In this document: one piece after another, positions 1 through 64,000 of the stretch
How the letters are laid out: each line of letters starts with the position of its first letter
How positions within the stretch are numbered: the first letter of the stretch is position 1
Virus record (IMG/VR): IMGVR_UViG_3300025362_000477
Length of the DNA stretch: 64,000 nt
Strand: one strand, 5' to 3'
From: a virus
Taxonomy: Duplodnaviria > Caudoviricetes
Notes under the pieces: generated by a model
The model's input: only the letters and a program-made list of their open reading frames with translations
What the model was told of the DNA's origin: nothing
Database searches by the model: none
Translations under genes and position numbers: made by a program

Positions 1-814
1 TTAATAACTTAATTGGAGATTTTGGGGAAAGTCCTAAAGCTATCCAATTAGCGCCATTCATCTGACAATCAGATTCAATCTTAATTTTCAATTTATTAGA
101 ATCTAATATCTCCCCAACACCAAGAACACAATCACTAGCAGCCCATAAATCATTATTAAATGCGCGTAACCCATCCACTATCAACCCACTCGCGAACATA
201 GAAGCGTTACCATGCATCCTAACCATTTCGTATGGAGTATATACCGCAGTGAAGGGTGCCTGTGGGTAATCCTTATCACCCGATACTGGAAGAAATGATA
301 TACCAGCAAACCACATTCTATTCCGATATACGAACTTTTCTACATCATCCCATTCATCGGGTCGAACATGGATAGTATTAGAAACATTATGTTTCAACCA
401 AGGACGATTTAATGAAGTATATCGGGTTCCGGCTTCTACCCAATTTTGTTGGGTAAGCCTAACATTTTCGAGTAATTCTAATGCACCTACAGTATTTTTT
501 GTTTTTGCCCCATCAGGAACTTCACATAAGAAAGTAATAATTTTATCAGTATCAGACCATACTGATTGTTCAACTGCAGACGGATTAAATGTTTCAAAAT
601 ATTGCAGTGGAGTTTCTATCTTATTCGATTGAACTCTTCTAAAATATCTCTTAGCATGATGAGGATGAATTCCAGACGCTGTTCCTAAAATACAACTTGT
701 TGTATTATGAGTCACTGTTCGATTAGATAATTGATATGTATGTGAACCGCCGACCTCAATGTCTACAGTCATTTGTTTCTTCTTATTCAATAATGGTTTT
801 AATATAATTTTCAT
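1..814 (-). CDS. nrdJ: Class II ribonucleotide reductase C-terminal half preceded by a 37-aa split-intein C-fragment (runs off the window edge)
   Basis: Hand-translated; absent from the ORF track. ATG at 814 after GGGGG SD: MKIILKPLLNKKKQMTVDIEVGGSHTYQLSNRTVTHN|TTSCILGTASGIHPHHAKRYFRRVQ...HNVSNTIHV...GISFLP. No stop seen in the segments translated, including the window edge. Confidence 0.93.
   Translation of the reverse strand, partial: MKIILKPLLNKKKQMTVDIEVGGSHTYQLSNRTVTHNTTSCILGTASGIHPHHAKRYFRRVQSNKIETPLQYFETFNPSAVEQSVWSDTDKIITFLCEVPDGAKTKNTVGALELLENVRLTQQNWVEAGTRYTSLNRPWLKHNVSNTIHVRPDEWDDVEKFVYRNRMWFAGISFLPVSGDKDYPQAPFTAVYTPYEMVRMHGNASMFASGLIVDGLRAFNNDLWAASDCVLGVGEILDSNKLKIKIESDCQMNGANWIALGLSPKSPIKLL
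704..814 (-). other. Split intein C-fragment (IntC, 37 aa) of NrdJ
   Basis: Block F-like TVDIEV..SHTY, terminal His-Asn, +1 residue Thr. Confidence 0.92.
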
Positions 815-1853
815 AAAATCCCCCGTCATTTAAGTTATAAAATTCTTGTTCCCATATAATTAACACATTATATCCCAATTCTTTCAATGTATCAATTCTT
901 TTCTGATCAGATTTCCATATATCAGAAGCTGTCATTTTCATAGTGGGATGATAAGAATCAGAATTCCATTGAAGTGGATTACAATGCCAATAATCTCCAA
1001 AAAATTCAATTATTGTATTGTAATCATCTAAAAAAATATCAACAAAATAAGACAATATTCGTTTAGAATCAGTATATCTTATATGATATTCATCCAATAT
1101 TTTTAAAATTTCTTTCTCTGGTTTTGATTGGCTCCCTGATTTCCATATTTGAGATTTAACCATCTTTTCATATCTTTTAGTTCCCTCTTTTTCACCATAT
1201 TTATCAATAAAAAATACTAAATCATGAGTTGAATTTTTCTTCAATATCTCCGCAGCTTCTATTTCCGTATACCCCCGTTTGATCCAATACTGTTTATTGA
1301 AATAACTATTAGTTCTTAGTTTTGAAATATATTTTAGATATCTTTCACACCCTTTAACATCCCCGTATCGATCAACAAATGAATTTAATGTCTGGGTAGA
1401 TCTAAAAGAATGTTTTTTCTTAATATCTTTAATCTCTACATCATCGTATCCATTCAATCTCAATGATGCTTCACTAACTGATAATTTTTTATTTTTTTCT
1501 TTATATCTCAATAATCCATCATCTTTACCATATTTATCAACATACCATTGAAGAGTACCCCGCTTTTTATAATTTAACAATACTTTATTCCATTTTTTCA
1601 ATCCTATTTCATCGCCAAACTTTCGAATATAATAATCTTTATCAAAACCTTTCAATGGTAATATATCATCTAAAGTATAAGTAGGCGGTAAAAATTGAAG
1701 ATAAAACTCAAAACAAGATGATTTTGGATTTCTATCTGGAAAATTTTTTTGTTTGAATTCTCGCATAGATATCTGCAAATCACATAATTTTTTAAATTTA
1801 TCTAATTCCAATTCAAACTCAGTAATTTTGTTTTTTGCTAGGATTACCTTCAT
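783..1853 (-). CDS. Free-standing homing endonuclease-like protein (KYG repeats plus Vsr/PD-(D/E)XK-like C-terminus) between the nrdJ halves
   Basis: Repeated YxxKYGxxxG units; C-terminal SKPE...VDIF...IEFFGDYWH...GYNVLIIWE. Confidence 0.8.
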   Translation of the reverse strand: MKVILAKNKITEFELELDKFKKLCDLQISMREFKQKNFPDRNPKSSCFEFYLQFLPPTYTLDDILPLKGFDKDYYIRKFGDEIGLKKWNKVLLNYKKRGTLQWYVDKYGKDDGLLRYKEKNKKLSVSEASLRLNGYDDVEIKDIKKKHSFRSTQTLNSFVDRYGDVKGCERYLKYISKLRTNSYFNKQYWIKRGYTEIEAAEILKKNSTHDLVFFIDKYGEKEGTKRYEKMVKSQIWKSGSQSKPEKEILKILDEYHIRYTDSKRILSYFVDIFLDDYNTIIEFFGDYWHCNPLQWNSDSYHPTMKMTASDIWKSDQKRIDTLKELGYNVLIIWEQEFYNLNDGGFYENYIKTIIE

Positions 1854-1913
1854 AAATTAAACCTCTGTTAAATTAATATAATTATATACTTTTAATTTAA
1901 TTCATATCATAAA

Positions 1914-3644
1914 TCAAAAAGATACTATATCATCACCGACATCCAATTCATCAGCACGCTTCCATAATCCATTAGTTAATTTAAACTTATGATTAGGAGT
2001 ACATGTATATATTGATCCATCTTCAAATGGAATATTGTACACATCAGATTCACCATTAACATATAATTTTGTAACCTTTTCCAATTCATCATTCTCATTA
2101 TAAATATATAATGGATATTTCAAATCTAACCATATATCTGATTGATTTTCATAATCCTTTAAATCATAACCCTGTTCATTAAATATGAGTTCTAAACTCT
2201 TATCACCATCAATAGTTCTAACTTCACTATCTATAGAAAGACATCCCGCTGGTTTAACGCAAGTTGCTCTAGCACATTTATTAATCCCAAGAATAGCAGA
2301 TATCCGCTCATTCTCAGATAATATTAATTTAGCTCCTTGTCTTTGTAATTTAGGATCAAATGCAATTTCAGGAACATCGGACATACCAGTCATTGATACA
2401 CCAAGTAAAGCTTCTTTCTCTGCAATAAGATGACTCACCTCACCAAGATAATCAAATTGAGTATATTTAGCTTGAATAGTGCCAAGAATAGCTCCTGCCT
2501 TACACGCTTCTAAAAATCGTTCTGGACTAGTAGCTTTTTTAAGATTAATTTCACATAAGTTACAAAATTGCCATCCAGATAGAATATCATTATTACCCTG
2601 AATTCTAATTTCATCAGCAAATTTCACTCTAAGTTCATCTGTCAAATCAAGTTTAGCAAACATACCAATTTCAACACATGGATTATATAAAGCATCAACA
2701 TTATCAGCCCACACAAATCCAGGTTCACCAAATTCTTTAACTCTATGCATCAATTTTGAAAATGTTTCTCTATCAGTACCATTTCTAATTAGAACAGCTG
2801 AATTATTAGATCTAGCTCTATGTTTAAATTCTTTTCTCCATGATCCAGTCTTTGAATCTGCCATTTCATCATCTTCTGGTGAGAATAAACAAATGGTTGC
2901 ACTACGTCTAATACCTCCTGATAATACTGCTTCTGAAGAATGCATTATAATATCATAAGCATTAATTGGCTTCAGTTTATCTTGATGTTTAGAACATATA
3001 TCCATTAAATGAGCAATAGCATCTAAAGATTCATGCAATTTATCTGGACCCGGAGCCTTAGCCCCTGACGATAACGGTGAACCTTTTGGTCTAATTTCAC
3101 TATAATCAAAATTAACTTTTTTACCAAAATATTCTGGAAATGGAGAATTTGCATCAACAAAATAAGATGAAAGTAAAACCCCAAGAGCATCAGCCCATCC
3201 TTCGATAGTGTCAGGAATAGTATATGTTATTTCATCTTCTTGATTGATTGACCTAATACCCGGAAGTTTATTTACATGACAGTATTGTACTGAAAATCCT
3301 ACTCCACAACCACATAAAAGTAACCACATTGATTCTTGAAAGAATCTAGGACGATCACAATATGAAACAGTACAATTATATAACCTAGCATTCTTTTTCA
3401 AAATAGGATCACCACCAAATTGAAGTGCTCGTTGAGAACCAAGTACTCTTTTTTGCATAACCATTTTTTTAGCAAATGCAAAATCATCTTTAATATTATG
3501 AATCATATCAGAACCAAGATACTCTTCATGCATATTAAATACTCTATCTACTTGTTCTTGCCAAGTTTCACGTCGATGTAATTCTGGACAATATCTCGCA
3601 TATCGAGCAAATCGAGTATATTCCTGTAAAGCTGTAATAGACAT
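1914..3644 (-). CDS. nrdJ: Class II ribonucleotide reductase N-terminal half fused to a split-intein N-fragment
   Basis: YNCT, GCGVGFS, SGGIRRSA, NPCVEI, FCNLCEIN motifs; ...VKPAG| then CLSIDSEV...CTPNHKF...ADELDVGD. Confidence 0.95.
   Translation of the reverse strand: MSITALQEYTRFARYARYCPELHRRETWQEQVDRVFNMHEEYLGSDMIHNIKDDFAFAKKMVMQKRVLGSQRALQFGGDPILKKNARLYNCTVSYCDRPRFFQESMWLLLCGCGVGFSVQYCHVNKLPGIRSINQEDEITYTIPDTIEGWADALGVLLSSYFVDANSPFPEYFGKKVNFDYSEIRPKGSPLSSGAKAPGPDKLHESLDAIAHLMDICSKHQDKLKPINAYDIIMHSSEAVLSGGIRRSATICLFSPEDDEMADSKTGSWRKEFKHRARSNNSAVLIRNGTDRETFSKLMHRVKEFGEPGFVWADNVDALYNPCVEIGMFAKLDLTDELRVKFADEIRIQGNNDILSGWQFCNLCEINLKKATSPERFLEACKAGAILGTIQAKYTQFDYLGEVSHLIAEKEALLGVSMTGMSDVPEIAFDPKLQRQGAKLILSENERISAILGINKCARATCVKPAGCLSIDSEVRTIDGDKSLELIFNEQGYDLKDYENQSDIWLDLKYPLYIYNENDELEKVTKLYVNGESDVYNIPFEDGSIYTCTPNHKFKLTNGLWKRADELDVGDDIVSF
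1917..2243 (-). other. Split intein N-fragment (IntN, 109 aa) of NrdJ
   Basis: Starts CLSIDSEV (block A), has TPNH (block B TxxH), ends ADELDVGD then stop. Confidence 0.92.
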
Positions 3645-3665
3645 ATATATTTTCCCTTCATTAAA

Positions 3666-4049
3666 TCATGGTTGTTTCTGGAATTTAGCTAATTTTTGAG
3701 CTGCTGCTGATAAATTCGTTTCTTTTTTTCTTTTTTCGATAGTAGATACATTCATAGTCATACCATCTATATTGACAGTAGGTATGAATGGTCTCGATGA
3801 TAGTTCAGCCACCTCTTTTTTCTCACCATTTTCCCGATAAGTCGGATGGTGATCTTTTAATTCTTTAAGGGCGTTAGTCATATTACTCATCGCAGATCTC
3901 ATTTCAAAGGTCAAAGAATCAATTTTTTCATTTAAATCCTTCTGTTCCTTTCTGAGAGAAATATTTTTTTCAAGTAATGAAGACTGTTCTCTCATATTCA
4001 TTAAGAACCTCTTTGAATTTCTTTGTATCCACAGTAAGCTATTCCACAT
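3666..4049 (-). CDS. Hypothetical coiled-coil protein (true start probably slightly downstream)
   Basis: ORF track; heptad-like composition. Confidence 0.6.
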   Translation of the reverse strand: MWNSLLWIQRNSKRFLMNMREQSSLLEKNISLRKEQKDLNEKIDSLTFEMRSAMSNMTNALKELKDHHPTYRENGEKKEVAELSSRPFIPTVNIDGMTMNVSTIEKRKKETNLSAAAQKLAKFQKQP

Positions 4050-4756
4050 GCGTCACTTATATCCTCTGTAAAACCTGTTTGAGCTGCAATATCGTTTTTA
4101 ACATTATTCATTTTTTTATCAAATGCCTTTTGTGATAACTTCATATTTTCTTTTTCTAATTTAATAGATATATCTAATTCTTTAATTCGCTCTCTTGTAG
4201 CTAAACCATTGAAAACATCTAATTTATTTCTCTTTCTATTTAATGCAGCTTTACACTTATTGATTTCAACTCTACTAGATTTTATATATTGTTTCAAATC
4301 ATCGATTCGTTGCAAATCTATATTAACTTGAACTTTGATATTATCAAAATTACCAGTTATGGGAATATTATAATGTTTAATTACAGCCAATTGAGTTTGC
4401 CATTTTTTTGCATTACCCATTAAACCTTCAAATGAATGACATTTCCAATAACATGGTTCATATAATTTAACTCTCTCCTGTAATATGGTAAATGTAGTAT
4501 TTATTGCAACTCCATTCAATCTAGCCAGAAATGCTAAAGTCTTAGCACCTGAAATTCCTAATATAACATCCTCTATAAAACAATAATCGGGATGCAACCG
4601 AGTCACTAAATTTTTTAACTCCAAATGAAAATAATGTAACTTCTGTGGTAAAGACATACCTGATATTAATCGAATAGTACCGCGATCAATCAACACATCA
4701 TCTTCTAAATATACCCACCCAGTAGCCGTAGCAATATCCAATCCTAAATATTTCAT
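4001..4756 (-). CDS. RuvC-like Holliday junction resolvase with a long helical insertion
   Basis: YLGLDIATATGW, CFIEDV and DISDACGIA acidic motifs. Confidence 0.8.
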   Translation of the reverse strand: MKYLGLDIATATGWVYLEDDVLIDRGTIRLISGMSLPQKLHYFHLELKNLVTRLHPDYCFIEDVILGISGAKTLAFLARLNGVAINTTFTILQERVKLYEPCYWKCHSFEGLMGNAKKWQTQLAVIKHYNIPITGNFDNIKVQVNIDLQRIDDLKQYIKSSRVEINKCKAALNRKRNKLDVFNGLATRERIKELDISIKLEKENMKLSQKAFDKKMNNVKNDIAAQTGFTEDISDACGIAYCGYKEIQRGS

Positions 4757-4769
4757 AAACTATTTCCTA

Positions 4770-5234
4770 TTAATGAACGTCCAATACTTTTAAACAAAAA
4801 GATGGAATTACACCATCAGAACATTCAATAGCAGTCCGAGGTAAAGAATTTAAATCATCCTCATTAGCAATCATAGATGATAATTTTTTAGAGTATTTAA
4901 CTAATATCTTTTCAATATCAAACTCATCTAATGTACCCTTTTCCCATTCAAAATTAACCGGTTTAATAATAACCTTCTGATCTTTAATCTTTGATAATTT
5001 AGATGCAGATATTTTAACAGGAGTATGACTTTCCAAATATCCAGAATATTTATTTGGAGGTATCCTAGTAAAAAATGCAGTTATAGATCCTTCTTCTCCA
5101 CATGAAAGACCATTTTCCTTAATATCTTCTATTTCATCATTTGATATATAAGCATAAAGATATGGTTTTATTATAAGCATATCAATATTTGGATCACCTA
5201 GTACAATTTCTGAAATTATTTTATATCCGTTCAT
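4770..5234 (-). CDS. Hypothetical protein
   Basis: ORF track; SD supplied by the end of the upstream gene. Confidence 0.6.
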   Translation of the reverse strand: MNGYKIISEIVLGDPNIDMLIIKPYLYAYISNDEIEDIKENGLSCGEEGSITAFFTRIPPNKYSGYLESHTPVKISASKLSKIKDQKVIIKPVNFEWEKGTLDEFDIEKILVKYSKKLSSMIANEDDLNSLPRTAIECSDGVIPSFCLKVLDVH

Positions 5235-6150
5235 TATTAATTACCTCTTTAAATTTTTGTATAATAGGTTCTGAATCAGATAACCATTCAGATTCTTTGA
5301 TTCTAAAAACTATATAACCTAAATCATTATAAATTTCATTCTTTTTTTTATCATGTAATATGGCCCATGGTTTTCTATGATATGATTCATCAATTTCAAT
5401 TATTAAATCTAAATGTTCAACTAAACCATCAGGATAAAATCCACCTATAATCTGATTTCTCAAAATATTATTTTGCACAATAAACTGTAACTGCTCTATT
5501 ATGATGTCTTCATTCAATCCTTTACCAGGAAATCCAAATATGTTAAATCTTGCGAAATTTTTACGAGCAATATCTTTACATTTATCTGTTTTAGAATAAT
5601 TATCAACACCATATTTTTTAAGACATGATTTTTCAATTTTCAATCTAATAATATCTGAACCAAATCCAACTCCACCATATTTTTTTACACATGATAATTT
5701 TTGTTTTAATTTAACCTCTTCTGATTGATTCGGACTGGATGTACCATAATTTTCAAGTGATGTTTTTTTACTTTTATTCTGAATTATTTTAGATTGTAAC
5801 GGACACTCTACACCCCAATTCTTTATAGATGTCTTAATTTTTTTATGTTTTACAATAATTGATTGAGATGGGTTGTCTACTCCATATCGTTTATTACATG
5901 TTATTCTATTTTTTAACAAACATTCTTTGGATCTACATTGACATTTTCTACTACAGTAATCATAATACCCATACCGATAACCTTTAAAATTAGTCAAAGA
6001 TCCGCACGTCAAACATATTCCATCGTTTTTTGTTTTTATAAATTTATCATAATAATCTTTCATTCTAAATTTATGACATTGAAATAAATGTGCCGCAAAT
6101 CCCCTAAGATCATTTATTTCATATTCATCACATATTTTACATTTATCCAT
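5221..6150 (-). CDS. Zn-finger/KYG-repeat DUF559-like homing endonuclease (start revised to MDKCKIC)
   Basis: CxxC...HxxxH, CxxCG, CSxxC, KKYG repeats, FYPDG...IIEIDESYH. Confidence 0.75.
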   Translation of the reverse strand: MDKCKICDEYEINDLRGFAAHLFQCHKFRMKDYYDKFIKTKNDGICLTCGSLTNFKGYRYGYYDYCSRKCQCRSKECLLKNRITCNKRYGVDNPSQSIIVKHKKIKTSIKNWGVECPLQSKIIQNKSKKTSLENYGTSSPNQSEEVKLKQKLSCVKKYGGVGFGSDIIRLKIEKSCLKKYGVDNYSKTDKCKDIARKNFARFNIFGFPGKGLNEDIIIEQLQFIVQNNILRNQIIGGFYPDGLVEHLDLIIEIDESYHRKPWAILHDKKKNEIYNDLGYIVFRIKESEWLSDSEPIIQKFKEVINNERI

Positions 6151-6853
6151 GATCAAACACCACATTAGGAATAGCTGATCTTTCAAATTTCTCGATAGTT
6201 CTATCATAAATCTCTTTCCCATCTTGATATAGCATATCACCATTTAAAGGTATTTCCCCAAATGGAGTTTGAGTAGTACTATACTTTGATCTGAGTCTCC
6301 CGAGCATCATAAAGAACATGCCTAAGCACAGGTCAATAAAATTATCTTCCATTTCTGGATTTATAGATGATAATTCCGGATCATGAGATCTCTCATATTC
6401 TACAGTAGCTTTACCATGGAACTTTGGAGTTATGCGCAGACAATTCGGTGGAATAAACTCATGGCAGTATTTATAATTAGAAAACGGGGCTAATAAATTT
6501 GAATTAAATACACTTAAGTGCCATTCTGGTACTTCACTCGCTGACCAAGGACCCAAAAATGGATGACCATTCATAATAGTTGGAGATAAAGTTGGAATTA
6601 CATCTATTACCGTTTTTATTTCCCTCTCATCTGGATCTATTAAGTAAAACTCAGAAGAACGACCAGGAACTTTAAATGTATTATCGGCACAATCAAGAGT
6701 CAATCTCCATTTTTGAGGATAATAAAATGTAAATTTTCTTAAAGCATTTCTCTTTAAATAATCTATAATCTGTTCATCACTCTTTTCTAGCATCTGAAAC
6801 GGTAAAGATAATTCTTCTCTTACACGTTCTACGATAAAACCCCATGATAACAT
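6143..6853 (-). CDS. Putative neck/head-completion protein (T4 gp13-like)
   Basis: C-terminal FGEIPLNGDMLYQDGKEI resembles the gp13-family motif; promoter-like motif upstream. Confidence 0.55.
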   Translation of the reverse strand: MLSWGFIVERVREELSLPFQMLEKSDEQIIDYLKRNALRKFTFYYPQKWRLTLDCADNTFKVPGRSSEFYLIDPDEREIKTVIDVIPTLSPTIMNGHPFLGPWSASEVPEWHLSVFNSNLLAPFSNYKYCHEFIPPNCLRITPKFHGKATVEYERSHDPELSSINPEMEDNFIDLCLGMFFMMLGRLRSKYSTTQTPFGEIPLNGDMLYQDGKEIYDRTIEKFERSAIPNVVFDHG

Positions 6854-6906
6854 AATTAAATCCTTTTTACATTTGTTCTAATCTGATAAAAATATCGATG
6901 ATATTA

Positions 6907-7494
6907 TTATATATCTTTTTGAAGATATGTTTTTGCAAGATCAGCAAATACATTAGGAGCATGATCATTTAGAATATCCAAACACTTAGTCATAGCATAT
7001 CTGATTTCCCATTGTGCATGTTTATCACATCTCACTGCAAATATAGATCTCCATTCTCTAAAATTACAAGTAGTAACAATCTCAGAACAGCATGCATTTG
7101 GTAATACAAATCGAGCATCTTCTTTTTTAACACCCCTAATAATCCATTCATTATACATTGATTGTATGGTTTTCATATGTGAATCATATAACGCCTGATG
7201 TTTCTTTATAGCTGGAGGAGTAACATAATCAAATTGATCTTCTGATACATATCTCTGACTCTTCTGGTTAAACGAACATAGACGATGCCTAACTAGTTGA
7301 TGTGTCATTACTCTGGATACACCACTAAATTTAAAAGTAGCATATGCATGTTCTAAAGCAGAATGATGTCCATTTTTAATAAGAGCACCTATTAACTTTC
7401 CATCACCTTTATATTGACTTTGATAACATGTACGTGCAGCTAACTCAATAGCAGCTTCAGCATCAGGTGTTATTGAATTTAAATGTATATTCAT
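6907..7494 (-). CDS. thyX: Flavin-dependent thymidylate synthase
   Basis: GHHSALEH, RHRLCSFNQKSQRY, ARFVLP, NFREWR, HAQWEIR. Confidence 0.97.
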   Translation of the reverse strand: MNIHLNSITPDAEAAIELAARTCYQSQYKGDGKLIGALIKNGHHSALEHAYATFKFSGVSRVMTHQLVRHRLCSFNQKSQRYVSEDQFDYVTPPAIKKHQALYDSHMKTIQSMYNEWIIRGVKKEDARFVLPNACCSEIVTTCNFREWRSIFAVRCDKHAQWEIRYAMTKCLDILNDHAPNVFADLAKTYLQKDI

Positions 7495-7558
7495 TACCTA
7501 TTCTCCTTCCTTTTAACTAATTTTAATCAACACATAAAACCTTTATTTTCTTTTTCCA

Positions 7559-8722
7559 TCATATATCTCCAAATAAATTTAATAGAGTAGCTTCGCTTAT
7601 AATATCACTCTGACCAGCCTTAGCCAATGCGTTATGTAATACTCCAGCTTGATTACACTTGTTTGTATTATGTACAGTATCTGTAATTTTCTTCTTTTTA
7701 GCAAATACTTCTGTTGGATAATCACCATTAACATAATCAGATAACAATTTATATGATGCTAACTTTAAATTTCTGATAATGATATCTTCTGCAGCTATAA
7801 TCTTATTCAAAGCTTTATTAGATGTTGCATATGATTTAGAGAATATTGATAATCCTTTTGATATATTATCATATACTTTATCCATTGAATTACCACACAT
7901 TGTTTTAACATATCCAAAAGTTTTTTGTAATGCAACTGGTCCAACTCCAGTAACGCCTTTAAACCCATCTCCATCATCTCCAATAATTGATAATACTAAT
8001 GGGAACCATAACCCTTGATCCTCAGTTTCTAAATCCTTTTTTAACCAGTGAGTATATATATCATCTTGGGATATCATTTTTACACTTTTGTAGTGTTTAT
8101 AAAATTGATATATGTTAGAAGCATCCAAACATTGAAGCATATCTTTATCAGTACTATAAACTATATTTACAGCAGATTCAACATCTTCTTTAGGTAATGC
8201 ATGTTTCATTAAATACCAAGGAACAAAATCAGCTTCCATTCTATCCAATCTAATAAAAGAAACTCCTGGTATTTTATTAGCTACCTTTTCGGCCACTATA
8301 TAATTTTTACTTAAAATAGTAAAATAAAAATCCTTCTTCTCCATATCTAATCCGAAAAAATCACCTGATTGTCGATTTGATTTATAACCATCATAAACAT
8401 CCAAATGATATTTAGATTTACCAGTTTCCATAAACATATACATATGTAAATCAATTTGTCTCTTCTTTGCATACATTTTATGAAACCCAATAAAATCCAT
8501 TATAGCTGAAAAAAGAGATGTGTCGATTGACCGAGATCCTTGACTCTGAAACAAAATTTGTTTAACAGCCCATTCTTGAAACAATGCTTGTCCGCATCCT
8601 TTAACATCAATATATAAATTAACTCGCCGCCTACCAGATAGAGATATAACATTATCAAGATACTCGTATTTTGGATAATATGAAAACATTTGAGATGTAC
8701 TAGAATTCCATTGCTCATTCAT
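7559..8722 (-). CDS. 5'-3' exonuclease / flap endonuclease (T4 RNase H-like)
   Basis: EADF, STDKDMLQ, IGDDGDGFKGVTGVG helix-hairpin-helix. Confidence 0.85.
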   Translation of the reverse strand: MNEQWNSSTSQMFSYYPKYEYLDNVISLSGRRRVNLYIDVKGCGQALFQEWAVKQILFQSQGSRSIDTSLFSAIMDFIGFHKMYAKKRQIDLHMYMFMETGKSKYHLDVYDGYKSNRQSGDFFGLDMEKKDFYFTILSKNYIVAEKVANKIPGVSFIRLDRMEADFVPWYLMKHALPKEDVESAVNIVYSTDKDMLQCLDASNIYQFYKHYKSVKMISQDDIYTHWLKKDLETEDQGLWFPLVLSIIGDDGDGFKGVTGVGPVALQKTFGYVKTMCGNSMDKVYDNISKGLSIFSKSYATSNKALNKIIAAEDIIIRNLKLASYKLLSDYVNGDYPTEVFAKKKKITDTVHNTNKCNQAGVLHNALAKAGQSDIISEATLLNLFGDI

Positions 8723-8765
8723 ATAACAGATAACTCCTTTTTAATTTATTCTATAAACTAAAATG

Positions 8766-10712
8766 TTATACATAATAAAAAAATTGAACCATTTCTCCAA
8801 TAATTGGTTTTATTTTTAATGTTATTGTATTAGCATCTATATCTATTTCATAATCATCACCATAATTCAATTTTCCACCATATGAAACAACAATAATATT
8901 TTCATGTCTATCTATTGGTTCAGCTATATCAATTACTATATTATCTTCTATACGATCAATATCACCTTGAGTAAACTCATACATTGCAACTAATTTAGAT
9001 TCTTTAATAACTAATAACTCTCCGCCGATATAAATTGAAGATCCTCTAGCTGGAGCTGAAATAAAATTCAATTGATTATTATTAATGACACTATAATCAA
9101 TATCCTGTATTTGTAAAACATCATTTACATAGATCAATAACCCTTCAGTATTTTTATCATCCAATATATATCCCATAGGAAATTGAGTTTTAAGACCATC
9201 AGTATAATCACACACAAGTCTCTTAGACATATGATTAACATGTTCAGTTGCCTTTTGCATAGGTAAATCATATGGAAATAAACCATCTTTAGCAACTACC
9301 ATAGCTTCCTTATATGCATCCGGATCAACCTCTTTAATATCAAGTAAAGCATCAAAATTAGAAGCAGCATCATTTGAATTAACTTCTATTACTGTTAATT
9401 CTCCATCATATATTTTACGGCGACGAGTATCCAATGTAACACATTCATCAACCTTTGATAATACTAATGATTTCTCTTCATTTGTTAAATTACATATACA
9501 TGGTTTCTTCATAATTTCACATTTAGAATAAAATTCATCTGATCCAGTATCATTAATACTGATAGCAGCACATGCTTTTCTAAGATATGGTAAATAATCT
9601 TTTTTATAAGAATCTATCACAATGATATTATCTCTTTTCACTTTATTTTTTGGATCAGAAATAAACTCATCATTTATATATAAAAGAACACCACTACTAA
9701 TATGAGACCATACTTGTAATTTAATTGGATACACTAAAGAATTTTCAGAAAAATCAATCAATAAATTATCTCGTTCCTCGATATCATTTTCTATCCGATA
9801 AAAATTAAATCCATTTTCAAAAAATTTATCATAAACTTTAGTATCTTTTAATGCAGATATAATTTTATAAGGAGATATCATTGGATATTTAGTATGAGTA
9901 GAACCCATAGATAAATTCAATGTTAAAGTTGGATCAATATGTTCTGATAATACAATATATGTTGGGAGATTAACTTCATACCCAAATGATGCCGTTAATT
10001 TATGTTCAGATACATTATCCCCACCATGTTTAGTAGAATTATCAGAAAATGATTCAAGTCTCCACATTGGATGGAGGTTTAATGGAATAACTCTCTTATG
10101 TTTATTAATAGTCTGAATATGCATTACTTCTGATAATGTATTTCCCCAATCAATCTGTTCACCATCTTCTTTTTCATATTCTGCTATTGATTCTGGTAGC
10201 ATTAAATAAGTCCAAAAAATATCTGGACGACACCATCTATTAAAACCACCACAAAATTGAAGTAAAGCAACTCTAAAATCCATGATTTCATAAATAGATG
10301 ATAACCAAAAAGTAACTTCAAAAGTCCCCTGGTATCTAGAATGAACAGGAGTTACTATTATATCCTGTTCCTTTAAATCAATACTAGGCCACAATCTAAG
10401 ACCCATAGCTGGAGCATACCTAGAATGTTGCCATAAAAACTTTCCGGCATGTTCAGCATTAGAAAAATCAATCATCGGATCTAAAGTTATACTTGGTAAT
10501 ATATTAGAAGTGATCTCAGTACCATGAATCTTTTTCTTTTTGAAGAATTCAATTGCCTTATCAAATGAGCCAATAACTTTATAATTAAATCGGGGATAGA
10601 ATTCTTCATCAAACCAATTAAGAATCCCATTGAAAAAAGAACCAAAAACATTATGGATAAAAAATGTATTAGTTACTTGATGCTCTCTGCTTCTTTTATC
10701 ATACCCAGGCAT
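8766..10712 (-). CDS. Putative structural protein (possible tail-terminator-like N-terminus; C-terminal small beta-sandwich repeats)
   Basis: LPSITL...FEVTFWL; IYVNDVLQ...DY....L.F..AP and L.YG.DY...I.L repeats typical of virion proteins. Confidence 0.45.
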   Translation of the reverse strand: MPGYDKRSREHQVTNTFFIHNVFGSFFNGILNWFDEEFYPRFNYKVIGSFDKAIEFFKKKKIHGTEITSNILPSITLDPMIDFSNAEHAGKFLWQHSRYAPAMGLRLWPSIDLKEQDIIVTPVHSRYQGTFEVTFWLSSIYEIMDFRVALLQFCGGFNRWCRPDIFWTYLMLPESIAEYEKEDGEQIDWGNTLSEVMHIQTINKHKRVIPLNLHPMWRLESFSDNSTKHGGDNVSEHKLTASFGYEVNLPTYIVLSEHIDPTLTLNLSMGSTHTKYPMISPYKIISALKDTKVYDKFFENGFNFYRIENDIEERDNLLIDFSENSLVYPIKLQVWSHISSGVLLYINDEFISDPKNKVKRDNIIVIDSYKKDYLPYLRKACAAISINDTGSDEFYSKCEIMKKPCICNLTNEEKSLVLSKVDECVTLDTRRRKIYDGELTVIEVNSNDAASNFDALLDIKEVDPDAYKEAMVVAKDGLFPYDLPMQKATEHVNHMSKRLVCDYTDGLKTQFPMGYILDDKNTEGLLIYVNDVLQIQDIDYSVINNNQLNFISAPARGSSIYIGGELLVIKESKLVAMYEFTQGDIDRIEDNIVIDIAEPIDRHENIIVVSYGGKLNYGDDYEIDIDANTITLKIKPIIGEMVQFFYYV

Positions 10713-10714
10713 AT

Positions 10715-11344
10715 TTATATCTCCAAATCTCTTTTTATATTTTTTCTAGATTTAAACACATTTGACATAACAGAATCAACATCAGAACTCTCAACAATAT
10801 ATTGTCTATTAGAAGATTCAATTATATCTGCCATATCTTCATATGTTTCATTAGAACATAACTGTATCGCAGATGTCCTAACAATTTTCTTCTCTAAAAC
10901 AACATCTATATGTTGCCGTTCAGCTAAACAATATATAAAATCATTCCCAAAATCAGTATATCGAAAACAATAAATAAATAAACAGCTTTCATAAATCCCT
11001 TTTCGAGTTTGTATTTTTGCAAGTTTCACTGTTTCATTTGTTTCATAATGAATATGAGAACGAAAGGCAGGGAGAATATTACAAAACTGCTGTTTAATAT
11101 CAAGATTTTTTGATCTAACATTTTTAATATCTAAAAAACTAGTAGCAAATCCAGATTTACTAAGATCTTGATATATAGTACTATGTAATTCATTATTGCG
11201 AGATTTAATATAATTAGTGTGATCCAAATTGAATCCAATGAATGAATTAAATTTATTAAAAACAATATCAATATCACAAGAAGAATCCATGAATGGGATA
11301 TGTATAGAATACAATCTGTTAATTTTATTACCTAGTGAAAACAT
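10715..11344 (-). CDS. Hypothetical protein
   Basis: ORF track, in operon. Confidence 0.6.
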   Translation of the reverse strand: MFSLGNKINRLYSIHIPFMDSSCDIDIVFNKFNSFIGFNLDHTNYIKSRNNELHSTIYQDLSKSGFATSFLDIKNVRSKNLDIKQQFCNILPAFRSHIHYETNETVKLAKIQTRKGIYESCLFIYCFRYTDFGNDFIYCLAERQHIDVVLEKKIVRTSAIQLCSNETYEDMADIIESSNRQYIVESSDVDSVMSNVFKSRKNIKRDLEI

Positions 11345-11358
11345 ATATAATCCCCTTA

Positions 11359-13665
11359 TTAATTCCTAACTGCTATAAAACTATTTACAAAATCAACATC
11401 AACGACATCTTGAATATTAGTCAAAAGTGAAATGATCATATCTTTAGTCAATGATGAATTATTAACTAATTCTCTATAATGTAAATAATTAATTGTAATT
11501 TTATTATCCATTCCAATATCCCATAAGAATATAGATCTCAAAACCTCAACTGATAATGGTGTTAAATCAATCTTAATATTTTTTAAATCTCTATAGCTAT
11601 AATTGATATGTTCAGCTATAGCAAGTGATTGATTCTGATGTGTTTCATTATCCTTTGTAAATTCTTTAATTAATCTTTTAAGATTGGTACTGTCATATTT
11701 AGTTTCTTTTATATCATATTTACTTAATATACCTGATGGTATATCATCGAAGTTGTTATATGTGATTTCATCATATATAATCTTCCCATTTTTTCTAATA
11801 TTAAATTCTAACGCTATAATCTTTTTAATTTGTTCACACCCAAGAAGATTATTTTTAAAGCTATCATAATTCAATTTAAGATTTAAAAAATTAAACTTCT
11901 TAAATGTATAATCAACGGTCAATTTATCAAAAGAAGCTGTAATTGCTTTATATATTCTTGATACTTCAACCTTTAATGATTCTTCTGATAGATCAAATTC
12001 TATAGAATGTTTCATTTTAATATCTGTATTGATATTATTGAATGTTCCATTCTCTTTATACCTTCTCAGTCTATTAGTTATCTCTGATATGATAGTTGCT
12101 TCGTCTACATCTTTAAATAATGATATAGCTAATGGAGACGCAATATTTTTAAAACAGAAACACATAAAATCACGATTATTCATTGGATTATAATCTTTAT
12201 CCTTTAACATATTACGTAACTGAGTATAATATACAAAATAGATAATCAAATCATACATTAGAGATTTCATCTCGGGTGTTGATTTAATAGATTCAAATAC
12301 AATAGGAGATACATTGGCTGGAAAATCTATAGATGATTGCAAATTCTGCTGTAACGTATATTTTACATAATTTGCAATTAAATAATTTGCACCATTCAAT
12401 TCTTCTGGTGATACTCCATCTAACGGATCAAATCCAAGTTTAGTTTGGATTAATTCACAAAATTTTGTAAATGGAAGTTCATCATTTATTATATTAATAG
12501 TATGCATCTCTAAATTCAATACATCATTCTTCAAAATCTTTTCAGTAAATGACCCAGACGAAATAATATTCACATCTATCGTTGGCTTAATAATAGGTTT
12601 AGATTCAATTGTATCATCCCCTAATTGCAAGTCAACCTTTGGTGCTTCCGTTATTATAAATGAATCCAACGCAGATTGCAAACTCTCTGACATTGGTTCT
12701 TTTTTTATCTCCTCAGTCATATTTTGCCATAGAACTTCCTTCAGATCAATCTTAGAATCTATTTTTACATCGAGATCTTTAATGACATTATCGGCAACAA
12801 CTTCTTTTTTATCCTCCATCTCTTTTCCAATGTCATCTAATCCAAATATATCCTGATACTCTTCTGGAATTATATTTGCATCCAATGATTGTTCTGAAAT
12901 GGGTTTACTTAATTGTTTTGATATATCAGATAATCCAAAATCATCTTCATCTTTAACAGATTCAATTGGTTGTTTAGGTAATTCTTTAATAGGTAATTCT
13001 TCTGGTGATATAGGTTCAGAACTAGCAGTCCATGTATTATTCATCTTGGCTTGTTGTGTCAAAAGCTTAGTTCTATCTTTAAACATATTCATCAATTCAC
13101 CATAATAACTTGATGCCTTTTCATTTAGATCATGAACTTCCTCACACATCTTACCTAATAGAATTGAATGACTAGCATCTGATGAAATTTTGATGAAACT
13201 ATCTCTATATTCTACAAGGACTTTAATCATACTCAAAAAATCAAATAGAGGTAAATAAATCTTTTCAGAATCTAAATAATCATCATTTTTATCGCTCAAA
13301 ATTAATCTGATACATGATCCACCATATTCAGTTCTATGCAAAACAGATACAACAATAGTTTTCTTTAGCTTTATTGTATAATTTACAACTTTATTATTAT
13401 CTAAATTAATTTGATTGATATTAGAAACAAGATTTGTTTCAAATTTTTTCAATTTATGTATTATCTGAAAAACATCAGCATGAGCTAAATACAAATGATT
13501 ATTACTCTTTGATTTAAATTGACTGATCGCTATTTTTAATTTTAGCGGGGATCCACCCCACTTATCAATCACTTTAAATTTATCTAGAGATAAATAAGAT
13601 TTTGATACTTGTCCATCATTATATTGCCATAAACTTTCATTGAAAAATTCAACATCTTCGTTCAT
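11359..13665 (-). CDS. Large hypothetical protein (768 aa) with a low-complexity acidic/Pro linker
   Basis: ORF track. Confidence 0.65.
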   Translation of the reverse strand: MNEDVEFFNESLWQYNDGQVSKSYLSLDKFKVIDKWGGSPLKLKIAISQFKSKSNNHLYLAHADVFQIIHKLKKFETNLVSNINQINLDNNKVVNYTIKLKKTIVVSVLHRTEYGGSCIRLILSDKNDDYLDSEKIYLPLFDFLSMIKVLVEYRDSFIKISSDASHSILLGKMCEEVHDLNEKASSYYGELMNMFKDRTKLLTQQAKMNNTWTASSEPISPEELPIKELPKQPIESVKDEDDFGLSDISKQLSKPISEQSLDANIIPEEYQDIFGLDDIGKEMEDKKEVVADNVIKDLDVKIDSKIDLKEVLWQNMTEEIKKEPMSESLQSALDSFIITEAPKVDLQLGDDTIESKPIIKPTIDVNIISSGSFTEKILKNDVLNLEMHTINIINDELPFTKFCELIQTKLGFDPLDGVSPEELNGANYLIANYVKYTLQQNLQSSIDFPANVSPIVFESIKSTPEMKSLMYDLIIYFVYYTQLRNMLKDKDYNPMNNRDFMCFCFKNIASPLAISLFKDVDEATIISEITNRLRRYKENGTFNNINTDIKMKHSIEFDLSEESLKVEVSRIYKAITASFDKLTVDYTFKKFNFLNLKLNYDSFKNNLLGCEQIKKIIALEFNIRKNGKIIYDEITYNNFDDIPSGILSKYDIKETKYDSTNLKRLIKEFTKDNETHQNQSLAIAEHINYSYRDLKNIKIDLTPLSVEVLRSIFLWDIGMDNKITINYLHYRELVNNSSLTKDMIISLLTNIQDVVDVDFVNSFIAVRN

Positions 13666-13669
13666 AATG

Positions 13670-13912
13670 TTATACTCCTTTAAAAAAATTCCTTTTAGCC
13701 CATAAAAGATAACAGCAGTTCATAATATCGATCAAATTATGATCCATATCACCATCTACCTGAAATTCATGGAACTGTTGCATAAGATCATCGATTAGCT
13801 CATGTTCACTTTTAAATCTCCAGCTATTACCCTTAGAAATATTATGACCTTTTAATACTTTACGCATCTCACTGATCACTGCTTCAAAATATTCTTGGTT
13901 ACTACTTGTCAT
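13670..13912 (-). CDS. Small all-alpha protein, possibly NTP-pyrophosphohydrolase-like
   Basis: KGNSW...LIDIMNCCYLLW pattern, similar to 16707..17009. Confidence 0.35.
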   Translation of the reverse strand: MTSSNQEYFEAVISEMRKVLKGHNISKGNSWRFKSEHELIDDLMQQFHEFQVDGDMDHNLIDIMNCCYLLWAKRNFFKGV

Positions 13913-14448
13913 CCAGAAAAATTCTCCATTAAATCACCCAAACTAACTTCCTTTACTAATTTTTGTTCGGGTTTTTGTTTTTCCATTCTTTTCCGTTCTG
14001 CCTTAGTAGTTTTCTTTTTCTTCGGCTTATAAAATCCAAACATCTCATATATTGAATCTTTTTCATCGCTAACATCAATAAAATCAACTAACATGAACAA
14101 CTCTTCTTTTTTTAAGAAAGTATATTTCACTTTAATAGCATCAACCATTTTACTTTTTAATTTAGATCCTCTCTGAACGAATGGTGGTTTATATCCAGTT
14201 AGCTGTATACACTGTTTCATAAATTTGAATATCTCACATCTATCCATTGAGAATAATCCATAATTATTAAACGTTTCATTAATATAAAGATTAAAATGAC
14301 TCTGCTGAAAGTAATAAAGAATATACAATTGAGAAATAGATTTATCATTTACTACATCTTCAGGTATAAGGGTATCTTTACTCCCATCATTCAACCATCT
14401 AGATAGTAATGTATAATTTGATATTGGTTTTTTAGCTTTCGCCATCAC
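13909..14448 (-). CDS. Hypothetical protein, possibly second clamp-loader subunit (gp62-like)
   Basis: Size and helical pattern only. Confidence 0.3.
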   Translation of the reverse strand: MMAKAKKPISNYTLLSRWLNDGSKDTLIPEDVVNDKSISQLYILYYFQQSHFNLYINETFNNYGLFSMDRCEIFKFMKQCIQLTGYKPPFVQRGSKLKSKMVDAIKVKYTFLKKEELFMLVDFIDVSDEKDSIYEMFGFYKPKKKKTTKAERKRMEKQKPEQKLVKEVSLGDLMENFSG

Positions 14449-15190
14449 ACATCTCCCACCATTTTTTAATGTAAGCTATAGTATTACATGATCTAATTGT
14501 TGGATTAATTGGATTCCTAAATTCACGTTCATATTTATTTATAATTGAATGATTTGCATCTGATATAAATGGGACAAATATACCAATACTAAACAATACT
14601 GCACATTTTCTAAAGCATGCAGAACATTTCATACATTCATCAGTAATATATGAATATCTATCACCATCCATAAAATAATGATATGATTGTTTAGGTGTGG
14701 GATTAAAACAAGAAAAGGTATCTTTTAACAAATTCATCTTAAGTGCCGGATGATTACATGAATACCAACTGATCATATCAGATTTATAACAATTATAAAA
14801 GGGAGAATCGATCTCACAATAACTCTTATTGACATTTGTTAATAGACGTGATACATCTCTACATACTTCAAATTTATTGTCACCAATCCTATCTGATAGT
14901 GACCCACCCAACCATACTTTATCATAACCCAATGAATTCGCATATATAGTCATTAAAAGATTTCTATTTGGAATATGAGCATCATCGCATTCAATAGTTT
15001 GAAAATTAAGATCTTCACAGAATCTCATATTACTTATATTTAAAGATTTAATCTTTTCAATCTCATTCTTACAATATCGACCCTTATGATTGAAATATAA
15101 ACAATCAAATTGATGTCCATTATCTAAAAGATACTGTCTAGCGATAAAACTATCCAATCCACTGCTATAAAGTAAACATTCTTTTCTCAT
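14432..15190 (-). CDS. queC: QueC-like PP-loop ATPase (7-cyano-7-deazaguanine synthase family)
   Basis: LYSSGLDS PP-loop, HIPNRNLL, TFSC...CMKCSACFRK Zn motif. Confidence 0.8.
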   Translation of the reverse strand: MRKECLLYSSGLDSFIARQYLLDNGHQFDCLYFNHKGRYCKNEIEKIKSLNISNMRFCEDLNFQTIECDDAHIPNRNLLMTIYANSLGYDKVWLGGSLSDRIGDNKFEVCRDVSRLLTNVNKSYCEIDSPFYNCYKSDMISWYSCNHPALKMNLLKDTFSCFNPTPKQSYHYFMDGDRYSYITDECMKCSACFRKCAVLFSIGIFVPFISDANHSIINKYEREFRNPINPTIRSCNTIAYIKKWWEMCDGES

Positions 15191-16235
15191 TTATAATCTC
15201 CTTAAAAATATCTATTATATTATTTCTATTTTGTTCCCAGTCTCGTTTTTTGATTCTAAAAATTTGCAAACCTTCACTTAGATAATCATGATCCTTTCGA
15301 ATATCTTTATCTATATAAATTTCCCAACCATCTAAAAAATGTTGACTCTCATCAAATTCAATAACTAATTTTAACTCTTCAATATATCCATCTGGAAAAT
15401 ATCCAATTATTTTATGATTTCTTTGAATTTTTAAATCAGTATATTTTTGTAATTCGTTTAAACATTGTCTTTCATCATGACCTATTCGTGGACATAATGG
15501 TTCACCATTAAGTTTTTGAGCCTCAATAAAAGAAATAGCAGAATTCCTACATAACATTCGACCTTCATCAGTCTTAGTCCAATGATCAACTCTATAACGT
15601 AATCTAGATGATTCTTTTTTCTTTTCTTTCACATAAGGTATTTGGGAAACATTATTCACACCATAAATTATATTACATGTATTTTTAGCTTTTAATCTAG
15701 ATTTAACATAATCTTTCCTTAATGAACTATCTCTTAATTTTTTCTTTACTATTGATGATTTTGAAACATTATCAACTCCATATTTTTGAATGACAGTTTT
15801 TTTTATTTTTAATTGAATTTCCGCATTTCCCAGTGCAGATTTACAACCAAATCTTTTAATACATGTAATATATCCATTTTGTTTAATTTGATCATTCTGG
15901 TATGGCCGATTAACTCCATATCTATCTTGAAAAGTTTTGATCTGTTTAGACATTATCTCTTTATTTTTCAAATGATGTGTTTCACCATATCTTTGAATGT
16001 TAGTAGCTATATGTTTGTCTTTTACATCTTGAGAATTAGCAGAACATTTACGACTACAATATTTTGAATATCCACCAAGTCCATTAAATGTAGTATCGTT
16101 CCCACATTGAATGCATTTTCCATCACCCGGTTTCAATAAATATTGATCATAATAATCTTTAAGATGAATTTTATGAGTTCTAATAAGATGAGTTCCTAGA
16201 GCCTTATATTCTTTACCACACAGTTCACATTTCAT
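15165..16235 (-). CDS. Zn-finger/KYG-repeat DUF559-like homing endonuclease
   Basis: Same architecture as 5221..6150; GYFPDGYIEELKLVIEFDE. Confidence 0.75.
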   Translation of the reverse strand: MKCELCGKEYKALGTHLIRTHKIHLKDYYDQYLLKPGDGKCIQCGNDTTFNGLGGYSKYCSRKCSANSQDVKDKHIATNIQRYGETHHLKNKEIMSKQIKTFQDRYGVNRPYQNDQIKQNGYITCIKRFGCKSALGNAEIQLKIKKTVIQKYGVDNVSKSSIVKKKLRDSSLRKDYVKSRLKAKNTCNIIYGVNNVSQIPYVKEKKKESSRLRYRVDHWTKTDEGRMLCRNSAISFIEAQKLNGEPLCPRIGHDERQCLNELQKYTDLKIQRNHKIIGYFPDGYIEELKLVIEFDESQHFLDGWEIYIDKDIRKDHDYLSEGLQIFRIKKRDWEQNRNNIIDIFKEIINEKRMFTL

Positions 16236-16311
16236 AGTATATCCTACATTTTAATTTATTCATAAAATGTTTCAACCAGATGTAAATAGTATTAACTCCT
16301 TTTTATTTTAT

Positions 16312-16710
16312 TCACAACTGTAGAGATTTGATATATTTTACAGCATCATCTACATCAGAAACAATCATATGTACATGAGCTTCAATCCATAAATCTCCTT
16401 GACATATTTCATTAGGGTTTATAACAATAACAGGAATAGTATTTTGTAAGAATGCATGATATATTTCCATAGCTGTTCCAAAACTAGGTCTTTCAATATA
16501 AGCAATTACTACATCACTTGAATTGATTAATGCTTTATCTCTAGGAACCATAGTTAAATCACATTCATTTGAAGGATCGGGATCTATAAACTCATAACGA
16601 CCATCTAAATCATCTACAAAATTATCACACAATCTAGCTTTCCATGTATTAGCAGGTTCTTCTTCATATATAGTACCTGCTAAATAAACTCTTATCTTTT
16701 TATCATTCAT
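16312..16710 (-). CDS. Nucleoside 2-deoxyribosyltransferase-like protein
   Basis: VYLAG, D...I..SDVVIA, SFGTAMEI. Confidence 0.75.
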   Translation of the reverse strand: MNDKKIRVYLAGTIYEEEPANTWKARLCDNFVDDLDGRYEFIDPDPSNECDLTMVPRDKALINSSDVVIAYIERPSFGTAMEIYHAFLQNTIPVIVINPNEICQGDLWIEAHVHMIVSDVDDAVKYIKSLQL

Positions 16711-17009
16711 AATTCAATCCTTTGATTCAGCTCATTCAATGATGAGTTTGCATTATGATATCTCTGCCACCATAACATCATCGCTCTATTCGCAATGTCA
16801 TGGAGGTGCAAGCAATCTTGATCAAGGTGCTGTATAAAGGCATCAGCCTTTAAATCTTTAGCGATATGATCGGCATAAAAAGGGTCATCCCACCCTCGAT
16901 ATCCCTGCGCGGCCTTTTCGTATAACCTAAATCGCATATCTTCTGTGAAAAGCGATAATGCTTTGTCAATCTCTCGACACTCTTTTGTATATGTTTTTTG
17001 TCTTGGCAT
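16707..17009 (-). CDS. Small phage hypothetical protein (last gene of the array)
   Basis: ORF track; AGGAG SD directly after the attC-like site. Confidence 0.6.
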   Translation of the reverse strand: MPRQKTYTKECREIDKALSLFTEDMRFRLYEKAAQGYRGWDDPFYADHIAKDLKADAFIQHLDQDCLHLHDIANRAMMLWWQRYHNANSSLNELNQRIEL

Positions 17010-17031
17010 CTCTTTATTCTCCTGAACTTAA

Positions 17032-17110
17032 TCATAACAATTGAATGGAGAACTACCTCCAATCCGCTCGTTCCTCGCTCCTTTACGGAGTCTCATTCAT
17101 GGCGTTCAGT
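17032..17110 (-). repeat. Complete attC-like site E7
   Basis: ACTGAAC GCCATGAAT GAGA ... GAGCGAGGAACGAGCG ... TCTC CATTCAATT GTTATGA. Confidence 0.7.
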
Positions 17111-17364
17111 GTACTGAATGCAATCTGCACGAGCGATGGGTCCGCATCGCGGAACCGTGACGCCATCGTACCTTTCAGCCTTATTGTGACAACAAGCCTG
17201 CCGTGGTCTTCGTCCTCGAATTGAACCACATCACCAATGACGGGACGCACCGAACAAGATGCTGGACAAGTACCCAAAGGGGCCCTGTTGATCTCATTCA
17301 TAGCCTCTCCGCTTGTACACTCATTATACTTTTTCATAAATTCCCCCTTTGGGACTGTCAGCAT
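17083..17364 (-). CDS. Small cassette-like gene whose N- and C-termini are encoded by attC-like arms
   Basis: ORF track; likely start lies inside the E6 loop. Confidence 0.5.
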   Translation of the reverse strand: MLTVPKGEFMKKYNECTSGEAMNEINRAPLGTCPASCSVRPVIGDVVQFEDEDHGRLVVTIRLKGTMASRFRDADPSLVQIAFSTLNAMNETP

Positions 17365-17375
17365 TAGCGTTATAT
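17249..17375 (-). repeat. Complete attC-like site E6 (long loop containing an RBS and ATG)
   Basis: ATATAAC GCTAATGCT GACAGTCCCAAAGGG ... CCCTTTGGG[T]AC[T]TGTC[C]AGCATCTT GTTCGGT. Confidence 0.75.
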
Positions 17376-17571
17376 GATTATAAAATCCTTGAACTCATTG
17401 ATTATATAATCAGTTTGGCTCGTTCCTTTAATATCTTGCAAATCATCAATCACAAAACTGATTGTTTTTGTGCACCTTTGCAACATGTATTTCAATCGTA
17501 TTGCGGACTAACGCGATATGAATCGAGTCAGCGGTTAATGATTCTTTTAATTTCAAAATTTCTGTTAACAT
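17370..17571 (-). pseudogene. Frameshifted small cassette gene
   Basis: AGGA SD, then MLTEILKLKE...; stops after 41 codons, but deleting one A from the A5 run near 17465 extends it to the TAA within the E6 R'' box. Confidence 0.5.
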
Positions 17572-17589
17572 TCCTGCTCCCTCATTTTA

Positions 17590-17647
17590 AGATAACAAAA
17601 ACATGCACCGTACGGCGTACTGCCGGCATGCGATGTTGGTGTTATGT
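17590..17647 (-). repeat. Complete attC-like site E5
   Basis: ACATAAC ACCAACAT CGCATG...GTACGCCGTAC GGTG CATGTTTTT GTTATCT; shares its core with E2. Confidence 0.7.
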
Positions 17648-17874
17648 TATTTAATCTCAATTCGTTTGCCACAAAACGGGCAGAATTTCCAATCCTGTTC
17701 TTTTGGCCCGAAATCCTCAAACCAATAATTAGCACCATAGCTTGTTTGCCAGTCGTTGGATTCTGGTTGATTTTCCCAGACCCAACAATCTACTGAGCAA
17801 GTACCCGAATGGGCTGTCAGAGGGCAATCGTCACGTCTTATCATATCACCTTTATCATTGTATGTTATTCGCAT
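17647..17874 (-). CDS. Small Zn-ribbon protein (CPFCG)
   Basis: WKFCPFCGKRI C-terminus. Confidence 0.6.
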   Translation of the reverse strand: MRITYNDKGDMIRRDDCPLTAHSGTCSVDCWVWENQPESNDWQTSYGANYWFEDFGPKEQDWKFCPFCGKRIEIK

Positions 17875-18140
17875 TTCAACTCCTTGTCCCCTTTGGGACT
17901 GTCAGCATTAGTGTTGGGGAGAATTGGTGTCCGCCCGCACGCTCTCCAAAATGCATCCAGTTGTTCCAGCGTTCGGAACTTCATTTCTCCGTAGGTGTTA
18001 TCTGTTTCTTCGACGCACTCGATTACTGCATTAAGTGTGCCCCATAAACGGCAAGCTATTGTGCCTGATCCGCAAACGCCTCTAGTTGATTTTAAATCTT
18101 CCTTGGCATTTAATATTCGCAACTTTAATCTATCTTTCAT
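17865..18140 (-). CDS. Small cassette-like hypothetical protein
   Basis: GGAG SD; the C-terminus PNTNADSPKGD reads through the E4 left arm. Confidence 0.55.
   Translation of the reverse strand: MKDRLKLRILNAKEDLKSTRGVCGSGTIACRLWGTLNAVIECVEETDNTYGEMKFRTLEQLDAFWRACGRTPILPNTNADSPKGDKELKCE
17886..17919 (-). repeat. attC-like left arm only (E4), nearly identical to the left arm of E6
   Basis: CCCCAAC ACTAATGCT GACAGTCCCAAAGGGGAC. Confidence 0.6.
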
Positions 18141-18210
18141 AATATTCTCCTTTTGGGGCTGTTTTTGGTTGTTTGTTTTCGTTGCTCATAATTCATTCTC
18201 TCCGGTTGTG

Positions 18211-18246
18211 CTGGCTCCCGTTGTCCGGTGAGCCAGAGCGTTATGA
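18211..18246 (-). repeat. attC-like left arm only (E3)
   Basis: TCATAAC GCTCTGGCT CACCGG; overlaps the stop codon of the upstream gene. Confidence 0.55.
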
Positions 18247-18447
18247 ATTTTTCAACCCTCTAATTTTACCAGCAATCTCTCGCAGTTCATCCGATTTAAC
18301 TAAAAAATCACCTTCAACGTAAGCCATACTCTCTTTAATGGCTTTACGTTGCTCGTTTTCGTATTTCATGCCTTGAATATCGCAACATACCGCTGTGCCC
18401 TCAATTGCGAGTGCTTCAAATTCTAAAGCTCTTTCTTCTCTACTCAT
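18241..18447 (-). CDS. Small hypothetical protein (start revised to MSREERALE)
   Basis: AAGGAG SD immediately after E2. Confidence 0.6.
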   Translation of the reverse strand: MSREERALEFEALAIEGTAVCCDIQGMKYENEQRKAIKESMAYVEGDFLVKSDELREIAGKIRGLKNS

Positions 18448-18467
18448 ATTGTTTCTCCTTAATTTTA

Positions 18468-18532
18468 AGATAACAAGCACATGCACATGCACCGTACGGC
18501 GTACCACAGACAGGTGATGCTAGGCGTTGGGT
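18468..18532 (-). repeat. Complete attC-like site E2
   Basis: ACCCAAC GCCTAGCAT CACC...GTACGCCGTAC GGTG CATG(TGCATG)TGCTT GTTATCT; 6-bp internal duplication. Confidence 0.7.
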
Positions 18533-18804
18533 TTAATAACATCATCCAGCATCCACCTTGCAAGCGCGACTACAGAGCATCTCTCACAATGCGATACGGC
18601 TTGGCAGTCGCACGGTCTTGGCTCAAAGCGCGTTAGCAAAAATTCCGCTGTTCGCTTGGCTGCTATGTGCCAGTGGTCTGGATGAAACTGGCACATAGGG
18701 GTACACTTTCTTTCGCATCCAGCGCAATGCTCTGAATGCCTACCCAACAAGTCAGTCGAGCATACCTTTTGGGGCGTTTTCGGTTGTTCGTTTTCTTTAC
18801 TCAT
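18520..18804 (-). CDS. Small Cys-rich hypothetical protein (first gene of the array)
   Basis: ORF track; N-terminus VCSTDLLG is encoded by attC-like right arm E1. Confidence 0.6.
   Translation of the reverse strand: MSKENEQPKTPQKVCSTDLLGRHSEHCAGCERKCTPMCQFHPDHWHIAAKRTAEFLLTRFEPRPCDCQAVSHCERCSVVALARWMLDDVIKPNA
18742..18761 (-). repeat. attC-like right arm only (E1)
   Basis: GCTC GACTGACTT GTTGGGT (L box, 9 nt, GTT). Confidence 0.45.
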
Positions 18805-19598
18805 AATCTAAACGCTTCACTCGATAAAAAATTTGTTGCATTTTTTCCTTCTGAAAATTCATATATTGGGATATTATACTTAATACATATTGGTGTAAGA
18901 AGGATATTGGGGAACGTAAATAACTTCTTACTACTTGTAATATAATTAACGATCATTTGATTATCTTTTGTTATAACATGGTTGATATTAGTTAATTTCT
19001 TCAACCTTAATACATCAGAATAAGGCAGTATCTTATTAACATCTCCTATTAAACATATTATATAATCATTAAATCGTTTTGATATCTGTCCAATACATTT
19101 GAAATCTATTCTATTTCCGTTATTACTGTTTTCTAAATTAATAGTTATGAAATCTCTATGAAGTTTAATATCTTTTGTTTTATCTATATCAACAGATATT
19201 ATTTCTTTAACTTCAATCTCCTCTAATATAGTTGGTGCTTTTTCCTTTGGTGTTGGTATAACAGCTGGCCGATCTATTTTTTCATCTTCTGTTCTATTAT
19301 CAGACTTAATATAATTTTCAATACATGCACCATTATGTATATCTTTACCACATCGTTCACAAAGATTTTTCTTCTTTCTATAACTTATAATAGTTTCTTT
19401 TTTTCTTTCTCTTTTTAGATCCAATTGCACTTCTGGAGGTTCTGGTATCCCTCTCATATCAGACTTAATATAATTTTCAATACATTCACCTTCATGGATA
19501 TCTTTACCACATCGTTTACATAATCCTTTACGTTTTCGATGACCAATAATCACAGCTTTTCTAAGTCTTATTTTCTGTTCAGCTTTTGTTTCGCTCAT
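18801..19598 (-). CDS. Hypothetical protein with a duplicated CxxC-H-C Zn-ribbon module
   Basis: CKRCGKDIHEGECIENYIKSD / CERCGKDIHNGACIENYIKSD. Confidence 0.6.
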   Translation of the reverse strand: MSETKAEQKIRLRKAVIIGHRKRKGLCKRCGKDIHEGECIENYIKSDMRGIPEPPEVQLDLKRERKKETIISYRKKKNLCERCGKDIHNGACIENYIKSDNRTEDEKIDRPAVIPTPKEKAPTILEEIEVKEIISVDIDKTKDIKLHRDFITINLENSNNGNRIDFKCIGQISKRFNDYIICLIGDVNKILPYSDVLRLKKLTNINHVITKDNQMIVNYITSSKKLFTFPNILLTPICIKYNIPIYEFSEGKNATNFLSSEAFRL

Positions 19599-20011
19599 TA
19601 GTCCTCTTTTATAAAATTAGGTGGTTTAGTTGGATTTTCATACAATTCTCGTAAATGATTAAGTAACATAAGTTGACGTTCTATAAATTTAATTTGTCTT
19701 TCTTCCCATCCATTATGAGTATGCACTCCCTTTATAATTTCAATAAAATTTTTACATATATCAATATAAGAAGTAACTTCAATAATAGCAATATAAATCA
19801 AATCATTTTCAAAAACAATTTTATTTCTAGTAATGGACGTTAAATACTTATATATCAATTCATAGTTTTTATTTAATTCTTTATCTTTTCCAGTTATTTT
19901 AAATTTACCAAGGAAAACAGTTTGTTCACATGTACGTTTAAAATTCCTTATAAATTTATGATTATCAAATGTCTGATAGTTAAAGTCTAAATTTTGGTTT
20001 TTATTTTTCAT
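19598..20011 (-). CDS. Hypothetical protein
   Basis: ORF track. Confidence 0.55.
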   Translation of the reverse strand: MKNKNQNLDFNYQTFDNHKFIRNFKRTCEQTVFLGKFKITGKDKELNKNYELIYKYLTSITRNKIVFENDLIYIAIIEVTSYIDICKNFIEIIKGVHTHNGWEERQIKFIERQLMLLNHLRELYENPTKPPNFIKED

Positions 20012-20212
20012 TATTATTTGTTCTTAATAGTGTATTTCTATTCATTCTTAATTATAATACAAAAAACAAGTAAGAAATACTGTAGGTAATGGATTAAAAA
20101 TTAAAACAAGTATGAAGTTGAGAATTAATTTAGAAGTATGTCATTTAGATTCCTTTACGATTGTTATTTTATTATACTTATTTTTGTTAACTTTTACTAA
20201 ATAGTAATACGG

Positions 20213-20295
20213 TTCCGAACGGAAGAACCTTTCAGGTTCATCAATATTATCCCTCCTCCCGGAGGGATAAATGGGTTAGAGAGATTCTCTAACCC
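20213..20295. other. Cluster of four consecutive perfect hairpins in the divergent intergenic region
   Basis: TTCCG-AA-CGGAA; GAACCT-TTC-AGGTTC; TTATCCCTCC-TCCC-GGAGGGATAA; GGGTTAGAGA-GAT-TCTCTAACCC. Confidence 0.7.
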
Positions 20296-20470
20296 TTGGT
20301 TTACATGCTTATTTTTTATTCTAACGTTTCAAAATGGTTTCTTTAGATATTTCAGTAAGAAACACAATATTATATTAAAGAATAAATTTAAAATTAATGA
20401 TGGATAACGTTGATATTTCTCATTGAATAGAAAATATCATAATAAATAAATACAAAAATGGAGAATTAGA

Positions 20471-20755
20471 ATGAGTGATGAAACACAGACATATTATGAG
20501 TTTATTGAACGCATAAAGAATAAATTTGGTTCTTTTGAATTAGATGCACAGGCTGGGGCAGATAATAAATCAGCAGCACTACGAGCTCGAAAACTTTCAA
20601 TGGAGCTGCGTCGGGATCTACAGGATTTTCGTAAGGTATCCGTTGATAATGATCGGGTTAATACAAAGCATCGTCCTGAGACTGTTGCGGTAGAAGTTAG
20701 TGATGCACCGGCAGCAGGTGAGCCAGTCGCTATGCCTGATGAAGCAGTAGTATAA
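20471..20755 (+). CDS. Histone H1-like (Hc1-type) small DNA-binding protein
   Basis: NKSAALRARKLSMELRRDLQDFRK resembles the bacterial Hc1-like motif NKAAGTRARKASLEL...FRK. Confidence 0.7.
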   Translation: MSDETQTYYEFIERIKNKFGSFELDAQAGADNKSAALRARKLSMELRRDLQDFRKVSVDNDRVNTKHRPETVAVEVSDAPAAGEPVAMPDEAVV

Positions 20756-20781
20756 TAAAAATTTAAGACACTCAATTGTTT

Positions 20782-20815
20782 ACCCGATCTATTTTTTAAA
20801 TAGGTCGGGGTTTTT
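20782..20815 (+). terminator. Rho-independent terminator
   Basis: ACCCGATCTATT..AATAGGTCGGGG followed by a T-run. Confidence 0.65.
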
Positions 20816-20874
20816 CCCGTCAAAATTAAGTACCATAATCTAATATATAGGAATAAATATAAAAAGGAGTTAAT

Positions 20875-23800
20875 ATGCTTAAAAGTTTTGCAGAATGTTC
20901 AAAATGCCCGTTACAAAAGTGTGAAGGTAAAGTGTGTAAAACTAATTGTATAAAAAACATCGCAGACGTAGAGATTTTTTATCTTGTTGATGATGTTAAA
21001 TGGTGGGATGATATTCAATATCATGCAGAGGGACATAATCAGAAGTATTTGATTACTTCTCCAGTATTATGTAAATCTAATGAAACGCTATCACATAACG
21101 AATTTGAAGATGTGATGGATATTTGTAAAATAAACGCTAATACAATAATAAAGAAGTGTGAACCCAGAACAGTCATTGCAGTAGGTATATATTCATGTGC
21201 AGTAAACGCTAAACCCGGAACTGAAATTATTGTTTACAGAGACTTTGAGGAGTTTACTGAAATGATGATAGAAACAGACGATATGATGGATCAATTAGGA
21301 GAAGATTTTGATATTCTCAATGAGGATATTCCAAACAAACCAGTATATGTAGATCAATCAGATAGAACTGATATTAAATGGGGATCTAAAGATGAACCCT
21401 ATATGTTTACAATTCCCGATAAATATTACACTGATGAATATAGATTAATAGATGTTCAGATGATTGCTAGTCAGTGTAGAGTGATTTATATCTTTAGAAA
21501 TAAAGATAATAAGAAAATTTTCTATGAAGTTCCTGGAAAACAGAATGATTTTTATTGGTATGAGTCTCCGAGTACTGAAAATCGAAATATTGAATCAATG
21601 GATCGATTAGAATTGAAGATTGATAATTATAAGAATAGACTTACTGATGCTCGAGGATATGGAGGAGATGTGAATTTAGCATCTCAGCATAGTGTTGATT
21701 ATTGGAGACAAAACAAAGGCGAAGCACCAGTTATAAGTAAAAATGCTCTTCATTTTGATATTGAAGTATATACTTATAAAGATAAGATCTTTCCGGATCC
21801 AACTAGTGCATTATATCCAATCAATGCTGTTTCATTCAGGATGAATGATAATACTGATACTGAACATGTGTATCTTTTGAAGATTGACAAACATATTGAT
21901 CCTAAAATAGATGCTTTGGTTGCATCTAAGAAATATCCAAATCTAACTGTATTCACATCTGAATATACTATGTTAACGGCTTTTATTTCTAAGATAAGAT
22001 CGATGGATCCTGATTTTATATGTGGATGGAATAGTAATTCATTTGATATTCCTTATATTGTTGGTAGAATGAAGAAACTGAATATTCCTATGACGGCTTT
22101 ATCTCCATTTGGAAATATATATGCTGATATAAGAGGGAAGGTTATTCTTACAGGTTTTGTTCCAATATGTCAACTTCAATTATATAAAGAGTTGACCTAT
22201 ATTACTTTACCATCATATAAATTAGACGCCGTTGCTAAAAAAGAGAAAGTTGGTCGAAAAGTATCATATACTGGAAATTTAGATGGATTGTATAATAATA
22301 ATATTGATGTGTTTGTTGAATATTCTTTGACTGATACTGTACTATTAAAAGGAATTGAAGATGCAACTCAGCATATTACAATTCAGGATGAACTTCGTCA
22401 GATTACAACTAATTCTCATGCAGGTGCATCATCAACATTAGGTCAGGCAGAAGGTTTATTCATGACTTCAATGAAGAATGATGGTTTAATAGCAAGAAAT
22501 AATCAACATGATGCCGTTAAAGAAAAATTTCCTGGTGCTTATGTATTTGATGCTAGAGGTGGTTTATATGAAGGTCTATTATGTGATTTTGATTTTACTT
22601 CTTTGTATCCCAGTATTATTAATACTTGGAATATTGGTCCGGATACATTCTTAATGAAATTAAAGAATGAAGATGATATGTTTAATCTAATATATGATAG
22701 ATCTAAATTAAAAGATAAACAAATTGAGGTTACTCGAGATCCAATTCATAATAAGATTTCAAAAAAGATGACCTTGAAAGAACTTGAAGTATTTATTGAT
22801 GAAAATGAAGCTAATTTAAATATCACTGGATCAATATTCAGTGGTCATGATAAGCATGTTAGTATATTCTTTACTGTAATTGATTTTCTATTTAAAAGTC
22901 GCAAGATTTATAAAAAGAAAATGCTTGAAGCTAAAGAAGCTGGTGATATGGTAATGGCTAGTATATATAATGGAAAACAGATGGCTTATAAGATCCTAGC
23001 CAATTCATTGTATGGAGCTATGGGTAATGAACATTTTAGATTTTATAATATTGATATTGCAAAGAGTATTACTCTTGCTGGACAAGAACTTTTAAAATAT
23101 TGCGCAGTTCATTGTGATGAATATTTGGTTAAACGAGGAGATATACCTAAATTCAAGATGAATATTGATTTTCTTGATAAGGTAAAATCATTAACTGATG
23201 TTCTTTATGGTGATACTGATTCAATCTTTGTTTATCTCACTAATTATTTGAAAGATAAAGGAATTGTAGTTAAAAATTCTAAGGAAGTGCAAGATGAGAT
23301 TCAAAAAATTCAAAATTTTGTAAATGAAGATTCATTGAATCCTTTTCTTGCTTTACATAATTTAAAGAAGGTCCATTCAATGATTTTCTTAAAAAATGAA
23401 TTTTTATTCTCGAAATACTATACTCTGAATGGTAAGAAACATTATGCTGCTAAAGTGATTTCCCAGGAAGGAAAAGATATTTCATTCACTGAGATCAAAG
23501 GTCTGGAGATGAAGCGCAGTGAAATCCCGTCGAGATCTCAAAAATTTCTTACTACAGTTCTTGATATTATTCTTCAAGATGACATAAAAAAGAGTGATAT
23601 TAAAATTCAAGTTGATAAATTAGTAGATATTACTAGAGAAGAGATGATGGAATTAGTTGAAGAACGAGATAACTCAATTGTTCGAGTTGTATCTTATTCT
23701 AAACCATTGAATCAGTATAAAAAATTACCCCAGCATATCAAAGCCATGCTTATGTGGAATTGTATTATGGGTGAGGATTTTAGATATGGTGCAAAAGGAA

Positions 23801-24051
23801 AGTTATGGAATATTCAAGGTATTGATTTAAATAAAGCACCTGAGTCAGTTAAAGTTAATTTTAATGAGAAATTTTTGAAAAATTATTGTCATAAAGATTT
23901 AAATTGTATATGTGTTCCTGAAGATGTGGATAAATTACCTGAATGGTTCATTCCTGATATGAAAAAATTGATTTCTTATTGTTGTGATGATCGTGTTGGT
24001 AATTTGACTGAACCATTATGGAAAGAATCCGAATCAATTTTATTATTTTAG
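20875..24051 (+). CDS. Family B DNA polymerase with an N-terminal UDG-like domain
   Basis: FDIEVY, GWNSNSFDIPY exonuclease motifs; DFDFTSLYPS, KILANSLYG, YGDTDS. Confidence 0.96.
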   Translation: MLKSFAECSKCPLQKCEGKVCKTNCIKNIADVEIFYLVDDVKWWDDIQYHAEGHNQKYLITSPVLCKSNETLSHNEFEDVMDICKINANTIIKKCEPRTVIAVGIYSCAVNAKPGTEIIVYRDFEEFTEMMIETDDMMDQLGEDFDILNEDIPNKPVYVDQSDRTDIKWGSKDEPYMFTIPDKYYTDEYRLIDVQMIASQCRVIYIFRNKDNKKIFYEVPGKQNDFYWYESPSTENRNIESMDRLELKIDNYKNRLTDARGYGGDVNLASQHSVDYWRQNKGEAPVISKNALHFDIEVYTYKDKIFPDPTSALYPINAVSFRMNDNTDTEHVYLLKIDKHIDPKIDALVASKKYPNLTVFTSEYTMLTAFISKIRSMDPDFICGWNSNSFDIPYIVGRMKKLNIPMTALSPFGNIYADIRGKVILTGFVPICQLQLYKELTYITLPSYKLDAVAKKEKVGRKVSYTGNLDGLYNNNIDVFVEYSLTDTVLLKGIEDATQHITIQDELRQITTNSHAGASSTLGQAEGLFMTSMKNDGLIARNNQHDAVKEKFPGAYVFDARGGLYEGLLCDFDFTSLYPSIINTWNIGPDTFLMKLKNEDDMFNLIYDRSKLKDKQIEVTRDPIHNKISKKMTLKELEVFIDENEANLNITGSIFSGHDKHVSIFFTVIDFLFKSRKIYKKKMLEAKEAGDMVMASIYNGKQMAYKILANSLYGAMGNEHFRFYNIDIAKSITLAGQELLKYCAVHCDEYLVKRGDIPKFKMNIDFLDKVKSLTDVLYGDTDSIFVYLTNYLKDKGIVVKNSKEVQDEIQKIQNFVNEDSLNPFLALHNLKKVHSMIFLKNEFLFSKYYTLNGKKHYAAKVISQEGKDISFTEIKGLEMKRSEIPSRSQKFLTTVLDIILQDDIKKSDIKIQVDKLVDITREEMMELVEERDNSIVRVVSYSKPLNQYKKLPQHIKAMLMWNCIMGEDFRYGAKGKLWNIQGIDLNKAPESVKVNFNEKFLKNYCHKDLNCICVPEDVDKLPEWFIPDMKKLISYCCDDRVGNLTEPLWKESESILLF

Positions 24052-24095
24052 AATGAATTCATTAATTATATGAATAAAATATTAAAAGGAATATT

Positions 24096-24257
24096 ATGAA
24101 AAATAATCAAATAACTATTGATATTAATCCAGACATTCGATATGCAGCTAAATTATTAGCTAAAAAATTTGATGTATCTTTAAAATATATTATTCGTATA
24201 GCATTAATTGATATTTTGAAAAAACATAATTGTGATATTCCCGTGGAAGAATTATGA
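24096..24257 (+). CDS. Ribbon-helix-helix-like small protein (53 aa, not in the ORF track)
   Basis: AAGGA SD; MKNNQITTIDINPDIRYAAKLLAKKFDVSLKYIIRIALIDILKK; TGA overlaps the next ATG. Confidence 0.6.
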   Translation: MKNNQITIDINPDIRYAAKLLAKKFDVSLKYIIRIALIDILKKHNCDIPVEEL

Positions 24258-25084
24258 AATTATGTGAATGCGGTTGTGGTAAAGAAGTTAATTCCAAATC
24301 TGCTCGATTTATATCTGGACATAATATTAAAAAAGGACATAAATGGAAACCAAGAACTGATGAACATGCTAAAAAAATTATAAATACTAGAGTTGAAAAT
24401 AAAAGATTATTTGATTTAAATATTCCGTTTTCATTATGTAAATGTGGTTGTGGGAAACGAGTTTCAAAAAGAACTAATGTTTATATTGAAGGTCATCATC
24501 CTAGAATCGCAGGGTTTAAAGATCATAAACATAGTCAAAAAACTAAAGACTTATTTTCAAAAATTTATAAAAGCCAAGAATTTAAAGATAAAGTATTTAA
24601 AACTATGATTGATCGTTATGGAGTTAAACATGCTTTTCAAAATCCAAAATTTATTAAAAAAGCTAATAAGACTTATTTTGAAAAAACAGGATATCATAAT
24701 CCATCAAAAAATCCTTTAGAGATCGCAAAAGCTTTAAAGACTAGAAGAAAAACTAATTTAGAACGAGGTATTTGGATACCAGATGATCAATTACCTATGT
24801 TTCAACTTTACTATAGAAGAGTGTGGCATTATACCAATATAGCAGCGAAGTTAAAATATGATGATGAAAAATTATCAAAAAGAAAACTATGTGGTGTTAA
24901 AAATGGTTTACAATTAGATCATAAGTTTTCTATTCGAAAAGGATATGAAAATAATATTTTACCGCATATAATAGGTAGTCAATACAATATCAATTTAATT
25001 TCATGGGAAGATAATAGATTAAAAAATATCAGTTGTTCTATAACAAAAGAAGAACTTTTTGAACACGTTAACAAGGAAAACTAA
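24254..25084 (+). CDS. HNH-type homing endonuclease with CxCGCG repeats
   Basis: Two CxCGCG motifs; C-terminal QLDHK...NINL...DNRLK. Confidence 0.7.
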   Translation: MKLCECGCGKEVNSKSARFISGHNIKKGHKWKPRTDEHAKKIINTRVENKRLFDLNIPFSLCKCGCGKRVSKRTNVYIEGHHPRIAGFKDHKHSQKTKDLFSKIYKSQEFKDKVFKTMIDRYGVKHAFQNPKFIKKANKTYFEKTGYHNPSKNPLEIAKALKTRRKTNLERGIWIPDDQLPMFQLYYRRVWHYTNIAAKLKYDDEKLSKRKLCGVKNGLQLDHKFSIRKGYENNILPHIIGSQYNINLISWEDNRLKNISCSITKEELFEHVNKEN

Positions 25085-25409
25085 AATGTTAGATGAACTT
25101 AAAAAACTACAGAAAACTATTCATCAAACTGCGTGTGATAAAGGCTGGCATGATGAACCTATAGAGTTGGGAACATCTATTGCTCTGATGCACTCGGAAT
25201 TATCCGAGGCATTAGAGGCTGGGAGACACGGAAATCCTCCAGATGATAAGATACCTGAACACGATGGAATATCAGCTGAAATGGCAGATGTTATTATTAG
25301 AATACTCGATTATGCTGAAGAAGAAAATTTAGATGTGATTGGAGCAATGATAGCTAAAGTTGAAATGAACAAGACTAGAAGTTATAAACATGGTGGAAAA
25401 CAATTTTAA
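25059..25409 (+). CDS. MazG-like nucleotide pyrophosphohydrolase
   Basis: LMHSELSEALEA...AEMADVIIRILD. Confidence 0.85.
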   Translation: MNTLTRKTKMLDELKKLQKTIHQTACDKGWHDEPIELGTSIALMHSELSEALEAGRHGNPPDDKIPEHDGISAEMADVIIRILDYAEEENLDVIGAMIAKVEMNKTRSYKHGGKQF

Positions 25410-25421
25410 AGGATATAAAAT

Positions 25422-25874
25422 ATGAAAATATATTGTGTGAAACCAATCAGTGGTGAGAGTGGAGAAGATGTATTTAATTATTATGAAAAAATTCGAGAAG
25501 TTTTAGTAAATATTGGATATCATGTACTGACTCCTCTATATGGTAAAGGAAAATTACGAACTGAATTAGAATTTAAAGCTCATGGATATGAAAATGATCC
25601 ATTAACAACAAATCATGCTATTTTCTATAGAGATAAATTTTTTGTTCAGCAAAGTGATATATTGTATGCTAATTTTATTGGAGCTAAACGAGTCTCAATT
25701 GGATCTATAATGGAGATTGCTATTGGTCATATGTTGGGGAGACAAGTTGTTGTTGTGATGGAAGATGATAATATTCATCAACATGCTTTTGTTTTAGAGG
25801 CAAGTACTATAGTTTTCAATAATGAACCAGATGCTATTAAATATTTGGATGAAATACAAAACCAAGAGTTTTAA
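25422..25874 (+). CDS. Nucleoside 2-deoxyribosyltransferase-like protein
   Basis: RD...V.QSDIL, SIGSIMEIAIG. Confidence 0.7.
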   Translation: MKIYCVKPISGESGEDVFNYYEKIREVLVNIGYHVLTPLYGKGKLRTELEFKAHGYENDPLTTNHAIFYRDKFFVQQSDILYANFIGAKRVSIGSIMEIAIGHMLGRQVVVVMEDDNIHQHAFVLEASTIVFNNEPDAIKYLDEIQNQEF

Positions 25875-25896
25875 TTAGAATAATAAAAGGATTGAA

Positions 25897-26901
25897 ATGA
25901 AAAAACAAATAACTTTTAATGATGTCTTGATTGAACCACAATATAGTGAAATAAAGTCCAGAAATGATGTGATATTAGATACCTATCTATCAGATAATTT
26001 AAAATTTTCATTACCGATATGTGGTGCTAATATGAAAAATATAACTGGATCTAAAATGGCTATTGAACTGTATAAAAATGGCGCCTTTGGTATTTTACAT
26101 AGATTTATGAGTATAGAAAAAAATGTAGAAGAATATTTAAAATGTAAAGATATTGCTTCAACGACATCAGTATCAATAGGAATTAAAGAAAATGAAAAAG
26201 ATCGATTTGTAGAATTGTATCTAAATGGTGCTAGAATCATAACAATAGATATTGCTCATGGACATTCATTGAATATGAAAAATATGATTCAATATATCAA
26301 AGAATATGATCAAGATATTACTGTTATTGCCGGTAATATAGCCACTGGGAGCGCTGCGATTGATTTATATAATTGGGGTGCTGATGTGATTAAGATTGGG
26401 ATAGGACCCTCCCCAGTATGTGAAACACGGAGAAATACTGGAGTAGGTGTATCTCAATTATATGCTTTAAAATCAATAGATAAAACTTTAAAGGATAATG
26501 ATATAAAAATTCCTAGAATTGCTGATGGGGGAATTAAATATGTTGGTGATATAAGTAAAGCTTTAAAGTATTCCGAAATGTGCATGCTCGGTAGTATGTT
26601 ATCTGGATATACTGAAACACCATGTAAATTCTTTCAGCGATTAAATGATCATGGTGAATTGGAATGGTATACTATGTATGGGGGTTCTGCATCAAGTGAA
26701 AATACAGGAAATTCTTCTTTCTCAGAAGGTCGAGTTCAAACTGTTCCATTAAGAGGAAAAGTAAAATATCAATTAAGAAAAATTGAAGATGGTTTGCGAT
26801 CAGCATTTTCTTATTCAAATTCAAAAAATTTATCAGAATATCAAGAAAAATGTAAATTAAATGAAATTAGTATAGCATCTATAAAGGAGAGTAAATTTTA
26901 A
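25897..26901 (+). CDS. GMP reductase / IMPDH-family protein (no CBS domains)
   Basis: TFNDVLIEP, IDIAHGHS, GNIAT, KIGIGPSPVCETR, IADGGI, MLGSML. Confidence 0.9.
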   Translation: MKKQITFNDVLIEPQYSEIKSRNDVILDTYLSDNLKFSLPICGANMKNITGSKMAIELYKNGAFGILHRFMSIEKNVEEYLKCKDIASTTSVSIGIKENEKDRFVELYLNGARIITIDIAHGHSLNMKNMIQYIKEYDQDITVIAGNIATGSAAIDLYNWGADVIKIGIGPSPVCETRRNTGVGVSQLYALKSIDKTLKDNDIKIPRIADGGIKYVGDISKALKYSEMCMLGSMLSGYTETPCKFFQRLNDHGELEWYTMYGGSASSENTGNSSFSEGRVQTVPLRGKVKYQLRKIEDGLRSAFSYSNSKNLSEYQEKCKLNEISIASIKESKF

Positions 26902-26902
26902 C

Positions 26903-27508
26903 ATGAAAGATTTTATAGTATTGGATACTGAAACCAAAAAACATGCTGATCAGATTCAGGGTGGATGGGATAATATTGAAAAGATGGAACTTGCAACTGA
27001 AGTTACATATTCATCTCAATTAGATCGATATGTTTTTTGGAAACCTTCTCAAAAAAAAGAATTATGCAAATATTTACATGATCAATTAGTGGTTACTTTT
27101 AATGGGATGATGTTTGATACTAAACTATTGTTAGGTAATGATAGAATTCTTCAAGATAATGGAGTGACTGAAAATGATAAATATAGATGGTATAATGCTG
27201 ATATTTACGTTGAGATTTGGCGTCACATTTTGAACATGGATCGGTCCAATTATAATATGATACTCAAAAAAATAGGTGAGCAGAAATTCCCTAGAAACGT
27301 ATTCAATTTAGAATCAGTTGCTAGCGCTACTCTAGGAATACCAAGAACTGGTAAAGGGGACCAAGCACCCGATCTCTTTCAGCAAGGAAAGTTGTTAGAG
27401 TTATTTCAATTTAATTTACAAGATGTGAGAATGATTAAATCATTGTATCAGTTTATACAAAAGAGACAATATATCATTTCTGGTAGTTTCGATGTTGTGT
27501 CTTTTTAA
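26903..27508 (+). CDS. RNase H-like (DEDD-type) exonuclease
   Basis: VLDTET, TFNGMMFD, NLQDV. Confidence 0.7.
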   Translation: MKDFIVLDTETKKHADQIQGGWDNIEKMELATEVTYSSQLDRYVFWKPSQKKELCKYLHDQLVVTFNGMMFDTKLLLGNDRILQDNGVTENDKYRWYNADIYVEIWRHILNMDRSNYNMILKKIGEQKFPRNVFNLESVASATLGIPRTGKGDQAPDLFQQGKLLELFQFNLQDVRMIKSLYQFIQKRQYIISGSFDVVSF

Positions 27509-27555
27509 TAGGATACGTTTTCTTACTTAAAGGAATAAAATTTAAAGGAGTTAAT

Positions 27556-27771
27556 ATGTTTGAAAGTGGAGATAATATGTTAGATCAATTATGGGTTGAA
27601 AAATTTAGACCTAGAACAATTGATGATGTCGTATTGAATGCTGATCAAAAGGAATTTGTTGAAAGGTGTTTAGCGAAGCAGGAAATACCTCACATGGCGT
27701 TTTTTGGACCACCTGGATCCGGGAAATGCCATGCAGGTGATGAAACGATTACAATATATGTAGAAGATTAA
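27556..27771 (+). CDS. Clamp-loader (RFC/gp44-like) N-terminal fragment plus a 14-aa split-intein N-fragment
   Basis: LWVEKFRPRTIDDV...FFGPPGSGK|CHAGDETITIYVED*. Confidence 0.93.
   Translation: MFESGDNMLDQLWVEKFRPRTIDDVVLNADQKEFVERCLAKQEIPHMAFFGPPGSGKCHAGDETITIYVED
27727..27768 (+). other. Ultra-short split intein N-fragment (14 aa)
   Basis: Block A only (C-H-A-G-D-E-T-I), immediately after the Walker A Lys. Confidence 0.88.
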
Positions 27772-27815
27772 AATAATTCCATATCCAGCATGAATAAATA
27801 TAAAGGATTGCTAAT

Positions 27816-29105
27816 ATGAAATGTAAAATTTGTTCAAAAGAATATGCGAAATTATCATCATTCATTCAGCATATTATTAAAGGTCATAATATATTATTTT
27901 ATGATTATTGTTTAGAATATGACGATAGTTTAATTAGATGTCAATATTGTAAAAATATAGTCGATCGTGGATGTTCTTATTCATTCTGTGGTAGTAAACA
28001 TTGTAGATCATTTAAAATGCGATTAAGTAGGTACCCATCAGTTAATGATATTTTTAATATCTATGATCCGCTATATTGGATTTCTTTCTATGATAATGAT
28101 ATCATTAAAACCAATGAAAAATTATCATATTTAAAAAATTTTGATGTGTTTTTGAAATCTGACCAATATTTAAAATTGTTTAAAAGTGAAAATTTAGAAT
28201 GTGATTTCTTTCAATTTATTGATAGAATTAAAGATGGGTTAATAAATATTGAAGATTTAAAAAAATATAAAAATATGAATTCTATTGGACGATATAACGT
28301 TTTGGGTTTTAGTGAAGATGTTTTTAAAATTTTAAACCCGTATTTTACCACTAATAAAGAATCATATATTGATCGACATGGAAAAAATAAATGGGAACAA
28401 TATTCCAGTAAATTAGGTAGTACTCAAGTAATATCTTGTTGGCAAACTAAATACTGGATAAATAAAGGTTATTCATATGAAGATGCAAAAAAATTAATTT
28501 CAAAAAATGCAAGTAGAGATATTAATTATTTTATAAATAAATATGGAAAAGAAAAAGGAAAACAGTCATATCAAAATATGATCGAAAAAAGAAAATTTTC
28601 TTTTAGTTTAGAGGGTTATTGTAAAAAATATGGTTCAGATGGATTTAAAAAATACCATGAATGTATTAAAAAGAAGACTTCATGGGTTCCAAATATACAA
28701 AGTAAAGTATCATTAGATTGTATTTCTGAGTTATATACATTATTACCCAATAATATAAAATGCATATATGAAGAACCAATTGAATTTTACGTGTGTGATT
28801 TTTATTTTCCAGAATTGAAATGCGTTATAGAATTTTATGGTGATTACTGGCATCAAAATCCATTGATATCTAATATCGGAGATCGATATCATATTGAAAA
28901 ATGTCATGATAATCATAAAAGACGATCTGAATGTTTATTGAATTCAGGTCGAGTTGATAAAATTATCATTGTGTGGGAATTAGCATATACTAAATCTAAA
29001 ACTGAATGTTTATTAAATATATTAAAATGTTTTAAATTACACCACAAATATAATGAATTAAATTTTCAAAATGGGAATATATTATATAATAAGGAGTTAA
29101 TATAA
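27816..29105 (+). CDS. Free-standing homing endonuclease-like protein between the clamp-loader halves
   Basis: YWINKGY...YFINKYGKEKG; VIEFYGDYWH; homologous to 783..1853. Confidence 0.8.
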   Translation: MKCKICSKEYAKLSSFIQHIIKGHNILFYDYCLEYDDSLIRCQYCKNIVDRGCSYSFCGSKHCRSFKMRLSRYPSVNDIFNIYDPLYWISFYDNDIIKTNEKLSYLKNFDVFLKSDQYLKLFKSENLECDFFQFIDRIKDGLINIEDLKKYKNMNSIGRYNVLGFSEDVFKILNPYFTTNKESYIDRHGKNKWEQYSSKLGSTQVISCWQTKYWINKGYSYEDAKKLISKNASRDINYFINKYGKEKGKQSYQNMIEKRKFSFSLEGYCKKYGSDGFKKYHECIKKKTSWVPNIQSKVSLDCISELYTLLPNNIKCIYEEPIEFYVCDFYFPELKCVIEFYGDYWHQNPLISNIGDRYHIEKCHDNHKRRSECLLNSGRVDKIIIVWELAYTKSKTECLLNILKCFKLHHKYNELNFQNGNILYNKELI

Positions 29106-29506
29106 TGAAAAAAATAACAATTAATTTTAAAGATTTGTTTGATATCTATTCAATATCAGATAAATCCAATGATGTTCATGAATTATCAAAAAAGATTTTT
29201 GTAAAAGATCCAAGTGGTAAATTGGTACCTGTTAGAGGTATCATTAAAAAAACCGATGTGGATATGTGTAAATTTACAACAGAAAATAATATATCTCGAA
29301 AAATGGCATATGGGCATTTACTAAAATGCACAACTGGTTTTAAACAATTAAAAGATATAGATAATAATGATGATATTTATATTTATAATAATCAATCTAC
29401 GAAGATTAAATCAATAGAACCGTGTAACGATATTGATGTTGCTTATGATATTTCTTTAGATGCACCCCATGAATATGTTACACCTGATAATTTAATTCAT
29501 CATAAT
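29105..29506 (+). other. Long split intein C-fragment (blocks B, F, G)
   Basis: MAYGHLL (variant block B), YDISL..H.Y, HHN, +1 Thr. Confidence 0.88.
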
Positions 29507-30325
29507 ACAACAATAGCCAGAATCATTGTTGATGCATTGATTCAAAATGATTCTGATGTGTTAGTAATGAATGGATCCGATAATACTGGTGTTGAATCTA
29601 TGCGAACAACAGTAGCTGGATTCTTAAAATCACCGCCATATCAGGCTAAATTGAAGATTGTATATATTGATGAATTTGATTACACAACTCAGAATGCTCA
29701 AGCGGTTTTGCGTAATATGATGGAAGCATATTCTTCAACGGGTAGATTTATAATAACCGGCAATTACTGGTCTAAGGTAATGGAACCAATTCAATCTCGA
29801 TTCACATTATATGAGATGAAGACCTTACCAAAGGAATTTGTAATTGAATATGCAAAGAATATTCTTACTAAAGAGAAAGTAGAATTTGATGAACAGTCTG
29901 TTGAATTAATCGTTACTAGTTTATTACCTGATGTGCGAAAAGTTGTAAATACTTTGCAAAAAAATACAATTAATAAGAAACTAAAGAAGATTGATGTAAA
30001 TACTATTATCAGTAATGAAAAGAAAATTAGTGGCTTGTTGGTTCAAATAGGTGAACAGATGGGTAGTGCTTCAGAAAAAGCAACTATTAATAGAAACATA
30101 CCTCAGATAACGGAGTTATTAAATACTGGATCAGAACCAGACTATCTCCATATCTATCAGACATTGTTTTTTCATCCAGAGTTACCAGCATGGGCTAAGA
30201 TTAAAGTAAATGAATATTCAAATAAGCATAATTCATGTGTAAATCCAGTTAGTCATTTCATGGCAATGGTATATGATGTAGTTCAATCTGGTATGACATT
30301 CTTTAATTTATTTGGCAAAAAATAA
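29105..30325 (+). CDS. Split-intein C-fragment (134 aa) fused to the clamp-loader C-terminal part
   Basis: ...AYDISLDAPHEYVTPDNLIHHN|TTIARII...IDEFD...AQAVLRN...IQSRF. Confidence 0.93.
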   Translation: MKKITINFKDLFDIYSISDKSNDVHELSKKIFVKDPSGKLVPVRGIIKKTDVDMCKFTTENNISRKMAYGHLLKCTTGFKQLKDIDNNDDIYIYNNQSTKIKSIEPCNDIDVAYDISLDAPHEYVTPDNLIHHNTTIARIIVDALIQNDSDVLVMNGSDNTGVESMRTTVAGFLKSPPYQAKLKIVYIDEFDYTTQNAQAVLRNMMEAYSSTGRFIITGNYWSKVMEPIQSRFTLYEMKTLPKEFVIEYAKNILTKEKVEFDEQSVELIVTSLLPDVRKVVNTLQKNTINKKLKKIDVNTIISNEKKISGLLVQIGEQMGSASEKATINRNIPQITELLNTGSEPDYLHIYQTLFFHPELPAWAKIKVNEYSNKHNSCVNPVSHFMAMVYDVVQSGMTFFNLFGKK

Positions 30326-30361
30326 AAAGGGGAGAGTGAATTAACACTCATCCCCTTTTTT
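30325..30361. terminator. Bidirectional terminator between convergent genes
   Basis: AAAAGGGGAGAGTG-AATTAA-CACTCATCCCCTTTTTT. Confidence 0.75.
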
Positions 30362-30367
30362 AAAATT

Positions 30368-30844
30368 CTAAGTGTTTATTTTTTTGGCCCATCCTTGGGC
30401 CGTTTTAATCCACCACTTAGAATTTGGAGGGCACCACCGTCTAGCAAAGGACACTAGTCCTTTACCTCGATATCTACTCTTGATAGTGCCCGCAGCCCAT
30501 TCAGCTTGTAGGCGGAGGGATTTTTTGAAATTCCCTGCATACCTCTTCGCTGGATGGTTTTTAGTACCATCACCGACACCAAACTGCATGCCATTAGATG
30601 GGAATGGCTTTCCATTCTTGTCATATCGGGTATGTTTTCCATACTCATTTATTCTAAGCATACCAGAATTTTCCATTCGACGGGTTATGAATAACAACTC
30701 CGTTTCGATTGGAGTTAATTCATACTGTCTCGCTACTTGCGAGATAATATTCACTTCCGATTGTGGGAAGTGGTTTAGATACTTTTCGTGACTTGCTTCA
30801 CATAACAATGTGAAACATATCATTCCGAGGATCATTATTTTCAT
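30368..30844 (-). CDS. Putative secreted lysozyme-like / lytic transglycosylase protein
   Basis: Signal-like N-terminus; helix ending in a catalytic-like Glu (RMENS), QFG, QAEWAAGTI, FARRWCP. Confidence 0.45.
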   Translation of the reverse strand: MKIMILGMICFTLLCEASHEKYLNHFPQSEVNIISQVARQYELTPIETELLFITRRMENSGMLRINEYGKHTRYDKNGKPFPSNGMQFGVGDGTKNHPAKRYAGNFKKSLRLQAEWAAGTIKSRYRGKGLVSFARRWCPPNSKWWIKTAQGWAKKINT

Positions 30845-30904
30845 ACTTTTCCTTTTTAGGGATTAGGGGAATTGGTATCCACTCGGATACCATTCCCATC
30901 TTCA

Positions 30905-31387
30905 CTAACACTCCTGTAAAGTTCCATCCACAATAATGTGGGGTATTGGATACCATACAGAAATATCATTTGACATTACTGGTTTGCCACCGCTGTCATA
31001 GTTAACAGCAAGTGTTATATGGGAAGTGTTGTTAATGGTATGAAAATTACCATATGTCACTTCCGCTTTCACGGCAATGACTTTTCCATCAATCCCACCA
31101 ATATGAGTGACGGCAAATCCGATGTCCGCACCTTTCGATACATGAGACATTGGACCATCACATATGCCGCCCATGTTAACAGTAACATGATGACACATGG
31201 TAGTCCAATCTACTACATCTATTCGATCTAGTATTTCTCTTAATTTCTTAATGGACTTAATGTCCATAACGATCGCAGTATACATAATCAAAATCCTTGA
31301 TATAAGTACTTTCTGAATAGAAAGATTATCCTTATACATGAGTAAATATATATAGTAATTAAAATCCATCTTTATAAAATAGATCAA
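30905..31387 (-). CDS. 2H phosphoesterase-family protein
   Basis: Paired HVT and HIT motifs (HHVTV, SHITLA). Confidence 0.7.
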   Translation of the reverse strand: MIYFIKMDFNYYIYLLMYKDNLSIQKVLISRILIMYTAIVMDIKSIKKLREILDRIDVVDWTTMCHHVTVNMGGICDGPMSHVSKGADIGFAVTHIGGIDGKVIAVKAEVTYGNFHTINNTSHITLAVNYDSGGKPVMSNDISVWYPIPHIIVDGTLQEC

Positions 31388-31468
31388 ATTAATACATATA
31401 TATAGTAATGCTGATTATTAGTCGACTATTTAAACCGATTTAGTATTTTTAAAATAGGAATAAAAAAT

Positions 31469-32452
31469 ATGGACATAGATAAACTCAAACACATTCTTAT
31501 AGAAAATAAAATATACGTTTCTAAAAATTCAAAAAATATCATATGTAAATGCCCGTACTGTGGTGACCATCCAGATCCTAATAAAAAAGGACATTTATAT
31601 GTATCAATAAATTCATCATTGCCGGTTGCTCATTGTTGGTTTTGCAATGGTGCTTGGTCGATTCCTCTTCTTATTAAAGACTTGACTGGTGATAAACTCC
31701 TATATAAAGAAGTTATTAGTGATGAAGAACTTCAAAGTTCATATCAAAAAACTAAACGATATTCTGCTAAAAAACGAACTACTATTTATAAAGTCCCAGA
31801 TATTTCCAAAGATAAATTTTCAGAAAAGAAAATGTATATTCGAAAAAGAACAGGAAATAAAGTGACAGCAGAAGAAGTTCCGAATCTGATTTTAAACCTT
31901 ATAGAATTTATTCATATGAATAATTTAGATATCATTGGGGAAGGGAAATTGATATCTGATTGGGAAGCTGATTTATTACATAGAAACTTTGTTTTCTTTT
32001 TGAGTGCCAATCATTCTTTATTGTACTGTAGAAGTATTGATGATAATGCAAAATTTAAATTTAAGAAGATTCCGTTACAAAGTGACCCATTATTATTACT
32101 GGATTATTGGAAAATTCCTATGTGTGAATACGGAAATACAATAGTCTTATCAGAGGGAAATTTCGATATTTTAAGTGAATATGGATTTGATTCATTAGGA
32201 TTAAAAGATAATGTAAGATTGTTTGCAAGCGGAAATACTTTCTCATATGGCTCTTTAATTAAATCAGTTTGTTATGATGAGAGTATTTATAAGGCAGATG
32301 TGATAATTTTGAGCGATACTGATAAACCTGGTTATTGGTATAAAAAGATGTTGCGAGAGAATAGTCATATAATTAAAAGTTGTAAAATTTACATGAATAA
32401 AAGAGGGAAAGATTTTGGTGTATTTCCACCAATTCCCAGTCAGATTATTTAA
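31469..32452 (+). CDS. DNA primase (gp61-like)
   Basis: CPYCGD...HCWFC Zn finger; TOPRIM SEGNFD and SDTD. Confidence 0.85.
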   Translation: MDIDKLKHILIENKIYVSKNSKNIICKCPYCGDHPDPNKKGHLYVSINSSLPVAHCWFCNGAWSIPLLIKDLTGDKLLYKEVISDEELQSSYQKTKRYSAKKRTTIYKVPDISKDKFSEKKMYIRKRTGNKVTAEEVPNLILNLIEFIHMNNLDIIGEGKLISDWEADLLHRNFVFFLSANHSLLYCRSIDDNAKFKFKKIPLQSDPLLLLDYWKIPMCEYGNTIVLSEGNFDILSEYGFDSLGLKDNVRLFASGNTFSYGSLIKSVCYDESIYKADVIILSDTDKPGYWYKKMLRENSHIIKSCKIYMNKRGKDFGVFPPIPSQII

Positions 32453-32520
32453 AAAGATACCGTTGGTTACTTCTAGAATAAATTAAAACTACAAATTATA
32501 ATTATTTTGGAGGTCTAAAA

Positions 32521-32874
32521 ATGGCAATCTCACAACTTAAAGCAGTGATTCGATTATATCAAGAGGTTATCTCAAATGGTATCACCGTAGATGAGAATCA
32601 ATCAATTGATGAAATTACTACGTCCTGTGAGAAAAAAGGCCAATTTATTTTCAGAGGTGATTCTTATTGGAGTTTCGTTCAAACTAAAAAGGATGGAAAA
32701 AAATGTATTAGAATGATTTTCGCTCTGAAAGAAAATGCAGGAGGTAAGGTTCAAAATATTGATCGGATTATAGAATTGATGGATAATATTGAACATATTT
32801 TAATTTTTATAGATCATGTAAAAATCATTAAAAAGGGTGGTTTTATTTATCTTGATGCTATTAAATTCATATAA
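32521..32874 (+). CDS. Hypothetical protein
   Basis: GGAGG SD; promoter-like motif upstream. Confidence 0.6.
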   Translation: MAISQLKAVIRLYQEVISNGITVDENQSIDEITTSCEKKGQFIFRGDSYWSFVQTKKDGKKCIRMIFALKENAGGKVQNIDRIIELMDNIEHILIFIDHVKIIKKGGFIYLDAIKFI

Positions 32875-32894
32875 TAAAAAAGGAAAAAATAACT

Positions 32895-33668
32895 ATGTCA
32901 ACTGAAACTGATTACCAACTCACTATAAGTCGTGATGACTTTTCAAAATTTTTAACTCTTTTGAAAGTTTTTGAAAATTATTGTAGTGATTGTGATATCC
33001 AAAATGGAATGATAAGATGTAGGATTAATGATCGTCAAGCTATCATATCAATGAATCTAGTCTCTATTCTTGAAAATAATTCAATGCAATGGAGTTTGAT
33101 GAAGAATAAAATCGGTCTATTGAAAGCATTTGAATTGGATGATAATGTACAAATGGAAGATAAAACTATTAATATCCATTGTAATGAAAGTAACTATGAA
33201 TTCATTGATCCACTTTCAAAAATCATATTCCGTAAGCCGGTTCAGAAATATATTGATAATAAATTTATTATTGATTCAGAATTTAATGGGATGATTAGCT
33301 GTCAAGAAGAGAATCTATTGTTCTCTTATGATATTAATAACTATCTCAAAAAGAGAATGTCTAATGTTGTTCAGGGTTTCCAGAGCGATATTTTGAAATG
33401 TAAAATCATTGAGAATAATGGTAATCTAACGGCAGAAACTAGAAATCATGAAGATTCTTGTAATTTTGCTAGTAATATTATTCTCAATCGTGAAGTTGCA
33501 GACTGTGAATTTAAAATGATTGCTATGCCATTTCTATTGGATGTTGCATCTGATATGAAATTGAGTGTATACCAGGTATCTAATGATGTATTCCTGTGTC
33601 GCTTTGATCAGTCATTTTATGGAGTTCCTATTAATATTTATACACAGGTGAAAGTGACTTCTCTGTAA
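32895..33668 (+). CDS. Putative sliding clamp (gp45/PCNA-like)
   Basis: Size 257 aa, alternating beta pattern, context of clamp loader, polymerase, primase and helicase. Confidence 0.6.
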   Translation: MSTETDYQLTISRDDFSKFLTLLKVFENYCSDCDIQNGMIRCRINDRQAIISMNLVSILENNSMQWSLMKNKIGLLKAFELDDNVQMEDKTINIHCNESNYEFIDPLSKIIFRKPVQKYIDNKFIIDSEFNGMISCQEENLLFSYDINNYLKKRMSNVVQGFQSDILKCKIIENNGNLTAETRNHEDSCNFASNIILNREVADCEFKMIAMPFLLDVASDMKLSVYQVSNDVFLCRFDQSFYGVPINIYTQVKVTSL

Positions 33669-33704
33669 ATGGAACTATATATCAATAATTAAGGAGATAA
33701 TAAA

Positions 33705-35123
33705 ATGAATATTGATAATACATGGAATTCTGGTCCTGGCAGATACATGGTAGCAGGCGCTGATTGCATGGTATCATTACTAGGTAATTTCATTGATAAG
33801 CATAGTGATGGTGAATTCTTTAAAGACCCAGAAGTAGCCAATTTTCTAGAAAATTCTATAGATAAATACCTCTATAGTTTTGGTACTGGTTTATCATATA
33901 AGACTCGAAAGATGTCAAAGAAGCATTCTGAAAAGATTGCTAGGGAAGTTAGAAAAATATCTTCTCGTCCATTTATGAAGAATACTAAACTTTATATTGA
34001 TAGTGGTGGATTTCAGGTGGCTATGGGAGCTGTTGAAACAAAGGATATGCCTAAATTTATTGAAACATATCATAAATTCATTACTGAAAATCATGAATCT
34101 TTTAGTTATGCTTTTAGTTTGGATTTACCACCTGGACCATCAAGTGCGTCTCAGATATTTGATTCTTATCAGCAAATTGAAGATTTGAATCGTTTATCAT
34201 ATCGGACTAGTGCTAATCTGCCACAAAATATTAAAGATAAAATGATTTATATTCATCATTTCAGAACTCCATCTCTATATGATACATGGTCAAAATTTCT
34301 ATGGGAAGAGGGGATGGCTGATGGTTTTAAGAATTTCGCAACTGGTGGTTTGGTAGCAAATCTCGCAACAGATATGACTATACCTGTTATTATTTATAGT
34401 ATCCCCCTTTCGGAGATTCTGAAATATGCAATGAGTAGAGGCATGAAAGAATTTAATTTTCATGTCTTGGGTGGGGCTAATTTTATTGATGTGTTTTATC
34501 ATAAGCTTTTTTCTTATCATATTAAACGTGTTCATGACGTAAAAGTCAACATTACCTATGACTCAAGTGCCATCTTTAAAGCACTTGCAGTAGGGCGTTT
34601 CGTACCAGTATTCAAGCGTGATGGTACTTTAGTTAAGATGGATCTTAGAAGTAATAATCTGCATCTGAGATTTGATGGGATGGATACTGTTAATGATACT
34701 GTTTATAAATTATTAAATGATATTGCTGATCATTATAATTTCAAAAGATTAAATCCAGAAGATCATCCAATATATAATTCTGAGACTGGAACATTAACTA
34801 GATCAGTTCATATGTATTTAATATGTTATATGCTTCGAATTTATAGACATTTAGAATTAATATCAGAAGATTTTATTGATGGAGTTTATCCTTTATATGA
34901 ACAAGGTAAGATTCAAGATTTTGATAATAAGTGTTATCAATTAGCTCAAAAATTTAATCAGGGAAAAAATACTAAAAAACAAAAAGCTAAAATTTCTAGC
35001 ATCTATCGGTCATTAGGTATTTTAACTGATCTTGATAGGGATTATAATAAATTTCTTATTCATAAGTTTATGTCTAATGATGATATTTCAATTATGGCTG
35101 ATGGCGGAAACCCCAAATTTTAG
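33705..35123 (+). CDS. tRNA-guanine transglycosylase-fold protein (TGT/DpdA-like)
   Basis: IDSGGFQ, SLDLPP, ATGGL, FHVLG, YDSS match TGT motifs in order. Confidence 0.75.
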   Translation: MNIDNTWNSGPGRYMVAGADCMVSLLGNFIDKHSDGEFFKDPEVANFLENSIDKYLYSFGTGLSYKTRKMSKKHSEKIAREVRKISSRPFMKNTKLYIDSGGFQVAMGAVETKDMPKFIETYHKFITENHESFSYAFSLDLPPGPSSASQIFDSYQQIEDLNRLSYRTSANLPQNIKDKMIYIHHFRTPSLYDTWSKFLWEEGMADGFKNFATGGLVANLATDMTIPVIIYSIPLSEILKYAMSRGMKEFNFHVLGGANFIDVFYHKLFSYHIKRVHDVKVNITYDSSAIFKALAVGRFVPVFKRDGTLVKMDLRSNNLHLRFDGMDTVNDTVYKLLNDIADHYNFKRLNPEDHPIYNSETGTLTRSVHMYLICYMLRIYRHLELISEDFIDGVYPLYEQGKIQDFDNKCYQLAQKFNQGKNTKKQKAKISSIYRSLGILTDLDRDYNKFLIHKFMSNDDISIMADGGNPKF

Positions 35124-35135
35124 GAGAAATATATT

Positions 35136-35546
35136 ATGGAATTACTTAAACTTGATTGGAATAATTATCATAGATACATATATAAATTATCTGAAAAAAT
35201 TAAAAATGTTGATGATGATACATTACTTTATAAATATATAGCTGGTCTTGAATCTGATGACATGTTTGTTGCTGTTCATTTGAGCCATATATTAAATATA
35301 CCAGTAGTTACTGATATAAATTTATTATCATTATTAACAAATTTTACCGATAGTGCCGACCAGGTACTTGTCGTTTCTAACATTGTAGAAACTGGTTTGA
35401 AGTTTGAATCAATTGCAGATCTAATTGGATCTAAATTTGATACAGCTGTAATTTTTAAAGATAAGAACTCAAAATATAAACCTACATATTATGTGAAAAC
35501 ACCAAAAAATCACATTTATTTTCCATGGGAAAAGTGTGGTTTATAA
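35136..35546 (+). CDS. Degenerate type I phosphoribosyltransferase-like protein
   Basis: VLVVSNIVETG (cf. DDIxDTG); WIxFPWE-like C-terminus HIYFPWE. Confidence 0.6.
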   Translation: MELLKLDWNNYHRYIYKLSEKIKNVDDDTLLYKYIAGLESDDMFVAVHLSHILNIPVVTDINLLSLLTNFTDSADQVLVVSNIVETGLKFESIADLIGSKFDTAVIFKDKNSKYKPTYYVKTPKNHIYFPWEKCGL

Positions 35547-35562
35547 AAAGAGGGAAAAATGA

Positions 35563-37023
35563 ATGTTAACTGAACATTTTATTAATCTATGTTGTACTGT
35601 ATTACTTAGTGAACATTCCAAGTTTAATGATATTGTCAGGATAGATATTGCATCTATCTTGGCATCTCATGAAGACGAGGATGTTCCATTAGGATTTAGA
35701 AAGAAATTTACTTTAGCAAAATCTATTCTTCGACTCAGAATGGAACAGAAATCTAAGGAACAAGCATTAGATAATTTAGTTACAAGTAAACATTTTGATG
35801 AATTGAGTTCATTTCTTAAAATGCTTGCATTAAGAGATATACCTGAAGAAAAAGTTGATTCAGCTATAAGTCAGATATGTGATAAAAAACAATTAGTTAA
35901 ATTACAGATGGATCTTCCTGCATTAGAAGAATTTGTAACTAAGTTCAATACTAATTCATTTACTGATTCGAGTGAGACTCTCACATATTGGAATGAATTA
36001 ATATCAAAATTACATAGTAGTGTACTAGAAGAAAAAAGAAAAGAATCTAGAAATAATATCAAAGAACTTGATCTGTTTGGTGATGATTATTCTAACGTTT
36101 TAAATCAAATCGAAATTAGTTATTCTGGGCAAAACTCAGTATCAACTGGATATTCTGAACTTGATACTTATTTGAATGGTGGATTTGAACCTACTAGATT
36201 GTATATATTTGGTGGTTGTAGTGGTGATGGTAAATCAGTTCTTTTAAATAATTTTACTAGAAATGCTGTTGAGCATAATAAAGATAAAACTGGCCCAATG
36301 AGTATGTTTATATCTTTTACAATGGAAAATTTAATTGATGAATCATTAGTTCGATTATATTGTTCTGTTGAAAATAAAGATGTAAAAGAAATGATCGAAA
36401 ATTTCAGTCATGAACGAACTATTATAGAACGAACTTTGAAGACATGGCAGATGGATAATAATGCTATGATATGTAGTGCTTATTTTGCACCTACTTTAAC
36501 ATCTGTTAGTGATTTAGTTTCATATTGTGATATTATGAAAGCAAGATATAAGGGTCGAGCTATTCTTAAAGGTACATATATTGATTATTTAGATCTATTG
36601 CGAGCTGGTTCTGTTTTTGATTTACATAGATTAGAGATGGGTCAAATTACAATTGATATGAAAGTTGCTGCTGTACAGCTAGGAATCCCTGTAGTTACTG
36701 TCACTCAACTTAATCGTGGCGCATATGATCCTAAAGAGAATCTTAGTTTAGCCAATATGAGTGAATCGATTAAAAAAGTAGAACATTCAGATTTTGTGGG
36801 AATATTAAAGAGTATTCAAAATGAAATCGAAGAGGGTGAAGATATCCGAGTAGTACAAGAATATGGCGATTTAAAAATTATCATTGGGAAAAATAGAAGT
36901 GGTCCAAAAAATAAAACTATCAACTTAAAAACTATGTTCTCACATTTTAGAATCGATGATATTGCTAGGGAAGTTTCTGTCCCATTCGTAAATAGAAATA
37001 TAATCGAGGGGGCCGTTATTTAA
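35563..37023 (+). CDS. Replicative DNA helicase (DnaB/gp41-like)
   Basis: GCSGDGKS Walker A, IDYLDLL, TVTQLNR, KNRSGP. Confidence 0.92.
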   Translation: MLTEHFINLCCTVLLSEHSKFNDIVRIDIASILASHEDEDVPLGFRKKFTLAKSILRLRMEQKSKEQALDNLVTSKHFDELSSFLKMLALRDIPEEKVDSAISQICDKKQLVKLQMDLPALEEFVTKFNTNSFTDSSETLTYWNELISKLHSSVLEEKRKESRNNIKELDLFGDDYSNVLNQIEISYSGQNSVSTGYSELDTYLNGGFEPTRLYIFGGCSGDGKSVLLNNFTRNAVEHNKDKTGPMSMFISFTMENLIDESLVRLYCSVENKDVKEMIENFSHERTIIERTLKTWQMDNNAMICSAYFAPTLTSVSDLVSYCDIMKARYKGRAILKGTYIDYLDLLRAGSVFDLHRLEMGQITIDMKVAAVQLGIPVVTVTQLNRGAYDPKENLSLANMSESIKKVEHSDFVGILKSIQNEIEEGEDIRVVQEYGDLKIIIGKNRSGPKNKTINLKTMFSHFRIDDIAREVSVPFVNRNIIEGAVI

Positions 37024-37119
37024 TGATATTTATTTTATAACGAATAAACTAAAAGTTTAAGAGGGTGTGATACTTTTTCCCACTCAAAAGTTAAATCATA
37101 CAATGGAGAAAATTGTACT

Positions 37120-38583
37120 ATGAAAAAAAAATATTCAACTATATTAAAAGAGAGTCTGGTTAATTTTGATGGTATTCAAAAATCAACTGGTACCGTAGAT
37201 GACATTTTAAATTTTAAGGGAAAAGGAAATCTCCCAACTCATAAAAAAGCAAGTAATGTTGTATCAGTTCTTGAAGATATGTATTACAAAGAAGATAATG
37301 ATGTCCCATCTAATTTTATGAGAGAGGGCGAAGAAACTGAAGTTGCAGTAGGCACTAAAGCAGTATCTAAAATTGTTCCTGATATAGATAAAGAGAAAGT
37401 ATCAGATCTCAATAAAGCTGATGGTGCAGCTCATGCTAACCCACAGAAACAGAATCAGTTCAAAGATACCATCGTTGATGCCTCGACTGATGATAAAACT
37501 TATGCCACAGAAGACATGGATGATCTTGGTGAAGATCTGGAAGAAGGTATGGATGATCTTGGTGTAGATCTGGAAGAAGATGGCGATATTGAAGAATCTC
37601 TTTTTGAAGAAGGGGATGCTGATTTAGATTCTGAACCTATTGGTGAAAATCTAGAAAATGAACCAGACCATGAAGCTCAGGGTGATCCATCTCGAGATAT
37701 CAATGCTGATAATTCTTACAATAACAATAATACTCTTGGAGATGAAGAGATTAATGGAATGGAAGAAGAAACTGAAGGTCTCCCAAAAACCATGGAATCT
37801 GATGGTGATTTGATGGGTGAGATGGATGATGAACTTGATTCTGAAGAAGATGAAGATGAAGATGATCTTTCAAGTCTACCCGATGACGCTATAGATGGTG
37901 GAGGGGAAGATGATGATATATCTGAAATGGAAGATGAAAGTGAGGTTGGTGGAGATGAAGAAATTGATGATGGGATGGATGATGAGGTTGAAGCTGAACC
38001 AGAAGCTAATCTAAGTGATGAAGAAGACTTGGGTGGTGGAGATGATTTGGGAGATGAAGGCTTTGGTGATGAAGCTGCTCAGATCGATGCTCAAATCGCA
38101 GATCTAGTTGCTAAAAAATTAGAACTGCAAGGTGGAGCTGCTTCTACACCAATTGAAGGTGAAGAAAACTTGGGTGGAGAAGAAGACCTAGGTAGTGAAG
38201 AGGATCTTGGTGATACATCTACAGAAGATGAAGCTGATCTTGCTAGCGTTCCTGGTGAAGAAGATGACATTGATGAAGCTGAAGAAGACCTAGGTGAAGA
38301 GGAAGATGGCGAAGAAGAAGGTGAAGAGGAAGATGGCGAAGAAGAAGGTGAAGAGGAACCTAAAGAAGGTGAAGGTGAAGGAGAAGGAGAAGGAGAAGAT
38401 GCACCTATACTAGATGTTGACGGTGCAGATGCTGGAGAAGAAGATGAAGATGAAGATGATTCGGTTGCTACTCGAGAATCAATTGAAGAATCAGTTGTTG
38501 AACGATTAATTAGAGAAATGAAATTAGAAGAAAGTTCAGATTATTCTGAAGTTGATTTAGATATCGATGACATAGAAGACTAA
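37120..38583 (+). CDS. Extremely acidic low-complexity protein (possible head core/scaffold)
   Basis: Long D/E/G-rich tract; lies upstream of the portal; followed by a terminator. Confidence 0.6.
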   Translation: MKKKYSTILKESLVNFDGIQKSTGTVDDILNFKGKGNLPTHKKASNVVSVLEDMYYKEDNDVPSNFMREGEETEVAVGTKAVSKIVPDIDKEKVSDLNKADGAAHANPQKQNQFKDTIVDASTDDKTYATEDMDDLGEDLEEGMDDLGVDLEEDGDIEESLFEEGDADLDSEPIGENLENEPDHEAQGDPSRDINADNSYNNNNTLGDEEINGMEEETEGLPKTMESDGDLMGEMDDELDSEEDEDEDDLSSLPDDAIDGGGEDDDISEMEDESEVGGDEEIDDGMDDEVEAEPEANLSDEEDLGGGDDLGDEGFGDEAAQIDAQIADLVAKKLELQGGAASTPIEGEENLGGEEDLGSEEDLGDTSTEDEADLASVPGEEDDIDEAEEDLGEEEDGEEEGEEEDGEEEGEEEPKEGEGEGEGEGEDAPILDVDGADAGEEDEDEDDSVATRESIEESVVERLIREMKLEESSDYSEVDLDIDDIED

Positions 38584-38605
38584 TTCTGAGATTAGTTTCA
38601 TAATG

Positions 38606-38639
38606 GGGAGTCCATCAAATGTGATGGGCTCCCTTTATT
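38606..38639 (+). terminator. Rho-independent terminator
   Basis: GGGAGTCCATCA-AATG-TGATGGGCTCCC-TTTATT. Confidence 0.7.
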
Positions 38640-38652
38640 AAAGGATTTTATC

Positions 38653-38904
38653 ATGGCGTCCATCTATAAAATTTTAGAAAAGGGTCATATATTCACATTC
38701 AATAAAAGAAAATATAAATCCCCTTGTTTAGTAACAGTTAAAACTCTACAAGAAAATAAAGCATTGAAAGAAATATTGAATGAAAATATGATATCGGATT
38801 ATATAATTAGTTCGAAGCGATCAAATAAATGTAATCTACACCGAACGATATCATTAGGTAATGGAGATGGTAACATAAAGTTATCATCAGTTATAAGAAA
38901 ATAA
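38653..38904 (+). CDS. Hypothetical protein
   Basis: ORF track, SD. Confidence 0.5.
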   Translation: MASIYKILEKGHIFTFNKRKYKSPCLVTVKTLQENKALKEILNENMISDYIISSKRSNKCNLHRTISLGNGDGNIKLSSVIRK

Positions 38905-38916
38905 AGGAATTAAAAA

Positions 38917-39192
38917 ATGAATAACCGAAAAATTATATTGTATCCCAAATCTGCTATGAAACCTATTATTCTTACTGATACTTCAAATAATACGCTAGAT
39001 GAAATTCAGAAAAAAATTATAAATATTCTTAAAGATAATAAAATATCTATTCTAACAACAGATCATGATAGTATCATTATCAAACCATCTGAAATACAAG
39101 CAGTCTTAGTAACAAATAAAGATGGACATGCACCAATATCAGTGACAAAATATAGTGAGGATTTAAAAGATGATAATGGAACTACTGATTAG
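38917..39192 (+). CDS. Hypothetical protein
   Basis: ORF track, SD. Confidence 0.5.
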   Translation: MNNRKIILYPKSAMKPIILTDTSNNTLDEIQKKIINILKDNKISILTTDHDSIIIKPSEIQAVLVTNKDGHAPISVTKYSEDLKDDNGTTD

Positions 39193-39571
39193 TCTGGTAT
39201 TTATATCTGGGATTTTATATATAATTGATTGGAGAGTCAATCGTTATATTTTAATGAATAAATATAAAATAGTCATGGATTTATTTAATTATTTTTTAGA
39301 TAAATCTTATGATACAATTTATTCTGATCAAATAATTGGATATACTTCAAGTGGTCAAAAAATAATTCCAAATGATGAAATGGAAACAATTGAGAGAAAT
39401 TTTATTAAACTTTCATTACAATTAATGGGTCCAACGAATGAATATCTTTTTCAATCATTTTTTGGACAAAAAACAGTGATGATGGATAATATGTTATTAT
39501 TCGTTCGAGCAAAATTAAATACAGATGCATTAGCCAAAATAATCCAGAATCACGAAAATCAAGGTAAATAA
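39170..39571 (+). CDS. Hypothetical protein with an N-terminal hydrophobic helix
   Basis: LLISLVFISGILYIIDW. Confidence 0.5.
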   Translation: MIMELLISLVFISGILYIIDWRVNRYILMNKYKIVMDLFNYFLDKSYDTIYSDQIIGYTSSGQKIIPNDEMETIERNFIKLSLQLMGPTNEYLFQSFFGQKTVMMDNMLLFVRAKLNTDALAKIIQNHENQGK

Positions 39572-39576
39572 ATATA

Positions 39577-41646
39577 ATGAATGATATTGTTAATTCTATC
39601 AAAGCTTCAATATTAGGAACTAAATCCAGTGAAATTGATAGGGAAATTGATTCTGCATTTAAATCAATTGAAAAATATAGCATCAGTGCAGATAGAAATA
39701 AATACATTGAAACTATTAATAAAATGATTTCTAAAACTGGAGTGGATGCTCCTACTGATATATTGAGGAATATTCAAGGTAATCCGCAAGTACAAAACTT
39801 TGATCAATCTGGACGAGTATCAAGATATGTTGAATATGATGCTATAACGAAAAAGATATCATATTGTCAAAGAGCATTAGAGACATTAGTTGATAATATT
39901 ATATCACCTGATGATATAACCAAAAGAAGTATTGAGTATGTTATAGATAATTCTCAGAGTGAAGAATCTGATAATGTGAAGACTGCTATTGCTAGATGTA
40001 AAAAGATCGAAAAGAAAATCAATTTAGATGCTAAGATTAAACGTATCATTAAAACAGTATTAAAGAAAGGTGATAATTTTATTGAACTGTTGGTTTCTCC
40101 TAAAGGTGAGAATGCATTAACAGTTATCCAGGAAGGTGTATCATATGATGTTACCGATAAAATTTTATCTATGGGTTCTCTAATTGAAAGTACGTTACAT
40201 TATACTACAACTACTAAGAATGAAAATCATAAAGAGATTATCAATGAACATACCTTCAATGCTAAAGTTCAATTAGAATATACTTCAATGGGTGGGCCTT
40301 TTGCTGGTTTATCAGCTTCAACTTCAAATAACAGACCAAATCAGATTCCATATTATAATGGACAAAGTCAATCTACTGATGGTCATATTGCTAGTTCAGA
40401 TGATCCTCCAGGAAAAGATAATAGATTTAAAGCTAAATATGATAAGGATTCATCTATTAAAGATGATAATGTATTACGATTGAGAGATATTTTTACAGCC
40501 GTTCATGATCCAAAGTATGTCATAAGATTAGAAACTGAAAGATTTAAATCATGTCTGGGTTATTTAGTGTTTCCGAAAGTCGATCCTCGTTTAGCTCAAG
40601 CGAGCAGTCTTATGTCGGCAGGTGCTCAGACAGTTGACGGTTTATGTTTAGATATTATAAAACAATTGCAATCTAAACTAAAAACTTCTAATGATAATAT
40701 TAAAATGTCTGATGAGTTAAGAACTGTTGTTCTTAGTTATTTATCGATTATTGAAAAGAATGAAGATTTAAAAGTGAGATATGTACCACCTGAATTAATG
40801 GTTCATTGGAGATTGAATCCAGAATCTTATGATCCTTATGGTGAATCTATATTTGATTGTGTAAATTTTGATTGTCGGTTACTTATGGCCTTGAAAACTG
40901 CCAAAACAATTAAACAATTAACTTTTGCTACTGATAAAAGGGTGATTTCAGTAGAGACAGGTTTACCTCGAGATGCAAAAAATATAATTGAATCAATTAA
41001 AGAAAGTATATCAAAGCGTAAAGTATCGATTGATAGCATGGGAAGTATTAATTCAATACCGTCTCAGATTCCGACTTTTGAAACTATTTATATTCCTATG
41101 CGAGATGGTAAGAAATTTGTCGAGATAGATAATCAACAATGGGGACAAAATCCACAAGAGGATGTTGAAAATCTTAAATTTATTAGAGATAATATTGTAG
41201 CAAATTTGGGAGTTCCTGCTCCATATTTAGGTCTAGAAGAAAATACGTCCAATAGATCTTTACTTACAGTTGAAAATATTAATTTTTGTAGAACTATTAT
41301 TTCTTTTCAAAAAGAATTATCAGTTCCTCTAAAAGAATTATTTCAAAAGATCATTGATTTAGCATTTCCAGAATCATCAGATCAATTAAATTCGATAAAT
41401 ATCACATTCCCAGAACCAAAAATTAGTCCATATGAACATCAAATGGAATATGTTGAACAAATACAGAGATTGATTGAAGCTTTGAAAACTATGGGAATAC
41501 CGGAAAATTTCTTAAAGAAAAAATATTTGCCCAATATAAATTGGGATGAAGTTACTAAATTTGCTGCTCAGGAAAAACTTGATAAAGAGATTGGTGAACA
41601 GCCAGCTGATCAAGATCAAATGGGTGGAATGGGAGGAATATATTAA
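39577..41646 (+). CDS. Portal protein (T4 gp20-like)
   Basis: YGESIF, ETIYIP.RDG, LGVPAPYL; position before protease and capsid. Confidence 0.85.
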   Translation: MNDIVNSIKASILGTKSSEIDREIDSAFKSIEKYSISADRNKYIETINKMISKTGVDAPTDILRNIQGNPQVQNFDQSGRVSRYVEYDAITKKISYCQRALETLVDNIISPDDITKRSIEYVIDNSQSEESDNVKTAIARCKKIEKKINLDAKIKRIIKTVLKKGDNFIELLVSPKGENALTVIQEGVSYDVTDKILSMGSLIESTLHYTTTTKNENHKEIINEHTFNAKVQLEYTSMGGPFAGLSASTSNNRPNQIPYYNGQSQSTDGHIASSDDPPGKDNRFKAKYDKDSSIKDDNVLRLRDIFTAVHDPKYVIRLETERFKSCLGYLVFPKVDPRLAQASSLMSAGAQTVDGLCLDIIKQLQSKLKTSNDNIKMSDELRTVVLSYLSIIEKNEDLKVRYVPPELMVHWRLNPESYDPYGESIFDCVNFDCRLLMALKTAKTIKQLTFATDKRVISVETGLPRDAKNIIESIKESISKRKVSIDSMGSINSIPSQIPTFETIYIPMRDGKKFVEIDNQQWGQNPQEDVENLKFIRDNIVANLGVPAPYLGLEENTSNRSLLTVENINFCRTIISFQKELSVPLKELFQKIIDLAFPESSDQLNSINITFPEPKISPYEHQMEYVEQIQRLIEALKTMGIPENFLKKKYLPNINWDEVTKFAAQEKLDKEIGEQPADQDQMGGMGGIY

Positions 41647-41647
41647 T

Positions 41648-42727
41648 ATGAATACACGTGATGCATATAATATGGTTCATGATATTATTTTTGAACAACA
41701 AAATGCTGATTATACTGGAACTGTTAGATCTATTCCAACTGATAAATCTATATGTAGTGATAGATCTATACCTAGTAAGATTAATAACGATCCAAAATTA
41801 ATGATCATTAAAAAGAAAGCTGCTGAACTATCTGCTATGGCTGAATTAGAACAATCAAAAAATAAACTAAAAAAGGCTGGCATGGAAAGGGATCATCTTG
41901 AAGATGAAGAATCTAGACTTGAGGATGAAAAATCTGTCATGAAAAAGCGAGAAGATGAAGAAGAAATTAAATTTCCGAGAGAATCTGAGCCTGAACAAGA
42001 AGAGCCTGAAGTGGATGAAAAACAATTTGAAGAATCTTTAACTGAAGCCGATGAGGATTTCGAAGATGATGAAGTTCCGCCACATAGTGATGAACCAGCA
42101 GAATCTAATATTGAAATATCTGGTGTTACATCACAGAATGAAGAAGAAGCTAAGATTTCTCAGATTCAAGCTAAGACTAGAGAGATTCAAGCCAAGATAG
42201 GAGAGTATACTCCACCAGGTGGTGAAGTTCAAGGTGATGAAGGTGAAGAAGGCATGGAAGATGAGGGAGGAGATGAAATCGATCCTATGACTGGGATGCC
42301 TGTAGCAGAACCAGAACCACCTGATCCAATTGAAGGATTTGGTGATACTACTGATCCGAATGCTCAACAAGATATGATGATGGGTGGAATGGGTGGAATG
42401 GATCCTATGACTGGTCAACCTATGGATGACTCAGCATCTAAAACACCAAGTGCGATTGGTAGATTATATATGATGAAGAAAATATATACTCGTTTATCTC
42501 TTCTTGATAATATTCTAATAAATTGCCCAGATCAAGAAATTAATGAATTACGAGAAGATACCAAAGAAGCGTTTGAAGTATTTAAATTAATAGCAAATAA
42601 TTTAAAATCTTTTAAAGATAAAGCAGATGAAATAATTATCGACTATTATATCCTAGTTAGAGATATTACTAAACAACTTGAAGCTCATTTCAAACAAAGA
42701 AAGATGATGTCTGAGGATCAGTATTAA
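41648..42727 (+). CDS. Acidic head-assembly region protein (start revised to MNTRDAY)
   Basis: GGAGG SD; E/D-rich with helical termini. Confidence 0.55.
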   Translation: MNTRDAYNMVHDIIFEQQNADYTGTVRSIPTDKSICSDRSIPSKINNDPKLMIIKKKAAELSAMAELEQSKNKLKKAGMERDHLEDEESRLEDEKSVMKKREDEEEIKFPRESEPEQEEPEVDEKQFEESLTEADEDFEDDEVPPHSDEPAESNIEISGVTSQNEEEAKISQIQAKTREIQAKIGEYTPPGGEVQGDEGEEGMEDEGGDEIDPMTGMPVAEPEPPDPIEGFGDTTDPNAQQDMMMGGMGGMDPMTGQPMDDSASKTPSAIGRLYMMKKIYTRLSLLDNILINCPDQEINELREDTKEAFEVFKLIANNLKSFKDKADEIIIDYYILVRDITKQLEAHFKQRKMMSEDQY

Positions 42728-42758
42728 ATCCGAATAAAATAAAAGTGAGGATTATATT

Positions 42759-43451
42759 ATGCCAGAAATTATTACACGAAGAGATATGAAGAAGTCTGTT
42801 TTTTTAAATATTGTTACAGAATCAGCTGTGTTTTCTGCACCTGAAAAGGTTAGGAAATATACAGATGGTAAAGTAGTATTTGAAGCATATCTTCAAGAAG
42901 CTGATGCTAAGAATCAGAATAAAAGATATTATCCACGAAGAGTTTTAGATATTGCTATGAATAAAATAAACGATAAAATTAAACGTCGTGCATTTTTAGG
43001 TGAATTAGATCATCCAATTACTGATGATCAGGTCCGTCAAACAACTGTGATGTATCAAAATGTATCTCATATCATTCGTGAATGGGGCTGGGATGGTGGT
43101 ATGATCAAAGGTGTTGTTGAGACTACTCCTTATTCACAGAGTGGAAAAATGTTATCAGGAATGATTTATGATCGAATTCCGGTTGGGTTTTCTCTCCGTG
43201 GACTAGCTGATGTTGAAGATAGAGGAACTTATCAAGAGGTTATGGATCCTCTTATTGTTATATGTTATGATAGTGTTTCCGAACCAAGTCATGCATCTGC
43301 AACAATACAAGAAATACGAAATGAAAACGTAATCCATATAATAAACGAATCAAACCATCTTATTAGATGTAGTAACGGAAAAAGTTACATACCAAACTAC
43401 TTTGATGAATTAATTGAACGACGCATACTTAATTTAACGAAAAGATACTAA
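42759..43451 (+). CDS. Prohead core protease (gp21-like)
   Basis: KNQNKRYYP, LGELDHP, GFSLRG, DSVSEPS. Confidence 0.92.
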   Translation: MPEIITRRDMKKSVFLNIVTESAVFSAPEKVRKYTDGKVVFEAYLQEADAKNQNKRYYPRRVLDIAMNKINDKIKRRAFLGELDHPITDDQVRQTTVMYQNVSHIIREWGWDGGMIKGVVETTPYSQSGKMLSGMIYDRIPVGFSLRGLADVEDRGTYQEVMDPLIVICYDSVSEPSHASATIQEIRNENVIHIINESNHLIRCSNGKSYIPNYFDELIERRILNLTKRY

Positions 43452-43519
43452 GTTATACTTCAAAGTTATATTTACTAATATTAACGCAAACAATTACTAA
43501 CTGATACGGAAATGTAAAA

Positions 43520-43804
43520 ATGATAGAACAAATTAAAAATAAAAAGATGGTTATAGAAGATTTTTATAATCAATTGAAGATAATTCTAGAGAAAGATGAA
43601 TTTAATATCTTCAAGACAAAATCAAAGAAACAACTTGAACATAAATTTGAAATTAGCAATTCTAAAATTCAAAAATTGTTAGATTTAAAAATTAGATCAT
43701 CAGATGAAATTAAAAAATTAACTTCAGAAAAAAAGAATTTAAAACAAACAGCCCAAAAATTAAAAAACTCAATAATTAGTAAATTGGATTTGGAGGTTGC
43801 ATAA
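43520..43804 (+). CDS. Small coiled-coil protein
   Basis: ORF track. Confidence 0.5.
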   Translation: MIEQIKNKKMVIEDFYNQLKIILEKDEFNIFKTKSKKQLEHKFEISNSKIQKLLDLKIRSSDEIKKLTSEKKNLKQTAQKLKNSIISKLDLEVA

Positions 43805-44214
43805 TGGATATTGAAAAAACAAAAGTCATAGATTCAAATGCAATTAACGGAACCGATGCATCTAAGATTATTTTAATGGATGGATTAATAGAGTATTTTT
43901 CGCCACTGTTTTATGAAGACCTCAGAAAGAAACAGGGGCAAGTACGAAGTAATGAGGATGATATCAAGAAATTGAAATCTCACATTGAGCGAAATAGAAA
44001 AATTCTTGTTAAATTACACAATGATATTATGATTGAGAATCTCAAATGCAATATTTTGAAAGAGATTCAGTATCTTAGTAAACTTGATGTATTATATGGT
44101 AAGAATAAAATTACAGTTCAAAGTATCATTTCAGCTATTGATAAATTAAGCCTTGAAAATTTGAAGAAGAGATTGGCTCTCCTTCAAAAACTTGTCAAAA
44201 CCAAGAGAGGATGA
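43804..44214 (+). CDS. Small coiled-coil protein (possible scaffold)
   Basis: ORF track; between protease and capsid genes. Confidence 0.5.
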   Translation: MDIEKTKVIDSNAINGTDASKIILMDGLIEYFSPLFYEDLRKKQGQVRSNEDDIKKLKSHIERNRKILVKLHNDIMIENLKCNILKEIQYLSKLDVLYGKNKITVQSIISAIDKLSLENLKKRLALLQKLVKTKRG

Positions 44215-44218
44215 TAAT

Positions 44219-45685
44219 ATGAAAACAATGCTAAAAGAAGCATACAAATTCACACTTAAGAGCACAGGTATCGATCCTTCGAAACCAGGTGCAATTCGTG
44301 AGATTCTTGTGAATGATCAGCATTTTGATACGTATATTCGCTCACTTTCTGAGGGTATCGATACTAAAGATCAGACTGCCTTCAAAGTCCTAAGTGAGAA
44401 TACACGTAGAGCACTGCTAGAGAATTCAATGTATCAACTTAACCCATATGAAACACTGGCACTGCCTCTGTTACGCGTATTCTTCCCGAAGACTATTGCT
44501 AAAGAGCTGGTAACTGTTGTTCCTATGGATAAACCCGAAATTGTTCGTGGTTTCATTCGTGCAACATTCAAACGTTTTGGAGATGGTACTAATTACCAGG
44601 CACCTTCAAATACTGACATTTCACGCGGTCCTGATATTACTGTTCCTCTAACGAGCGCAGTTGATATTCCTTGTACTGAAGATCTGTTAGCTAAAGCTGG
44701 ATTGAATTCTGATATTGCTCATATCGAAAAAGATTTCACTATTACTGGTGTTATCATGGGTTCTACCAATGAAGAAGTTCAGGTTAATATTGCACCTACA
44801 GTTGATGGTGAATTTTCTGCATCAGTAACTAATGCTGCTGGTACTATTACTGAAACTCTAACTGGTCGTATCAATCTGCTTACAGGTACACTGGAATGTG
44901 CTTCTGTTGGTGCTCAGATTAAGAAAATTGCATTCAATTGCACAGTTTCTCTTGAAGAGAATACAATTAACCCTCGCGTAACTTTCAATATTGATAAGCT
45001 ACGTTTGATTGCTAAAGATCGTCAGATCAGCACAGAGTGGACAATTCAGATGGAACAGGATATTAAAGCCCTGTTTAATGTTGACGTACAGGCCGAGTTG
45101 GTTTCTGTTATTGGTCAGCAAATTGTTCTTGATGTAGACCGTGAAATTGTTAACTCACTTCTATATGCTTGTGAACGTTTGAATGGCGCAAGTCATAATA
45201 AAACATTTGACAAGAATCCTGCTAGTTATAGTCCTCAGTACACTTGGGGTCCTAAACAGTGGATGGAAAATGTTCTGCCTGTTCTTAATGAACTGTCAGC
45301 AGCTGTATACACTGATACTAACATCGCGGCTGCAAACGTTCTCGCTTGTAACCCTCTAGATGCAACTATCTTTGAATCTCTGAATAACTTCCGTTATACA
45401 GGTAAGAGTGATGAAGATGGTGTAGTTGGTTATGAATCAGCGACTGTTGCTAATGGGAAATGGAAAATGCTGGTAAGTTCAGTAGTTCCTCAGGGTAAAG
45501 TGCTTAATATTTATAAACCTGCTGAAGAAATGAAAGCAGTTTATATATTTGCTCCATATGTGCCTGCCGTGTTAACACCCTATCCCCTAGGAAACGTTCC
45601 TTCACTGACTGTTCTAAGTCGTTATGGTACTCAGCTGATACGTCCTCAGGGTATTTCAGTCCTGAACGTAATTCAGACTACCTAA
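44219..45685 (+). CDS. Major capsid protein (gp23-like, HK97 fold); start revised to MKTML
   Basis: IAKELVTVVPMDKP, RQISTEWTIQMEQDIKA, IVLDVDREI, YIFAPYVP, SRYG; strongly biased codon usage. Confidence 0.93.
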   Translation: MKTMLKEAYKFTLKSTGIDPSKPGAIREILVNDQHFDTYIRSLSEGIDTKDQTAFKVLSENTRRALLENSMYQLNPYETLALPLLRVFFPKTIAKELVTVVPMDKPEIVRGFIRATFKRFGDGTNYQAPSNTDISRGPDITVPLTSAVDIPCTEDLLAKAGLNSDIAHIEKDFTITGVIMGSTNEEVQVNIAPTVDGEFSASVTNAAGTITETLTGRINLLTGTLECASVGAQIKKIAFNCTVSLEENTINPRVTFNIDKLRLIAKDRQISTEWTIQMEQDIKALFNVDVQAELVSVIGQQIVLDVDREIVNSLLYACERLNGASHNKTFDKNPASYSPQYTWGPKQWMENVLPVLNELSAAVYTDTNIAAANVLACNPLDATIFESLNNFRYTGKSDEDGVVGYESATVANGKWKMLVSSVVPQGKVLNIYKPAEEMKAVYIFAPYVPAVLTPYPLGNVPSLTVLSRYGTQLIRPQGISVLNVIQTT

Positions 45686-45709
45686 TCTTTTTTAGATTAA
45701 TTTTAAACG

Positions 45710-45740
45710 TCCCTCTAGGTTAATTCCTAGAGGGATTTTT
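45710..45740. terminator. Terminator after the major capsid gene
   Basis: TCCCTCTAGG-TTAATT-CCTAGAGGGA-TTTTT. Confidence 0.8.
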
Positions 45741-45750
45741 CCCACAGTAT

Positions 45751-47472
45751 TTATTTTTTCATTACAAATTTATAATTCCCACAATCATAAATCCATGCAT
45801 ATTTTTCAAGTGACATAATTTGAAATTCTGTTAATGATGGATCATATGAATTCATATTCACTAATCGTTTTTTACTAAAATTGAGTCGATGTTTTCTACC
45901 AGTAATTCCCTTTCCCCAATACCAATAATTTGGAGATGTAATATAATCCAAGTTAAAACCTAATTTGTAATATACATTTCCAATCGACCATCTCATATCA
46001 GCGAATGATATAATTTCAATCCATTCATTTTCTCGTTTAAATGTTTGTAATAATTTCGATGCTCCTCCATATATAATAGTATTTTCTAAACTACAAAATC
46101 TATCTAATTCATATCGACAAGTTTGATTTTTGCTACTGAATGTCATAACCGAAACTAATTTATTTTCATAATATAATCCATAATTAATTTGGGAAACTTT
46201 ATCTCCCTGTAAATGATATCTTTTCAAAAATTTAGATTTAGTTGTAAAATCAATATGTCTCACTTGACATTTCGATGCTCTAATCTTATGTAATATATTT
46301 GATTTCCCCAATATAGAAGCTAATCTAGATTTTACTAAATTTTTATTTAATATCCATTCATCTTCAAATATAGTAATTAATTGATATGATTTACTAGATG
46401 TTTCATGCATTTTATTTTTATGATAATTTTTATCTCGAAGATAAGGGGCATTTCCTCCACTACTATGGCACCATAACCCACAATATTCAATGGCTATTTT
46501 TCTTTCAGGTATGACAATATCTAATTCAAGTGGTGATATAATAGATCTATCATTATCAATAACAACTAAATCTAACGATCTAATATAATTTGAAATTTCT
46601 TTTTCTTGAAATGATGATCCATTATTGCGGGGATAGCATGTTGGACATACTCCTCCTCCTTGTTGGAATGAATTCCATAATATTTGAAAATCAGTATTAC
46701 ATTTATCACAATGTAAAGTTACATTTTCATGGGCATGAGTATAATCAGATACAAGATGATATCCTCTGGATTCGATTAATAAATTAACATATTTATAGAA
46801 TTCTTCAGTTTGTAAACTCTTTCGAACCTTTTCTCGATTCTCTTCTAAATACATTACGTTATCTACACCATATTTTAAAAGACATGTTGTTTTTCTTTTT
46901 TCTTGTGTCTCATAAGTTTGTGTAGACCATTCTTTTCCACAATTTTTTATATGGGTTTTCTTTTTCTTATCTGTTATACTTTTATGAGATAATCCATCAT
47001 CACCAAAATGTTTTTGAATAGTTTCTTTCTTTTTTAATTTCACAGAATCTAATTGATTAGTACTAGTGACTCCATATTTTTCAAAAACAGTTTTTTTAGC
47101 TTTATTCTTAACTTCAATTCTTTGCATTGGATTCTCTACTCCATATCTGGATAGATTTGTTTTTTTAATTTTTTCTCTATATTCATATGAGTATGGAAAA
47201 CATTTTGCACAATAAAGAGAATATCCATCAGATATAGATTTGAATCGCACTCGTGATATACATTTATCATTTAATGATGGACATGTAGGGGGAGTGATCA
47301 TATCATTTATAATTAAAAAAATAGATTCAGCCATACTCTTTATATTATTATCTATTTGAAATTTTTTAACTATTTCAAAAATATTGGGATGTTTAAATTT
47401 TAATTTTCTAATTATACCTTGTGGTTTAGTTTCTAAAATTAAATTTTTTAAAATAAGTATATTATCATTCAT
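45751..47472 (-). CDS. Hef-like homing endonuclease, antisense to the capsid gene
   Basis: KYG repeats, ELDI.IPE.KIAIEYCGLWCHS, ITIFEDEW, C-terminal FADMRWS.G.VY..LGF...YDCG. Confidence 0.8.
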   Translation of the reverse strand: MNDNILILKNLILETKPQGIIRKLKFKHPNIFEIVKKFQIDNNIKSMAESIFLIINDMITPPTCPSLNDKCISRVRFKSISDGYSLYCAKCFPYSYEYREKIKKTNLSRYGVENPMQRIEVKNKAKKTVFEKYGVTSTNQLDSVKLKKKETIQKHFGDDGLSHKSITDKKKKTHIKNCGKEWSTQTYETQEKRKTTCLLKYGVDNVMYLEENREKVRKSLQTEEFYKYVNLLIESRGYHLVSDYTHAHENVTLHCDKCNTDFQILWNSFQQGGGVCPTCYPRNNGSSFQEKEISNYIRSLDLVVIDNDRSIISPLELDIVIPERKIAIEYCGLWCHSSGGNAPYLRDKNYHKNKMHETSSKSYQLITIFEDEWILNKNLVKSRLASILGKSNILHKIRASKCQVRHIDFTTKSKFLKRYHLQGDKVSQINYGLYYENKLVSVMTFSSKNQTCRYELDRFCSLENTIIYGGASKLLQTFKRENEWIEIISFADMRWSIGNVYYKLGFNLDYITSPNYWYWGKGITGRKHRLNFSKKRLVNMNSYDPSLTEFQIMSLEKYAWIYDCGNYKFVMKK

Positions 47473-47596
47473 AAGTTAGTAACCTCGTTTATATCTTCGT
47501 ACTTTATATATTATTCTATCTTTATTTAATATCATTCTTGCGTCAAAGATATTAAATCTCATTTCTAGAACTAAATAAAAATTAAAAGGAGTTTAT

Positions 47597-47887
47597 ATGA
47601 AAGAACCCATATACGATTATGAAGATGGAATTTTTGAAATACGAGCTAATTGTTATGAAGGTCCTAATAATGATCAAGTAAAACCGACGTTATGGGGTTG
47701 GATGAATGGTGATATGCAAGGTGAAGAAAGTGATGCATCATTTATTATAGATCCCAAAGATGGATTTTTTCCTATTGGGACAAAAATAAGTATAAGATTT
47801 CCACATTGTCCAAATTGTGATATGAGTCAAGAAAATTGTGATTGTGGATATGATTGGAATGAATGGATAGAAAATAAGTTTAGTTAA
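47597..47887 (+). CDS. Small hypothetical protein with a Cys cluster
   Basis: CPNC...CDCG; AAGGAG SD. Confidence 0.55.
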   Translation: MKEPIYDYEDGIFEIRANCYEGPNNDQVKPTLWGWMNGDMQGEESDASFIIDPKDGFFPIGTKISIRFPHCPNCDMSQENCDCGYDWNEWIENKFS

Positions 47888-48037
47888 AATACTAAAGGAA
47901 TGATTGATGATATATTTAACAATGATAAACCCGTTTATTGGGATGATGAAAACAAAAAATTATACTGGATTGAGTGGGAAGAAACAGGAAATAATGATAT
48001 TCCCCATAGACATTATATAACTTAAAAGGAACTTAAA

Positions 48038-48871
48038 ATGAATTTATTGATATTTGATACAGAAACTACAGGATTAAAAAATGCAGAACTAATAGAATTT
48101 GCTGGAATTGTTAAATATTCAGATGGCACTATAAAGGACTCAGGTCTCATGCAGCAAATGGTTTATAATATGTGCCCTATACAAAAAATCTTACCTTCTA
48201 GTATTGTTATACATGGGATCACGCCCGAAAAAGCAAAGGAATATGAATCACCTGATATTGTAGTACCTCGAATTTTTGCTGCTATATGTAAATTACCAAA
48301 ACCTTTGGTATTGGTTGCTCATAATATAGCTTATGATGTTGAAATAATGAATTCATCATTTCAAAAATATATGAAAAAACCATTTCAACCCAAGTTATTT
48401 ATTGATACTTTGAAATTAGCTAAGCATTTAATACCTGATTGCAAAATTGGTGGATATAAATTAGATGCTATTTTCTACTATTTATATCCAGATCGTTTAG
48501 ATGAGATGCTTGCTAAAAGAGCTATACATAGGGCTCTCGATGATTGTGAGTTAACTTACGATGTTTTAATCGGATTGAAGAAGATATATGATAAGCAATT
48601 AGATAGAGAATCAACATGGGAAGAAGTTATAGCTCTAGCAGCTGCACCAATGAACTTAAGCGAAACAGAATGGAAGTTTGGTAAACATAAAGGAACGAAA
48701 CTCAAGAATACACCTAAAGGATATGTTAATTGGTGTCTCACTTCTGACTTCGGTAAAGATCCGAGAAATGCTGATATAATATATACACTAAAGAAGTTAC
48801 ATGGAATTAAACCAGAAATTAAGAAAGTTGATAATCCAGTACCTAAAGCAAAAGAAGAATTCCTATTCTAG
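48038..48871 (+). CDS. DnaQ/exonuclease X-like 3'-5' exonuclease with a C-terminal DUF3820-like domain
   Basis: FDTETTG, VAHNIAYD, HRALDD; FGKHKG.KL...PKGYVNW. Confidence 0.88.
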   Translation: MNLLIFDTETTGLKNAELIEFAGIVKYSDGTIKDSGLMQQMVYNMCPIQKILPSSIVIHGITPEKAKEYESPDIVVPRIFAAICKLPKPLVLVAHNIAYDVEIMNSSFQKYMKKPFQPKLFIDTLKLAKHLIPDCKIGGYKLDAIFYYLYPDRLDEMLAKRAIHRALDDCELTYDVLIGLKKIYDKQLDRESTWEEVIALAAAPMNLSETEWKFGKHKGTKLKNTPKGYVNWCLTSDFGKDPRNADIIYTLKKLHGIKPEIKKVDNPVPKAKEEFLF

Positions 48872-48915
48872 TTAGAACAAATATAAAATTTTAATTTATT
48901 TGGAGGTGACTACAT

Positions 48916-49242
48916 ATGGCATATCAAGGTATAAGCCCTAAACCAGAAGATACATGGGATGATAATACTCATGCTTTGAATTTGATGTATCAGAGTACTG
49001 CAGTTGAGAAATTTACAGTTGTGATAACAAGACCAATAGAAATTAATTCAAGTTATACTAGTATTGTTATAGATCCATTAATATATGATATATCATCAGC
49101 ATTAGTTGTTATGCCAGCAGGAGGTACAATACGATATAGTGTATCGATGATTCGTGAAGATGAAAATGGATATACTATATTTTATTCTAGTACAGTATTA
49201 GATTCGACATATAATTTAAAATATACCCTTGTGCAAAAATAG
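48916..49242 (+). CDS. Hypothetical (virion-associated?) protein
   Basis: GGAGG SD; promoter-like motif upstream. Confidence 0.5.
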   Translation: MAYQGISPKPEDTWDDNTHALNLMYQSTAVEKFTVVITRPIEINSSYTSIVIDPLIYDISSALVVMPAGGTIRYSVSMIREDENGYTIFYSSTVLDSTYNLKYTLVQK

Positions 49243-49251
49243 GTAAAAATT

Positions 49252-49755
49252 ATGAAAAAAACAATATTAATATTAACAATTATGATGGGATTGACCTCGA
49301 TGGCTCAACTCGAGACACCAATTGAAAATGGTAAGTGTCATGGACAATTAGATCTCAATACTAACGATTTAATAAATGTTAAGGATCTTAAAGTAGCGGG
49401 AATAATGGAATTAGGCGAAATCACTAATGTCGAACATGTTATTAATTCGGTTTATTTAATTCCATATCCTATACCAGTTATTAATGGAACTGCAACTGTT
49501 AGTAGAACAAAGAAATGGATACAATCGTTAATTCTTTCATCTCCAGCAACTTTGGATATTGATAGTTCTTTAATCTCTGAGATTGCTGAAATTAACCTTT
49601 CAATAGTGGCAGGAACAAACACATTAATGTATAGTATCAATGCAACTAATATTGTTAGTGGATTGAGTGATATTGCGGTGAGCACTAATGATACGACTAC
49701 GATACTTCTTTATTCACCGTTTAATAAAACAACATGGGAAGGAGCTGAACTGTAA
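49252..49755 (+). CDS. Hypothetical protein with a signal-like N-terminus and a tail-fibre-tip-like beta domain
   Basis: MKKTILILTIMMGL...; composition only. Confidence 0.4.
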   Translation: MKKTILILTIMMGLTSMAQLETPIENGKCHGQLDLNTNDLINVKDLKVAGIMELGEITNVEHVINSVYLIPYPIPVINGTATVSRTKKWIQSLILSSPATLDIDSSLISEIAEINLSIVAGTNTLMYSINATNIVSGLSDIAVSTNDTTTILLYSPFNKTTWEGAEL

Positions 49756-50231
49756 TGTATTACAATATTCATACTGAGAGTATATTTGCAAACTTACCAA
49801 AAACTCTTGCTGTTGCTGGTGGCGTGATAGCAAATCCGAATAATAATGATTATCATAAAGCGGGATGGTATACTTATATCCCGTTTGCCATACCGGTTGG
49901 TTACGTGGGTAATAATGCAACGAGACAATTCACTGTGGATAATGAATCATTTACAGTCACTGAGTCCATGGATGTTACTGTAGCACTCGAGCCTGTATAT
50001 ACAATGTCAAAGCTTAAATTGGTTCAGGCGTTGAGTTCTCTTGGTTTGCTTGATTCGTTTCTGGTGGCGTTACAAGCTGATGCGTCCGTAAAATTATTAT
50101 GGGATGTATCTGTTGTAATTGATAGTGATAACCCGCTAGTTATTGGGTTTATTACGGCGCACAAGGATTCACTGGGACTTAGTGATCAGGATGTTAAAGA
50201 TATGTTCGCAAGATGTGTATCAGATTTATAA
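49755..50231 (+). CDS. Putative tail-fibre-associated chaperone-like protein
   Basis: N-terminal NP....Y..AGWY motif; helical C-terminus; context. Confidence 0.4.
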   Translation: MYYNIHTESIFANLPKTLAVAGGVIANPNNNDYHKAGWYTYIPFAIPVGYVGNNATRQFTVDNESFTVTESMDVTVALEPVYTMSKLKLVQALSSLGLLDSFLVALQADASVKLLWDVSVVIDSDNPLVIGFITAHKDSLGLSDQDVKDMFARCVSDL

Positions 50232-50239
50232 GGTATATA

Positions 50240-51055
50240 ATGAATAAAAAAATCATAATCGGAATTGCGCTACTTTTGGTTTGTTGCACGGCTGGACGGC
50301 GGTTTGATATCGCGTGGCATTTACAGCTTGCGGCTGGGAGTGACGTGCCAGCATATCCAACAGACGGACTCGTTTTATGGTTGGATGGAATTTGGAATGC
50401 AGGGGTGAACACTACAGATGCTAACGCCACTAACTGGGTTGATCTCAGTGGAAGTGGCAATAATGCAACAGGCTACAACATGGCTGGTACTGGCGGCGGT
50501 TACTCCACCGTGTATAACGGATACGTGTATACTAATCCTGCATCGTACCATGAGGTCACAGGATTGCCTGCCAGTGGAATTATTGGCGGTAATGATGTAA
50601 CAATAGAAGTATGTTATAAGACTTTCGGGAGCACCGGAAATTCACAAGGCCCGTTGTCGTATCAGCCAAGCAATTTCGGTGCAGTCAATTCTCACTCTGT
50701 GTCTTTTGGTTATCAGCCCGATGTTACATACACGTACGTGGCACACGTAAACGCCCTCGTAAACTACCACGAAGTTAAAAAGACGGTGTGTTGGACCCAT
50801 AAATCCTCTGATGGAGCAGAAAAACTTTACATCGGTGGTGTTGAACGAGCATCAGATTCCTATGCTACACTCGATTTCCAGGCGATAAACTACTTATGGA
50901 TTGGCGGGGCTTGGAGATATATTTCAATGACACGTGGCGGCAGAGACCTGAACGGTTATGTCCAATCCGTCAGGGTATATGACCGGGTCTTGACCCCAGC
51001 AGAAGTAGCACAGAACGCACAGATTGATACTGACAGGTTTGCCAGTTTTGATTAA
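50240..51055 (+). CDS. LamG/concanavalin-like domain protein with a signal-like N-terminus
   Basis: GLVLWLDG, WVDLSGSGNNAT, LYIGG, NGYVQSVRVYDRVLT..EV. Confidence 0.8.
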   Translation: MNKKIIIGIALLLVCCTAGRRFDIAWHLQLAAGSDVPAYPTDGLVLWLDGIWNAGVNTTDANATNWVDLSGSGNNATGYNMAGTGGGYSTVYNGYVYTNPASYHEVTGLPASGIIGGNDVTIEVCYKTFGSTGNSQGPLSYQPSNFGAVNSHSVSFGYQPDVTYTYVAHVNALVNYHEVKKTVCWTHKSSDGAEKLYIGGVERASDSYATLDFQAINYLWIGGAWRYISMTRGGRDLNGYVQSVRVYDRVLTPAEVAQNAQIDTDRFASFD

Positions 51056-51307
51056 GGGATGTGACAAATGACTCAGATATCTGACCCATATGCAGGCGAG
51101 TTGGTAGACGCGGCAGATTGCTTGGTGGCTTAGCGAAACGGAACTCAAGCGGATATTCAAAAACTCGCATGAGGAAATTGGAAGAAGGCCGGTTGAGATT
51201 TACAAATAATTTGCCATGAGTGTGGCAGGATGTGGCCACTGGTCTTAATGGAGATTTCTACCAGTGTGCTACATGTTTTAAAACCGATTTAAGAAAGGCG
51301 TGGCAAA

Positions 51308-51571
51308 ATGGCAACGATTAACGACATGATTCTGCAACAGCTTAAAGACCTTAATTTGAAGGTTGATAACATTATGCGGAATGGATGCGCAAAGGCAGAA
51401 ACACATGATACTATCCAAAAAAACCAGAGCGAGATATTCACCAGAATAAATGCCATTGAGCACACGCAGGATGAAGGGCGCGGGAAGTTAATTTTAGGCT
51501 GTAGTATTATGTCCGCAATTGTTGGCGGTGGTATTGCCATGTTTTTTCAGTGGATTGGTAAAACGTTTTAG
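51308..51571 (+). CDS. Coiled-coil protein with a C-terminal TM helix (holin/XhlA-like)
   Basis: ILGCSIMSAIVGGGIAMFF. Confidence 0.45.
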   Translation: MATINDMILQQLKDLNLKVDNIMRNGCAKAETHDTIQKNQSEIFTRINAIEHTQDEGRGKLILGCSIMSAIVGGGIAMFFQWIGKTF

Positions 51572-51577
51572 AAAGGA

Positions 51578-51823
51578 TTGAAAATGAATAAATCAATTAT
51601 CAGATTACTTGCTATCTGCCTGCTCACGGCCTTTCTGGAGGGGTGCGTATCAACTCACTTGGTTACGCCTAACGGAACAAAGATTGACCGCAGGGCGTTC
51701 CTTTATCCATTTGACACCAGTGCAACGATTGATCCAGACACAGGCATTATATCGTTTGGCTATAACACCGATGGCGGTGGAGGCGCAAAAAATTCTTATA
51801 CTGGTGGCAATGGTGGAAGCTGA
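51578..51823 (+). CDS. Small lipoprotein
   Basis: Signal peptide with lipobox-like LEGC. Confidence 0.55.
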   Translation: MKMNKSIIRLLAICLLTAFLEGCVSTHLVTPNGTKIDRRAFLYPFDTSATIDPDTGIISFGYNTDGGGGAKNSYTGGNGGS

Positions 51824-51969
51824 ACTGTGATAATCCGGTATTTAACAAATTAAGCAGTTACAATCGGCAAAGATTAACCAAGGCAAAAAGGATTTGAAAT
51901 GATATTCTATTAAAGGAATATGAATAAATAAATTAATAAATACAAACTATAAATTGGAGATATATAAAT

Positions 51970-52134
51970 ATGAATGAAATTGATAAACTAAAAATTGCAT
52001 TATTTGATTTACATAATGAAATTCAAATTAAGAATAACATGTACAATCAAGGAATGACCCAGTTACAAAAACTGACATCTGAAGAGGAATCTAGAACTCC
52101 AGAAGTTCCAATAGTAAAAAACAACAAAAAATAA
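51970..52134 (+). CDS. Small coiled-coil protein (54 aa, not in the ORF track)
   Basis: GGAG SD; MNEIDKLKIALFDLHNEIQ... Confidence 0.45.
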   Translation: MNEIDKLKIALFDLHNEIQIKNNMYNQGMTQLQKLTSEEESRTPEVPIVKNNKK

Positions 52135-52139
52135 CAATT

Positions 52140-53213
52140 ATGATAAAAGAAATTTGTGTAATTGGACACCCCTCACTGTGCGGTGGCGCTGATACTGAAC
52201 TGTTTGATCAGATTAAATGTTGGTATAAAATGGGAATTAAGATCTATATTCTACATACTGGACCTATAAGAGGGGTAGTTCAAAAATTAAAACCTATACT
52301 AGAGCAAAAATATAATTGCACCTATTTAACTCCTCGTCATTGGAATAGATGTAGAGGTATGCATTGCATATCTTTTTGTAACGGGGAATTTTTAAATAAT
52401 CTTCAAAAGATTAAACGTTATGCAAGATCCACAACATTTGTAAATTGTATGACATGGAACTTTAAAAAGGAAATTGAATGTCAATCTAAAGGATTGATAG
52501 ATTTTCATTTATATCAGAGCGATCATGGTCAAAGATTAGTTTCAAGAGGATTAGATAAACTTGATAATTATAACCCATTAAGATTTGATCCTTATTTTGA
52601 TTCGAGTGCATTTAAATATAATGAGAATAGATCAGTAGATCATTTTAGATTTGGTAGAATTTCAAGAGCTGATCTTGTAAAATATTCAGGGAATCAATTA
52701 GATATATATGATTGTTTTCAATCACCATTACCAAAATCTGGATTGATGTTGGGATGGGCACCTTCTCTTATAACTAAGTTAAGAATGAAGAAATCTGATA
52801 TATCAGAGAAATTACATAACGGAAATAAAGTTGAATTCTATAAGGGTTATTTACAATTGCTAAAAGAAGGTGCAGTTACTCAGCAAAATTTTTATAAATT
52901 TTGTGATGTAATGATATTGGCTGCTGATACATTTGAGAATCTTCCCCGGGTCGGCATGGAATGCATGGCATCTGGATCAGTTATGATAGTTGATAATCGA
53001 GGTGGATGGACATTACAAGTAGAAGATGGAGTTACTGGATTCTTATGTGATGGACCCAAAGATTTCATAGAAAAGTCAACTTTAGTAGCTAATAATCAGG
53101 GATTAAAAGATGATTTAAGAGGGTCTGCTAGACTTAAGCTTGAACAAGAATGGGGTATCGAAAAGTCCATGAAAAGTTGGGATTTAGTTTTTAAAGAAAT
53201 GGAGAAGAAGTAA
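52140..53213 (+). CDS. GT-B (GT4-like) glycosyltransferase
   Basis: FGRISR; ENLPRVGMECMASG (EX7E); GVTGFL. Confidence 0.85.
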   Translation: MIKEICVIGHPSLCGGADTELFDQIKCWYKMGIKIYILHTGPIRGVVQKLKPILEQKYNCTYLTPRHWNRCRGMHCISFCNGEFLNNLQKIKRYARSTTFVNCMTWNFKKEIECQSKGLIDFHLYQSDHGQRLVSRGLDKLDNYNPLRFDPYFDSSAFKYNENRSVDHFRFGRISRADLVKYSGNQLDIYDCFQSPLPKSGLMLGWAPSLITKLRMKKSDISEKLHNGNKVEFYKGYLQLLKEGAVTQQNFYKFCDVMILAADTFENLPRVGMECMASGSVMIVDNRGGWTLQVEDGVTGFLCDGPKDFIEKSTLVANNQGLKDDLRGSARLKLEQEWGIEKSMKSWDLVFKEMEKK

Positions 53214-54298
53214 TGATTGAATGTCAAATATGTGGGAGAGAATTTGATTCATTGCTGGGATTATCTACTCATATTAGATATAGTGATACATCTAATAAAA
53301 ATTATTATGATAAGTATTTAAAAAAAGATGGTGATGGTGTATGTATATGTGGAAAATCTACTTCTTATTTAGGACTTAGATATGGATATTCAAAATATTG
53401 CTGTCATAAATGTTCGGCTAATTCTGATGTTGTTCAATTTAAACGAAAAGTTACATTATTTGATAGATATGGTGTAGATAATCCATCTAAATATCCAGAA
53501 TTTCAAAATAAAAGAGATCAAACATGGATATCTCATTATGGTGTAAATCATCCATCTAAATCTTCTGACATAAAAGAGAAAAAAAGACAAACATCATTAA
53601 GAAATTATGGTGTGGATAATCCATTAAAATCTAAAGTCGTCAGAGATAAATTTAGAATAATTTGTTTGAAGAAATATGGTTTTAAATTTTCTAGTCAGTA
53701 CCCAGAAATCAAAGATAAATGCAAAAATACATGTTTGAAAAGATATGGGGTAGAGTATTCAATACAATCTGATATAGTGAAAGACAAAATAAAAAATTCA
53801 CTGATTAAAAGATATGGGGAAAGACCATTTCATAATCCACAGATAAGAAATAAATATAAAAAAACATGCTTGATGAAATATGGTGTTGATAATTGGGCTA
53901 AAACAGAAAAAGCTAAAAAATTATTTAGAGAATTGTTTATAAAATATATAGAAGAAAAATATCCGGATGGAATGAAATTTCAACCAAGAATTGGAAATCA
54001 TGAACCTTCCGTTTTTGATATTTTACAAAAAAATACATCATATCAAATATTATTACAAAAAAATGTTATTGGATATTTTCCTGATGGATATATTTCAAAA
54101 TTGAACTTAGTTATTGAATATGATGAGCCTTCTCATAATTTGTATTGGGCTAAAATAAGAGATAGTAAAAAAGATAAATCGTATCAATTTTATGGATATA
54201 AAGTTTTCAGAATTAAAGAAAAAGAATGGGAAAATAGCCAGCAATCAATTATAGATCAATTTAAAGAAATAATTATGGAGTGTGTCAAAAATGTATAA
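53213..54298 (+). CDS. Zn-finger/KYG-repeat DUF559-like homing endonuclease
   Basis: Same family as 5221 and 15165; GYFPDGYISKLNLVIEYDE. Confidence 0.75.
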   Translation: MIECQICGREFDSLLGLSTHIRYSDTSNKNYYDKYLKKDGDGVCICGKSTSYLGLRYGYSKYCCHKCSANSDVVQFKRKVTLFDRYGVDNPSKYPEFQNKRDQTWISHYGVNHPSKSSDIKEKKRQTSLRNYGVDNPLKSKVVRDKFRIICLKKYGFKFSSQYPEIKDKCKNTCLKRYGVEYSIQSDIVKDKIKNSLIKRYGERPFHNPQIRNKYKKTCLMKYGVDNWAKTEKAKKLFRELFIKYIEEKYPDGMKFQPRIGNHEPSVFDILQKNTSYQILLQKNVIGYFPDGYISKLNLVIEYDEPSHNLYWAKIRDSKKDKSYQFYGYKVFRIKEKEWENSQQSIIDQFKEIIMECVKNV

Positions 54299-55181
54299 TA
54301 TTAGACTTCTTTATGATATCAAAGGATGGGCATACTATTGGAGATGCATGGCTTTACAAAAGTATGCTCCAAGTGATTTTAAAGTTACTTGTGGATCTAA
54401 TTATGGTCAAGCTTTTAGAGATAGAAAACATGACATGGTATTACAACTAGCATATAGCTACGCTGGAGATCTAAGAAAACATATGAACAATGGTAAATAT
54501 AAATTTCCATTAGTGTCATCATTCAATGTCGGTTGGAATTATGCAAACAAGTGGTTAGATGGGGCAATTAAATATTCTGACAAAGTGATAATCAATAATT
54601 ATGAAATGTGGGATAAATTTGGCAGGCACCCGAAAACAAAGCATATATCAAATGGAGTTGATAGAGAGATCTTCAAAATCCGTAAAGATATCAAGTTAAG
54701 AAAACCAAAAGTTTTGTGGTGCGGATCTGAGTGTCATAGAAAAACAAAAAATTATGATAAAATATTACTCCCATTGGCTAATATGTTAAAAAAACATAAT
54801 ATCCCATTTGATTTTAAATTAGTAAATTCAACTGGTAGTAAGAGATTGACTCAAGAGCAGATGGCATACTGGTATAACACTGGCTCTATATATGTATGTG
54901 CAAGTAATACAGAAGGTACCCCTAATCCAGGCATAGAATCTGCATCATGTGGATGTACCGTTGTATCAACTAGAGTTGGAAATATGCCTGAATTGATTCA
55001 AGATGGAAAAAATGGATTTTTATGTGATAAAAATGTTAACTCTATTTTTAATGGAATTCAAAAAGCTTCTGAAAATTTACATGAATTATCGAATAATATG
55101 CAAGAATCTATCGAATCATGGGATTGGAAATATCGAAGTAAAGAGTATTATGATTTCTTTCGAGAGGTGATAAATATATGA
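54282..55181 (+). CDS. GT-B (GT4-like) glycosyltransferase
   Basis: SNGVD, EGTPNPGIESASCG, DGKNGFL. Confidence 0.88.
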   Translation: MSKMYNIRLLYDIKGWAYYWRCMALQKYAPSDFKVTCGSNYGQAFRDRKHDMVLQLAYSYAGDLRKHMNNGKYKFPLVSSFNVGWNYANKWLDGAIKYSDKVIINNYEMWDKFGRHPKTKHISNGVDREIFKIRKDIKLRKPKVLWCGSECHRKTKNYDKILLPLANMLKKHNIPFDFKLVNSTGSKRLTQEQMAYWYNTGSIYVCASNTEGTPNPGIESASCGCTVVSTRVGNMPELIQDGKNGFLCDKNVNSIFNGIQKASENLHELSNNMQESIESWDWKYRSKEYYDFFREVINI

Positions 55182-56110
55182 TCGATAATATTATAGAATG
55201 TCAGATATGTCATAAAAAAATGAAAAAAGTATCATTAAAAAATCATGTTTTTTCTGCTCATAAAATTAAAATTAAAGATTATTATGATAAATATTTAAAA
55301 AAAGATGATGAAGGTATATGCTATTGTGGTAATCAAACAAAATTTCTTAGTTTTTTATTTGGTTATAGAGAATTCTGTTCTGTGAATTGTCAGACAAAAT
55401 CTAAAGAAATTACAAAACCATTAAAAATATTATTTGAAAAAAATTATGAATGTATGATATGTAATAAAAAATTGACAACCATTAATGGTTTATCAAAACA
55501 TATTCGATTGATTCATAATATGACATCCATAATTTATTATGATAAATATTTAAAAAAAGATAATGAGGGATTGTGTCAATATTGTGGGAAAAAAACAAAG
55601 TTTTTAGGATTGAATAAAGGATATAATTCATATTGCTGTAATTCATGCGGTTCGCTAGATCCATTTATTCAAGACAAAAACCGAGAGACGAATCTTAAAA
55701 AATATGGTGAAACTAATTTTTCTAAAACAAGAAGAGGAAGATTGATAAGTAGAAATACATGTATTCATAGAATTCAAATTCAAAAAGAATGTGGTTATTC
55801 TACAGTACCTGCTATGGGAAAATATGAATCGAGTTGTTTAAATGAATTACAAAAATATACTGATTTCGAAATTAAAAGAAATCCAAAAATAATTGGATAT
55901 TTTCCTGATGGTTACATAAAAGAGTTAAAATTAATAATTGAGTTTGATGAATCTGTTCATTATGTAAATAACAAACTAACAAAAAAAGATCAATATCGGC
56001 AGAATGAATTAGAAAAATATTTAAAATGTAATTTTTATAGAATTAAAGAATCTGATTGGTTGAAAGATCCAAATACTATATTAGAAAAATTTCGGGAGGT
56101 AATTAAATGA
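55178..56110 (+). CDS. Zn-finger DUF559-like homing endonuclease (duplicated Zn module)
   Basis: Two CxxC..H/YYDKYLKKD modules; GYFPDGYIKELKLIIEFDE. Confidence 0.75.
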   Translation: MIDNIIECQICHKKMKKVSLKNHVFSAHKIKIKDYYDKYLKKDDEGICYCGNQTKFLSFLFGYREFCSVNCQTKSKEITKPLKILFEKNYECMICNKKLTTINGLSKHIRLIHNMTSIIYYDKYLKKDNEGLCQYCGKKTKFLGLNKGYNSYCCNSCGSLDPFIQDKNRETNLKKYGETNFSKTRRGRLISRNTCIHRIQIQKECGYSTVPAMGKYESSCLNELQKYTDFEIKRNPKIIGYFPDGYIKELKLIIEFDESVHYVNNKLTKKDQYRQNELEKYLKCNFYRIKESDWLKDPNTILEKFREVIK

Positions 56111-56934
56111 GACAGATTCCAATGGCAAGTCAGCGAATATTAGAGAGAAAGCATAAACTTTGTCAAAGTCTACCACATAGACCTCCTATCAAATCAAAAA
56201 CAAAAAAGAAACCAATCAATTATAATAATTTTGAAATTTTTGCGTATTGCTCTAAAAATTATCAAGATGCTTTTGATTTTGTAATGCCGTCATGGATAGC
56301 ATGCAAATCAGTTACTAAGATTACAGTATATACTGATTGGGATTATGAATATGATAATGATAAAGTAATAATAATCTCAATGTTCGATCAAAGTACTGAT
56401 TGGATTGTTGGCACTGGTCGTAGATTAGACGTTATAAAAAGATTCTCTGATGAAAATCGAGGGAGTAATAAAAACATATTATTCTTAGATATTGATTGTT
56501 ATATGGTTTCTGATCCTTCTGAAATATTCAATGAAAAGTTTGATATTGGTATTAGTAGATTGAATAGTAAAGAATCTCATGCTAATAAAACTGCAACAGC
56601 CGGATTATGGTTTGCTAGATTGACTCCTGGATATTATAATTTTATTGATTCATGGTTTGAGACAGCTCAGAGATTTAAGGCTAAAGGTACTGGGTTGATT
56701 AAATATCATATATCATATGTTCAATATTCTTTCACTAAAGTAGCTAAAAGAAAAACTAAAGATTATAATGTTTTATCTATCAATGAAAATATCTATAATT
56801 CAGAACACACTGTCACATCAAAATGGTTAGATAAGATTAGAAGATTTAACCCGAAAATTTTACATTATAAAGGTAGAAGGTTTAGAGATGAAAAGATTAT
56901 TCAACAAACATTTAAAGCAGCAGGGATCAAATGA
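56107..56934 (+). CDS. GT-A-like nucleotide-diphospho-sugar transferase
   Basis: ILFLDIDCY (DxD), YNS, ILHYKG. Confidence 0.65.
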   Translation: MRQIPMASQRILERKHKLCQSLPHRPPIKSKTKKKPINYNNFEIFAYCSKNYQDAFDFVMPSWIACKSVTKITVYTDWDYEYDNDKVIIISMFDQSTDWIVGTGRRLDVIKRFSDENRGSNKNILFLDIDCYMVSDPSEIFNEKFDIGISRLNSKESHANKTATAGLWFARLTPGYYNFIDSWFETAQRFKAKGTGLIKYHISYVQYSFTKVAKRKTKDYNVLSINENIYNSEHTVTSKWLDKIRRFNPKILHYKGRRFRDEKIIQQTFKAAGIK

Positions 56935-57572
56935 ATGAGCATACAGTATTAACAAAACTATCAAATGAATGGGATAATTTAGATTTGAACAAAACGAATC
57001 TAGATCCTGCACATAAATTTCTGAACCGGAAAAGAACGATTTCACTCAATGCCAAAAGATTGTTTCAATATGTTCCTGAATTTTTAAAACCGAAATCTGT
57101 GATATTGGATGTGTCATGTGGGAGTGGGGCATCATTAGAAGTTATCAGATGTGCTGGGGCTGATGGTCTTGGGTTAGAATTTTCATCGATATCAAAAAAT
57201 AAAAAACCATTGAATGAAGAATATTACAAAGATGTGAATGCATATTCTGATTATGAACCATGTCTGATATCACAAAGATTGAATTATATAGTACATGATT
57301 GTTCTCAAACACCATATCCATTTGAAGATAATTCTTTCGATTTGGTTTTGAATTATGGAGCTATTACTTTTTATGGTGAACCAGAAGAATGGCCTAGAAT
57401 CTTGAACGAGTTCAAACGGATTTCAAAAGATACTATATTATGCGGGATCAACGTTGGTGATAAATGGGATAGAGGAGAATCAATCGTAGACAAATGGTCT
57501 GATAATCAAAAAGATTTAACATTAATTCAAAAGCAAGGATCGATATATAAATGGAAATTCAAAAAGTCTTAG
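56931..57572 (+). CDS. Class I SAM-dependent methyltransferase
   Basis: ILDVSCGSG, YPFEDNSFDLV. Confidence 0.85.
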   Translation: MNEHTVLTKLSNEWDNLDLNKTNLDPAHKFLNRKRTISLNAKRLFQYVPEFLKPKSVILDVSCGSGASLEVIRCAGADGLGLEFSSISKNKKPLNEEYYKDVNAYSDYEPCLISQRLNYIVHDCSQTPYPFEDNSFDLVLNYGAITFYGEPEEWPRILNEFKRISKDTILCGINVGDKWDRGESIVDKWSDNQKDLTLIQKQGSIYKWKFKKS

Positions 57573-58678
57573 TAATTGGTGGGTATCATGCCCCGCAGGA
57601 AATTCCACAGATTCATTATTCAGGTACTAAAGATATTAATCTAGCTATTGGATTTAAACAGTTCTGTAGTTCTGTATTTGTGACATCTAGTAAAATCAAT
57701 GAAGAAGTGGATGGTATACATTTTATGCCATTATCGGACATGTCTTTCGAATTCTTTGATTCATTCGATTTAATTATATTTACACGAGAACAGTTTTTTG
57801 AAGGTATAATAAAAAGAAACTCTGAACTGGAAAGATTCATATTCGATAATGATTACAGGAGAACATTTATAGCTTGTAGAATGGGATCTTCCAGTTGGAT
57901 GGATACAACTAGATGGACTAGAAAAGAATTATACAATGTCTTCGATTTGATCATGCCTCAAACCCCATCTTTCGTAGCAGCTGCTAAACAAAAATTCAAT
58001 GGCGATCCGGATAACAAAATATACCCATCAGCGATGGCAGTACCGATGTCACTCCCAAAAAAATTAAAATGTCCATTTAAGAAATCTAAATGCAATTTGA
58101 TATATATGGGACGGATGAGACACAACCCATCTAGAATGCCTTCTATGATCCATATTATGAATCTATTAGGAAATGATTTTCATTTAAATATTTTACCTGG
58201 TACATTCAGTAAACCAAATATGATAAATGGTAGAAATAAATTTGGTCCGGAGAATGAAATTAATTTTAACTGGTTAAAAGATTATTTTTCAGAAGCAAAA
58301 AATATCACAGTACATAATCCAGTTGAATGGGGTGAGCATTGGAATTGGTTACAGAATTCAGATTATGCATTAGACTTCTCTCCGAATCCAAAAGCTATAA
58401 AACATTCAGCCGGAAATGCTAAACTTCTAGAATATATGGCTGCTGGCTTACCAGTGATTGTTGAATATGGTCCAGGAAATTTAGAATTGGTAACTCAATC
58501 TAATGGTGGTATTGTTATAGATAGAGGATCTGATGCTAACAAATATGCAGATGGTATTATTGAAGCATTGAAAACAAAATTCGATAGATCTGCTATATCT
58601 AAACATACTATTAGAAATCATAACTGGAGTGTTAGATCAAAAGAAATTTTAGATCTAATATCGGAGATTCAAAAATGA
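57551..58678 (+). CDS. GT-B (GT4-like) glycosyltransferase
   Basis: IYMGR, AKLLEYMAAGLPV. Confidence 0.82.
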   Translation: MEIQKVLVIGGYHAPQEIPQIHYSGTKDINLAIGFKQFCSSVFVTSSKINEEVDGIHFMPLSDMSFEFFDSFDLIIFTREQFFEGIIKRNSELERFIFDNDYRRTFIACRMGSSSWMDTTRWTRKELYNVFDLIMPQTPSFVAAAKQKFNGDPDNKIYPSAMAVPMSLPKKLKCPFKKSKCNLIYMGRMRHNPSRMPSMIHIMNLLGNDFHLNILPGTFSKPNMINGRNKFGPENEINFNWLKDYFSEAKNITVHNPVEWGEHWNWLQNSDYALDFSPNPKAIKHSAGNAKLLEYMAAGLPVIVEYGPGNLELVTQSNGGIVIDRGSDANKYADGIIEALKTKFDRSAISKHTIRNHNWSVRSKEILDLISEIQK

Positions 58679-59562
58679 AAGTGATTTTATTATATGATGT
58701 GATAGGATGGGCTTATTATCATGAAGCTATTGGTATGCAATCAGCTTTAATCAAACATTCTATAGAATGTGATATTGAAGCATATCCTAAATTTTATAAT
58801 TCTGATAGCCAAAAGAAACGAAATCAATATGATATTGTCTTTTTGATGCCCCGACAAGCAAATCCTTTAACATATCCAGCAACTAAAACAATAGTTAAAT
58901 TTTCTTCATTCGGTGACTTTTCAAAACAGAAGGAAATGAATACTGAGAACTTTGCTAGGTTTGTATGTACCAACAAACAAATTTATAGTCAGGCAATAAT
59001 GCAGTTACCTCATTTAAAAGATAAGATTCGATTCATCCCTTTAGCAGTAAGCACATCAAATTTTAAACCACTCAACAAAACTTATGATGGTAAATTGATT
59101 GTTGGATTTGCTGGTAACCATAAACGATCAAGTAAGGGATATGATTTAATTAAAGATTCTGTATCTAAATGTGGCACTTCTATAATATATAAAGAGGCAT
59201 TGGCTGGGCCAAATAGACTCAACTATAAACAGATGAATCAGTTCTATAATAGTGTTCATGTTATGATTTGCATGAGTGCTGCTGAGGGCGGACCTCTAAC
59301 TGGATTTGAATCTGGAGCTTGTGGTACTCCAATGATATGTGGATGTAAGAAATCCGCGATGGATGACATTATAATAGATAGAATCAATGGTTTCAATGTT
59401 GATAGAACGGTTGATTCCCTAACAGATAAGATAAAATTTTTATCTAATAATAAAAATATAGTTGAGAATGCATCTTCAAATATACTACATACTATCACAA
59501 CCAAACATTCGTGGGATATAGTAATTCCAAAATATATTTCATTATTTAAGGAGATTATATGA
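58675..59562 (+). CDS. GT-B (GT4-like) glycosyltransferase
   Basis: KGYD, EGGPLTGFESGACGTP, INGF. Confidence 0.88.
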   Translation: MKVILLYDVIGWAYYHEAIGMQSALIKHSIECDIEAYPKFYNSDSQKKRNQYDIVFLMPRQANPLTYPATKTIVKFSSFGDFSKQKEMNTENFARFVCTNKQIYSQAIMQLPHLKDKIRFIPLAVSTSNFKPLNKTYDGKLIVGFAGNHKRSSKGYDLIKDSVSKCGTSIIYKEALAGPNRLNYKQMNQFYNSVHVMICMSAAEGGPLTGFESGACGTPMICGCKKSAMDDIIIDRINGFNVDRTVDSLTDKIKFLSNNKNIVENASSNILHTITTKHSWDIVIPKYISLFKEII

Positions 59563-60275
59563 AAAAGATGTGTTTAGTTTTTTCTACAGGTAGATGTGGT
59601 ACTGCATTTTTATGTCAGAGATTTTCTGGAGAAAAATGGACCAGACAAAATAAATCAATATTACATCATAAAAACGGAGTCGTTACAACACATGAACGAG
59701 GTTTTGGGATTGGTAAAATAATCCCCGAATTAAAGAAAAATAAGTTTGGTTCAATTCAATCTATAAATACTCAAAAGAAATTCATTGATGATATGATAAA
59801 TAGTGTCAATAAAGAATATCCACAAACAGAAACATTTTTTATTAGTCATATGTCAATCGGTCGATATATATCACATTACATGTCCATCATTCCCAATATA
59901 GATTATCGAATATTATATATTGAACGGGATATGGATGATGTTGTCAAATCATATCGAGCTCGATTGGATGATGGTAAAAAAATTGGACGTTTATGGAATA
60001 TTATCTTAAATGATCCATTTGAACCTTCTGCCATCAATAAGATATCTAAAGAGAAATGGTCTTCAATATCATTTAAAGAGCAGATGGAGTGGTTTTGGAA
60101 AGAAACTAAAGATCAGAGAATCAATCTTAATTCAGTATTAGACTCCAGTAAAATAATGGATGTTGATTTCAAGACAATGTTTACTGATAAATCATCTTCA
60201 GATATTTCAGATTTTTTAGGGATCCCATATTATAGAATGGATGATAAAGTAAATATTCGAGATAAGAGTAAATAA
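59559..60275 (+). CDS. Sulfotransferase-family protein
   Basis: STGRCGTAFL (5'-PSB-like loop); IERDMDDVVKSY (3'-PB-like). Confidence 0.7.
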   Translation: MKKMCLVFSTGRCGTAFLCQRFSGEKWTRQNKSILHHKNGVVTTHERGFGIGKIIPELKKNKFGSIQSINTQKKFIDDMINSVNKEYPQTETFFISHMSIGRYISHYMSIIPNIDYRILYIERDMDDVVKSYRARLDDGKKIGRLWNIILNDPFEPSAINKISKEKWSSISFKEQMEWFWKETKDQRINLNSVLDSSKIMDVDFKTMFTDKSSSDISDFLGIPYYRMDDKVNIRDKSK

Positions 60276-60301
60276 TGTTATAAATTTTAAAAGGAGTACA
60301 T

Positions 60302-60880
60302 ATGAAAGACAGAGGACCAGTAGAAAGATTATATTTTGAAAGAGAAGATGTTGATGAAATTGTACGAAAAATATCCATGACTCGACATGTTGAACGATAT
60401 TGTATGATTCGTCAATGGTGTAAGGGGTTAGTAGTTGATTGTGCATCTGGTTGTGGTTATGGGACATTTTTAATCTCAGAAAACCCTGATGTTGACAATG
60501 TAATTGGTGTTGATGTATCAAAAGAAGCAATTGATTGGGCAGAGTTGAACTTTTCAAATGAAAAAATAAAATTTGAGAATGAACCGTTTCAAAATATTCC
60601 AAATATTTTGAATGGAATAAAACCTGATGTGTTAGTCAGTATAGAAACAATTGAACATATTAAAGATACCGAATCTTATATGAATTCTATTAAAAAAATT
60701 AATGCAGAATTGGTTATATTATCATACCCAACAAAGAAATCAACTCATTTTAATAAATTTCATCATCATGATTTTTCCGATAATGATATATCAAACATGT
60801 TCAATGATGCTGGTTACATTTCAACAAAGAATATTAATTTGTATAATGAATTATCATTAATTCTATTTCATAAAAGGTAA
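60302..60880 (+). CDS. Class I SAM-dependent methyltransferase
   Basis: H..RY, VVDCASGCGYG, GVD, SIETIEH, N.FH. Confidence 0.88.
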   Translation: MKDRGPVERLYFEREDVDEIVRKISMTRHVERYCMIRQWCKGLVVDCASGCGYGTFLISENPDVDNVIGVDVSKEAIDWAELNFSNEKIKFENEPFQNIPNILNGIKPDVLVSIETIEHIKDTESYMNSIKKINAELVILSYPTKKSTHFNKFHHHDFSDNDISNMFNDAGYISTKNINLYNELSLILFHKR

Positions 60881-60899
60881 AGTTTCCAGTTTAAATAAA

Positions 60900-60909
60900 T
60901 AGAATAAAT
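60900..60909 (+). promoter_or_regulatory. TAGAA(T/C)AAAT putative phage promoter motif (one of at least five exact intergenic copies)
   Basis: Also at 6871-6880(-), 8744-8753(-), 32474-32483(+), 48873-48882(+). Confidence 0.55.
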
Positions 60910-60947
60910 TAAAAAGGATTTAATCGAACTTAGTAAAGGAGTTTAAC

Positions 60948-63900
60948 ATGCCTTCAAGAAGAATATCAGCACCGGACGCACTAGCTCCGATACAGGAAAT
61001 ATCAGTTCAACCATATTCTGCATATAACAGTGATAATGTCAATATGTTAACACGGATTGTGAGTGGTAAACGTAATAGGGATTTTATCGTTAATGGGTTA
61101 GATGTATTTGGATATAATAGAGTGGATTCAGAAGATTTAGATACACCCGAATCTATTGGTGGAGATTTTCCATCTCAGGCATCCTTTGATTTAAATTGGA
61201 TTGGTTCCAATACTATATGGGATTCAGTTTCTGAATCAGTAGTTGCTACTATCCCATCACCATCCAGAGATATTGCTGCAACATTAACAACATTAAATGT
61301 TCTAACTGGTGATGTCGGTGATACTTACAAAATATCATTTACATTAACCAATACTCCAAAACAACTCCAAATTATACTGGGAAGTGAATCTCGGACATAT
61401 GATCATCCATCAAGTGGTGCATATGAATTATATTTAAAATTATATACATCTAACGGAACCAATAAAGTATTAACTTTCAAATCATTACTTGATCAAAGAG
61501 ATGATTATTCTGAACAATTATGTTATATTGATGATGTAACTCTAACTAGAGTTATTAATGTAGGTTCTGATATTGAACCTATTGCTGTTAGATTTGATGA
61601 AGAGAATTCAGTAGAATTAGATTGTGAAGATCTATCTATGGATCTTCTTCATCCCCATGAGACATCATTCATAAATCCTGGTATTGCAATTAAAGATGAG
61701 ACGATGCTCAATATGCTTGGAGTTCAAGAAGATCAGCCAGTATCAGATTTAGAATATGCTAGTGCAGATTCATGGATTCATGATGATCCTCTGGATATAA
61801 CTGATTTTGTTCCCGGTACACGAACATTAATTAAAGAGATAACTGTTGCAACTGGAGCAAGTACTTGGGAAGAATCCGTATTTGATGCTTCTGGTAAATT
61901 AACTGATTCTAAAGCACCACTTGATGATGGTGAAGATGCTACTTATATTAGAAAAGTTAGTGGTGATTTAAGTCAGATTGAAACAACGGGATCTGGATCT
62001 ACTAGTTCTACTGTGGTTTGGGCTTATGTATGTATGTACTATTCTTATTTCAAAAACCCAGAACCTAATAAAGCATATCTTGGATTAGTCAGAGAAGAAA
62101 ATTTAAATAGTGCTCGTTATGGTGAAGATTATTTAGTACTAGCAAAGGTTCGATTTATTGATATTGAAACGGTCGATGCTATTATTTATTATCCAGATAG
62201 AGTTGATTGGGGTTATATTGATGCTAAGAAATTAACATACGATCATGCTACTCAGTTAAAGCATTGGTTACAAAAACCATTGAACGTATCATCTGCATTG
62301 GATCTTCTTGCTAGTAGAATATATAACTTCAAAGGTATGTTATATTTCCAGACACATGAAGATTTTTCAAATTGGATAGGTGCAGATACAACTACTACTG
62401 ATAAGTATTTAAGATCTGATGGTGGTACTGGTATCATCGGTACTGGTCATGGACCTTCAGATTACCTACAATGGACTGATGGTGCTGATACCGAGAATAG
62501 TTATGATCTATGTGCCTATGTATTGGGTACTAATTCATTCTGGAGATCTGAAATCCTTACTGATGGATCTGATAATCCAGAAACATTAAATTATAATCTA
62601 AGAATTTTATGGTCAGAAATTCAGCAAAAAGTATTTGAAGTTAAATGGTCTAATATAAATAGCGGTGATTGGCCTTCAGCCATTCCTGATAATTGGTCAT
62701 ATTATGATGGATCTACTTGGGATGATGCACCAACATCTATACTTACATGGTCACAAGCAAAAACAAATTGGCCTAGTGAGTATTATGCTGAGAAGAGTAC
62801 TGGACCTGGTGGATTCTCTAAGATCAATCCATTCAACCCAGAAGGTATGGGAATGGTTCCTGGTCCAGATTCTAATATTGGTGATGTTAAATTTAATCGA
62901 TTCTTGAGAGCTGATGGTACTTGGCAAGATTGTGGTCATGGTATGTTAGTATTTGAAAATTATGAAGAGATGGCTACATGGTACAAAAGTGAATCTTATG
63001 AATGGGGTAGTGATACTATAGAATATACTATCACTTATGATGATAATGATAGTACTAGTGGATCAGTACCTGGATTTCAAACAAAAACTTTAGATGTTGA
63101 TTTAACTCTACGATTAAATACTGGGATATTAATAAAAACTAATTATGCATTTAATGGATGGAATACTAAAGCTGATGGTTCAGGTACTTCTTATTCTGTA
63201 GGGGCTAATTTCATAGTTGATGCTGATACGATTTTATATGCTGTATGGGCATTAGAATCTTGGACAATCACATATGATGCTAATGGTGCTACTGGTGCTG
63301 TTCCATCTGCAACTCTTGAACCAAAGGTTGGCGGATCAACTACTATAAGTGGTCAAGGTGCATTATTATATACAGATAAAGTTTTTGGTGGGTGGGATAC
63401 TGTATCTGGTGGTGGTGGCACTGCATATGCAGAATCAGATGTTGTCACTATTGGTGCAGATGATACATTGTATGCTCAATGGTTAGATGAATATACTATT
63501 ACTTATGATAAAAATGCTGCACTTGCTACTGGTACTATCACAGCTCAAACAAAAACTGAAGGTGTTGATATTACACTCGGGATTGGTACTGGTGTTATAG
63601 TTTATACTAATTACGAAATTGTTGAATGGAATACCCAAGCTGATGGTCTTGGTGATCCTTATGCTGAAGGTGGAACTTATACTGCTGATGATACTGTAAC
63701 TATGTATGCTCAATGGATATCGACCATTCCACCATATCCTTTAAGAATTTCATTGATAGATGAAGCTTCACCATATAGAAACTTGAGTAATAGAGAAGAT
63801 GCCAAAGCTGCTTATAATAATCAGGTCCTTTTACATCCTTATGATATAGCTATAGCGTTTGATGTAGACACGAGAGTTGGCGGTAATGGTATATGGGGAA

Positions 63901-64000
63901 GACAAGACAATTCAGCATCGCCTATTTGTCCAGTACCTATAGTTAAAATACCACGAGAGAGTTCAACGAATCCTGGATTCATTTTATCTGTATCGATGAT
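60948..64000 (+). CDS. Large (>1000 aa) putative virion/tail protein with three Listeria-Bacteroides (Flg_new/InlB B-type) repeats; runs off the window
   Basis: Not in the ORF track (no stop in window). AAGGAG SD, MPSRRISAPD...; the in-frame 63000-64000 segment gives YTITYD.N...W...ADG.G..Y...LYA.W three times. The middle section was not fully translated by hand. Confidence 0.8.
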   Translation, partial: MPSRRISAPDALAPIQEISVQPYSAYNSDNVNMLTRIVSGKRNRDFIVNGLDVFGYNRVDSEDLDTPESIGGDFPSQASFDLNWIGSNTIWDSVSESVVATIPSPSRDIAATLTTLNVLTGDVGDTYKISFTLTNTPKQLQIILGSESRTYDHPSSGAYELYLKLYTSNGTNKVLTFKSLLDQRDDYSEQLCYIDDVTLTRVINVGSDIEPIAVRFDEENSVELDCEDLSMDLLHPHETSFINPGIAIKDETMLNMLGVQEDQPVSDLEYASADSWIHDDPLDITDFVPGTRTLIKEITVATGASTWEESVFDASGKLTDSKAPLDDGEDATYIRKVSGDLSQIETTGSGSTSSTVVWAYVCMYYSYFKNPEPNKAYLGLVREENLNSARYGEDYLVLAKVRFIDIETVDAIIYYPDRVDWGYIDAKKLTYDHATQLKHWLQKPLNVSSALDLLASRIYNFKGMLYFQTHEDFSNWIGADTTTTDKYLRSDGGTGIIGTGHGPSDYLQWTDGADTENSYDLCAYVLGTNSFWRSEILTDGSDNPETLNYNLRILWSEIQQKVFEVKWSNINSGDWPSAIPDNWSYYDGSTWDDAPTSILTWSQAKTNWPSEYYAEKSTGPGGFSKINPFNPEGMGMVPGPDSNIGDVKFNRFLRADGTWQDCGHGMLVFENYEEMATWYKSESYEWGSDTIEYTITYDDNDSTSGSVPGFQTKTLDVDLTLRLNTGILIKTNYAFNGWNTKADGSGTSYSVGANFIVDADTILYAVWALESWTITYDANGATGAVPSATLEPKVGGSTTISGQGALLYTDKVFGGWDTVSGGGGTAYAESDVVTIGADDTLYAQWLDEYTITYDKNAALATGTITAQTKTEGVDITLGIGTGVIVYTNYEIVEWNTQADGLGDPYAEGGTYTADDTVTMYAQWISTIPPYPLRISLIDEASPYRNLSNREDAKAAYNNQVLLHPYDIAIAFDVDTRVGGNGIWGRQDNSASPICPVPIVKIPRESSTNPGFILSVSM

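Follow-up and report, generated by a model that had tools for sequence, protein, structure and literature searches.

Fractured genes, in which the halves of a split intein in one host gene flank a free-standing GIY-YIG or Vsr-like endonuclease gene, have been known since 2009 (Dassa, London, Stoddard, Schueler-Furman and Pietrokovski, 2009; PMC2677866). NrdJ-1 and NrdJ-2 were found there at one site, beside the thiyl-radical cysteine (NPC|SEI), and an RNA hairpin and a TATAAATA element were described upstream of such endonucleases, being frequent in the family and not obligatory (Dassa et al., 2009). The prototype EDxHD (Vsr-like) homing endonuclease is I-Bth0305I, which is encoded by an intron of recA and carries motifs of the NUMOD type in its N-terminal part (Taylor et al., 2011, PMC3239194; PDB 3R3P). 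[quoted passage not shown]

We analysed a 64,000-nt stretch of a giant salt-lake phage (the window; Caudoviricetes, IMG/VR record IMGVR_UViG_3300025362_000477), whose nrdJ is very probably such a fractured gene, that is, two pieces carrying the halves of a canonical class 1 mini-intein, with a free-standing Vsr-like endonuclease gene within the intein loop and with halves that would trans-splice. The anatomy is observed directly: IntN, endonuclease and IntC follow each other in this order, all on the minus strand, which is the fractured-gene layout. The host class (class II RNR), the same-strand layout and the Vsr-like endonuclease family are shared with NrdJ-1 and NrdJ-2; in contrast to these, inserted at NPC|SEI, the phage intein is located at VKPAG|TTS and NPC is intact. 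A named intein at the KPAG|TTS site is not mentioned in Dassa 2009, Novikova 2016, Dwivedi 2013, Pinto 2020, Swithers 2009, Green 2018, Kelley 2016 or a 2025 actinophage preprint.

The nrdJ N-half is an ORF of 576 aa (1914..3644, minus strand), of which residues 1-467 (2244..3644), ending in VKPAG, constitute the N-extein of a class II RNR (monomeric RTPR type, adenosylcobalamin-dependent). This assignment is based on matches to phrog_367 (RNR, 2.2e-68), to NCBIfam RTPR TIGR02505 (1.8e-42, profile positions 173-450, under the equivalog cut-off) and to Pfam RNR-II_ins_dom, and on tblastn alignment to 28 loci. The remaining residues, 468-576, form the 109-aa IntN (1914..2243, with coding positions 1917..2243 and the stop codon at 1914..1916), which begins with CLSIDSEV and ends with DDIVSF and the stop. 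Its Cys1 is Cys468 (codon 2241..2243), straight after VKPAG, and its block B is TPNH (residues 549-552). IntN matches the NCBIfam model TIGR01445 (intein_Nterm) over residues 468-554 with 25.4 bits against a cut-off of 24.5, and the match to Pfam Intein_splicing (PF14890) is weak (20.4 bits, cut-off 35.8). The VKPAG|CLSIDSEV junction, the TPNH motif and the length of IntN agree with the first-pass annotation of this DNA, which had also noted that the NrdJ-1 site is intact; in fact, NPCVEI (residues 321-326, NPC codons 2676..2684) is uninterrupted.

The C-half was described in the same annotation as missing from the ORF track. It is indeed absent from the ORF list, since it runs off the start of the window and its reading frame is open from the first bases, but it is not truly missing, as the phage's own contig has it as a called gene (L029:8831-9949; 372 aa). 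As had been proposed, the C-half begins at position 814, overlaps the endonuclease gene at its end (by 32 nt) and opens with a 37-aa IntC (704..814, minus strand; MKIILKP to VTHN), with a penultimate histidine and a terminal asparagine. The ATG at 814 is a conserved start, IntC beginning with MK[IV] in 6/6 loci (the phage and five others), and a Shine-Dalgarno-like GGGGGA (819..824, minus strand), read from the sequence, is present four nt upstream of it, within the 3'-terminal stretch of the endonuclease ORF. An ATG at 829 was also considered as the C-half start; it is neither preceded by a Shine-Dalgarno sequence nor conserved, and the ATG at 814 is favoured. The C-extein (2..703, minus strand) starts with Thr+1 (TTSCILGTASGIHP...) and has the first 234 of its 335 residues within the window, the remainder lying beyond the window start. 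The C-half matches phrog_367 (3.8e-19, profile positions 520-663) and RTPR TIGR02505 (positions 517-678, under the equivalog cut-off), and the C-terminus of the C-extein bears the cysteine pair CSGGAC.

The exact insertion site can be observed directly. In all 28 uninterrupted IMG/VR phage homologues retrieved with tblastn, the codon of residue 467 stands directly before that of C-extein residue 1, and since these homologues join the two residues without a gap, the intein insertion is exact and in frame. The KPAG|TTS motif is continuous in each of them, as expected from the earlier suggestion that joining the exteins restores it. The published NrdJ-1/NrdJ-2 site lies 144 residues upstream of this one. 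That distance, together with the negligible sequence similarity of the two inteins (with an E-value of 0.52, the solved NrdJ-1 intein 8ubs comes 27th among PDB inteins, whereas the Mtu RecA mini-intein reaches 6e-5), supports the proposal that this split intein is distinct from NrdJ-1. Inteins favour conserved active-site motifs, and the KPAG|TTS loop, if it is, as we presume, the counterpart of the loop that binds the substrate phosphate in class I R1, would fit this preference. The +1 residue of NrdJ-1 is a serine, that of the phage intein a threonine; Thr+1 is a rarer nucleophile than cysteine or serine, which counts against the fractured-gene reading.

The catalytic residues are seen to be conserved. 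The intein Cys, Thr and His are invariant in the alignment of 40 divergent relatives, and VTHN is followed by Thr, just as five related split loci and two contiguous alleles end in [ST]HN followed by T or S. Prediction of the IntN-IntC complex gave 0.77, with 0.00 for the best control, a mark attained by 51 of 78 solved complexes and by 2 of 108 mismatched pairs, and the two intein halves are thus predicted to associate. Familiarity of the predictor with solved split inteins may have raised this score. The charges of the halves, acidic for IntN and basic for IntC, are as reported for NrdJ-1 (PMC2677866).

A predicted complex indicates association and not chemistry, and the RNR pieces could instead assemble non-covalently, the intein halves being docking domains without splicing, similar to the tails of Aeh1 NrdA-a and NrdA-b, for which a working, endonuclease-split RNR without splicing is documented (Crona et al., 2010, PMC3045599). 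The likeness to Aeh1 lies in an RNR large subunit broken in two by a mobile endonuclease gene while the enzyme is still required; Aeh1, however, has no intein and assembles through short tails, whereas the phage has complete intein halves. Moreover, Cys1, the block-B Thr/His, the terminal His-Asn and Thr/Ser+1 are all kept across 40-70 clusters with identities of only 33-67%, which would be unexpected if selection acted for docking alone, and the break falls in a loop that uninterrupted homologues keep continuous. We consider docking without splicing improbable and favour trans-splicing by the fractured gene.

The free-standing, putative homing endonuclease gene (783..1853, minus strand, 356 aa), recognised after the N-half already in the first-pass annotation, matches PHROGs homing endonuclease families and NCBIfam Vsr (3.9e-7). 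The N-terminal part of its product is composed of helical repeats of KYGxxxGxxxY modules, and a nuclease domain of the Vsr-like (EDxHD) family makes up its C-terminal part. In a PDB Vsr match (E-value of 0.02), D272, H290 and D316 of this domain align to Vsr D51, H69 and D97, and a counterpart of Vsr E25 is not placeable. Among 8 homologues, neither H290 nor E283 varies. The C-terminal domain (residues 271-340) was predicted with pLDDT of 82-92, and a Foldseek search with the predicted structure retrieved Vsr (1cw0, 1vsr) and I-Bth0305I (3r3p) with a probability of 1.00 and TM by target of 0.53-0.75, so that, according to the model, the endonuclease has the Vsr/I-Bth0305I fold. For I-Bth0305I, whose nuclease domain matches the phage C-terminal domain, the TM by target is 0.69-0.75; I-Bth0305I is located in an intron, whereas the gene of the phage enzyme stands free within an intein gene, and the enzyme has at its N-terminus a long KYGxxxGxxxY array.

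An AT-rich spacer of 60 nt (1854..1913, minus strand) extends from the IntN stop to the endonuclease ATG, with AGAGG upstream of this ATG and two further in-frame stops, so that three in-frame stops lie between the N-half and the endonuclease ORF. Read-through of the N-half stop into the same-frame endonuclease was rejected because of these three stops and because the C-half is in a different frame. The hairpin and TATAAATA element of the systems of Dassa et al. are unsupported in the phage copy: a 9-bp AU inverted repeat is present upstream of the endonuclease, but its fold is no better than that of shuffled sequence (z -0.27), and the TATAAATA late-promoter element is absent upstream of the endonuclease start and not enriched in the window (22 occurrences, 19.9 expected). 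In 4/5 related loci, TATAAATA is present within 40 nt. The promoter and terminator scan was uninformative, since promoter-like sites were fewer than in shuffled sequences and terminators were not found.

Group I introns with endonuclease ORFs are common in phage RNR genes (PMC3653736), and the insert might thus be removed from the RNA as a group I or II intron with an ORF for a homing endonuclease. Against this, the Rfam search returned no family at E <= 1 except a spurious lncRNA match, the non-coding part of the insert amounts to those 60 nt only, and its flanks encode conserved intein halves colinear with contiguous inteins. RNA splicing is accordingly a most improbable explanation, and protein splicing of the fractured gene is preferred.

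The homology to contiguous inteins is observed in two close relatives. P0002 (on L078) and P0009 (on L079), metagenomic sequences of the same intein lineage and host clade, contain contiguous mini-inteins of 151 and 159 aa at the same nrdJ site, with 66% and 56% identity, respectively, to the phage N-half over the searched residues 440-576; each is a single ORF (952-954 aa) without an endonuclease gene, whereas the phage gene is split. IntN and IntC align end to end with both mini-inteins, and the break is at the canonical split position. Intein endonuclease domains usually occupy the intein loop position. Colinearity with L078 persists up to 10 nt before the IntN stop, where an insert of 1184 nt takes the place of 97 nt. 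The coexistence of contiguous and fractured alleles in close relatives illustrates the step of an endonuclease invading a mini-intein proposed by Dassa et al. The exteins share 75% DNA identity with the contiguous allele L078, and IntN shares 74%; exteins and intein have diverged equally. The dN/dS is 0.20 for IntN, 0.19 for IntC and 0.14 for the exteins, these values being rough because dS is near saturation (1.1-1.4).

These ratios bear on the possibility that nrdJ is a decaying pseudogene, disrupted by the endonuclease insertion and without function, as some mobile-element-invaded phage RNR genes, such as nrdA of Campylobacter phage CPt10, seem to degenerate (PMC3653736). Both pieces are, on the contrary, intact ORFs, the extein dN/dS is low, the C-terminal Cys pair is present, the layout is kept in five diverged loci, and one and the same sequence occurs in three samples: contigs from two further salt-lake samples span the IntN/endonuclease and the endonuclease/IntC junctions with zero differences. 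Decay is thus very unlikely, and a functional fractured gene remains our reading of the locus.

In this fractured gene, the 576-aa N-piece and the 372-aa C-piece would be made by separate translation, and IntN (net charge -14) and IntC (+4) would pair to form a Hint fold. The residues that then carry out protein trans-splicing would be Cys1, the Thr and His of block B, the His-Asn end of IntC and Thr+1, and VKPAG would be ligated to TTSCILG, giving an active enzyme of ~802 aa. By analogy with its family, the endonuclease may promote its own spread by cleaving alleles that have no endonuclease. Both the splicing of the halves and the cut in the target are steps that we infer. With this locus, a natural split intein is well supported at a second class II RNR site, and the intein, with Cys1/Thr+1, halves of 109 + 37 aa, dozens of natural variants and two further split inteins in the same genome, is a candidate orthogonal ligation tool. 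The locus also explains why RNR genes of such layout are called as truncated or hypothetical ORFs.

Recurrence of the layout is likewise an observation: five other metagenomic loci have the same order of N-half, homologous endonuclease between the nrdJ halves, and 36-37-aa IntC fused to the C-half. An intein at KP[AST]G|C was identified in 70 protein clusters, split in 60 and contiguous in 10; the allele is widespread in metagenomes and not rare. Among 50,697 phage records, the search for close DNA relatives gave a single weak extein match, a search of RNA runs gave no match to the stretch, and no well-supported case of a joint bypassing the endonuclease was found in DNA contigs, which cannot prove absence. 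In a pattern scan of cellular genomes, nrdJ was only found uninterrupted at the KPAG|TTS site, which is weak evidence for absence because the scan rests on two peptide patterns. The predominance of split clusters, the purifying selection on the halves and the equal divergence of exteins and intein point towards a broader reading, which we regard as rather doubtful: the KP[AS]G|[TS] nrdJ intein would make up an extensive phage-borne family whose split state, with its endonuclease, is dominant and long-lived and not transient, the split being perhaps useful to the phage (for example, if active RNR needs both halves co-expressed), and it would be one of three mutually orthogonal split inteins in this genome, with those of a topoisomerase II ATPase subunit and a clamp loader.

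Homologues of the phage intein were also identified in class Ia RNR, as contiguous mini-inteins in NrdA of Campylobacter phages (F355, NCTC12673 and PC14; CP220, CPt10 and vB_CcoM-IBB_35), with 30-32% identity over intein and flanks and E-values down to 6e-20. These are contiguous, have no internal endonuclease and reside in a class I host protein, while the phage intein is split and in class II. The F355 NrdA junction (APTA|C...HN|TSGRS) is the equivalent of the KPAG|TTS position, and that of CP220 (PPAGN|C...HN|SSK) is one residue further downstream.

The window is AT-rich (31% G+C) and every part of nrdJ lies on its minus strand. The N-half ORF (1914..3644, 576 aa) comprises extein residues 1-467, which end in VKPAG and match phrog_367 (phage ribonucleotide reductase; 2.2e-68, profile positions 35-522) as well as the adenosylcobalamin-dependent RTPR model, followed by an intein N-fragment (IntN) of 109 residues, from Cys468 to the stop, with TPNH at residues 549-552. 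TIGR01445, a curated intein N-terminal model, recognizes residues 468-554 with 25.4 bits, against a cut-off of 24.5. A 60-nt spacer precedes the endonuclease ORF (783..1853, minus strand, 356 aa), and three in-frame stops separate the latter from the N-half. The C-half ORF, also on the minus strand, starts at the ATG at 814, four nt downstream of a GGGGGA, where it overlaps the endonuclease 3' end, and continues past the window start; its first 37 residues (IntC) end in VTHN and are followed by TTSCILGTASGIHP, and its phrog_367 match begins at profile position 520. A C-half start of the form MK[IV] is found at the equivalent position in all five related split loci (L030-L034). The first-pass annotation had noted the absence of the C-half from the ORF list; it is indeed absent, but the window edge alone is responsible, since gene calling on L029, the contig of the phage itself, gives the complete C-half as a 372-aa product that ends in the CSGGAC pair. 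The N-half is present on four assembled contigs, and both the IntN/endonuclease and the endonuclease/IntC junctions are bridged, with zero differences, by contigs from two other salt-lake samples.

We cut the query into N-extein, IntN, endonuclease, IntC and C-extein and compared it by tblastn with 28 related IMG/VR loci. In 28/28 loci the codon of residue 467 is directly followed by that of C-extein residue 1, and none of them contains the intein or the endonuclease of the window. The element thus spans exactly positions 704..2243, breaking a motif that is continuous in the 28 other loci. The two-piece nrdJ with intein halves, described from the sequence, is confirmed. That the insert is an RNA intron is disfavoured, as it has no Rfam match, leaves just 60 nt of non-coding sequence to spare and contains the intein halves themselves. 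The further proposal that this split intein is distinct from NrdJ-1 is also supported: the NPCVEI motif (residues 321-326), the site of NrdJ-1 and NrdJ-2 (Dassa et al., 2009; PMC2677866), is intact, with the intein sitting 144 residues downstream of it. By sequence, the nearest solved intein is the Mtu RecA mini-intein (6e-5), whereas the NrdJ-1 intein (8ubs) gives an E-value of 0.52.

A search limited to the IntN region retrieved 11 close relatives. Six of these, 536-571 aa long, are N-halves whose ORF stops shortly beyond the N-fragment of the intein; P0004 and P0006 likewise end in an IntN of the KPAG site. In P0002 and P0009 one uninterrupted ORF (952-954 aa) contains a contiguous mini-intein, of 151 and 159 aa, respectively (VKPAG/C...HN/TTS, slashes marking the junctions), and the IntN and IntC of six split loci, taken together, align end to end with these inteins, the break falling at the canonical position. 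HMMER, run with the contiguous intein against all 1.84 billion cluster representatives, gave 1130 matches at E <= 0.001. Among the top 150 of these and the close relatives, the intein directly follows KP[AST]G in 70 proteins, being split in 60, as judged by an ORF end 103-135 residues past Cys1, and contiguous in 10. The allele is abundant in metagenomes; the ten clusters looked up were all metagenomic and none had a meaningful name. A limited pattern scan of cellular genomes turned up nothing but uninterrupted nrdJ at the KPAG/TTS site, and no intein is named at this site in the literature searched (InBase lying outside that search), in which both the allele and its insertion site are apparently undescribed.

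The layout of the locus also recurs. On five other metagenomic contigs (L030-L034) the order is the same, with an N-half carrying IntN, an endonuclease homologue (355-376 aa, 29-40% identity to the window copy) and a C-extein to which an IntC of 36-37 aa is fused, and the locus is a further case of the known fractured-gene arrangement. The end of the endonuclease gene and the start of the C-half overlap by 17-32 nt in this phage and in four of the five related loci, with a 6-nt gap in L034. IntN stop and endonuclease start are 165-171 nt apart in L031 (1732-1902) and L033 (3661-3825), instead of 38-62 nt, and the spacer of L031 contains a called 65-aa ORF.

The endonuclease is Vsr-like (EDxHD), of the family found in fractured genes by Dassa et al. 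(PMC2677866). It matches NCBIfam Vsr (3.9e-7) over nearly the entire profile, its best PDB sequence match is E. coli Vsr, and residues D272, H290 and D316 align to Vsr D51, H69 and D97, whose roles have been described (PMC3239194). An AlphaFold2 model, built with eight homologues, has a mean pLDDT of 74.7, rising to 82-92 over residues 271-340 in the C-terminal domain, and Foldseek relates it to Vsr (1cw0, 1vsr) and the catalytic domain of I-Bth0305I (3r3p), with probability 1.00 and TM by target of 0.53-0.75. The first two thirds of the protein form an array of helical KYGxxxGxxxY modules. The hairpin reported upstream of the endonuclease by Dassa et al. is unsupported in the window copy (z -0.27). 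TATAAATA, to which the same authors drew attention as a T4-type late-promoter element (PMC2677866), precedes the endonuclease ATG by no more than 40 nt in four of the five related loci (L030:7715-7754, L031:1863-1902, L033:3786-3825 and L034:7874-7913); it is absent within 40 nt of the window endonuclease ATG, where TATATAAT is found instead, and shows no enrichment across the window.

A 40-sequence alignment of the intein (33-67% identity to the window copy) shows no variation at Cys1 or at the Thr and His of block B. For N-half residues 463-576 and C-half residues 1-45, complex prediction scored 0.77, the best control reaching 0.00; 51/78 solved complexes and 2/108 mismatched pairs attain the 0.77 mark. 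Because split-intein complexes have been solved, this pass may partly reflect memory of them, and the result supports a likeness to split inteins, with binding as a prediction. The net charges of IntN (-14) and IntC (+4) follow the acidic/basic polarity reported for NrdJ-1 (PMC2677866). We infer that the halves undergo trans-splicing. The pieces of Aeh1 NrdA are functional when docked without splicing (PMC3045599), but the same behaviour is disfavoured here, since every splicing residue is kept across the intein family.

The history of this putatively trans-splicing intein was traced against the contiguous allele on L078. The two share 75% DNA identity over the exteins and 74% over IntN, and they are colinear until 10 nt before the IntN stop and again from inside IntC, the window having a 1184-nt insert where L078 has 97 nt of loop. 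Rough Nei-Gojobori dN/dS values are 0.20 for IntN, 0.19 for IntC and 0.14 for the exteins, with dS similar among the three (1.1-1.4, near saturation). The near-equal extein and IntN identity, the colinearity and the similar dS place the intein in the common ancestor of the two phages, and purifying selection on it is almost as strong as on the enzyme. That the locus is a pseudogene is disfavoured, its ORFs being intact, its dN/dS low and its layout recurrent. What distinguishes the two alleles is an endonuclease cassette gained or lost, in agreement with step II of the Dassa et al. model (PMC2677866), the invasion of an intein gene by a free-standing endonuclease.

Among isolated phages, it is Campylobacter phages that provide the closest relatives of the intein, contiguous mini-inteins of class Ia NrdA with 30-32% identity and E-values as low as 6e-20. 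The junction in phage F355 (APTA/C...HN/TSGRS) is at the same position as in the window, and that in CP220 (PPAGN/C...HN/SSK) is one residue downstream. The nrdJ of the host clade is an intein hotspot with three further sites: YN/CTVSY, at about residue 90, with contiguous LAGLIDADG inteins in loci L013 and L016; NP/CVEI, at about residue 323, fractured with a 246-aa ORF in L010 and occupied by contiguous LAGLIDADG inteins in L011 and L017; and FC/NLCE, with a contiguous LAGLIDADG intein in P0004. On L034 (an ENA ERZ831745 contig, 4584-10477), nrdJ is in at least four pieces: an N-piece with IntN at NP/C; P0004, with the matching IntC at its start, the intein at FC/NLCE and the KPAG IntN at its end, followed by the endonuclease gene; a 50-aa ORF, the last piece seen, formed by IntC and 13 extein residues with a stop after TASGIH; and the remaining C-extein, which picks up 347 nt downstream.

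Within the window, this T4-like jumbo phage encodes a family B DNA polymerase, DnaB, a gp20-type portal, ThyX and IMPDH. Homing-endonuclease-type genes are plentiful in its genome and have at least two architectures. Among further free-standing genes that resemble endonucleases, the ORF at 5221..6243 (minus strand) combines repeated YGVxNxSQS modules (DUF7487) with a DUF559/MTES_1575 nuclease domain, the ORF at 45751..47472 (minus strand) has a DUF7487 match, and a called gene at L029:9939-10832 has DUF7487 and DUF559. A second fractured gene was observed in the clamp-loader locus (27556-30325, plus strand), where a 429-aa homologue of the nrdJ endonuclease (27816..29105; 26% identity, E 8e-19) precedes a 406-aa clamp-loader delta-subunit ORF (29105..30325), whose domain match starts only at residue 148, consistent with a putative long IntC. 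On L035 (a JGI 3300023242 contig, 1-7973), class Ia nrdA is in three or more pieces, with a GIY-YIG endonuclease between the first two and a middle piece (P0012) that ends, after PPTAS, in a 35%-identical IntN; the contig also has a DnaB_C gene followed by a 373-aa homologue of the Vsr-like endonuclease, a pair that may mark another fractured gene.

Follow-up and report, generated by a model that had tools for sequence, protein, structure and literature searches.

A GC-rich island of inverted cassette-like genes and attC-type sites in a salt-lake jumbo phage

The island and its genes

The DNA analysed here (the window) is a 64-kb stretch of an AR9/PBS1-like jumbo phage of ~230 kb and 29% GC from salt-lake metagenomes. 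Positions 16748 to 18804 form an island of ~44% GC, compared with ~29% for the surrounding phage DNA, and 200-nt windows (0.40-0.54 GC within the island, 0.26-0.32 outside it) place sharp borders at ~16710-16750 and ~18800. The island contains seven ORFs, all small, co-oriented and on the minus strand, with imperfect AAC...GTT hairpins between them; the GC windows and the ORFs thus agree with the preliminary description on this point. The genes and borders are as follows.

16748-18804, minus strand: GC-rich island in which seven small ORFan genes and attC-type sites alternate, probably a CALIN (composition, ORFs, attC models)
16745-16754, plus strand: left junction of the island, A↓TTATGA here and G↓TTATGA in contig L009 (alignment)
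16707-17009, minus strand: gene 1, 100 aa
17083-17337, minus strand: gene 2, 84 aa from the ATG at 17337
17370-17571, minus strand: gene 3, frameshifted (ORFs 17446-17571 and 17370-17495)
17647-17874, minus strand: gene 4, 75 aa, C-terminus weakly zinc-ribbon-like
17865-18140, minus strand: gene 5, 91 aa
18131-18190, minus strand: mini-ORF of 19 codons (repeat D3)
18241-18447, minus strand: gene 6, 68 aa from the ATG at 18447
18520-18804, minus strand: gene 7, 94 aa, Cys-rich

Both ends of the island are joined to phage genes by ATGA stop/start overlaps. The start of gene 7 overlaps the stop of the AT-rich phage gene upstream, and the last 14 codons of gene 1 (16707-16747) are AT-rich local sequence that ends in the overlap with the next phage gene. 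The rest of the gene 1 module, from 17043 to ~16748, is 82% identical in DNA sequence to metagenome contigs L009 and L010, and the L009 homology stops at the canonical crossover point of an R' box, at the left junction. An intact homologue of the frameshifted gene 3 (72 aa, 85% DNA identity) is present in contig L060, and this homology stops exactly at CATATAA↓, ahead of the next AAC box. Gene 5 has homologues behind a C-type attC in L180 (81% aa identity) and behind an A-type attC in L073 (48%), and homologues of gene 7 (66-80%) are found in other metagenome contigs. The first 13 codons of the mini-ORF duplicate the gene 7 N-terminus (41 nt, 83%); it is what remains of a gene start once embedded in an attC, severed and fused to the gene 5 ribosome binding site (RBS). 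None of the seven genes belongs to a Pfam or PHROG family, and they are candidates for host-takeover or anti-defence functions.

A blastn search of the island against 50,697 phage records gave no match, and the two phage genes that flank it have no relatives in IMG/VR. The B-type attC core (below) has no exact match in IMG/VR, the A-type pattern found nothing beyond chance matches in IMG/VR and 185,579 reference genomes, and Rfam, at gathering and at permissive thresholds, returned nothing relevant and no attC family. Copies of the island in other contigs are 99.99-100% identical, and in four salt-lake runs and other contigs it is identical wherever found, which gives no indication that shuffling is still under way in this phage. 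A single "joint" among these runs and contigs was rejected as not credible, its sides being just 21 nt.

The attC-type sites

The hairpins between the genes are listed below with their scores in three covariance models, R1, R2 and R3, which are described in the next section.

17032-17110, plus strand: attC S1, 79 nt; R2 15.8 bits (E 0.17, window-wide), R3 30.2 bits (E 4e-4), R1 11.6 bits
17249-17375, plus strand: attC B1, 127 nt; R2 19.6 bits (E 0.017), R3 29.5 bits (E 6e-4), and fold
17590-17647, plus strand: attC A1, 58 nt, A-type; R3 46.2 bits (E 5e-8), R2 18.4 bits (E 0.036), R1 16 bits, and family alignment
17775-17919, plus strand: attC B2, degenerate, 145 nt, paralogue of B1; repeats D5 and D7, fold z +0.33
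18211-18246, plus strand: half site, R' side only, ...GAGC-GTTATGA; fold z -5.5
18468-18532, plus strand: attC A2, 65 nt, A-type; R3 37.1 bits (E 8.5e-6), R2 only 9.2 bits
18742-18761, plus strand: half site, R'' side, ACCCAAC-AAGTC..., within the gene 7 start; R2 8.3 bits

The complete sites have the layout of attC sites, namely an R box (AAC/GTT), an unpaired spacer of 4-5 nt per side, an L box with 1-3 extrahelical bases on one arm, and a variable loop. S1, for example, reads TCATAAC-AATTG-AATG[G]AGA...TCTCATTC-ATGGC-GTTCAGT on its top strand, and its spacers AATTG/ATGGC are of the same class as AATTC/TCAAGC of aadA1. The AAC/GTT triplets lie at the hairpin base in each of the five complete sites, and likewise throughout the family copies from six independent contigs. 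The full 7-nt R-box consensus is RYYYAAC/GTTRRRY (PMC5027507); ACCCAAC and GTTGGGT fit it perfectly and the other boxes are off at one or two positions (e.g. ACATAAC, GTTATCT), and control attCs from Vibrio, Shewanella and Pseudoalteromonas phage H101 show the same kind of deviation. The L-box stems measure 8-20 bp and the loops 12-61 nt; the B1 stem is ~20 bp, with the gene 2 RBS and start in the loop. The R boxes of B2 pair at 6/7 positions (CCCAAC/GTTGGG). The A-type family of A1 is common to six independent metagenome contigs (L009, L060, L073, L076, L124 and L152; L010 and L064 are overlapping copies of L009 and the three are counted once). Comparison with nine other family copies shows that the 6-bp duplication claimed for A2 is real (GCATGT, in one spacer). 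Stop codons do fall in or beside the AAC boxes, as had been reported; S1 encloses the gene 2 stop codon and A2 that of gene 7.

Two of the three half sites first proposed, 18211-18246 and 18742-18761, stand. The former is a strong GC hairpin immediately after the gene 6 stop, with a related complete site in L076, and the latter is a 7/7 complement of the A2 R' box GTTGGGT. The third, 17886-17919, proved to be no half site; it is one arm of the degenerate B2, the other arm of which lies in the gene 4 coding start.

The extrahelical bases (one in S1, three in B1, one in the A-type consensus) are all on the 3' arm of the gene-sense strand, and nearly all of 39 control attCs have the same asymmetry. 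An alternative fold of A1 allows its bulge to be drawn on the opposite arm; the A-type alignment keeps the L-box stem, places the bulge on the 3' arm and includes one covarying pair. The extra base had been given as a C in the right arm, which holds on the gene-sense strand, but on the plus strand it is a G in the left arm, and the suggestion that the bulge lies on the wrong arm was an effect of orientation: on the plus strand of the window the sites read as canonical top strands, and the inverted elements are the ORFs, whose coding strand is thus the recombinogenic bottom strand. In the strand assignment of the models all seven ORFs are on the bottom strand, unlike the classical cassette with its top-strand ORF upstream of its own attC, and the same is true of 18 of 18 attC matches in related contigs and of H101. 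It follows that, as in H101, no ORF has the orientation of a classical cassette, and that each attC is found at the 5' end of the gene that follows. The B-type sites enclose the RBS, start codon and first 29-33 codons of that gene (29 codons of gene 2 in B1; the start and 33 codons of gene 4 in B2).

Site folding energies are not better than those of shuffled sequences (z -1.8 to +1.0), and the attC case rests on architecture and family membership, not on thermodynamic stability. Chance similarity within a foreign GC-rich segment would explain such unremarkable single-site energies, as well as the ~60 matches per strand that a crude AAC...GTT stem scanner gives in the window. That scanner recovers all known attCs and the bulge asymmetry and scores B1 highest in the window, and it was dropped as a test for its poor specificity in AT-rich DNA. 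Against chance, cores of 19-24 nt are repeated exactly, the two near-identical core pairs being just as first described, found nowhere else in the window and expected 0 times by chance; the same sharply bounded elements are present in at least six independent contigs; and the covariance-model matches agree to the base with the sites claimed beforehand. We give chance almost no credence.

Recognition by covariance models

The three models are home-made, not those of IntegronFinder, and their E-values are rough. R1 is a Vibrio-only model scanned over 16 kb. R2 was trained on known attCs only (16 complete and one truncated Vibrio chromosomal-integron sites, four from H101 and three from class 1 integrons) and searched exhaustively on either strand of the full 64 kb. 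R3 derives exclusively from 15 elements of salt-lake metagenomes, whose alignment was fitted to the R2 structure. When 17 diverse known attCs were aligned with MAFFT, the 3' arms came out misaligned, and no model was built from the result.

The top three R2 matches in the window are B1, A1 and S1 (E 0.017-0.17), all full length and on the plus strand, and the next match has 10.3 bits; R1 also ranks these three first within its 16 kb. R2 with default speed filters finds no match in the window, and exhaustive mode alone found the sites. These known-attC scores are modest (16-20 bits) and the R2 training set includes H101 sites that resemble those of the island; with R2, 18468-18532 is at or below noise, as is 17775-17919, which the covariance models do not match. 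R3 finds the four complete sites 17032-17110, 17249-17375, 17590-17647 and 18468-18532 with E-values of 5e-8 to 6e-4 and nothing else in the window, so that the models return on the plus strand exactly the coordinates of the preliminary description. In the opposite direction R3 recognises attCs of class 1 integrons, the Shewanella M16-3 integron and CALIN, Vibrio, TJE1 and H101, and 21 of 21 matches are at attC positions in the correct orientation. The covariance-model check that had been proposed for these sites thus supports them in both directions.

An IntI profile HMM found nothing at E<=10 among the six-frame ORFs of the 64-kb window, in agreement with the earlier report of no integrase there, and IntI is likewise absent from the related contigs and from H101. 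The locus therefore lacks the make-up of a complete integron, with intI, attI and Pc beside the array, there being no IntI homologue in the window. It has that of a CALIN, a cluster of attC sites lacking an integrase (at least two attCs close together and no intI nearby; IntegronFinder definition as in PMC9892861), with 3-4 model-supported sites within 1.5 kb.

Cassette ends and module exchange

In the boxes that flank each gene (GTTxxxx and xxxxAAC, assigned by eye), 18 of the 24 variable positions are complementary in the island, where 12.0 are expected (p=0.023). In the relatives the count is 37/44 (p=5e-5) and in all arrays pooled 65/80 (p<1e-5), and canonical arrays follow the same rule.

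Three island genes recur with other neighbours in phage contigs: gene 1 in L009/L010 (82% DNA identity), gene 3 in L060 (85%) and gene 5 in L180 and L073. Module homology breaks at TTGTTAT, TATCATAA↓ and CATATAA↓, and the breaks coincide with the G↓TT and AA↓C boxes. The comparison of relatives for reordering that the preliminary description had called for thus yields the same genes in different neighbourhoods with breakpoints at GTT/AAC boxes. Its proposal that the phage captured the array is supported by the jump in GC and by two modules that are 82-85% identical in DNA to contigs of 42-46% GC; donor-like contigs range from 42 to 53% GC.

It might be supposed that the hairpins act in mRNA, through RNase III-type processing as between T7 early genes, at sites made up of a lower stem, a bubble and an upper stem, or by sequestering the RBS and start, the attC look being incidental. 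The coding strand is indeed the folding strand, its G.T pairs would be G.U in RNA, the B-type stems take in the RBS with the start codon in the loops, and the orientation is uniform. The canonical members of the family (Vibrio, Shewanella, class 1, TJE1) are however oriented opposite to transcription, so the shared feature is at the DNA level; complementarity of ends across a whole gene and homology breaks exactly at the boxes would be left unexplained; and there is no Rfam match. We regard a role in mRNA as the basis of these elements as very unlikely.

Homologous genes in different contigs have different attC cores both upstream and downstream, so both R boxes behave as breakpoints. IntI cleaves only one R box, and the breakpoints are therefore not explained by the single IntI crossover point alone. 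Breakpoints at both element ends, and a gene-to-core linkage that is not conserved, would fit phage-intrinsic linker or regulatory cassettes like the promoter-early stem-loops (PeSLs) of T4-type phages, with a role in expression and as dispersed short homologies for phage recombinases and with no integron integrase involved; the attC likeness would then reflect shared ancestry or convergence. Elements that stop ~20 nt ahead of the next start codon or contain the RBS, their one orientation relative to transcription in all salt-lake copies and the lack of IntI noted above (window, related contigs, H101) would also suit this explanation, as would the ERF/YqaJ (near distant gene 1 homologues), PD-(D/E)XK nuclease, DUF3164 and Mu F of related contigs; modular shuffling by PeSLs is documented (PMC2839356, PMC4122927). 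On the other side, mutual recognition with class 1, Vibrio and Shewanella attCs is unexpected for an unrelated regulatory motif, the complementary boxes around each gene have no role in a promoter or linker, and H101 sites of the same family are IntI1 substrates. Sigma-70-type promoter and terminator signals are also absent at the elements on the coding strand, where counts equal those of shuffled sequences, a test that is weak because it presumes the host promoter type. Overall, a PeSL-like origin seems to us rather unlikely.

We consider it probable, at roughly two chances in three, that the island represents integron-type gene cassettes clustered without an integrase (CALIN) in a jumbo phage. 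The integron-cassette-like array first suggested is favoured by two-way covariance support, H101-like layout and termini, complementary cassette ends, and recurring genes with breakpoints at boxes. The modules would have been assembled and delivered as folded single-stranded hairpins, presumably recombined by a host integron integrase at AA↓C on the bottom strand, and short-homology phage recombination at the conserved boxes may also have contributed. With its two half sites, one duplicated spacer and one frameshifted gene, the array in this phage now appears partly decayed, and it is probably fixed in the phage population.

A bolder proposal, which we put forward with considerable doubt and think quite improbable, is that a set of salt-lake and marine phages, this jumbo phage and H101 among them, keep their own pool of "backwards" cassettes in which the attC hairpin has been co-opted as a 5' gene module. 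Unrelated phages would then exchange modules at both R boxes via phage-borne or phage-recruited single-strand recombination, not by the one-point IntI/attI pathway.

As such a 5' module the attC hairpin would supply each gene with its RBS and start codon, and one attC family would add a conserved Cys-rich N-terminal peptide, G-T-C-P-x-x-C.

The sharing of attC types among at least six independent salt-lake contigs is direct comparative evidence of single-gene modules moving between unrelated phages with breakpoints at R boxes. An integron Pc could not drive the expression of inverted cassettes such as those of this phage lineage and H101, whose hairpins overlap the translation start signals. 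It becomes testable whether phages do no more than sample the cassettes of bacteria or operate a cassette economy themselves.

Comparison with known systems

The classical arrays compared are class 1 integrons and the Vibrio and Shewanella chromosomal integrons inside phages Va_90-11-286_p16 and M16-3. Like them, the island has AAC/GTT in its R''/R' boxes, a central spacer that is unpaired, extrahelical bases in the L box and a variable loop, and it also shares the complementarity of R'(n) to R''(n+1), the single small ORF per cassette and a stop codon that is often within the attC. Classical ORFs are on the top strand upstream of their own attC with an intI/attI platform adjoining, whereas the island ORFs are inverted and have no platform; footprints are perfect (7/7) in the former and 5-7/7 in the island, and gene-to-attC linkage between contigs is not conserved in the island family.

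The PeSLs of T4-type phages (PMC2839356, PMC4122927) are similar in that large virulent phages have, in their hyperplastic regions, small novel ORFs bordered by repeated intergenic stem-loop motifs, and modules are gained, lost and replaced with endpoints inside the motifs. A PeSL is defined as an early promoter plus a terminator-like stem-loop and acts via homologous recombination, whereas the island elements are members of the attC structural family and show neither a sigma-70 promoter nor a terminator signal.

The closest parallel is Pseudoalteromonas phage H101 (PH101, NC_029094; CALIN at ~75.9-78.0 kb). Integron-integrase recombination has been shown for attC sites of phages H101, TJE1 and P12002L, including two H101 sites that recombine with IntI1, with attI1 as the partner (Qi et al. 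2023, PMC9892861). H101 is likewise a virulent marine phage without IntI, with short attCs (57-77 nt), coding-strand termini ATAAC-GC...TT-GTTAT and small ORFans on the attC bottom strand, i.e. inverted cassettes, and the same models recognise its sites. The C-type and A-type elements have the termini and layout of the H101 attC bottom strands that IntI1 recombines with attI1 (ATAAC-GCTTG..., ...CACTT-GTTAT). The two differ in that H101 sites score 33-40 bits with Vibrio-type models and those of the island 10-20, in that two H101 sites are demonstrated substrates of IntI1 and those of the island putative ones, and in that the ORF starts ~55 nt past the site in H101 but ~20 nt past it, or inside it, in the island; the island is also a compositionally foreign, partly decayed array in a 29% GC jumbo phage. 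Phage attC clusters were first described in 2023, in 17 phages, and the island adds a jumbo phage to the known phage CALINs.

The integron-like array and its surroundings

From its sequence, the island is a compositionally foreign array of attC cassettes of the CALIN type (an attC cluster lacking an integrase) in a jumbo phage; covariance models, a cassette footprint and termini like those of Pseudoalteromonas phage H101 agree on this, so that the preliminary description of an integron-cassette-like array with attC-type hairpins in a phage stands. The window is a portion of a large virus and includes genes for a family B DNA polymerase, a DnaB-like helicase, a ribonucleotide reductase, a portal and a major head protein, the last sharing ~24% identity with its counterparts in jumbo phages PBS1, AR9 and phiR1-37. 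Its sequence recurs on contigs of up to 230 kb in salt-lake metagenomes. The GC content, ~29% overall, rises to 40–54% between ~16748 and 18804 with sharp edges. The seven small ORFs of this island are all on the minus strand, Pfam and PHROG gave no family for any of them, and the island joins AT-rich phage genes at both ends through ATGA stop/start overlaps. We note that an identical ATTATGA overlap with the adjoining AT-rich phage genes is present at 16707-16713 and 18801-18807, and that the inserted array is translationally coupled to the phage genes at either side.

Genes and attC sites of the island (window positions)
16707-17009, minus strand, gene 1
17032-17110, plus strand, complete attC site S1
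17083-17337, minus strand, gene 2
17249-17375, plus strand, complete attC site B1
17370-17571, minus strand, gene 3
17590-17647, plus strand, complete attC site A1
17647-17874, minus strand, gene 4
17775-17919, degenerate attC site B2
17865-18140, minus strand, gene 5
18211-18246, half site, R' side
18241-18447, minus strand, gene 6
18468-18532, plus strand, complete attC site A2
18520-18804, minus strand, gene 7
18742-18761, half site, R'' side, within gene 7

Several free-standing homing-endonuclease-like genes (DUF7487 + DUF559, or PHROG 3339) are scattered at 5221-6243, 15165-16235 and 45751-47472, one of them directly adjoining the island, and a 116-nt stretch within 15.2-15.4 kb is 88% identical to 55835-55950. 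Upstream of the island, a 265-aa gene contains a 64-nt internal direct repeat (19298-19361 and 19457-19520, 92%) that encodes a duplicated, zinc-ribbon-like motif, C-x-x-C-G-K-D-I-H. Elsewhere, the product of 25897-26901 belongs to the IMP dehydrogenase/GMP reductase family (Pfam E 8e-75), and gene 14432-15190 has a weak QueC-like match. A second GC-rich stretch (50000-52000, 40–45%) includes ORF 50213-51055, with a Laminin_G_3/concanavalin-like domain, and gave no attC match.

Covariance model searches

Three attC covariance models were built, and their E-values are rough because calibration was short. R1, whose training set was the 16 attCs in the Vibrio chromosomal integron of phage Va_90-11-286_p16, detects four H101 sites (E 1e-7 to 6e-6) and one C-type element (see below) on related salt-lake contig L124. 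It is narrow, scoring class 1 attCs at only 17–24 bits and missing most Shewanella and TJE1 sites; an exhaustive R1 search of 16 kb around the island ranks 17590-17647 first, 17032-17110 second and 17249-17375 third, all on the plus strand. R2 was rebuilt from confident R1 matches, all of them in known elements (16 complete Vibrio sites and one truncated copy, the four H101 sites and three class 1 sites), and it also picks up class 1, Shewanella M16-3 and TJE1 sites absent from its training set. Its three best matches in an exhaustive search of the whole window are B1, A1 and S1 (19.6, 18.4 and 15.8 bits; E 0.017, 0.036 and 0.17), with noise at or below 10.3 bits. On related contigs R2 gave 18 matches at E≤1, whose top strand is antisense to the genes at every locus with established gene orientation. 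R3, trained on 15 of these metagenome elements, none from the window or from known integrons, and with its alignment fitted to the R2 structure, recovers all four complete sites of the preliminary description (46.2, 37.1, 30.2 and 29.5 bits; E 5e-8 to 6e-4) without any further match in the window. In other sequences R3 detects genuine attCs of class 1 (aadA1, aadA2, cmlA and others), a Shewanella integron and CALIN, the Vibrio array, TJE1 and H101; its 21 matches in 279 kb are without exception at attC positions and correctly oriented.

Folded singly, the described sites do not exceed shuffled sequence in stability (z -1.8 to +1.0), and an Rfam search of the sequence found nothing. The two near-identical core pairs noticed earlier are exact, and unique within the window. 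An initial impression that the repeats are shared 5' leaders was changed by the related sequences.

Cassette footprint and orientation

Genuine arrays keep a footprint of the circular cassette that supplied both boxes: each site's R' box is complementary to the R'' box of the site after it, at 7/7 positions in the Vibrio and Shewanella arrays. With boxes assigned by eye, 18 of 24 of the island's variable positions (four per box) are complementary, versus 12.0 under permutation (p=0.023), and two pairs are perfect, one flanking gene 1 (GTTATGA/TCATAA(C)) and one flanking gene 7 (GTTGGGT/ACCCAAC). Among the relatives the count is 37/44 (p=5e-5), to which contig L076 contributes the unusual pairs GTTGGGC/GCCCAAC and GTTAGAT/ATCTAAC, and pooling of all arrays gives 65/80 (p<1e-5).

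In known attCs it is the L'' arm, on the 3' side of the bottom strand, that carries the extrahelical bases (PMC5027507), and our control attCs have the same asymmetry. The island's extra bases are on the 3' arm of the gene-sense strand (one C in S1, three bases in B1, one in the A-type consensus), and its spacers on that strand, AAC-GC... and ...TT-GTT, are the reverse complement of the canonical AAC-AA... and ...GC-GTT. The plus strand is therefore the top strand, the sites are canonical and the ORFs are inverted; the bulge previously placed on the opposite arm from classic attCs reflects this ORF inversion.

Element families and shared modules

A gene 1 homologue (82% DNA identity, GC 41–46%) is present on contigs L009 and L010, where an A-type element comes next, and a pattern scan of the metagenomes recovered more copies. 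This element is a sharply bounded 52-60-nt unit that starts with (AT)AAC at or just past the upstream stop codon and ends with GTTAT ~20 nt ahead of the next start codon. In six independent contigs its flanks are unrelated on either side, and these contigs also hold C-type and B-type elements with the same termini; phage genes on the A-type contigs include DUF3164, Mu F and a PD-(D/E)XK nuclease. Contigs of other salt-lake runs (X4, X5) have the A-type core and B-type arm (window 17593-17625 and 17341-17371) with one mismatch and unrelated flanks. Judging from the sequences, the attC families are spread beyond the loci compared here. The B-type 3' arm also codes for an N-terminal motif, G-T-C-P-A-S/P-C, conserved in otherwise unrelated small proteins (window 17249-17300 and 17780-17814; L076 ~790-870; contig L073 ~510-590); the same bases encode a DNA hairpin and a Cys-rich peptide. 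At 800-1648, L073 encodes a 282-aa pentapeptide-repeat protein in cassette-like position behind a C-type attC.

The gene 1 module common to L009 runs from TTGTTAT to TATCATAA, past which a T in the window replaces the C of the next AAC box; here the island has its left end. In the case of gene 3, the module common to contig L060 stops at CATATAA, and gene 5 homologues lie behind a C-type site in contig L180 and behind an A-type site in L073. Homologous genes are therefore bordered by different attC cores on each side. Both R boxes act as breakpoints, for which the single IntI crossover point alone is insufficient; an explanation also has to invoke either recombination through short homology at the conserved boxes or the use of either strand. 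A profile of four IntI proteins, which recovers the Vibrio IntIA control, found no IntI at E≤10 in six-frame ORFs of the window, related contigs and H101, in line with the earlier statement that the window holds no integrase.

Probable decay and fixation of the array

Compared with an intact 72-aa homologue, gene 3 is interrupted by a frameshift, and is probably a pseudogene in this phage; the lesion, near 17460, is a frameshift or a 17-nt deletion versus the intact L060 copy. Site A2 has a 6-nt duplication, B2 is degenerate, and mini-ORF 18131-18190 duplicates the start of gene 7. The duplicated 41 nt (83% identical; 18131-18190 region and 18767-18807) encode MS(N/K)EN(K/E)QPKT, one copy being the gene 7 start and the other a 19-codon mini-ORF that runs into the gene 5 ribosome binding site and start. 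All other island-bearing contigs are 99.99–100% identical, and contigs from four runs gave no credible island variant.

Comparison with other attC clusters

Integrase-less attC clusters have been reported in 17 phages, and five of six virulent-phage sites tested, including both H101 sites, recombined with attI1 under IntI1 (Qi et al. 2023, PMC9892861). The supplementary table of that paper gives bottom strands; those of H101, ATAAC-GCTTG-...-CACTT-GTTAT and ATAAC-GCC...-CTT-GTTATCC (PMC9892861), have the same termini and spacers as our C-type and A-type elements. In the H101 genome these published strands lie on the same strand as small genes gp132-gp137. The models support at least four sites in H101 (among them 27308-27384 of our H101 sequence L169, or H101 77308-77384, and L169 27931-27987), of which two are near-identical copies, and the top strand of all of them is opposite to gp132-gp137, an inversion not described in the sections of Qi et al. 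2023 consulted here (PMC9892861). The island thus adds another member to the published phage CALINs, and is notable for its inverted ORFs, for translation starts inside attC sites, and for a demonstrable pool of modules common to salt-lake phages. Its arrangement is inverted like that of H101; the arrays of TJE1, Vibrio, Shewanella and class 1 integrons follow the classical layout.

Follow-up and report, generated by a model that had tools for sequence, protein, structure and literature searches.

[quoted passage not shown] Very probably, the locus is a fractured gene for a gp44/RFC-type clamp loader, whose class-1 intein sits in the Walker A motif at GPPGSGK/T (the slash marks the insertion point) and has been split by a free-standing Vsr/EDxHD-type endonuclease gene into an N-terminal piece of 14 residues (IntN) and a C-terminal piece of 134 residues (IntC).

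Organization of the locus

The locus is part of a 64-kb stretch of phage DNA, here called the window, that comprises the replication module of an approximately 221-kb contig. Its three ORFs lie on the same (+) strand, each in a different frame (Table 1). When the window sequence was re-read, all coordinates and residues given in the original prediction held, and so did the layout it had proposed, namely a clamp-loader gene that is fractured at a split intein and accompanied by a free-standing gene for an endonuclease.

Table 1. Features of the fractured clamp-loader locus (positions in the window)
Feature	Position	Strand	Basis and remarks
SD-like site AAGGAG	27545-27550	+	5 nt 5' of N-ORF start codon; read from the sequence, putative function
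N-ORF	27556-27771	+	57-aa N-extein, 14-aa IntN and stop
Clamp-loader N-extein, 57 aa, C-terminal Walker A GPPGSGK	27556-27726	+	PHROG 168, E 7.9e-14
IntN CHAGDETITIYVED, 14 residues, block A, Cys1	27727-27768	+	Sequence
IntN stop codon TAA	27769-27771	+	Sequence
44-nt spacer, IntN stop to endonuclease start	27772-27815	+	Sequence; AAAGGA ahead of ATG
Predicted free-standing homing-endonuclease gene, 429 aa	27816-29105	+	Vsr/EDxHD-type; profile and structure prediction
SD-like site AAGGAG	29091-29096	+	8 nt 5' of IntC start, within 3' end of endonuclease gene; sequence
C-ORF (IntC and C-extein)	29105-30325	+	134-aa IntC ending HHN, then 272-aa C-extein
IntC, 134 aa	29105-29506	+	HINT fold (AF2, Foldseek, VIA-align), family profile
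Clamp-loader C-extein, 272 aa, Thr+1 first (TTIARII)	29507-30325	+	PHROG 168, E 8.9e-36
C-extein stop codon	30323-30325	+	
Terminator-like hairpin, then T run	30329-30361	+	Directly 3' of C-extein stop; putative function

The three ORFs would be translated separately, each from its own SD-like site. For the IntC ORF, an independent start is suggested by the site that lies in the endonuclease gene's 3' end; of nine homologous loci compared, most likewise have a purine-rich SD-like site ahead of IntC. A search for an endonuclease-borne promoter gave no signal, with sigma-70-like sites no commoner in the locus than in shuffled sequences (22 versus 26 +/- 5.6). Among the sequencing runs that contain the stretch, none is registered as RNA. 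The 44-nt spacer matched no Rfam family. The hairpin behind the C-extein has a predicted RNA folding energy of -20.8 kcal/mol (z = -7.25 against shuffles). The same window contains a second fractured gene, which encodes a class II ribonucleotide reductase; this phage thus carries at least two.

The two exteins would together form a complete clamp loader

Residues 7-57 of the N-ORF correspond to positions 5-55 of the PHROG 168 (clamp loader) profile and residues 135-391 of the C-ORF to positions 56-306 (for E-values, see Table 1). Because the two alignments abut, exactly 14 + 134 residues are inserted between the adjacent profile positions 55 and 56, an arrangement that goes beyond chance. A homologous clamp loader that is free of an intein (locus L004) reads GPPGSGK/TTTARI, and the N-extein ends at the same lysine, while the C-extein aligns with residues 55-323 of this uninterrupted protein without gaps and with 47% identity. 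By profile and homologue alike, removal of the intein leaves an uninterrupted conserved host protein, and ligation of the exteins would restore GSGK-T as had been predicted. The C-extein retains a Walker B motif (YIDEFD) and an SRF (SRC-like) motif in the context QSRF, so that the joined parts are those of an AAA+ ATPase with Walker A, Walker B, an SRC-type arginine finger and matches to a clamp-loader profile. Pfam matches of the clamp-loader parts, to DNA_pol3_delta2 and Gp44_lid, are both weak. A blastn search of 50,697 phage records with the locus as query gave no match, and tblastn against phage records retrieved distant clamp loaders only, plus one unannotated 484-kb uncultured phage over the IntC part.

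IntC adopts an intein fold and carries the residues for splicing

IntC was recognized as an intein solely by a family profile and by structure prediction. A search with Pfam intein models had been suggested as a check; Pfam scans of all three ORFs found neither an intein family nor an endonuclease family. Likewise, a phmmer search of the PDB with the single IntC sequence yielded nothing meaningful and no intein, and the same was true for a contiguous relative. In contrast, the family profile (A1) matched solved inteins, with gp41-1 (E = 6.7e-9) and Npu DnaE (5e-8) ahead of CatC (3e-4) and VidaL (2.4e-3). The AF2 model of IntC has a pLDDT of 90.1; without exception, its top 50 Foldseek hits in the PDB are inteins or BIL domains (TM up to 0.75), and VIA-align superimposes it on solved inteins with Z-scores of 14-16 and an rmsd of about 2 A. 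The proposed HINT fold with blocks B, F and G is thus borne out. Residue 1 of the model falls on residue 11-15 of the Ssp DnaB, Npu DnaE, Pho RadA, Mtu RecA and gp41-1 inteins, and since the superposition begins there, what IntC lacks relative to solved inteins is just their first 10-14 residues. The split is therefore of the atypical S1 type, with block A as the sole content of IntN and an IntC that starts some 11-16 residues into the HINT fold.

The expected catalytic residues are present: block B reads AYGH (His71), block F YDISLD..PH (Asp115, His122) and block G HHN (His133, Asn134), while the nucleophile pair is made up of Cys1, directly behind GSGK in the N-ORF, and Thr+1, directly behind HHN in the C-ORF. 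Among 37 family members, His71, His132, His133 and Asn134 are invariant (37/37) and Asp115 and His122 are each found in all but one (36/37). Two features had originally been highlighted, a non-canonical block B and Thr at +1. As to the first, block B indeed departs from TxxH, but this is not a peculiarity of the present copy, since the position of the threonine, occupied by Ala68 here, is S, A, G or E across the 37 members and never T; the gp41-1 intein aligns with a serine at this position. As to the second, Thr is indeed present at +1 but simply follows from the insertion point, because the P-loop reads GK[T/S]; the +1 residue is T in 28 family members, S in eight and C in one.

IntN is short and the split is real

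Natural atypical IntN pieces published so far comprise 15-37 residues, and the 15-residue piece of PolB16 has been termed record-short (PMC13014065, PMC10189870). The description of the present N-fragment as one of the shortest agrees with this range; at 14 residues it is one residue below the shortest natural one that we found in the literature covered, which consisted of sources other than the primary VidaL papers. This length depends on the stop codon behind IntN, for which an assembly error had been named among the possible refutations. Three further runs (X2, X3, X4) yielded contigs with zero differences over the region around it (27628-27871), and the stop is therefore no such artefact. 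Moreover, four diverged metagenomic loci (L001, L003, L036, L038) with 64-82% nucleotide identity likewise have an IntN of 14 residues that is followed by a stop; in a sister locus IntN has 17 residues. The three-ORF layout is found in these four and in L035, with IntC identities to the window of 45-54% for L001 and L003. In yet another locus (L039) the two halves are only 26 nt apart and the intein is still split although an endonuclease gene is absent.

These observations also bear on the idea that the split is only apparent, i.e., that it stems from a sequencing or assembly error or that a group I intron, a frameshift or read-through eliminates or bypasses the DNA in between, so that the intein is made in one piece, which might contain a nested endonuclease. 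Homing-endonuclease genes of the same family do occur in group I introns as well (PMC3239194). However, apart from the identity among runs, the retention of the stop in diverged loci and the split without an endonuclease in L039, the three ORFs occupy three frames, and the non-coding flanks of the endonuclease ORF measure just 44 nt and -1 nt. We consider an apparent split extremely unlikely. Group I introns and RNA elements of other kinds were searched for and dismissed, as the interval 27300-30500 gave no Rfam match at E <= 1.

Somewhat less remote, yet still very improbable, is a decaying, non-functional clamp-loader gene that was broken by a mobile element and whose task is taken over by the host or by another gene beyond the window. 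The view is restricted to 64 kb of the approximately 221-kb contig, and a substitute could be encoded elsewhere, but there is no second clamp-loader copy in the 64-kb replication module, and both exteins are intact open frames that have kept Walker A, Walker B and the SRC-like motif. Retention of the three-ORF layout together with the stop after residue 14 in the four other loci, and of SD-like sites ahead of most IntC starts, likewise argues against decay.

The two intein pieces are predicted to associate and may splice in trans

Co-folding of the two fragments, which had been suggested as a check, placed the 14-mer on IntC. IntC and residues 30-71 of the N-ORF reached a score of 0.65, versus 0.35 for the best of three controls. 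This mark was attained by 58 out of 80 solved complexes and by 2 out of 110 mismatched pairs, which is a rough yardstick here as our own alignment was used; moreover, a pair may score well because it resembles a complex whose structure is already solved. In the co-fold, the interface with IntC is made up of N-ORF residues 59-71. The model thus suggests that the intein pieces associate.

In a trans-splicing mechanism, the acidic 14-mer (net charge -4) would supply the N-terminal strands that IntC lacks and complete the HINT fold by docking on the basic N-terminal part of IntC, whose first 50 residues carry a net charge of +5. An N-S acyl shift at Cys1 would produce a thioester that the hydroxyl group of Thr+1 could attack; cyclization of Asn134 and a subsequent O-N shift would then join Lys to Thr by a peptide bond, to yield a clamp loader of 329 residues with an intact Walker A motif.

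Alternatively, the intein halves could associate without splicing and the clamp loader would be a non-covalent two-chain protein, as is the case for the split NrdA of phage Aeh1. Non-covalent assembly of the products of an endonuclease-split phage gene is documented (PMC3045599), and the absence of Thr from block B would be compatible with a loss of splicing. On the other hand, Cys1, His71, Asp115, His122, His133, Asn134 and Thr+1 have all been kept, and His71, His132, His133 and Asn134 are strictly, and Asp115 and His122 almost strictly, conserved even among the 37 diverged members. A mere dimerization module would not need the residues for the chemistry, and their conservation therefore speaks against one. 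In addition, ATP binding would probably be prevented by 148 extra residues in the Walker A loop as long as these are not excised. We therefore regard association without splicing as improbable and favour protein trans-splicing.

The interposed gene encodes a putative homing endonuclease

The assignment of the 429-residue ORF as an endonuclease agrees with its C-terminal Vsr/EDxHD-type nuclease domain (about 28695-29102, motif EFYGDYWH). A profile of the protein (A3) matched E. coli Vsr with an E-value of 1.1e-3. The AF2 model of the last 150 residues (pLDDT 86) retrieved Vsr (1cw0, E = 8.5e-4) and I-Bth0305I (3r3p, probability 1.00, target-normalized TM 0.72) with Foldseek. Ten homologues share the residues D, E, G, D, H, R, W and E without exception; these include D49, E60, D64 and H67 in the numbering of the alignment (A4). 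The N-terminus gave a weak match to a zf-C2H2-like zinc finger (E = 0.024). Taken together, a Vsr-type fold is predicted and the protein is probably a Vsr/I-Bth0305I-like homing endonuclease. It would be expected to cut alleles that are free of the intein and thereby to spread the whole cassette; such an allele exists in L004. The insertion of this gene into the intein coding sequence just past block A accounts for the natural, atypical split of the intein at S1.

Comparison with known systems

Fractured genes were reported in 2009 by Dassa, London, Stoddard, Schueler-Furman and Pietrokovski (PMC2677866), with gp41-1, NrdJ-1, IMPDH-1 and an atypically split terminase locus as examples. They share with the window the order of three ORFs on one strand, a free-standing gene for a Vsr-like endonuclease between the halves, the phage or metagenomic setting, host enzymes of DNA metabolism and even the length of the spacer (27-51 nt versus 44 nt here). 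This kind of layout is thus already known and does not constitute a new principle. However, the clamp loader is absent from the hosts named there (gp41, IMPDH, DnaE, NrdA, NrdJ, ligase and terminase), and all but one of those inteins are canonically split with IntN pieces of 88-105 residues, compared with 14 residues in the window (PMC2677866).

In the position of the split, the closest parallels are VidaL (16-residue IntN, PDB 6vgv) and PolB16 OarG (15-residue IntN) (PMC10189870, PMC13014065), which, like the window intein, are divided right after the first strands (block A) and carry blocks B, F and G on IntC. The IntC model superimposes on VidaL with a Z-score of 14.1 and an rmsd of 2.1 A at 17% identity. 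The IntN of the window is one or two residues shorter, and the host gene is a different one, a phage clamp loader interrupted at the P-loop. Unlike PolB16, it possesses a Cys1 nucleophile, paired with Thr+1. Close kinship with VidaL was not found, as profile A1 ranked VidaL behind gp41-1 and DnaE and the single-sequence search of the PDB returned no intein. The window intein is therefore putatively VidaL-like in its mode of action but belongs to a separate sequence family.

Inteins in archaeal RFC small subunits occupy the P-loop insertion point 'a' (PMC4760082) and resemble the window intein in host (a clamp-loader AAA+ ATPase of the same superfamily), motif (Walker A) and class (Cys1, class 1), but they are contiguous, whereas the window intein is split, phage-borne and accompanied by a free-standing gene for a Vsr-like endonuclease. 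The Ssp DnaB M86 intein, artificially split at S1, has an 11-residue IntN (PDB 6frh, as cited by PMC13014065) and shows that an N-piece of such a size can support trans-splicing. The structural position of the split is the same, with residue 1 of the IntC model on residue 12 of the DnaB intein; in contrast to the natural split in the window, that of M86 was engineered, and the sequence family is a different one (15-18% identity).

A family of P-loop-inserted split inteins

The window intein is a member of a large family of atypically split inteins inserted in P-loops, which comprises 64 representative clusters at 50% identity. IntN pieces in the family range from 14 to 32 residues, those of the other clades from 17 to 32, and the exteins resemble clamp loaders, RecA/UvsX-like, RadA/Sms-like, DnaB/gp41-like and SNF2/UvsW-like ATPases or terminases. 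In contiguous relatives (P0016, P0033, P0036, P0042) an N-terminus of the type CxxG[DS]xKIxI[YWF] is fused to the same domain. A published description of such a family was not found in the literature. For the wider proposition that the window clade (five loci) represents a natural split intein that is functional and has the shortest IntN yet seen in nature (14 residues, with Cys1 and Thr+1), and that it is the tip of a large, undescribed, P-loop-targeting and atypically split family, we see the chances as evenly balanced.

Split inteins with an IntN short enough for chemical synthesis are sought after for protein semisynthesis and labelling, and the few natural ones published have 15-37 residues. 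The locus and its relatives add a natural IntN of 14 residues whose length has been kept by evolution, as well as a Cys1/Thr+1 pair in the context GK/T. The many diverged members of the family could be screened for speed and orthogonality and, if the above proposition is true, could supply new, possibly orthogonal, ligation tags of peptide size. For the phage itself, the clamp loader joins the replication genes that tolerate fracture.

Anatomy and insertion site

Re-reading of the sequence confirmed all coordinates, residues and lengths of the original prediction, which had described a clamp-loader gene fractured by a split intein with an N-terminal piece (IntN) of 14 residues. The three ORFs occupy different reading frames, and the only non-coding DNA around the middle ORF amounts to 44 nt after the N-ORF and -1 nt before the C-ORF, the ATG of which is overlapped by the middle-ORF stop. 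Residues 7-57 of the N-ORF correspond to positions 5-55 of the profile for PHROG 168 (clamp loader of DNA polymerase), and residues 135-391 of the C-ORF to positions 56-306. An uninterrupted homologue on the 322-kb IMG/VR phage contig L004 reads GPPGSGK/TTTARI; it shares 47% identity with the C-extein in a gapless alignment from L004 residue 55, and both contigs carry a B-family DNA polymerase and an exonuclease-like ORF upstream of the clamp loader. From the PHROG 168 and L004 alignments it follows that the insert in the clamp loader measures exactly 14+134 residues; taking it out would leave a 329-aa protein whose P-loop is intact.

Coordinates of the features discussed (window, unless another contig is named)
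Feature	Coordinates	Strand	Remarks
N-ORF	27556-27771		57 residues ending in Walker A GPPGSGK, then CHAGDETITIYVED; TAA at 27769-27771
Middle ORF, 429 aa	27816-29105	same as N- and C-ORF	
C-ORF, 406 aa	29105-30325		residues 1-134 end in HHN, then TTIARII
276-aa ORF	24254-25084	plus	between DNA polymerase and IMPDH/GMP-reductase-like gene
Second fractured gene	2-3644	minus	
Ribonucleotide-reductase-like ORF, 576 aa	3644-1914	minus	ends in CVKPAG, then canonical IntN (~105 aa) from CLSIDSEV
Vsr-like endonuclease ORF, 356 aa	1853-783	minus	IIEFFGDYWHCNP; homologous to endonuclease at 27816-29105
IntC ORF, open at window edge	829-2	minus	short IntC ending in THN, then TTSCILG
L004 clamp loader, 327 aa	3884-4867		
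L039 split locus	2-1173		

The stop at 27769 had been considered a possible assembly error, which is ruled out since contigs of three other salt-lake metagenome runs, from three further samples and studies, show zero differences across 27628-27871. An Rfam search of the region gave zero family matches, group I introns included, and an artefact, an intron or recoding is hardly credible as the origin of the arrangement. The runs containing 27400-29700 or part of it number 14, come from 14 different studies and all bear the label salt lake metagenome, which suggests that the phage recurs in such lakes. AceL and VidaL, earlier atypical split inteins, are named after saline Antarctic lakes.

The C-terminal piece as an intein domain

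Pfam and single-sequence PDB searches did not detect the intein in IntC, the C-terminal piece. When 1.84 billion representatives were searched exhaustively with HMMER, 64 related clusters were retrieved, in most of which the domain begins at protein residue 1. A profile built from 37 of these matches the solved inteins gp41-1 (6.7e-9), Npu DnaE (5e-8), CatC (3e-4) and VidaL (2.4e-3), as well as Spl DnaX, Pho RadA and Ssp DnaB. The anticipated Hint fold was recovered in the AlphaFold2 model of IntC (pLDDT 90.1), for which inteins and bacterial intein-like domains make up all of the 50 best PDB matches given by Foldseek. In VIA-align comparisons with solved inteins (Z 14-16, rmsd about 2 Å), the first model residue falls on residue 11-15 in each case (Ssp DnaB 12, Npu DnaE 11, Pho RadA 14, Mtu RecA 12, gp41-1 11), so the stretch missing from IntC (10-14 residues) is about as long as the piece that the N-ORF provides. 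Judged by the models, the foreign part is an intein without its first strands, split at the S1 position after block A; VidaL and PolB16 are split there too, as is the engineered M86 with its 11-aa fragment (PMC13014065).

Cys1, block B His71, block F Asp115 and His122, block G His133-Asn134 and Thr+1 are all present. His71, His132, His133 and Asn134 are invariant in the 37-member alignment, and Asp115 and His122 are kept in 36 members. The block B sequence AYGH, lacking Thr, is indeed non-canonical; it is the family norm and no local oddity, because this position is never T (S 17, A 12, G 7, E 1). The +1 residue (T 28, S 8, C 1) is as expected for GK[T/S].

Fit of the two pieces

Co-folding of IntC, with its own alignment, and N-ORF residues 30-71 scored 0.65, compared with 0.35 for the best of three controls, and the predicted confident interface on the N-ORF partner comprises residues 59-71, i.e., IntN itself, in line with the expected pairing. 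Of 80 solved complexes, 58 reach the mark applied, as do 2 of 110 mismatched pairs; these counts are rough owing to the user-made alignment, and known complex types may pass from the tool's memory. IntN carries a net charge of -4 (-4 to -6 across the clade), and IntC is basic over residues 1-50 (+5; +4 to +7 among its nearest homologues). At the level of sequence, this fits the charge-based pairing that has been reported for split inteins (PMC2677866). Assembly of the pieces non-covalently, without splicing, is improbable beside the set of catalytic residues.

Conservation and family range

Four metagenomic loci of the same layout also have a 14-aa IntN (L001 CHSGDEYIEIFIDE, L003 CHDGEELIDVYIED, L036 CHSGDEYIDIYIDE, L038 CHDGDEYIEIYIED), with only 64-82% nucleotide identity to the window over the 45 nt; IntC identity is 54% for L001 and 45% for L003. 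Purine-rich SD-like tracts precede most IntC starts at homologous loci. That the window's clamp-loader gene is dead is very improbable. IntN comprises 17 aa in the sister locus L035, 29-32 aa in other clamp loaders, 29-30 aa in RadA/Sms-like and 24-28 aa in UvsX/RecA-like genes, and four contiguous relatives (P0016, P0033, P0036, P0042) have short N-terminal strands fused to the domain. At locus L039, 26 nt separate the ORF carrying a 24-aa IntN from the IntC ORF, and the gap contains no endonuclease gene. The arrangement resembles that of a fractured gene after endonuclease loss, as in gp41-7 of Dassa et al.

Six relatives (clamp-loader P0008, P0011, P0019, P0020; RecA-like P0013, P0036) start with a family IntC and end in an apparent second, canonical IntN, located in the clamp-loader proteins directly after Walker B (DE/CL); by sequence, two separate fractures seem to be present in each host gene. 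YIDEFD is intact in the window's clamp-loader gene.

Endonuclease genes

The middle ORF contains EFYGDYWH in its C-terminal part, a five-sequence profile matches E. coli Vsr (E 1.1e-3), and D, E, G, D, H, R, W and E are invariant in ten homologues. The AF2 model covering its last 150 residues (pLDDT 86) resembles two solved structures: Vsr, 1cw0 (E 8.5e-4), and the catalytic domain of I-Bth0305I, 3r3p (probability 1.00, target-normalised TM 0.72). On this modelled fold, the gene belongs to the Vsr-like/EDxHD homing endonucleases, first described in fractured genes (PMC2677866; PMC3239194). The N-terminus shows a weak C2H2 zinc-finger match. Elsewhere in the window, the 276-aa ORF weakly matches phrog_3339 (homing endonuclease, E 1.6e-6) and may be another free-standing endonuclease of the replication module. 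The second fractured gene is listed in the table.

Mechanism and significance

Real trans-splicing of the window's intein pieces is highly probable. The analysis itself establishes the anatomy with its exact junction, the two modelled folds, the set of catalytic residues, the conserved 14-aa length and a predicted complex. The three ORFs would be translated separately and the 14-mer would dock on IntC, driven electrostatically; class-1 splicing would proceed via a Cys1 thioester, Thr+1 attack, Asn134 cyclisation and an O-N shift, releasing the 329-aa clamp loader. The cassette would home into intein-free alleles.

Fractured genes were already recognised in 2009, among them an atypically split terminase locus (PMC2677866); the host enzymes named there do not include a clamp loader, unlike here. 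In archaeal RFC-S, inteins at the P-loop have been described (PMC4760082). Natural atypically split inteins have reported IntN pieces of 15-37 aa, including VidaL (16 aa) and PolB16 OarG (15 aa), termed record-short (PMC10189870; PMC13014065). The window's IntN, predicted to be one of the shortest, indeed falls one residue below that record. As all three features are known, the locus is an instance of an established type. New are the 14-aa length, the clamp-loader host gene and a sequence family with no more than distant kinship to VidaL; the open literature searched yielded no description of this family. The finding is real, has good support and may be of use in protein engineering, but is conceptually ordinary.

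Follow-up and report, generated by a model that had tools for sequence, protein, structure and literature searches.

A DpdA-like transglycosylase and a putative phosphoribosyltransferase-fold partner in the replication module of uncultured jumbo phages

What does an enzyme with the motifs of a tRNA-guanine transglycosylase (TGT) do among the replication genes of a phage? Modification of DNA with 7-deazaguanines is a major phage counter-defence for which the transglycosylase DpdA is treated as the signature gene. An earlier note, made from the sequence of a 64-kb stretch of phage DNA (called the window here), had proposed a divergent DNA base-exchange enzyme coupled to replication, encoded within a primase-clamp-helicase block and followed by a degenerate phosphoribosyltransferase (PRTase)-like gene. 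The source is an uncultured clade of T4-like giant (jumbo) phages. Our analysis supports, with a probability of roughly 65%, the reading that the transglycosylase (P0001) stands for a subfamily of DpdA-type DNA guanine transglycosylases of phages that is as yet undescribed, judged by profile comparison with DpdA1 and DpdA2 and by description with DpdA3, and that the PRTase-like protein (P0002) is its putative non-catalytic purine-binding accessory.

A transglycosylase gene fixed beside the replicative helicase

The 472-aa open reading frame of P0001 (33705..35123, + strand) contains all five motifs that had been reported for it, DSGGFQ, LDLP, GGL, HVLG and YDSS. It is followed by the 136-aa P0002 (35136..35546, + strand), which has an XGPRT/HGXPRT fold according to its AF2 model, Foldseek and alignments. 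The replication setting is also as described, with HMM matches identifying the primase (31469-32452; phrog_19847, 1.2e-18) and, downstream of the transglycosylase, a DnaB-like replicative helicase (35563..37023, + strand; PF03796 1.6e-21, phrog_19 1.5e-36). The 257-aa protein encoded at 32895..33668 (+ strand) is a probable sliding clamp by language-model look-alikes only: the look-alike clusters in the Atlas are named PCNA or gp45-like (score 0.95-0.96; a lead only), and Pfam and PHROG profile searches gave no HMM match. Clamp, transglycosylase, P0002 and DnaB genes follow one another closely, separated by just 36, 12 and 16 nt.

The transglycosylase gene lies directly upstream of DnaB in all relatives that we examined, including those with as little as 26% identity, whereas adjacency to clamp and primase is kept in the closest relatives only. 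Metagenomes supply hundreds of family members, GenBank phages none: a tblastn search of P0001 against 50,697 records returned no match. Longer, fused forms of the transglycosylase (827-2360 aa) did not turn up in a search for them, a weak piece of evidence. The transglycosylase is a core gene of this jumbo-phage clade and is more constrained than the helicase, with dN/dS of 0.09-0.14 versus 0.15-0.32 for DnaB (rough values, as dS is saturated).

P0001 ends in PKF after a disordered acidic linker, and a hydrophobic-x-F pattern is kept in the transglycosylase family. We considered a clamp-docking peptide common to PolB and the transglycosylase; none is evident, as PolB ends in ILLF (RLLW in one relative, L035). 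Many proteins encoded in the window end in F, which is not so in L035.

Active site, fold and family placement

We aligned 30 homologues of P0001 that are 36-80% identical. On the + strand, DSGGFQ occupies residues 99-104 (33999..34016), LDLP residues 139-142 (34119..34130), GGL residues G214-L216 as part of the base-pocket loop (34344..34352), HVLG residues 253-256 (34461..34472) and YDSS residues 285-288 (34557..34568). Twelve positions are invariant (D99, S100, Q104, D140, G214, G215, H253, L255, G256, G257, D286 and S287), so the motifs are not chance resemblances. The general acid/base Asp, D99, aligns with D89 of E. coli Tgt, D72 of 9g DpdA and D76 of nt-1 DpdA2, and the nucleophile Asp, D286, with E. 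coli D264, 9g D215 and nt-1 D266. The base-reading Asp, D140, aligns with nt-1 D112, and we take it to correspond to E. coli D143 and Z. mobilis D156. TGT and DpdA enzymes cannot do without any of the three active-site Asp residues, which are invariant among them (PMC10164549). Loss of catalytic Asp residues, which the earlier note had named as evidence against base exchange, is thus absent from all 30 sequences.

Two further features separate P0001 from the tRNA enzymes. The ‘DSS’ of its YDSS motif is common to phage DpdA1 and DpdA2, where tRNA TGTs have ‘DCV’. The 30-homologue alignment has no conserved Cys/His pattern resembling the CxCxxC...H zinc site of tRNA TGTs (CDCYTC, residues 302-307, in E. 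coli Tgt), and 9g DpdA and nt-1 DpdA2 also have no zinc site.

The AF2 model of P0001 (pLDDT 89) consists of a TIM barrel (residues ~10-330), a helical C-terminal domain (330-460) and a disordered tail. By VIA-align, it superposes on the (beta/alpha)8 barrels of archaeal TGT (Z 16.8), bacterial TGT (16.0), QTRT2 (14.9), DpdA (14.1) and Cap10 (13.7), while other TIM barrels reach at most 11.7; this range and the three active-site Asp residues place P0001 in the TGT superfamily. Foldseek against the PDB likewise matches the model to TGT (E 7.8e-6), and the top match among the viral models of BFVD is R9TGF0, the 464-aa DpdA2 of Vibrio phage nt-1.

Profile comparison points the same way. With hhalign, P0001 matches the DpdA2 family alignment with E 5.6e-5 over 364 columns (near full length) and a probability of 66%. 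When all were compared in the same set-up, DpdA2 ranked best (E 8.5e-5), ahead of bacterial TGT (4.4e-4, 32 columns) and DpdA1 (9e-4). The hhalign probability reaches only 60-66%, and is 23% over 211 columns for DpdA1. The sole PHROG match of P0001, to phrog_887 (the 9g DpdA1 family), is local (residues 90-143, E 2.7e-6). Neither P0001 nor the family members P0094 and P0116 match phrog_10773 (DpdA2) at E <=0.01, a profile that nt-1 DpdA2 and two relatives match at 1e-100 to 1e-211. The Pfam model for tRNA TGT, PF01702, is unmatched at E <=1, as is every other Pfam model; PF20314 (DUF6610, DpdA4 HVTV1_69) was absent from the Pfam scan results. Sequence searches of the PDB with P0001 as a single sequence or as a profile gave nothing relevant. 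The comparison with DpdA1, DpdA2, bacterial TGT and archaeal TGT suggested in the earlier note thus yields a TGT fold, with DpdA2 the best by profile. By predicted fold among viral models and by profile P0001 is closest to DpdA2, yet it is not a DpdA2 member, and in sequence it is only remotely similar to any TGT or DpdA that has been characterised.

Could P0001 instead act on tRNA during infection, exchanging guanine so as to remodel the anticodons of host or phage tRNAs, at position 34, or at position 15 as in archaea? The structural Z scores are slightly higher to the tRNA enzymes than to bacterial DpdA, which speaks against the DNA reading. The catalytic residues are identical in all branches of the superfamily, and tRNA genes are frequent in jumbo phages, elsewhere in the genome. 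However, where the tRNA enzymes have the zinc subdomain and the C-terminal parts that bind tRNA, P0001 has an unrelated helical domain; it has no PUA domain and no Pfam TGT match, and the hhalign alignment to bacterial TGT is confined to the short stretch given above. The 64-kb window contains no tRNA gene, and the gene is fixed in the replication module beside DnaB. We regard a tRNA substrate as the least probable of the readings considered here.

Among phage enzymes, nt-1 DpdA2 (YP_008125322, phrog_10773; PMC6884629, PMC10516641) is the nearest counterpart. It is of similar size (464 versus 472 aa), with a barrel and a helical C-terminal domain, and it shares the motifs DSGG(L/F)Q, (F/L)D(E/L)(I/P)P, H(M/V)LG and (S/T)YDS(S/T) and the lack of a zinc motif; both enzymes come from large T4-like myoviruses. 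Identity is only ~14%, and nt-1 dpdA2 lies inside a FolE-QueD-ArcS-QueC cluster, while P0001 is fixed beside DnaB with only QueE-like and QueC-like genes nearby. The nt-1 enzyme inserts preQ0 into plasmid DNA in E. coli, and DpdA2 modifies <0.1% of G (PMC10516641, Table 3 for the former). The DpdA1 of phage 9g (Queuovirinae, phrog_887) has the same catalytic Asp triad and no zinc motif, with ‘CDSSS’ after the nucleophile strand, and its gene adjoins clamp and polymerase genes, a precedent for placement beside replication genes. Unlike P0001, it has 317 aa, no long C-terminal helical domain, and a full FolE-QueD-QueE-GatQueC cluster beside it.

Bacterial DpdA (Salmonella Montevideo, PDB 7UI4), which acts on DNA (PMC10164549), resembles P0001 in fold (Z 14.1) and in its Asp95/Asp130/Asp256 equivalents. 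It keeps a structural zinc and needs the ParB-like ATPase DpdB as its partner, neither of which applies to P0001, whose neighbour is the DnaB helicase, joined in one subclade by the degenerate PRTase. DpdA3 of Cellulophaga phage phiST and Campylobacter phages achieves complete replacement of G (PMC10516641). Its very divergent TGT-like gene stands between 7-deazaguanine and polymerase genes, in systems with a MazG/dUTPase-like dNTP hydrolase and an incomplete pathway ending at CDG. Likened by description, this pattern resembles the presence of QueE without canonical QueC and the dGTP diphosphohydrolase of one relative described below. A 259-aa phiST protein matches the P0001 model weakly (BFVD rank 41, E 0.078).

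Linked 7-deazaguanine genes and competing routes

The P0001 family is encoded with genes for 7-deazaguanine synthesis, as phage DpdAs are. Of 13 distant IMG/VR relatives, 12 have a QueE-like radical-SAM gene 1-4 kb upstream of the transglycosylase on the same strand, and the best NCBIfam matches of these genes are QueE models. QueC or QueC-like genes occur in the window and in the relatives G001 and G003, the former also having QueD, and lie <=6-7 kb from the transglycosylase in L036 and L037. Most distant relatives have QueE as the nearby partner and lack a QueC-like gene close by. The complete relative G002 (312 kb, with terminal repeats) has QueE and no FolE, QueD or true QueC; its weak ‘QueC’ match was rejected as a NadE-like PP-loop protein (SGGIDSS). 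Such gaps in the pathway weigh against the DNA reading, as does the motif that the QueC-like protein described next does not have.

The window itself encodes a 252-aa non-canonical QueC-like protein (14432..15190, - strand; PF06508 1.5e-8, 34.8 bits against a cut-off of 22; TIGR00364 4.6e-8). It has SSGLDS and IPNRN and no YPDC, the motif that canonical QueC carries (PMC13329287). Its orthologue in L036 lies 5.5 kb upstream of the transglycosylase, and it is probably a pathway partner of the enzyme. The missing zinc site, the fixed position beside the helicase and the recurrent QueE/QueC-like linkage, all read from sequence, join the fold, the catalytic residues and the likeness to DpdA2 in pointing to the divergent DNA base-exchange enzyme tied to replication that had been proposed. 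We infer that DNA is the substrate, and insertion of a 7-deazaguanine into phage DNA appears the most likely activity of P0001.

The non-canonical QueC-like protein also invites comparison with Cap10 of type IV CBASS. In such a system, CDG would be joined to the N-terminus of a protein by a QueC-like enzyme, and the TGT-like partner would handle the protein-bound 7-deazaguanine, perhaps transferring it to a target, so that P0001 would serve protein modification or tethering at the replisome and not simply camouflage DNA. Cap10 superposes on P0001 about as well as DpdA does. It too has no zinc site, and it retains the DS and D residues together with a catalytic Asp/His pair; in the P0001 family, H253 and D286 do not vary among the 30 aligned sequences. 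The QueC relatives QatC and Cap9, which modify proteins, are non-canonical as well (PMC13329287), and the window protein, with no YPDC, matches QatC weakly (2e-4). However, the neighbours of P0001 are phage replication and head genes, with no CD-NTase or other CBASS or Qat component annotated among them, in contrast to the defence operon of CD-NTase and Cap9 that houses Cap10. The best viral relative is the DNA-acting DpdA2, most distant relatives combine a nearby QueE with no close QueC-like gene, and no candidate client protein was identified. A Cap10-like role is therefore very unlikely.

Another route to modified DNA would start in the nucleotide pool. Phage enzymes would build 7-deazapurine (deoxy)nucleotides, as toyocamycin and tubercidin producers do, for incorporation by the polymerase; the NDT-like, GMP-reductase-like and PRTase-like genes would be the heart of the pathway, and the TGT-like enzyme would exchange bases on nucleotides or nucleosides or polish residual G. 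In Streptomyces, preQ0/CDG is converted to 7-deazapurine nucleotides via GMP reductase and PRTase signature enzymes (bioRxiv 10.64898/2026.04.15.718813). Several gene arrangements fit such a scheme: PolB, NDT-like and GMP-reductase-like genes stand in this order at 25422-26901 of the window and in the closest relatives, and a second NDT-like gene of the window adjoins the QueC-like gene. L037 has the order QueE, NDT-like, adenylate-kinase-like NMP kinase and QueC, and G001 the order QueC, dATP/dGTP diphosphohydrolase (PF18909) and NDT-like. In L014, a distant TGT-like gene is linked with a canonical XGPRT-like PRTase, FolE and QueE. On the other side, P0002 cannot start this route because its PRPP- and PPi-binding residues are lost, and we know of no TGT-family enzyme that acts on free nucleotides. 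Across the relatives the transglycosylase is universally conserved, in contrast to the patchy distribution of the NDT-like, GMP-reductase-like and PRTase-like genes. The known phage 7-deazaguanine DNA modifications are, moreover, all post-replicative (PMC10516641). Pool synthesis thus seems improbable, if less so than the protein-directed route.

The degenerate PRTase-like protein and a possible base exchange

The origin of P0002 lies among the small XGPRT-like PRTases that phages encode. Profiles detect it as PRTase-like (phrog_8995 4.3e-5; NCBIfam xanthine PRTase 6e-4), and its AF2 model (pLDDT 92.5) has the PRTase fold, matching 6-oxopurine PRTases in a Foldseek search of the PDB at E 2e-9 to 1e-6 and TM 0.7-0.78, with 5bqo, 1vdm, 7kl6 and E. 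coli XGPRT at the top. With E. coli Gpt (XGPRT) and the small phage PRTases of phrog_8995 it shares fold, length, a W at residue 8 and an HLSH-type helix; its C-terminal FPWE stands against WIEQPWD in Gpt. The canonical phage PRTases sit in other genomic contexts.

The earlier note had remarked on the missing acidic DD of the PRPP-binding loop (SNIVETG). This is borne out, and the PPi loop is lost as well. The PRPP-motif remnant at residues 81-87 (35376..35396, + strand) stands where canonical relatives have DDIxDTG: VVSNIVETG occupies residues 79-87, and the full stretch reads VVSNIVETGLK, where E. coli Gpt has VIDDLVDTGGT and the canonical phage enzymes have VDDIxDTGxT. The PPi-loop remnant ESDD at residues 39-42 (35250..35261, + strand) replaces the (P/S)RGG of Gpt and canonical relatives, with GLESDD in place of GIPRGG or VSRGG. 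All seven members of the P0002 subclade have xxDD for PRGG and (S/A)N for DD, while ~35 canonical relatives keep both motifs. Two features survive in P0002: the 5'-phosphate loop still has its TG, and the C terminus its FPW(E/Q) motif. Its gene lies between transglycosylase and DnaB in five of five independent contigs and is under purifying selection (dN/dS 0.10-0.41, a rough value given saturated dS). Since it is confined to one subclade, the PRTase-like gene is an add-on and no defining part of the system.

A protein that changes in so coordinated a way, under purifying selection and with the 5'-phosphate loop and C-terminal motif kept, could still be an enzyme with a rebuilt active site, in which the acidic pair at the former PPi loop would bind a cationic ligand (preQ1 or the archaeosine base) or a different phosphoribosyl or deoxyribosyl donor would be used. 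P0002 has, however, lost the two elements with which every type I PRTase holds Mg-PRPP, and we found no precedent for such an enzyme, so that we consider retained catalysis doubtful. We infer instead that P0002 is a non-catalytic purine-binding accessory of the transglycosylase. The eukaryotic TGT partner QTRT2 offers a functional analogy as the catalytically dead companion of an active transglycosylase, with the difference that QTRT2 is a TGT paralogue and P0002 a PRTase-fold protein and a putative partner only. The predicted complex of P0001 and P0002 scored 0.00, below the mark, a score that carries no weight either way on whether the two bind.

By analogy with TGT and DpdA, D286 would attack C1' of deoxyguanosine in phage DNA, and D99 would protonate the leaving guanine. 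A free 7-deazaguanine base, read by D140 and the GGL loop, would then resolve the covalent intermediate. The incoming base may be CDG or a derivative, produced from host precursors by the phage QueE-like and QueC-like enzymes. Modification would probably occur close behind the fork, given the fixed place of the gene next to the replicative helicase and its co-expression with the replisome. The outcome would be phage DNA that contains 7-deazaguanine, blunting host nucleases. P0002, presumably no longer making nucleotides, may bind a purine or purine nucleotide, either holding the incoming 7-deazaguanine or mopping up the released guanine. A bolder version assigns P0002 to a DNA transglycosylase linked to the replisome, as a subunit dedicated to handling bases and free of catalysis. 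It would deliver CDG-derived 7-deazaguanine or capture expelled guanine and, in concert with the NDT-like, GMP-reductase-like and non-canonical QueC-like enzymes, support the replacement of all G by a 7-deazapurine that has yet to be described as a DNA base. This version is speculative and, like retained catalysis in P0002, more doubtful than probable by a wide measure.

The transglycosylase is most likely a new branch of a known kind of phage DNA-camouflage system and introduces no new principle. As the family is absent from GenBank phages, Pfam and PHROGs under the DpdA name, HMM-based surveys would miss this T4-like jumbo-phage clade. The partial pathways, with QueE but no FolE, QueD or canonical QueC, raise questions about which base is inserted and where its precursor comes from. 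With P0002, a phage DpdA would have its first candidate accessory protein, and a salvage enzyme would have become a pseudoenzyme. Jumbo phages with the P0001 family probably modify their own DNA. The transglycosylase is here no movable accessory but a core gene of the replication module, under stronger constraint than the helicase itself, which suggests that modification is obligatory for these phages.

The transglycosylase gene and its replication block

The window, with a G+C content of 30%, belongs to a large, uncultured T4-like phage and encodes a family-B DNA polymerase (20875-24051), a clamp-loader-like AAA protein (29105-30325), a T4-type portal (39577-41646), a prohead protease (42759-43451) and a gp23-type capsid protein (44192-45685), in addition to ThyX, an intein-bearing RNR fragment and exonucleases. 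The DpdA-like transglycosylase (P0001, 472 aa), which is also present on a database contig of 220,894 bp, and the PRTase-like protein (P0002, 136 aa) are encoded in a compact plus-strand run. This leads from a primase (31469-32452; phrog_19847, 1.2e-18) through a 117-aa ORF, a probable sliding clamp of 257 aa (32895-33668; PCNA/gp45-named language-model look-alikes only), P0001 (33705-35123) and P0002 (35136-35546) to a DnaB helicase (35563-37023; PF03796, 1.6e-21) with at most 28% identity to any match among 50,697 GenBank phage records. Directly downstream of the helicase lies a gene for an extremely acidic 487-aa protein with long D/E/G-rich runs and no match to any family (37120-38583, plus strand); relatives have a counterpart at the same place, similar only at the C-terminal end. 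In comparison with three relatives, dN/dS values, which are rough due to saturated dS, were 0.09-0.14 for the transglycosylase, 0.15-0.32 for DnaB, 0.15-0.21 for the clamp and 0.10-0.41 for P0002, the last a range comparable to that of the helicase. Within the block the transglycosylase is under the strongest constraint, with 74-80% amino-acid identity versus 58-69% for the helicase.

The strongest evidence comes from genomic context across relatives. In 13 IMG/VR loci (26-38% identity) and six closer contigs (49-80% identity), DnaB comes shortly after the transglycosylase gene on the same strand, in some as its immediate neighbor and in others with one to a few genes inserted between the two; a further contig (L002) stops short of the helicase. 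Beyond DnaB, the relatives again have the genes for the acidic protein, portal, protease and capsid, and one locus (L009, 6491-9535) carries two tandem transglycosylase paralogues of 497 and 468 aa, each of which has DSGG(Y/F)Q, FHVLG and YDSAG. Of the 13 IMG/VR loci, 12 have a radical-SAM gene (223-307 aa) 1-4 kb upstream on the same strand. Its best NCBIfam matches are four or five different QueE models, and the copies with the N-terminus read (in relatives G002 and G003) have the E-x-F-x-S-x-QGEG signature. Locus L037 harbors QueE, an NDT-like gene, an NMP kinase and QueC 5-7 kb upstream of the transglycosylase, and L036 has an NDT-like and a QueC-like gene upstream as an uninterrupted pair. 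The corresponding pair in the window (14432-16710, minus strand) is interrupted by a DUF7487/DUF559 homing-endonuclease-like gene (15165-16235); its NDT-like member, the second such gene in the window, is at 16312-16710 on the minus strand (region 14432-17009). The QueC-like protein has SSGLDS, IPNRN and a Cys cluster and lacks YPDC, a motif of canonical QueC (PMC13329287), making its product uncertain.

Gene searches of the whole records of five IMG/VR relatives identified QueC and QueD in G001 (244 kb, 78% complete), QueC in G003 (124 kb, 40% complete) and QueE only in the complete G002 (312 kb, terminal repeats), where FolE, QueD and a true QueC were not found; FolE was in none of the five records. 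Every member of the clade thus has the transglycosylase, whereas the set of synthesis genes is incomplete and differs between members. This is consistent with the use of host precursors, possibly with bases at the CDG level; in DpdA3 phages the pathway ends at CDG, and the same precursor idea is discussed for them by Cui et al. (PMC10516641).

Candidate mobile elements were also observed. A B12-dependent ribonucleotide reductase fragment (1914-3644, minus strand) terminates in an intein-splicing domain, and the portals of relatives L036, L037 and L147 have inteins and HNH domains. The window also has four genes that contain DUF7487, two of which carry a DUF559 nuclease domain as well; they are dispersed among conserved genes (5221-6243, 15165-16235 and 45751-47472 on the minus strand; 24254-25084 on the plus strand). 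Their positions vary between close relatives (L035, L146), which matches the expectation for mobile homing endonucleases.

Family, active site and fold of the transglycosylase

The P0001 family has at least 230 members (90% clustering), all from metagenome or MAG-type records, and neither P0001 nor any other member matches a Pfam domain. We found no description of this family, or of the degenerate PRTase-like protein, in the searchable literature. The only PHROG match of P0001 is to phrog_887 (‘queuine tRNA-ribosyltransferase’; 2.7e-6, residues 90-143), which is itself the DpdA1 family of phage 9g (2e-98). All five TGT motifs listed in the earlier note were found in P0001 and are invariant or nearly so in an alignment of 30 homologues (36-80% identity). 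TGTs and DpdA both retain three Asp residues acting as general acid/base, base reader and nucleophile, and mutation of the acid/base or nucleophile Asp abolishes DpdA activity (PMC10164549). Residue mapping places the acid/base at P0001 D99 (DSGGFQ), equivalent to E. coli Tgt D89, 9g D72 and nt-1 D76, and the base-reading Asp at D140 (LDLPP), equivalent to nt-1 D112 (FDEIP) and 9g ‘LDGIG’. The nucleophile is D286 (TYDSS), corresponding to E. coli D264 (FDCV), 9g D215 (CDSSS) and nt-1 D266 (YDSS). The loss of catalytic Asp residues, which would have spoken against base exchange, is not seen.

The AlphaFold2 model of P0001, with the family alignment as input (pLDDT 89, pTM 0.90), is a (beta/alpha)8 barrel, succeeded near residue 330 by a helical domain and finally by a disordered tail. 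In the C-terminal region of the family (window 35083-35123), a disordered acidic stretch (DDxS) precedes a conserved hydrophobic-x-F or W at or beside the C-terminus; residues 464-472 of P0001 have pLDDT below 50, and the tail looks like a short docking motif. The top Foldseek PDB match is Z. mobilis TGT (E 7.8e-6), and an exhaustive VIA-align search ranked ArcTGT (Z 16.8), bTGT (16.0) and QTRT2 (14.9) before bacterial DpdA (7UI4; 14.1) and Cap10 (13.7), with unrelated TIM barrels at 11.7 or less. These matches are what a tRNA-directed enzyme would also give, yet we regard tRNA-directed activity as a minor alternative: E. coli Tgt has a CxCxxC...H zinc site (residues 302-307) that, in our alignments, is absent from the P0001 family as it is from 9g DpdA and nt-1 DpdA2. 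The site is conserved in bacterial DpdA, unlike in the P0001 family. Cap10 also lacks it and keeps the same active-site residues, so the active site alone does not separate a DNA-directed from a Cap10-like enzyme; Cap10-like activity is another minor alternative for P0001.

Among predicted viral structures, the closest to P0001 belongs to R9TGF0 from Vibrio phage nt-1 (E 1.1e-8), a 464-aa protein (ORF390, YP_008125322) encoded between FolE and QueC. This protein corresponds to DpdA2 in Hutinet et al. (PMC6884629) and inserts dPreQ0 into plasmid DNA in E. coli (Cui et al., PMC10516641, Table 3). With a DpdA2 alignment of 32 members, hhalign matched the P0001 family over 364 columns (E 5.6e-5, probability 66%), an alignment that runs almost from end to end of both families and takes in the N-terminal YV-xG strand, every catalytic motif and the C-terminal helical domain. 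In a common set-up, the family scored E 8.5e-5 (60%, 239 columns) versus DpdA2, 4.4e-4 (33%, 32 columns) versus gammaproteobacterial TGT and 9e-4 (23%, 211 columns) versus 9g-type DpdA1, while DpdA1 versus bTGT gave a probability of 17% and DpdA2 versus DpdA1 just 1%. The distance between the P0001 family and DpdA2 is thus similar to that among accepted DpdA subfamilies. The family has no match to the phrog_10773 (DpdA2) HMM and is therefore not a DpdA2 member by that measure.

A degenerate PRTase beside the transglycosylase

A search of all 1.84 billion representatives with P0002 found 231 relatives, only five of them close. The broad family of ~140-aa phage proteins has GIPRGG, LIVDDIxDTGxT and a C-terminal WIxFPWE, the counterparts in E. 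coli Gpt being VSRGG, VIDDLVDTGGT and WIEQPWD. P0002 and six close relatives instead have, as a coordinated pair of changes, V(S/A)N(I/V)xx(T/S)G for VDDIxDTG, bearing out the loss of the acidic PRPP pair noticed previously, and (E/D/N/T/P)(S/T/V)DD for PRGG, a second loss that had escaped the first reading. P0002 has consequently lost the pyrophosphate loop as well as the acidic pair that holds PRPP ribose and Mg. The fold is intact (model pLDDT 92.5), with 6-oxopurine PRTases as best PDB matches (S. solfataricus HGXPRT, P. horikoshii purine PRTase, H. pylori XGHPRT and E. coli XGPRT; E 2e-9 to 1e-6, TM 0.7-0.78).

Wherever context is visible (L017, L035, L137, L139, L146, L147), the degenerate subclade lies between transglycosylase and DnaB. 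One member is present in 74 blocks of the collection, a canonical relative has an unrelated phage context, and the gene is absent from more distant clade members at the loci examined. By context and conservation, P0002 is a pseudoenzyme restricted to and maintained in one lineage, where it is coupled to the transglycosylase gene: a pseudo-PRTase of XGPRT type and a putative purine-binding accessory. On an unrelated viral contig (L014, 4127-14199), a very distant TGT-like protein (538 aa, DSGGFQ) is encoded within 8 kb of a canonical XGPRT-like PRTase (GITRGG, VDDINDTGAT), FolE and QueE, a second, independent link between PRTase and 7-deazaguanine genes.

Nucleotide-pool genes and the favored reading

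The window and its three closest relatives (L035, L146, L147) share the order PolB, NDT-like gene (25422-25874, plus strand; 150 aa; PF05014, 1.7e-5) and GMP-reductase-like gene (25897-26901, plus strand; 334 aa; best NCBIfam match NF003966, 3.4e-63, full length); in the window, PolB is separated from the NDT-like gene by an endonuclease-like gene with DUF7487 and an ORF of 116 aa. This order is missing from five distant IMG/VR relatives. In toyocamycin and tubercidin producers, GMP reductase and PRTase are tailoring enzymes that convert preQ0/CDG to 7-deazapurine nucleotides, and GMP reductase is a signature of such pathways in Streptomyces (bioRxiv 10.64898/2026.04.15.718813). Shifting nucleotide pools from G toward A to suit a genome of 30% G+C is an equally possible role for the GMP-reductase-like gene. 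G001 has QueC, a MazZ-type dATP/dGTP diphosphohydrolase (PF18909, 1.6e-34) and an NDT-like gene in series (L021 = G001:129000-148999, 9999-11316), a row that would deplete dGTP, and L001 has a weaker diphosphohydrolase copy between transglycosylase and DnaB. PurA/PurZ-like (adenylosuccinate-synthetase) genes in G002 (C1:179055-179924; L144, L145; a 345-aa ORF in the complete 312-kb genome) and G004 (C1:28510-29769; L143) could indicate 2-aminoadenine (Z) genomes or conversion of 7-deaza-IMP-type nucleotides.

The NDT-like genes, the NMP kinase of L037, the dGTP diphosphohydrolase beside QueC in G001 and these PurA/PurZ-like genes leave room for a nucleotide-pool route as a minor rival or complement to DNA transglycosylation. 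As the main route it is opposed by a PRTase-like protein stripped of its catalytic residues, and by the patchiness of its genes in contrast to the constant transglycosylase. The evidence, indirect but convergent, supports the proposal of the earlier note that a divergent, replication-tied DNA base-exchange enzyme is accompanied by a degenerate PRTase. With a probability of roughly two in three, P0001 represents a new subfamily of phage DpdA-type transglycosylases, to which DpdA2 is nearest.
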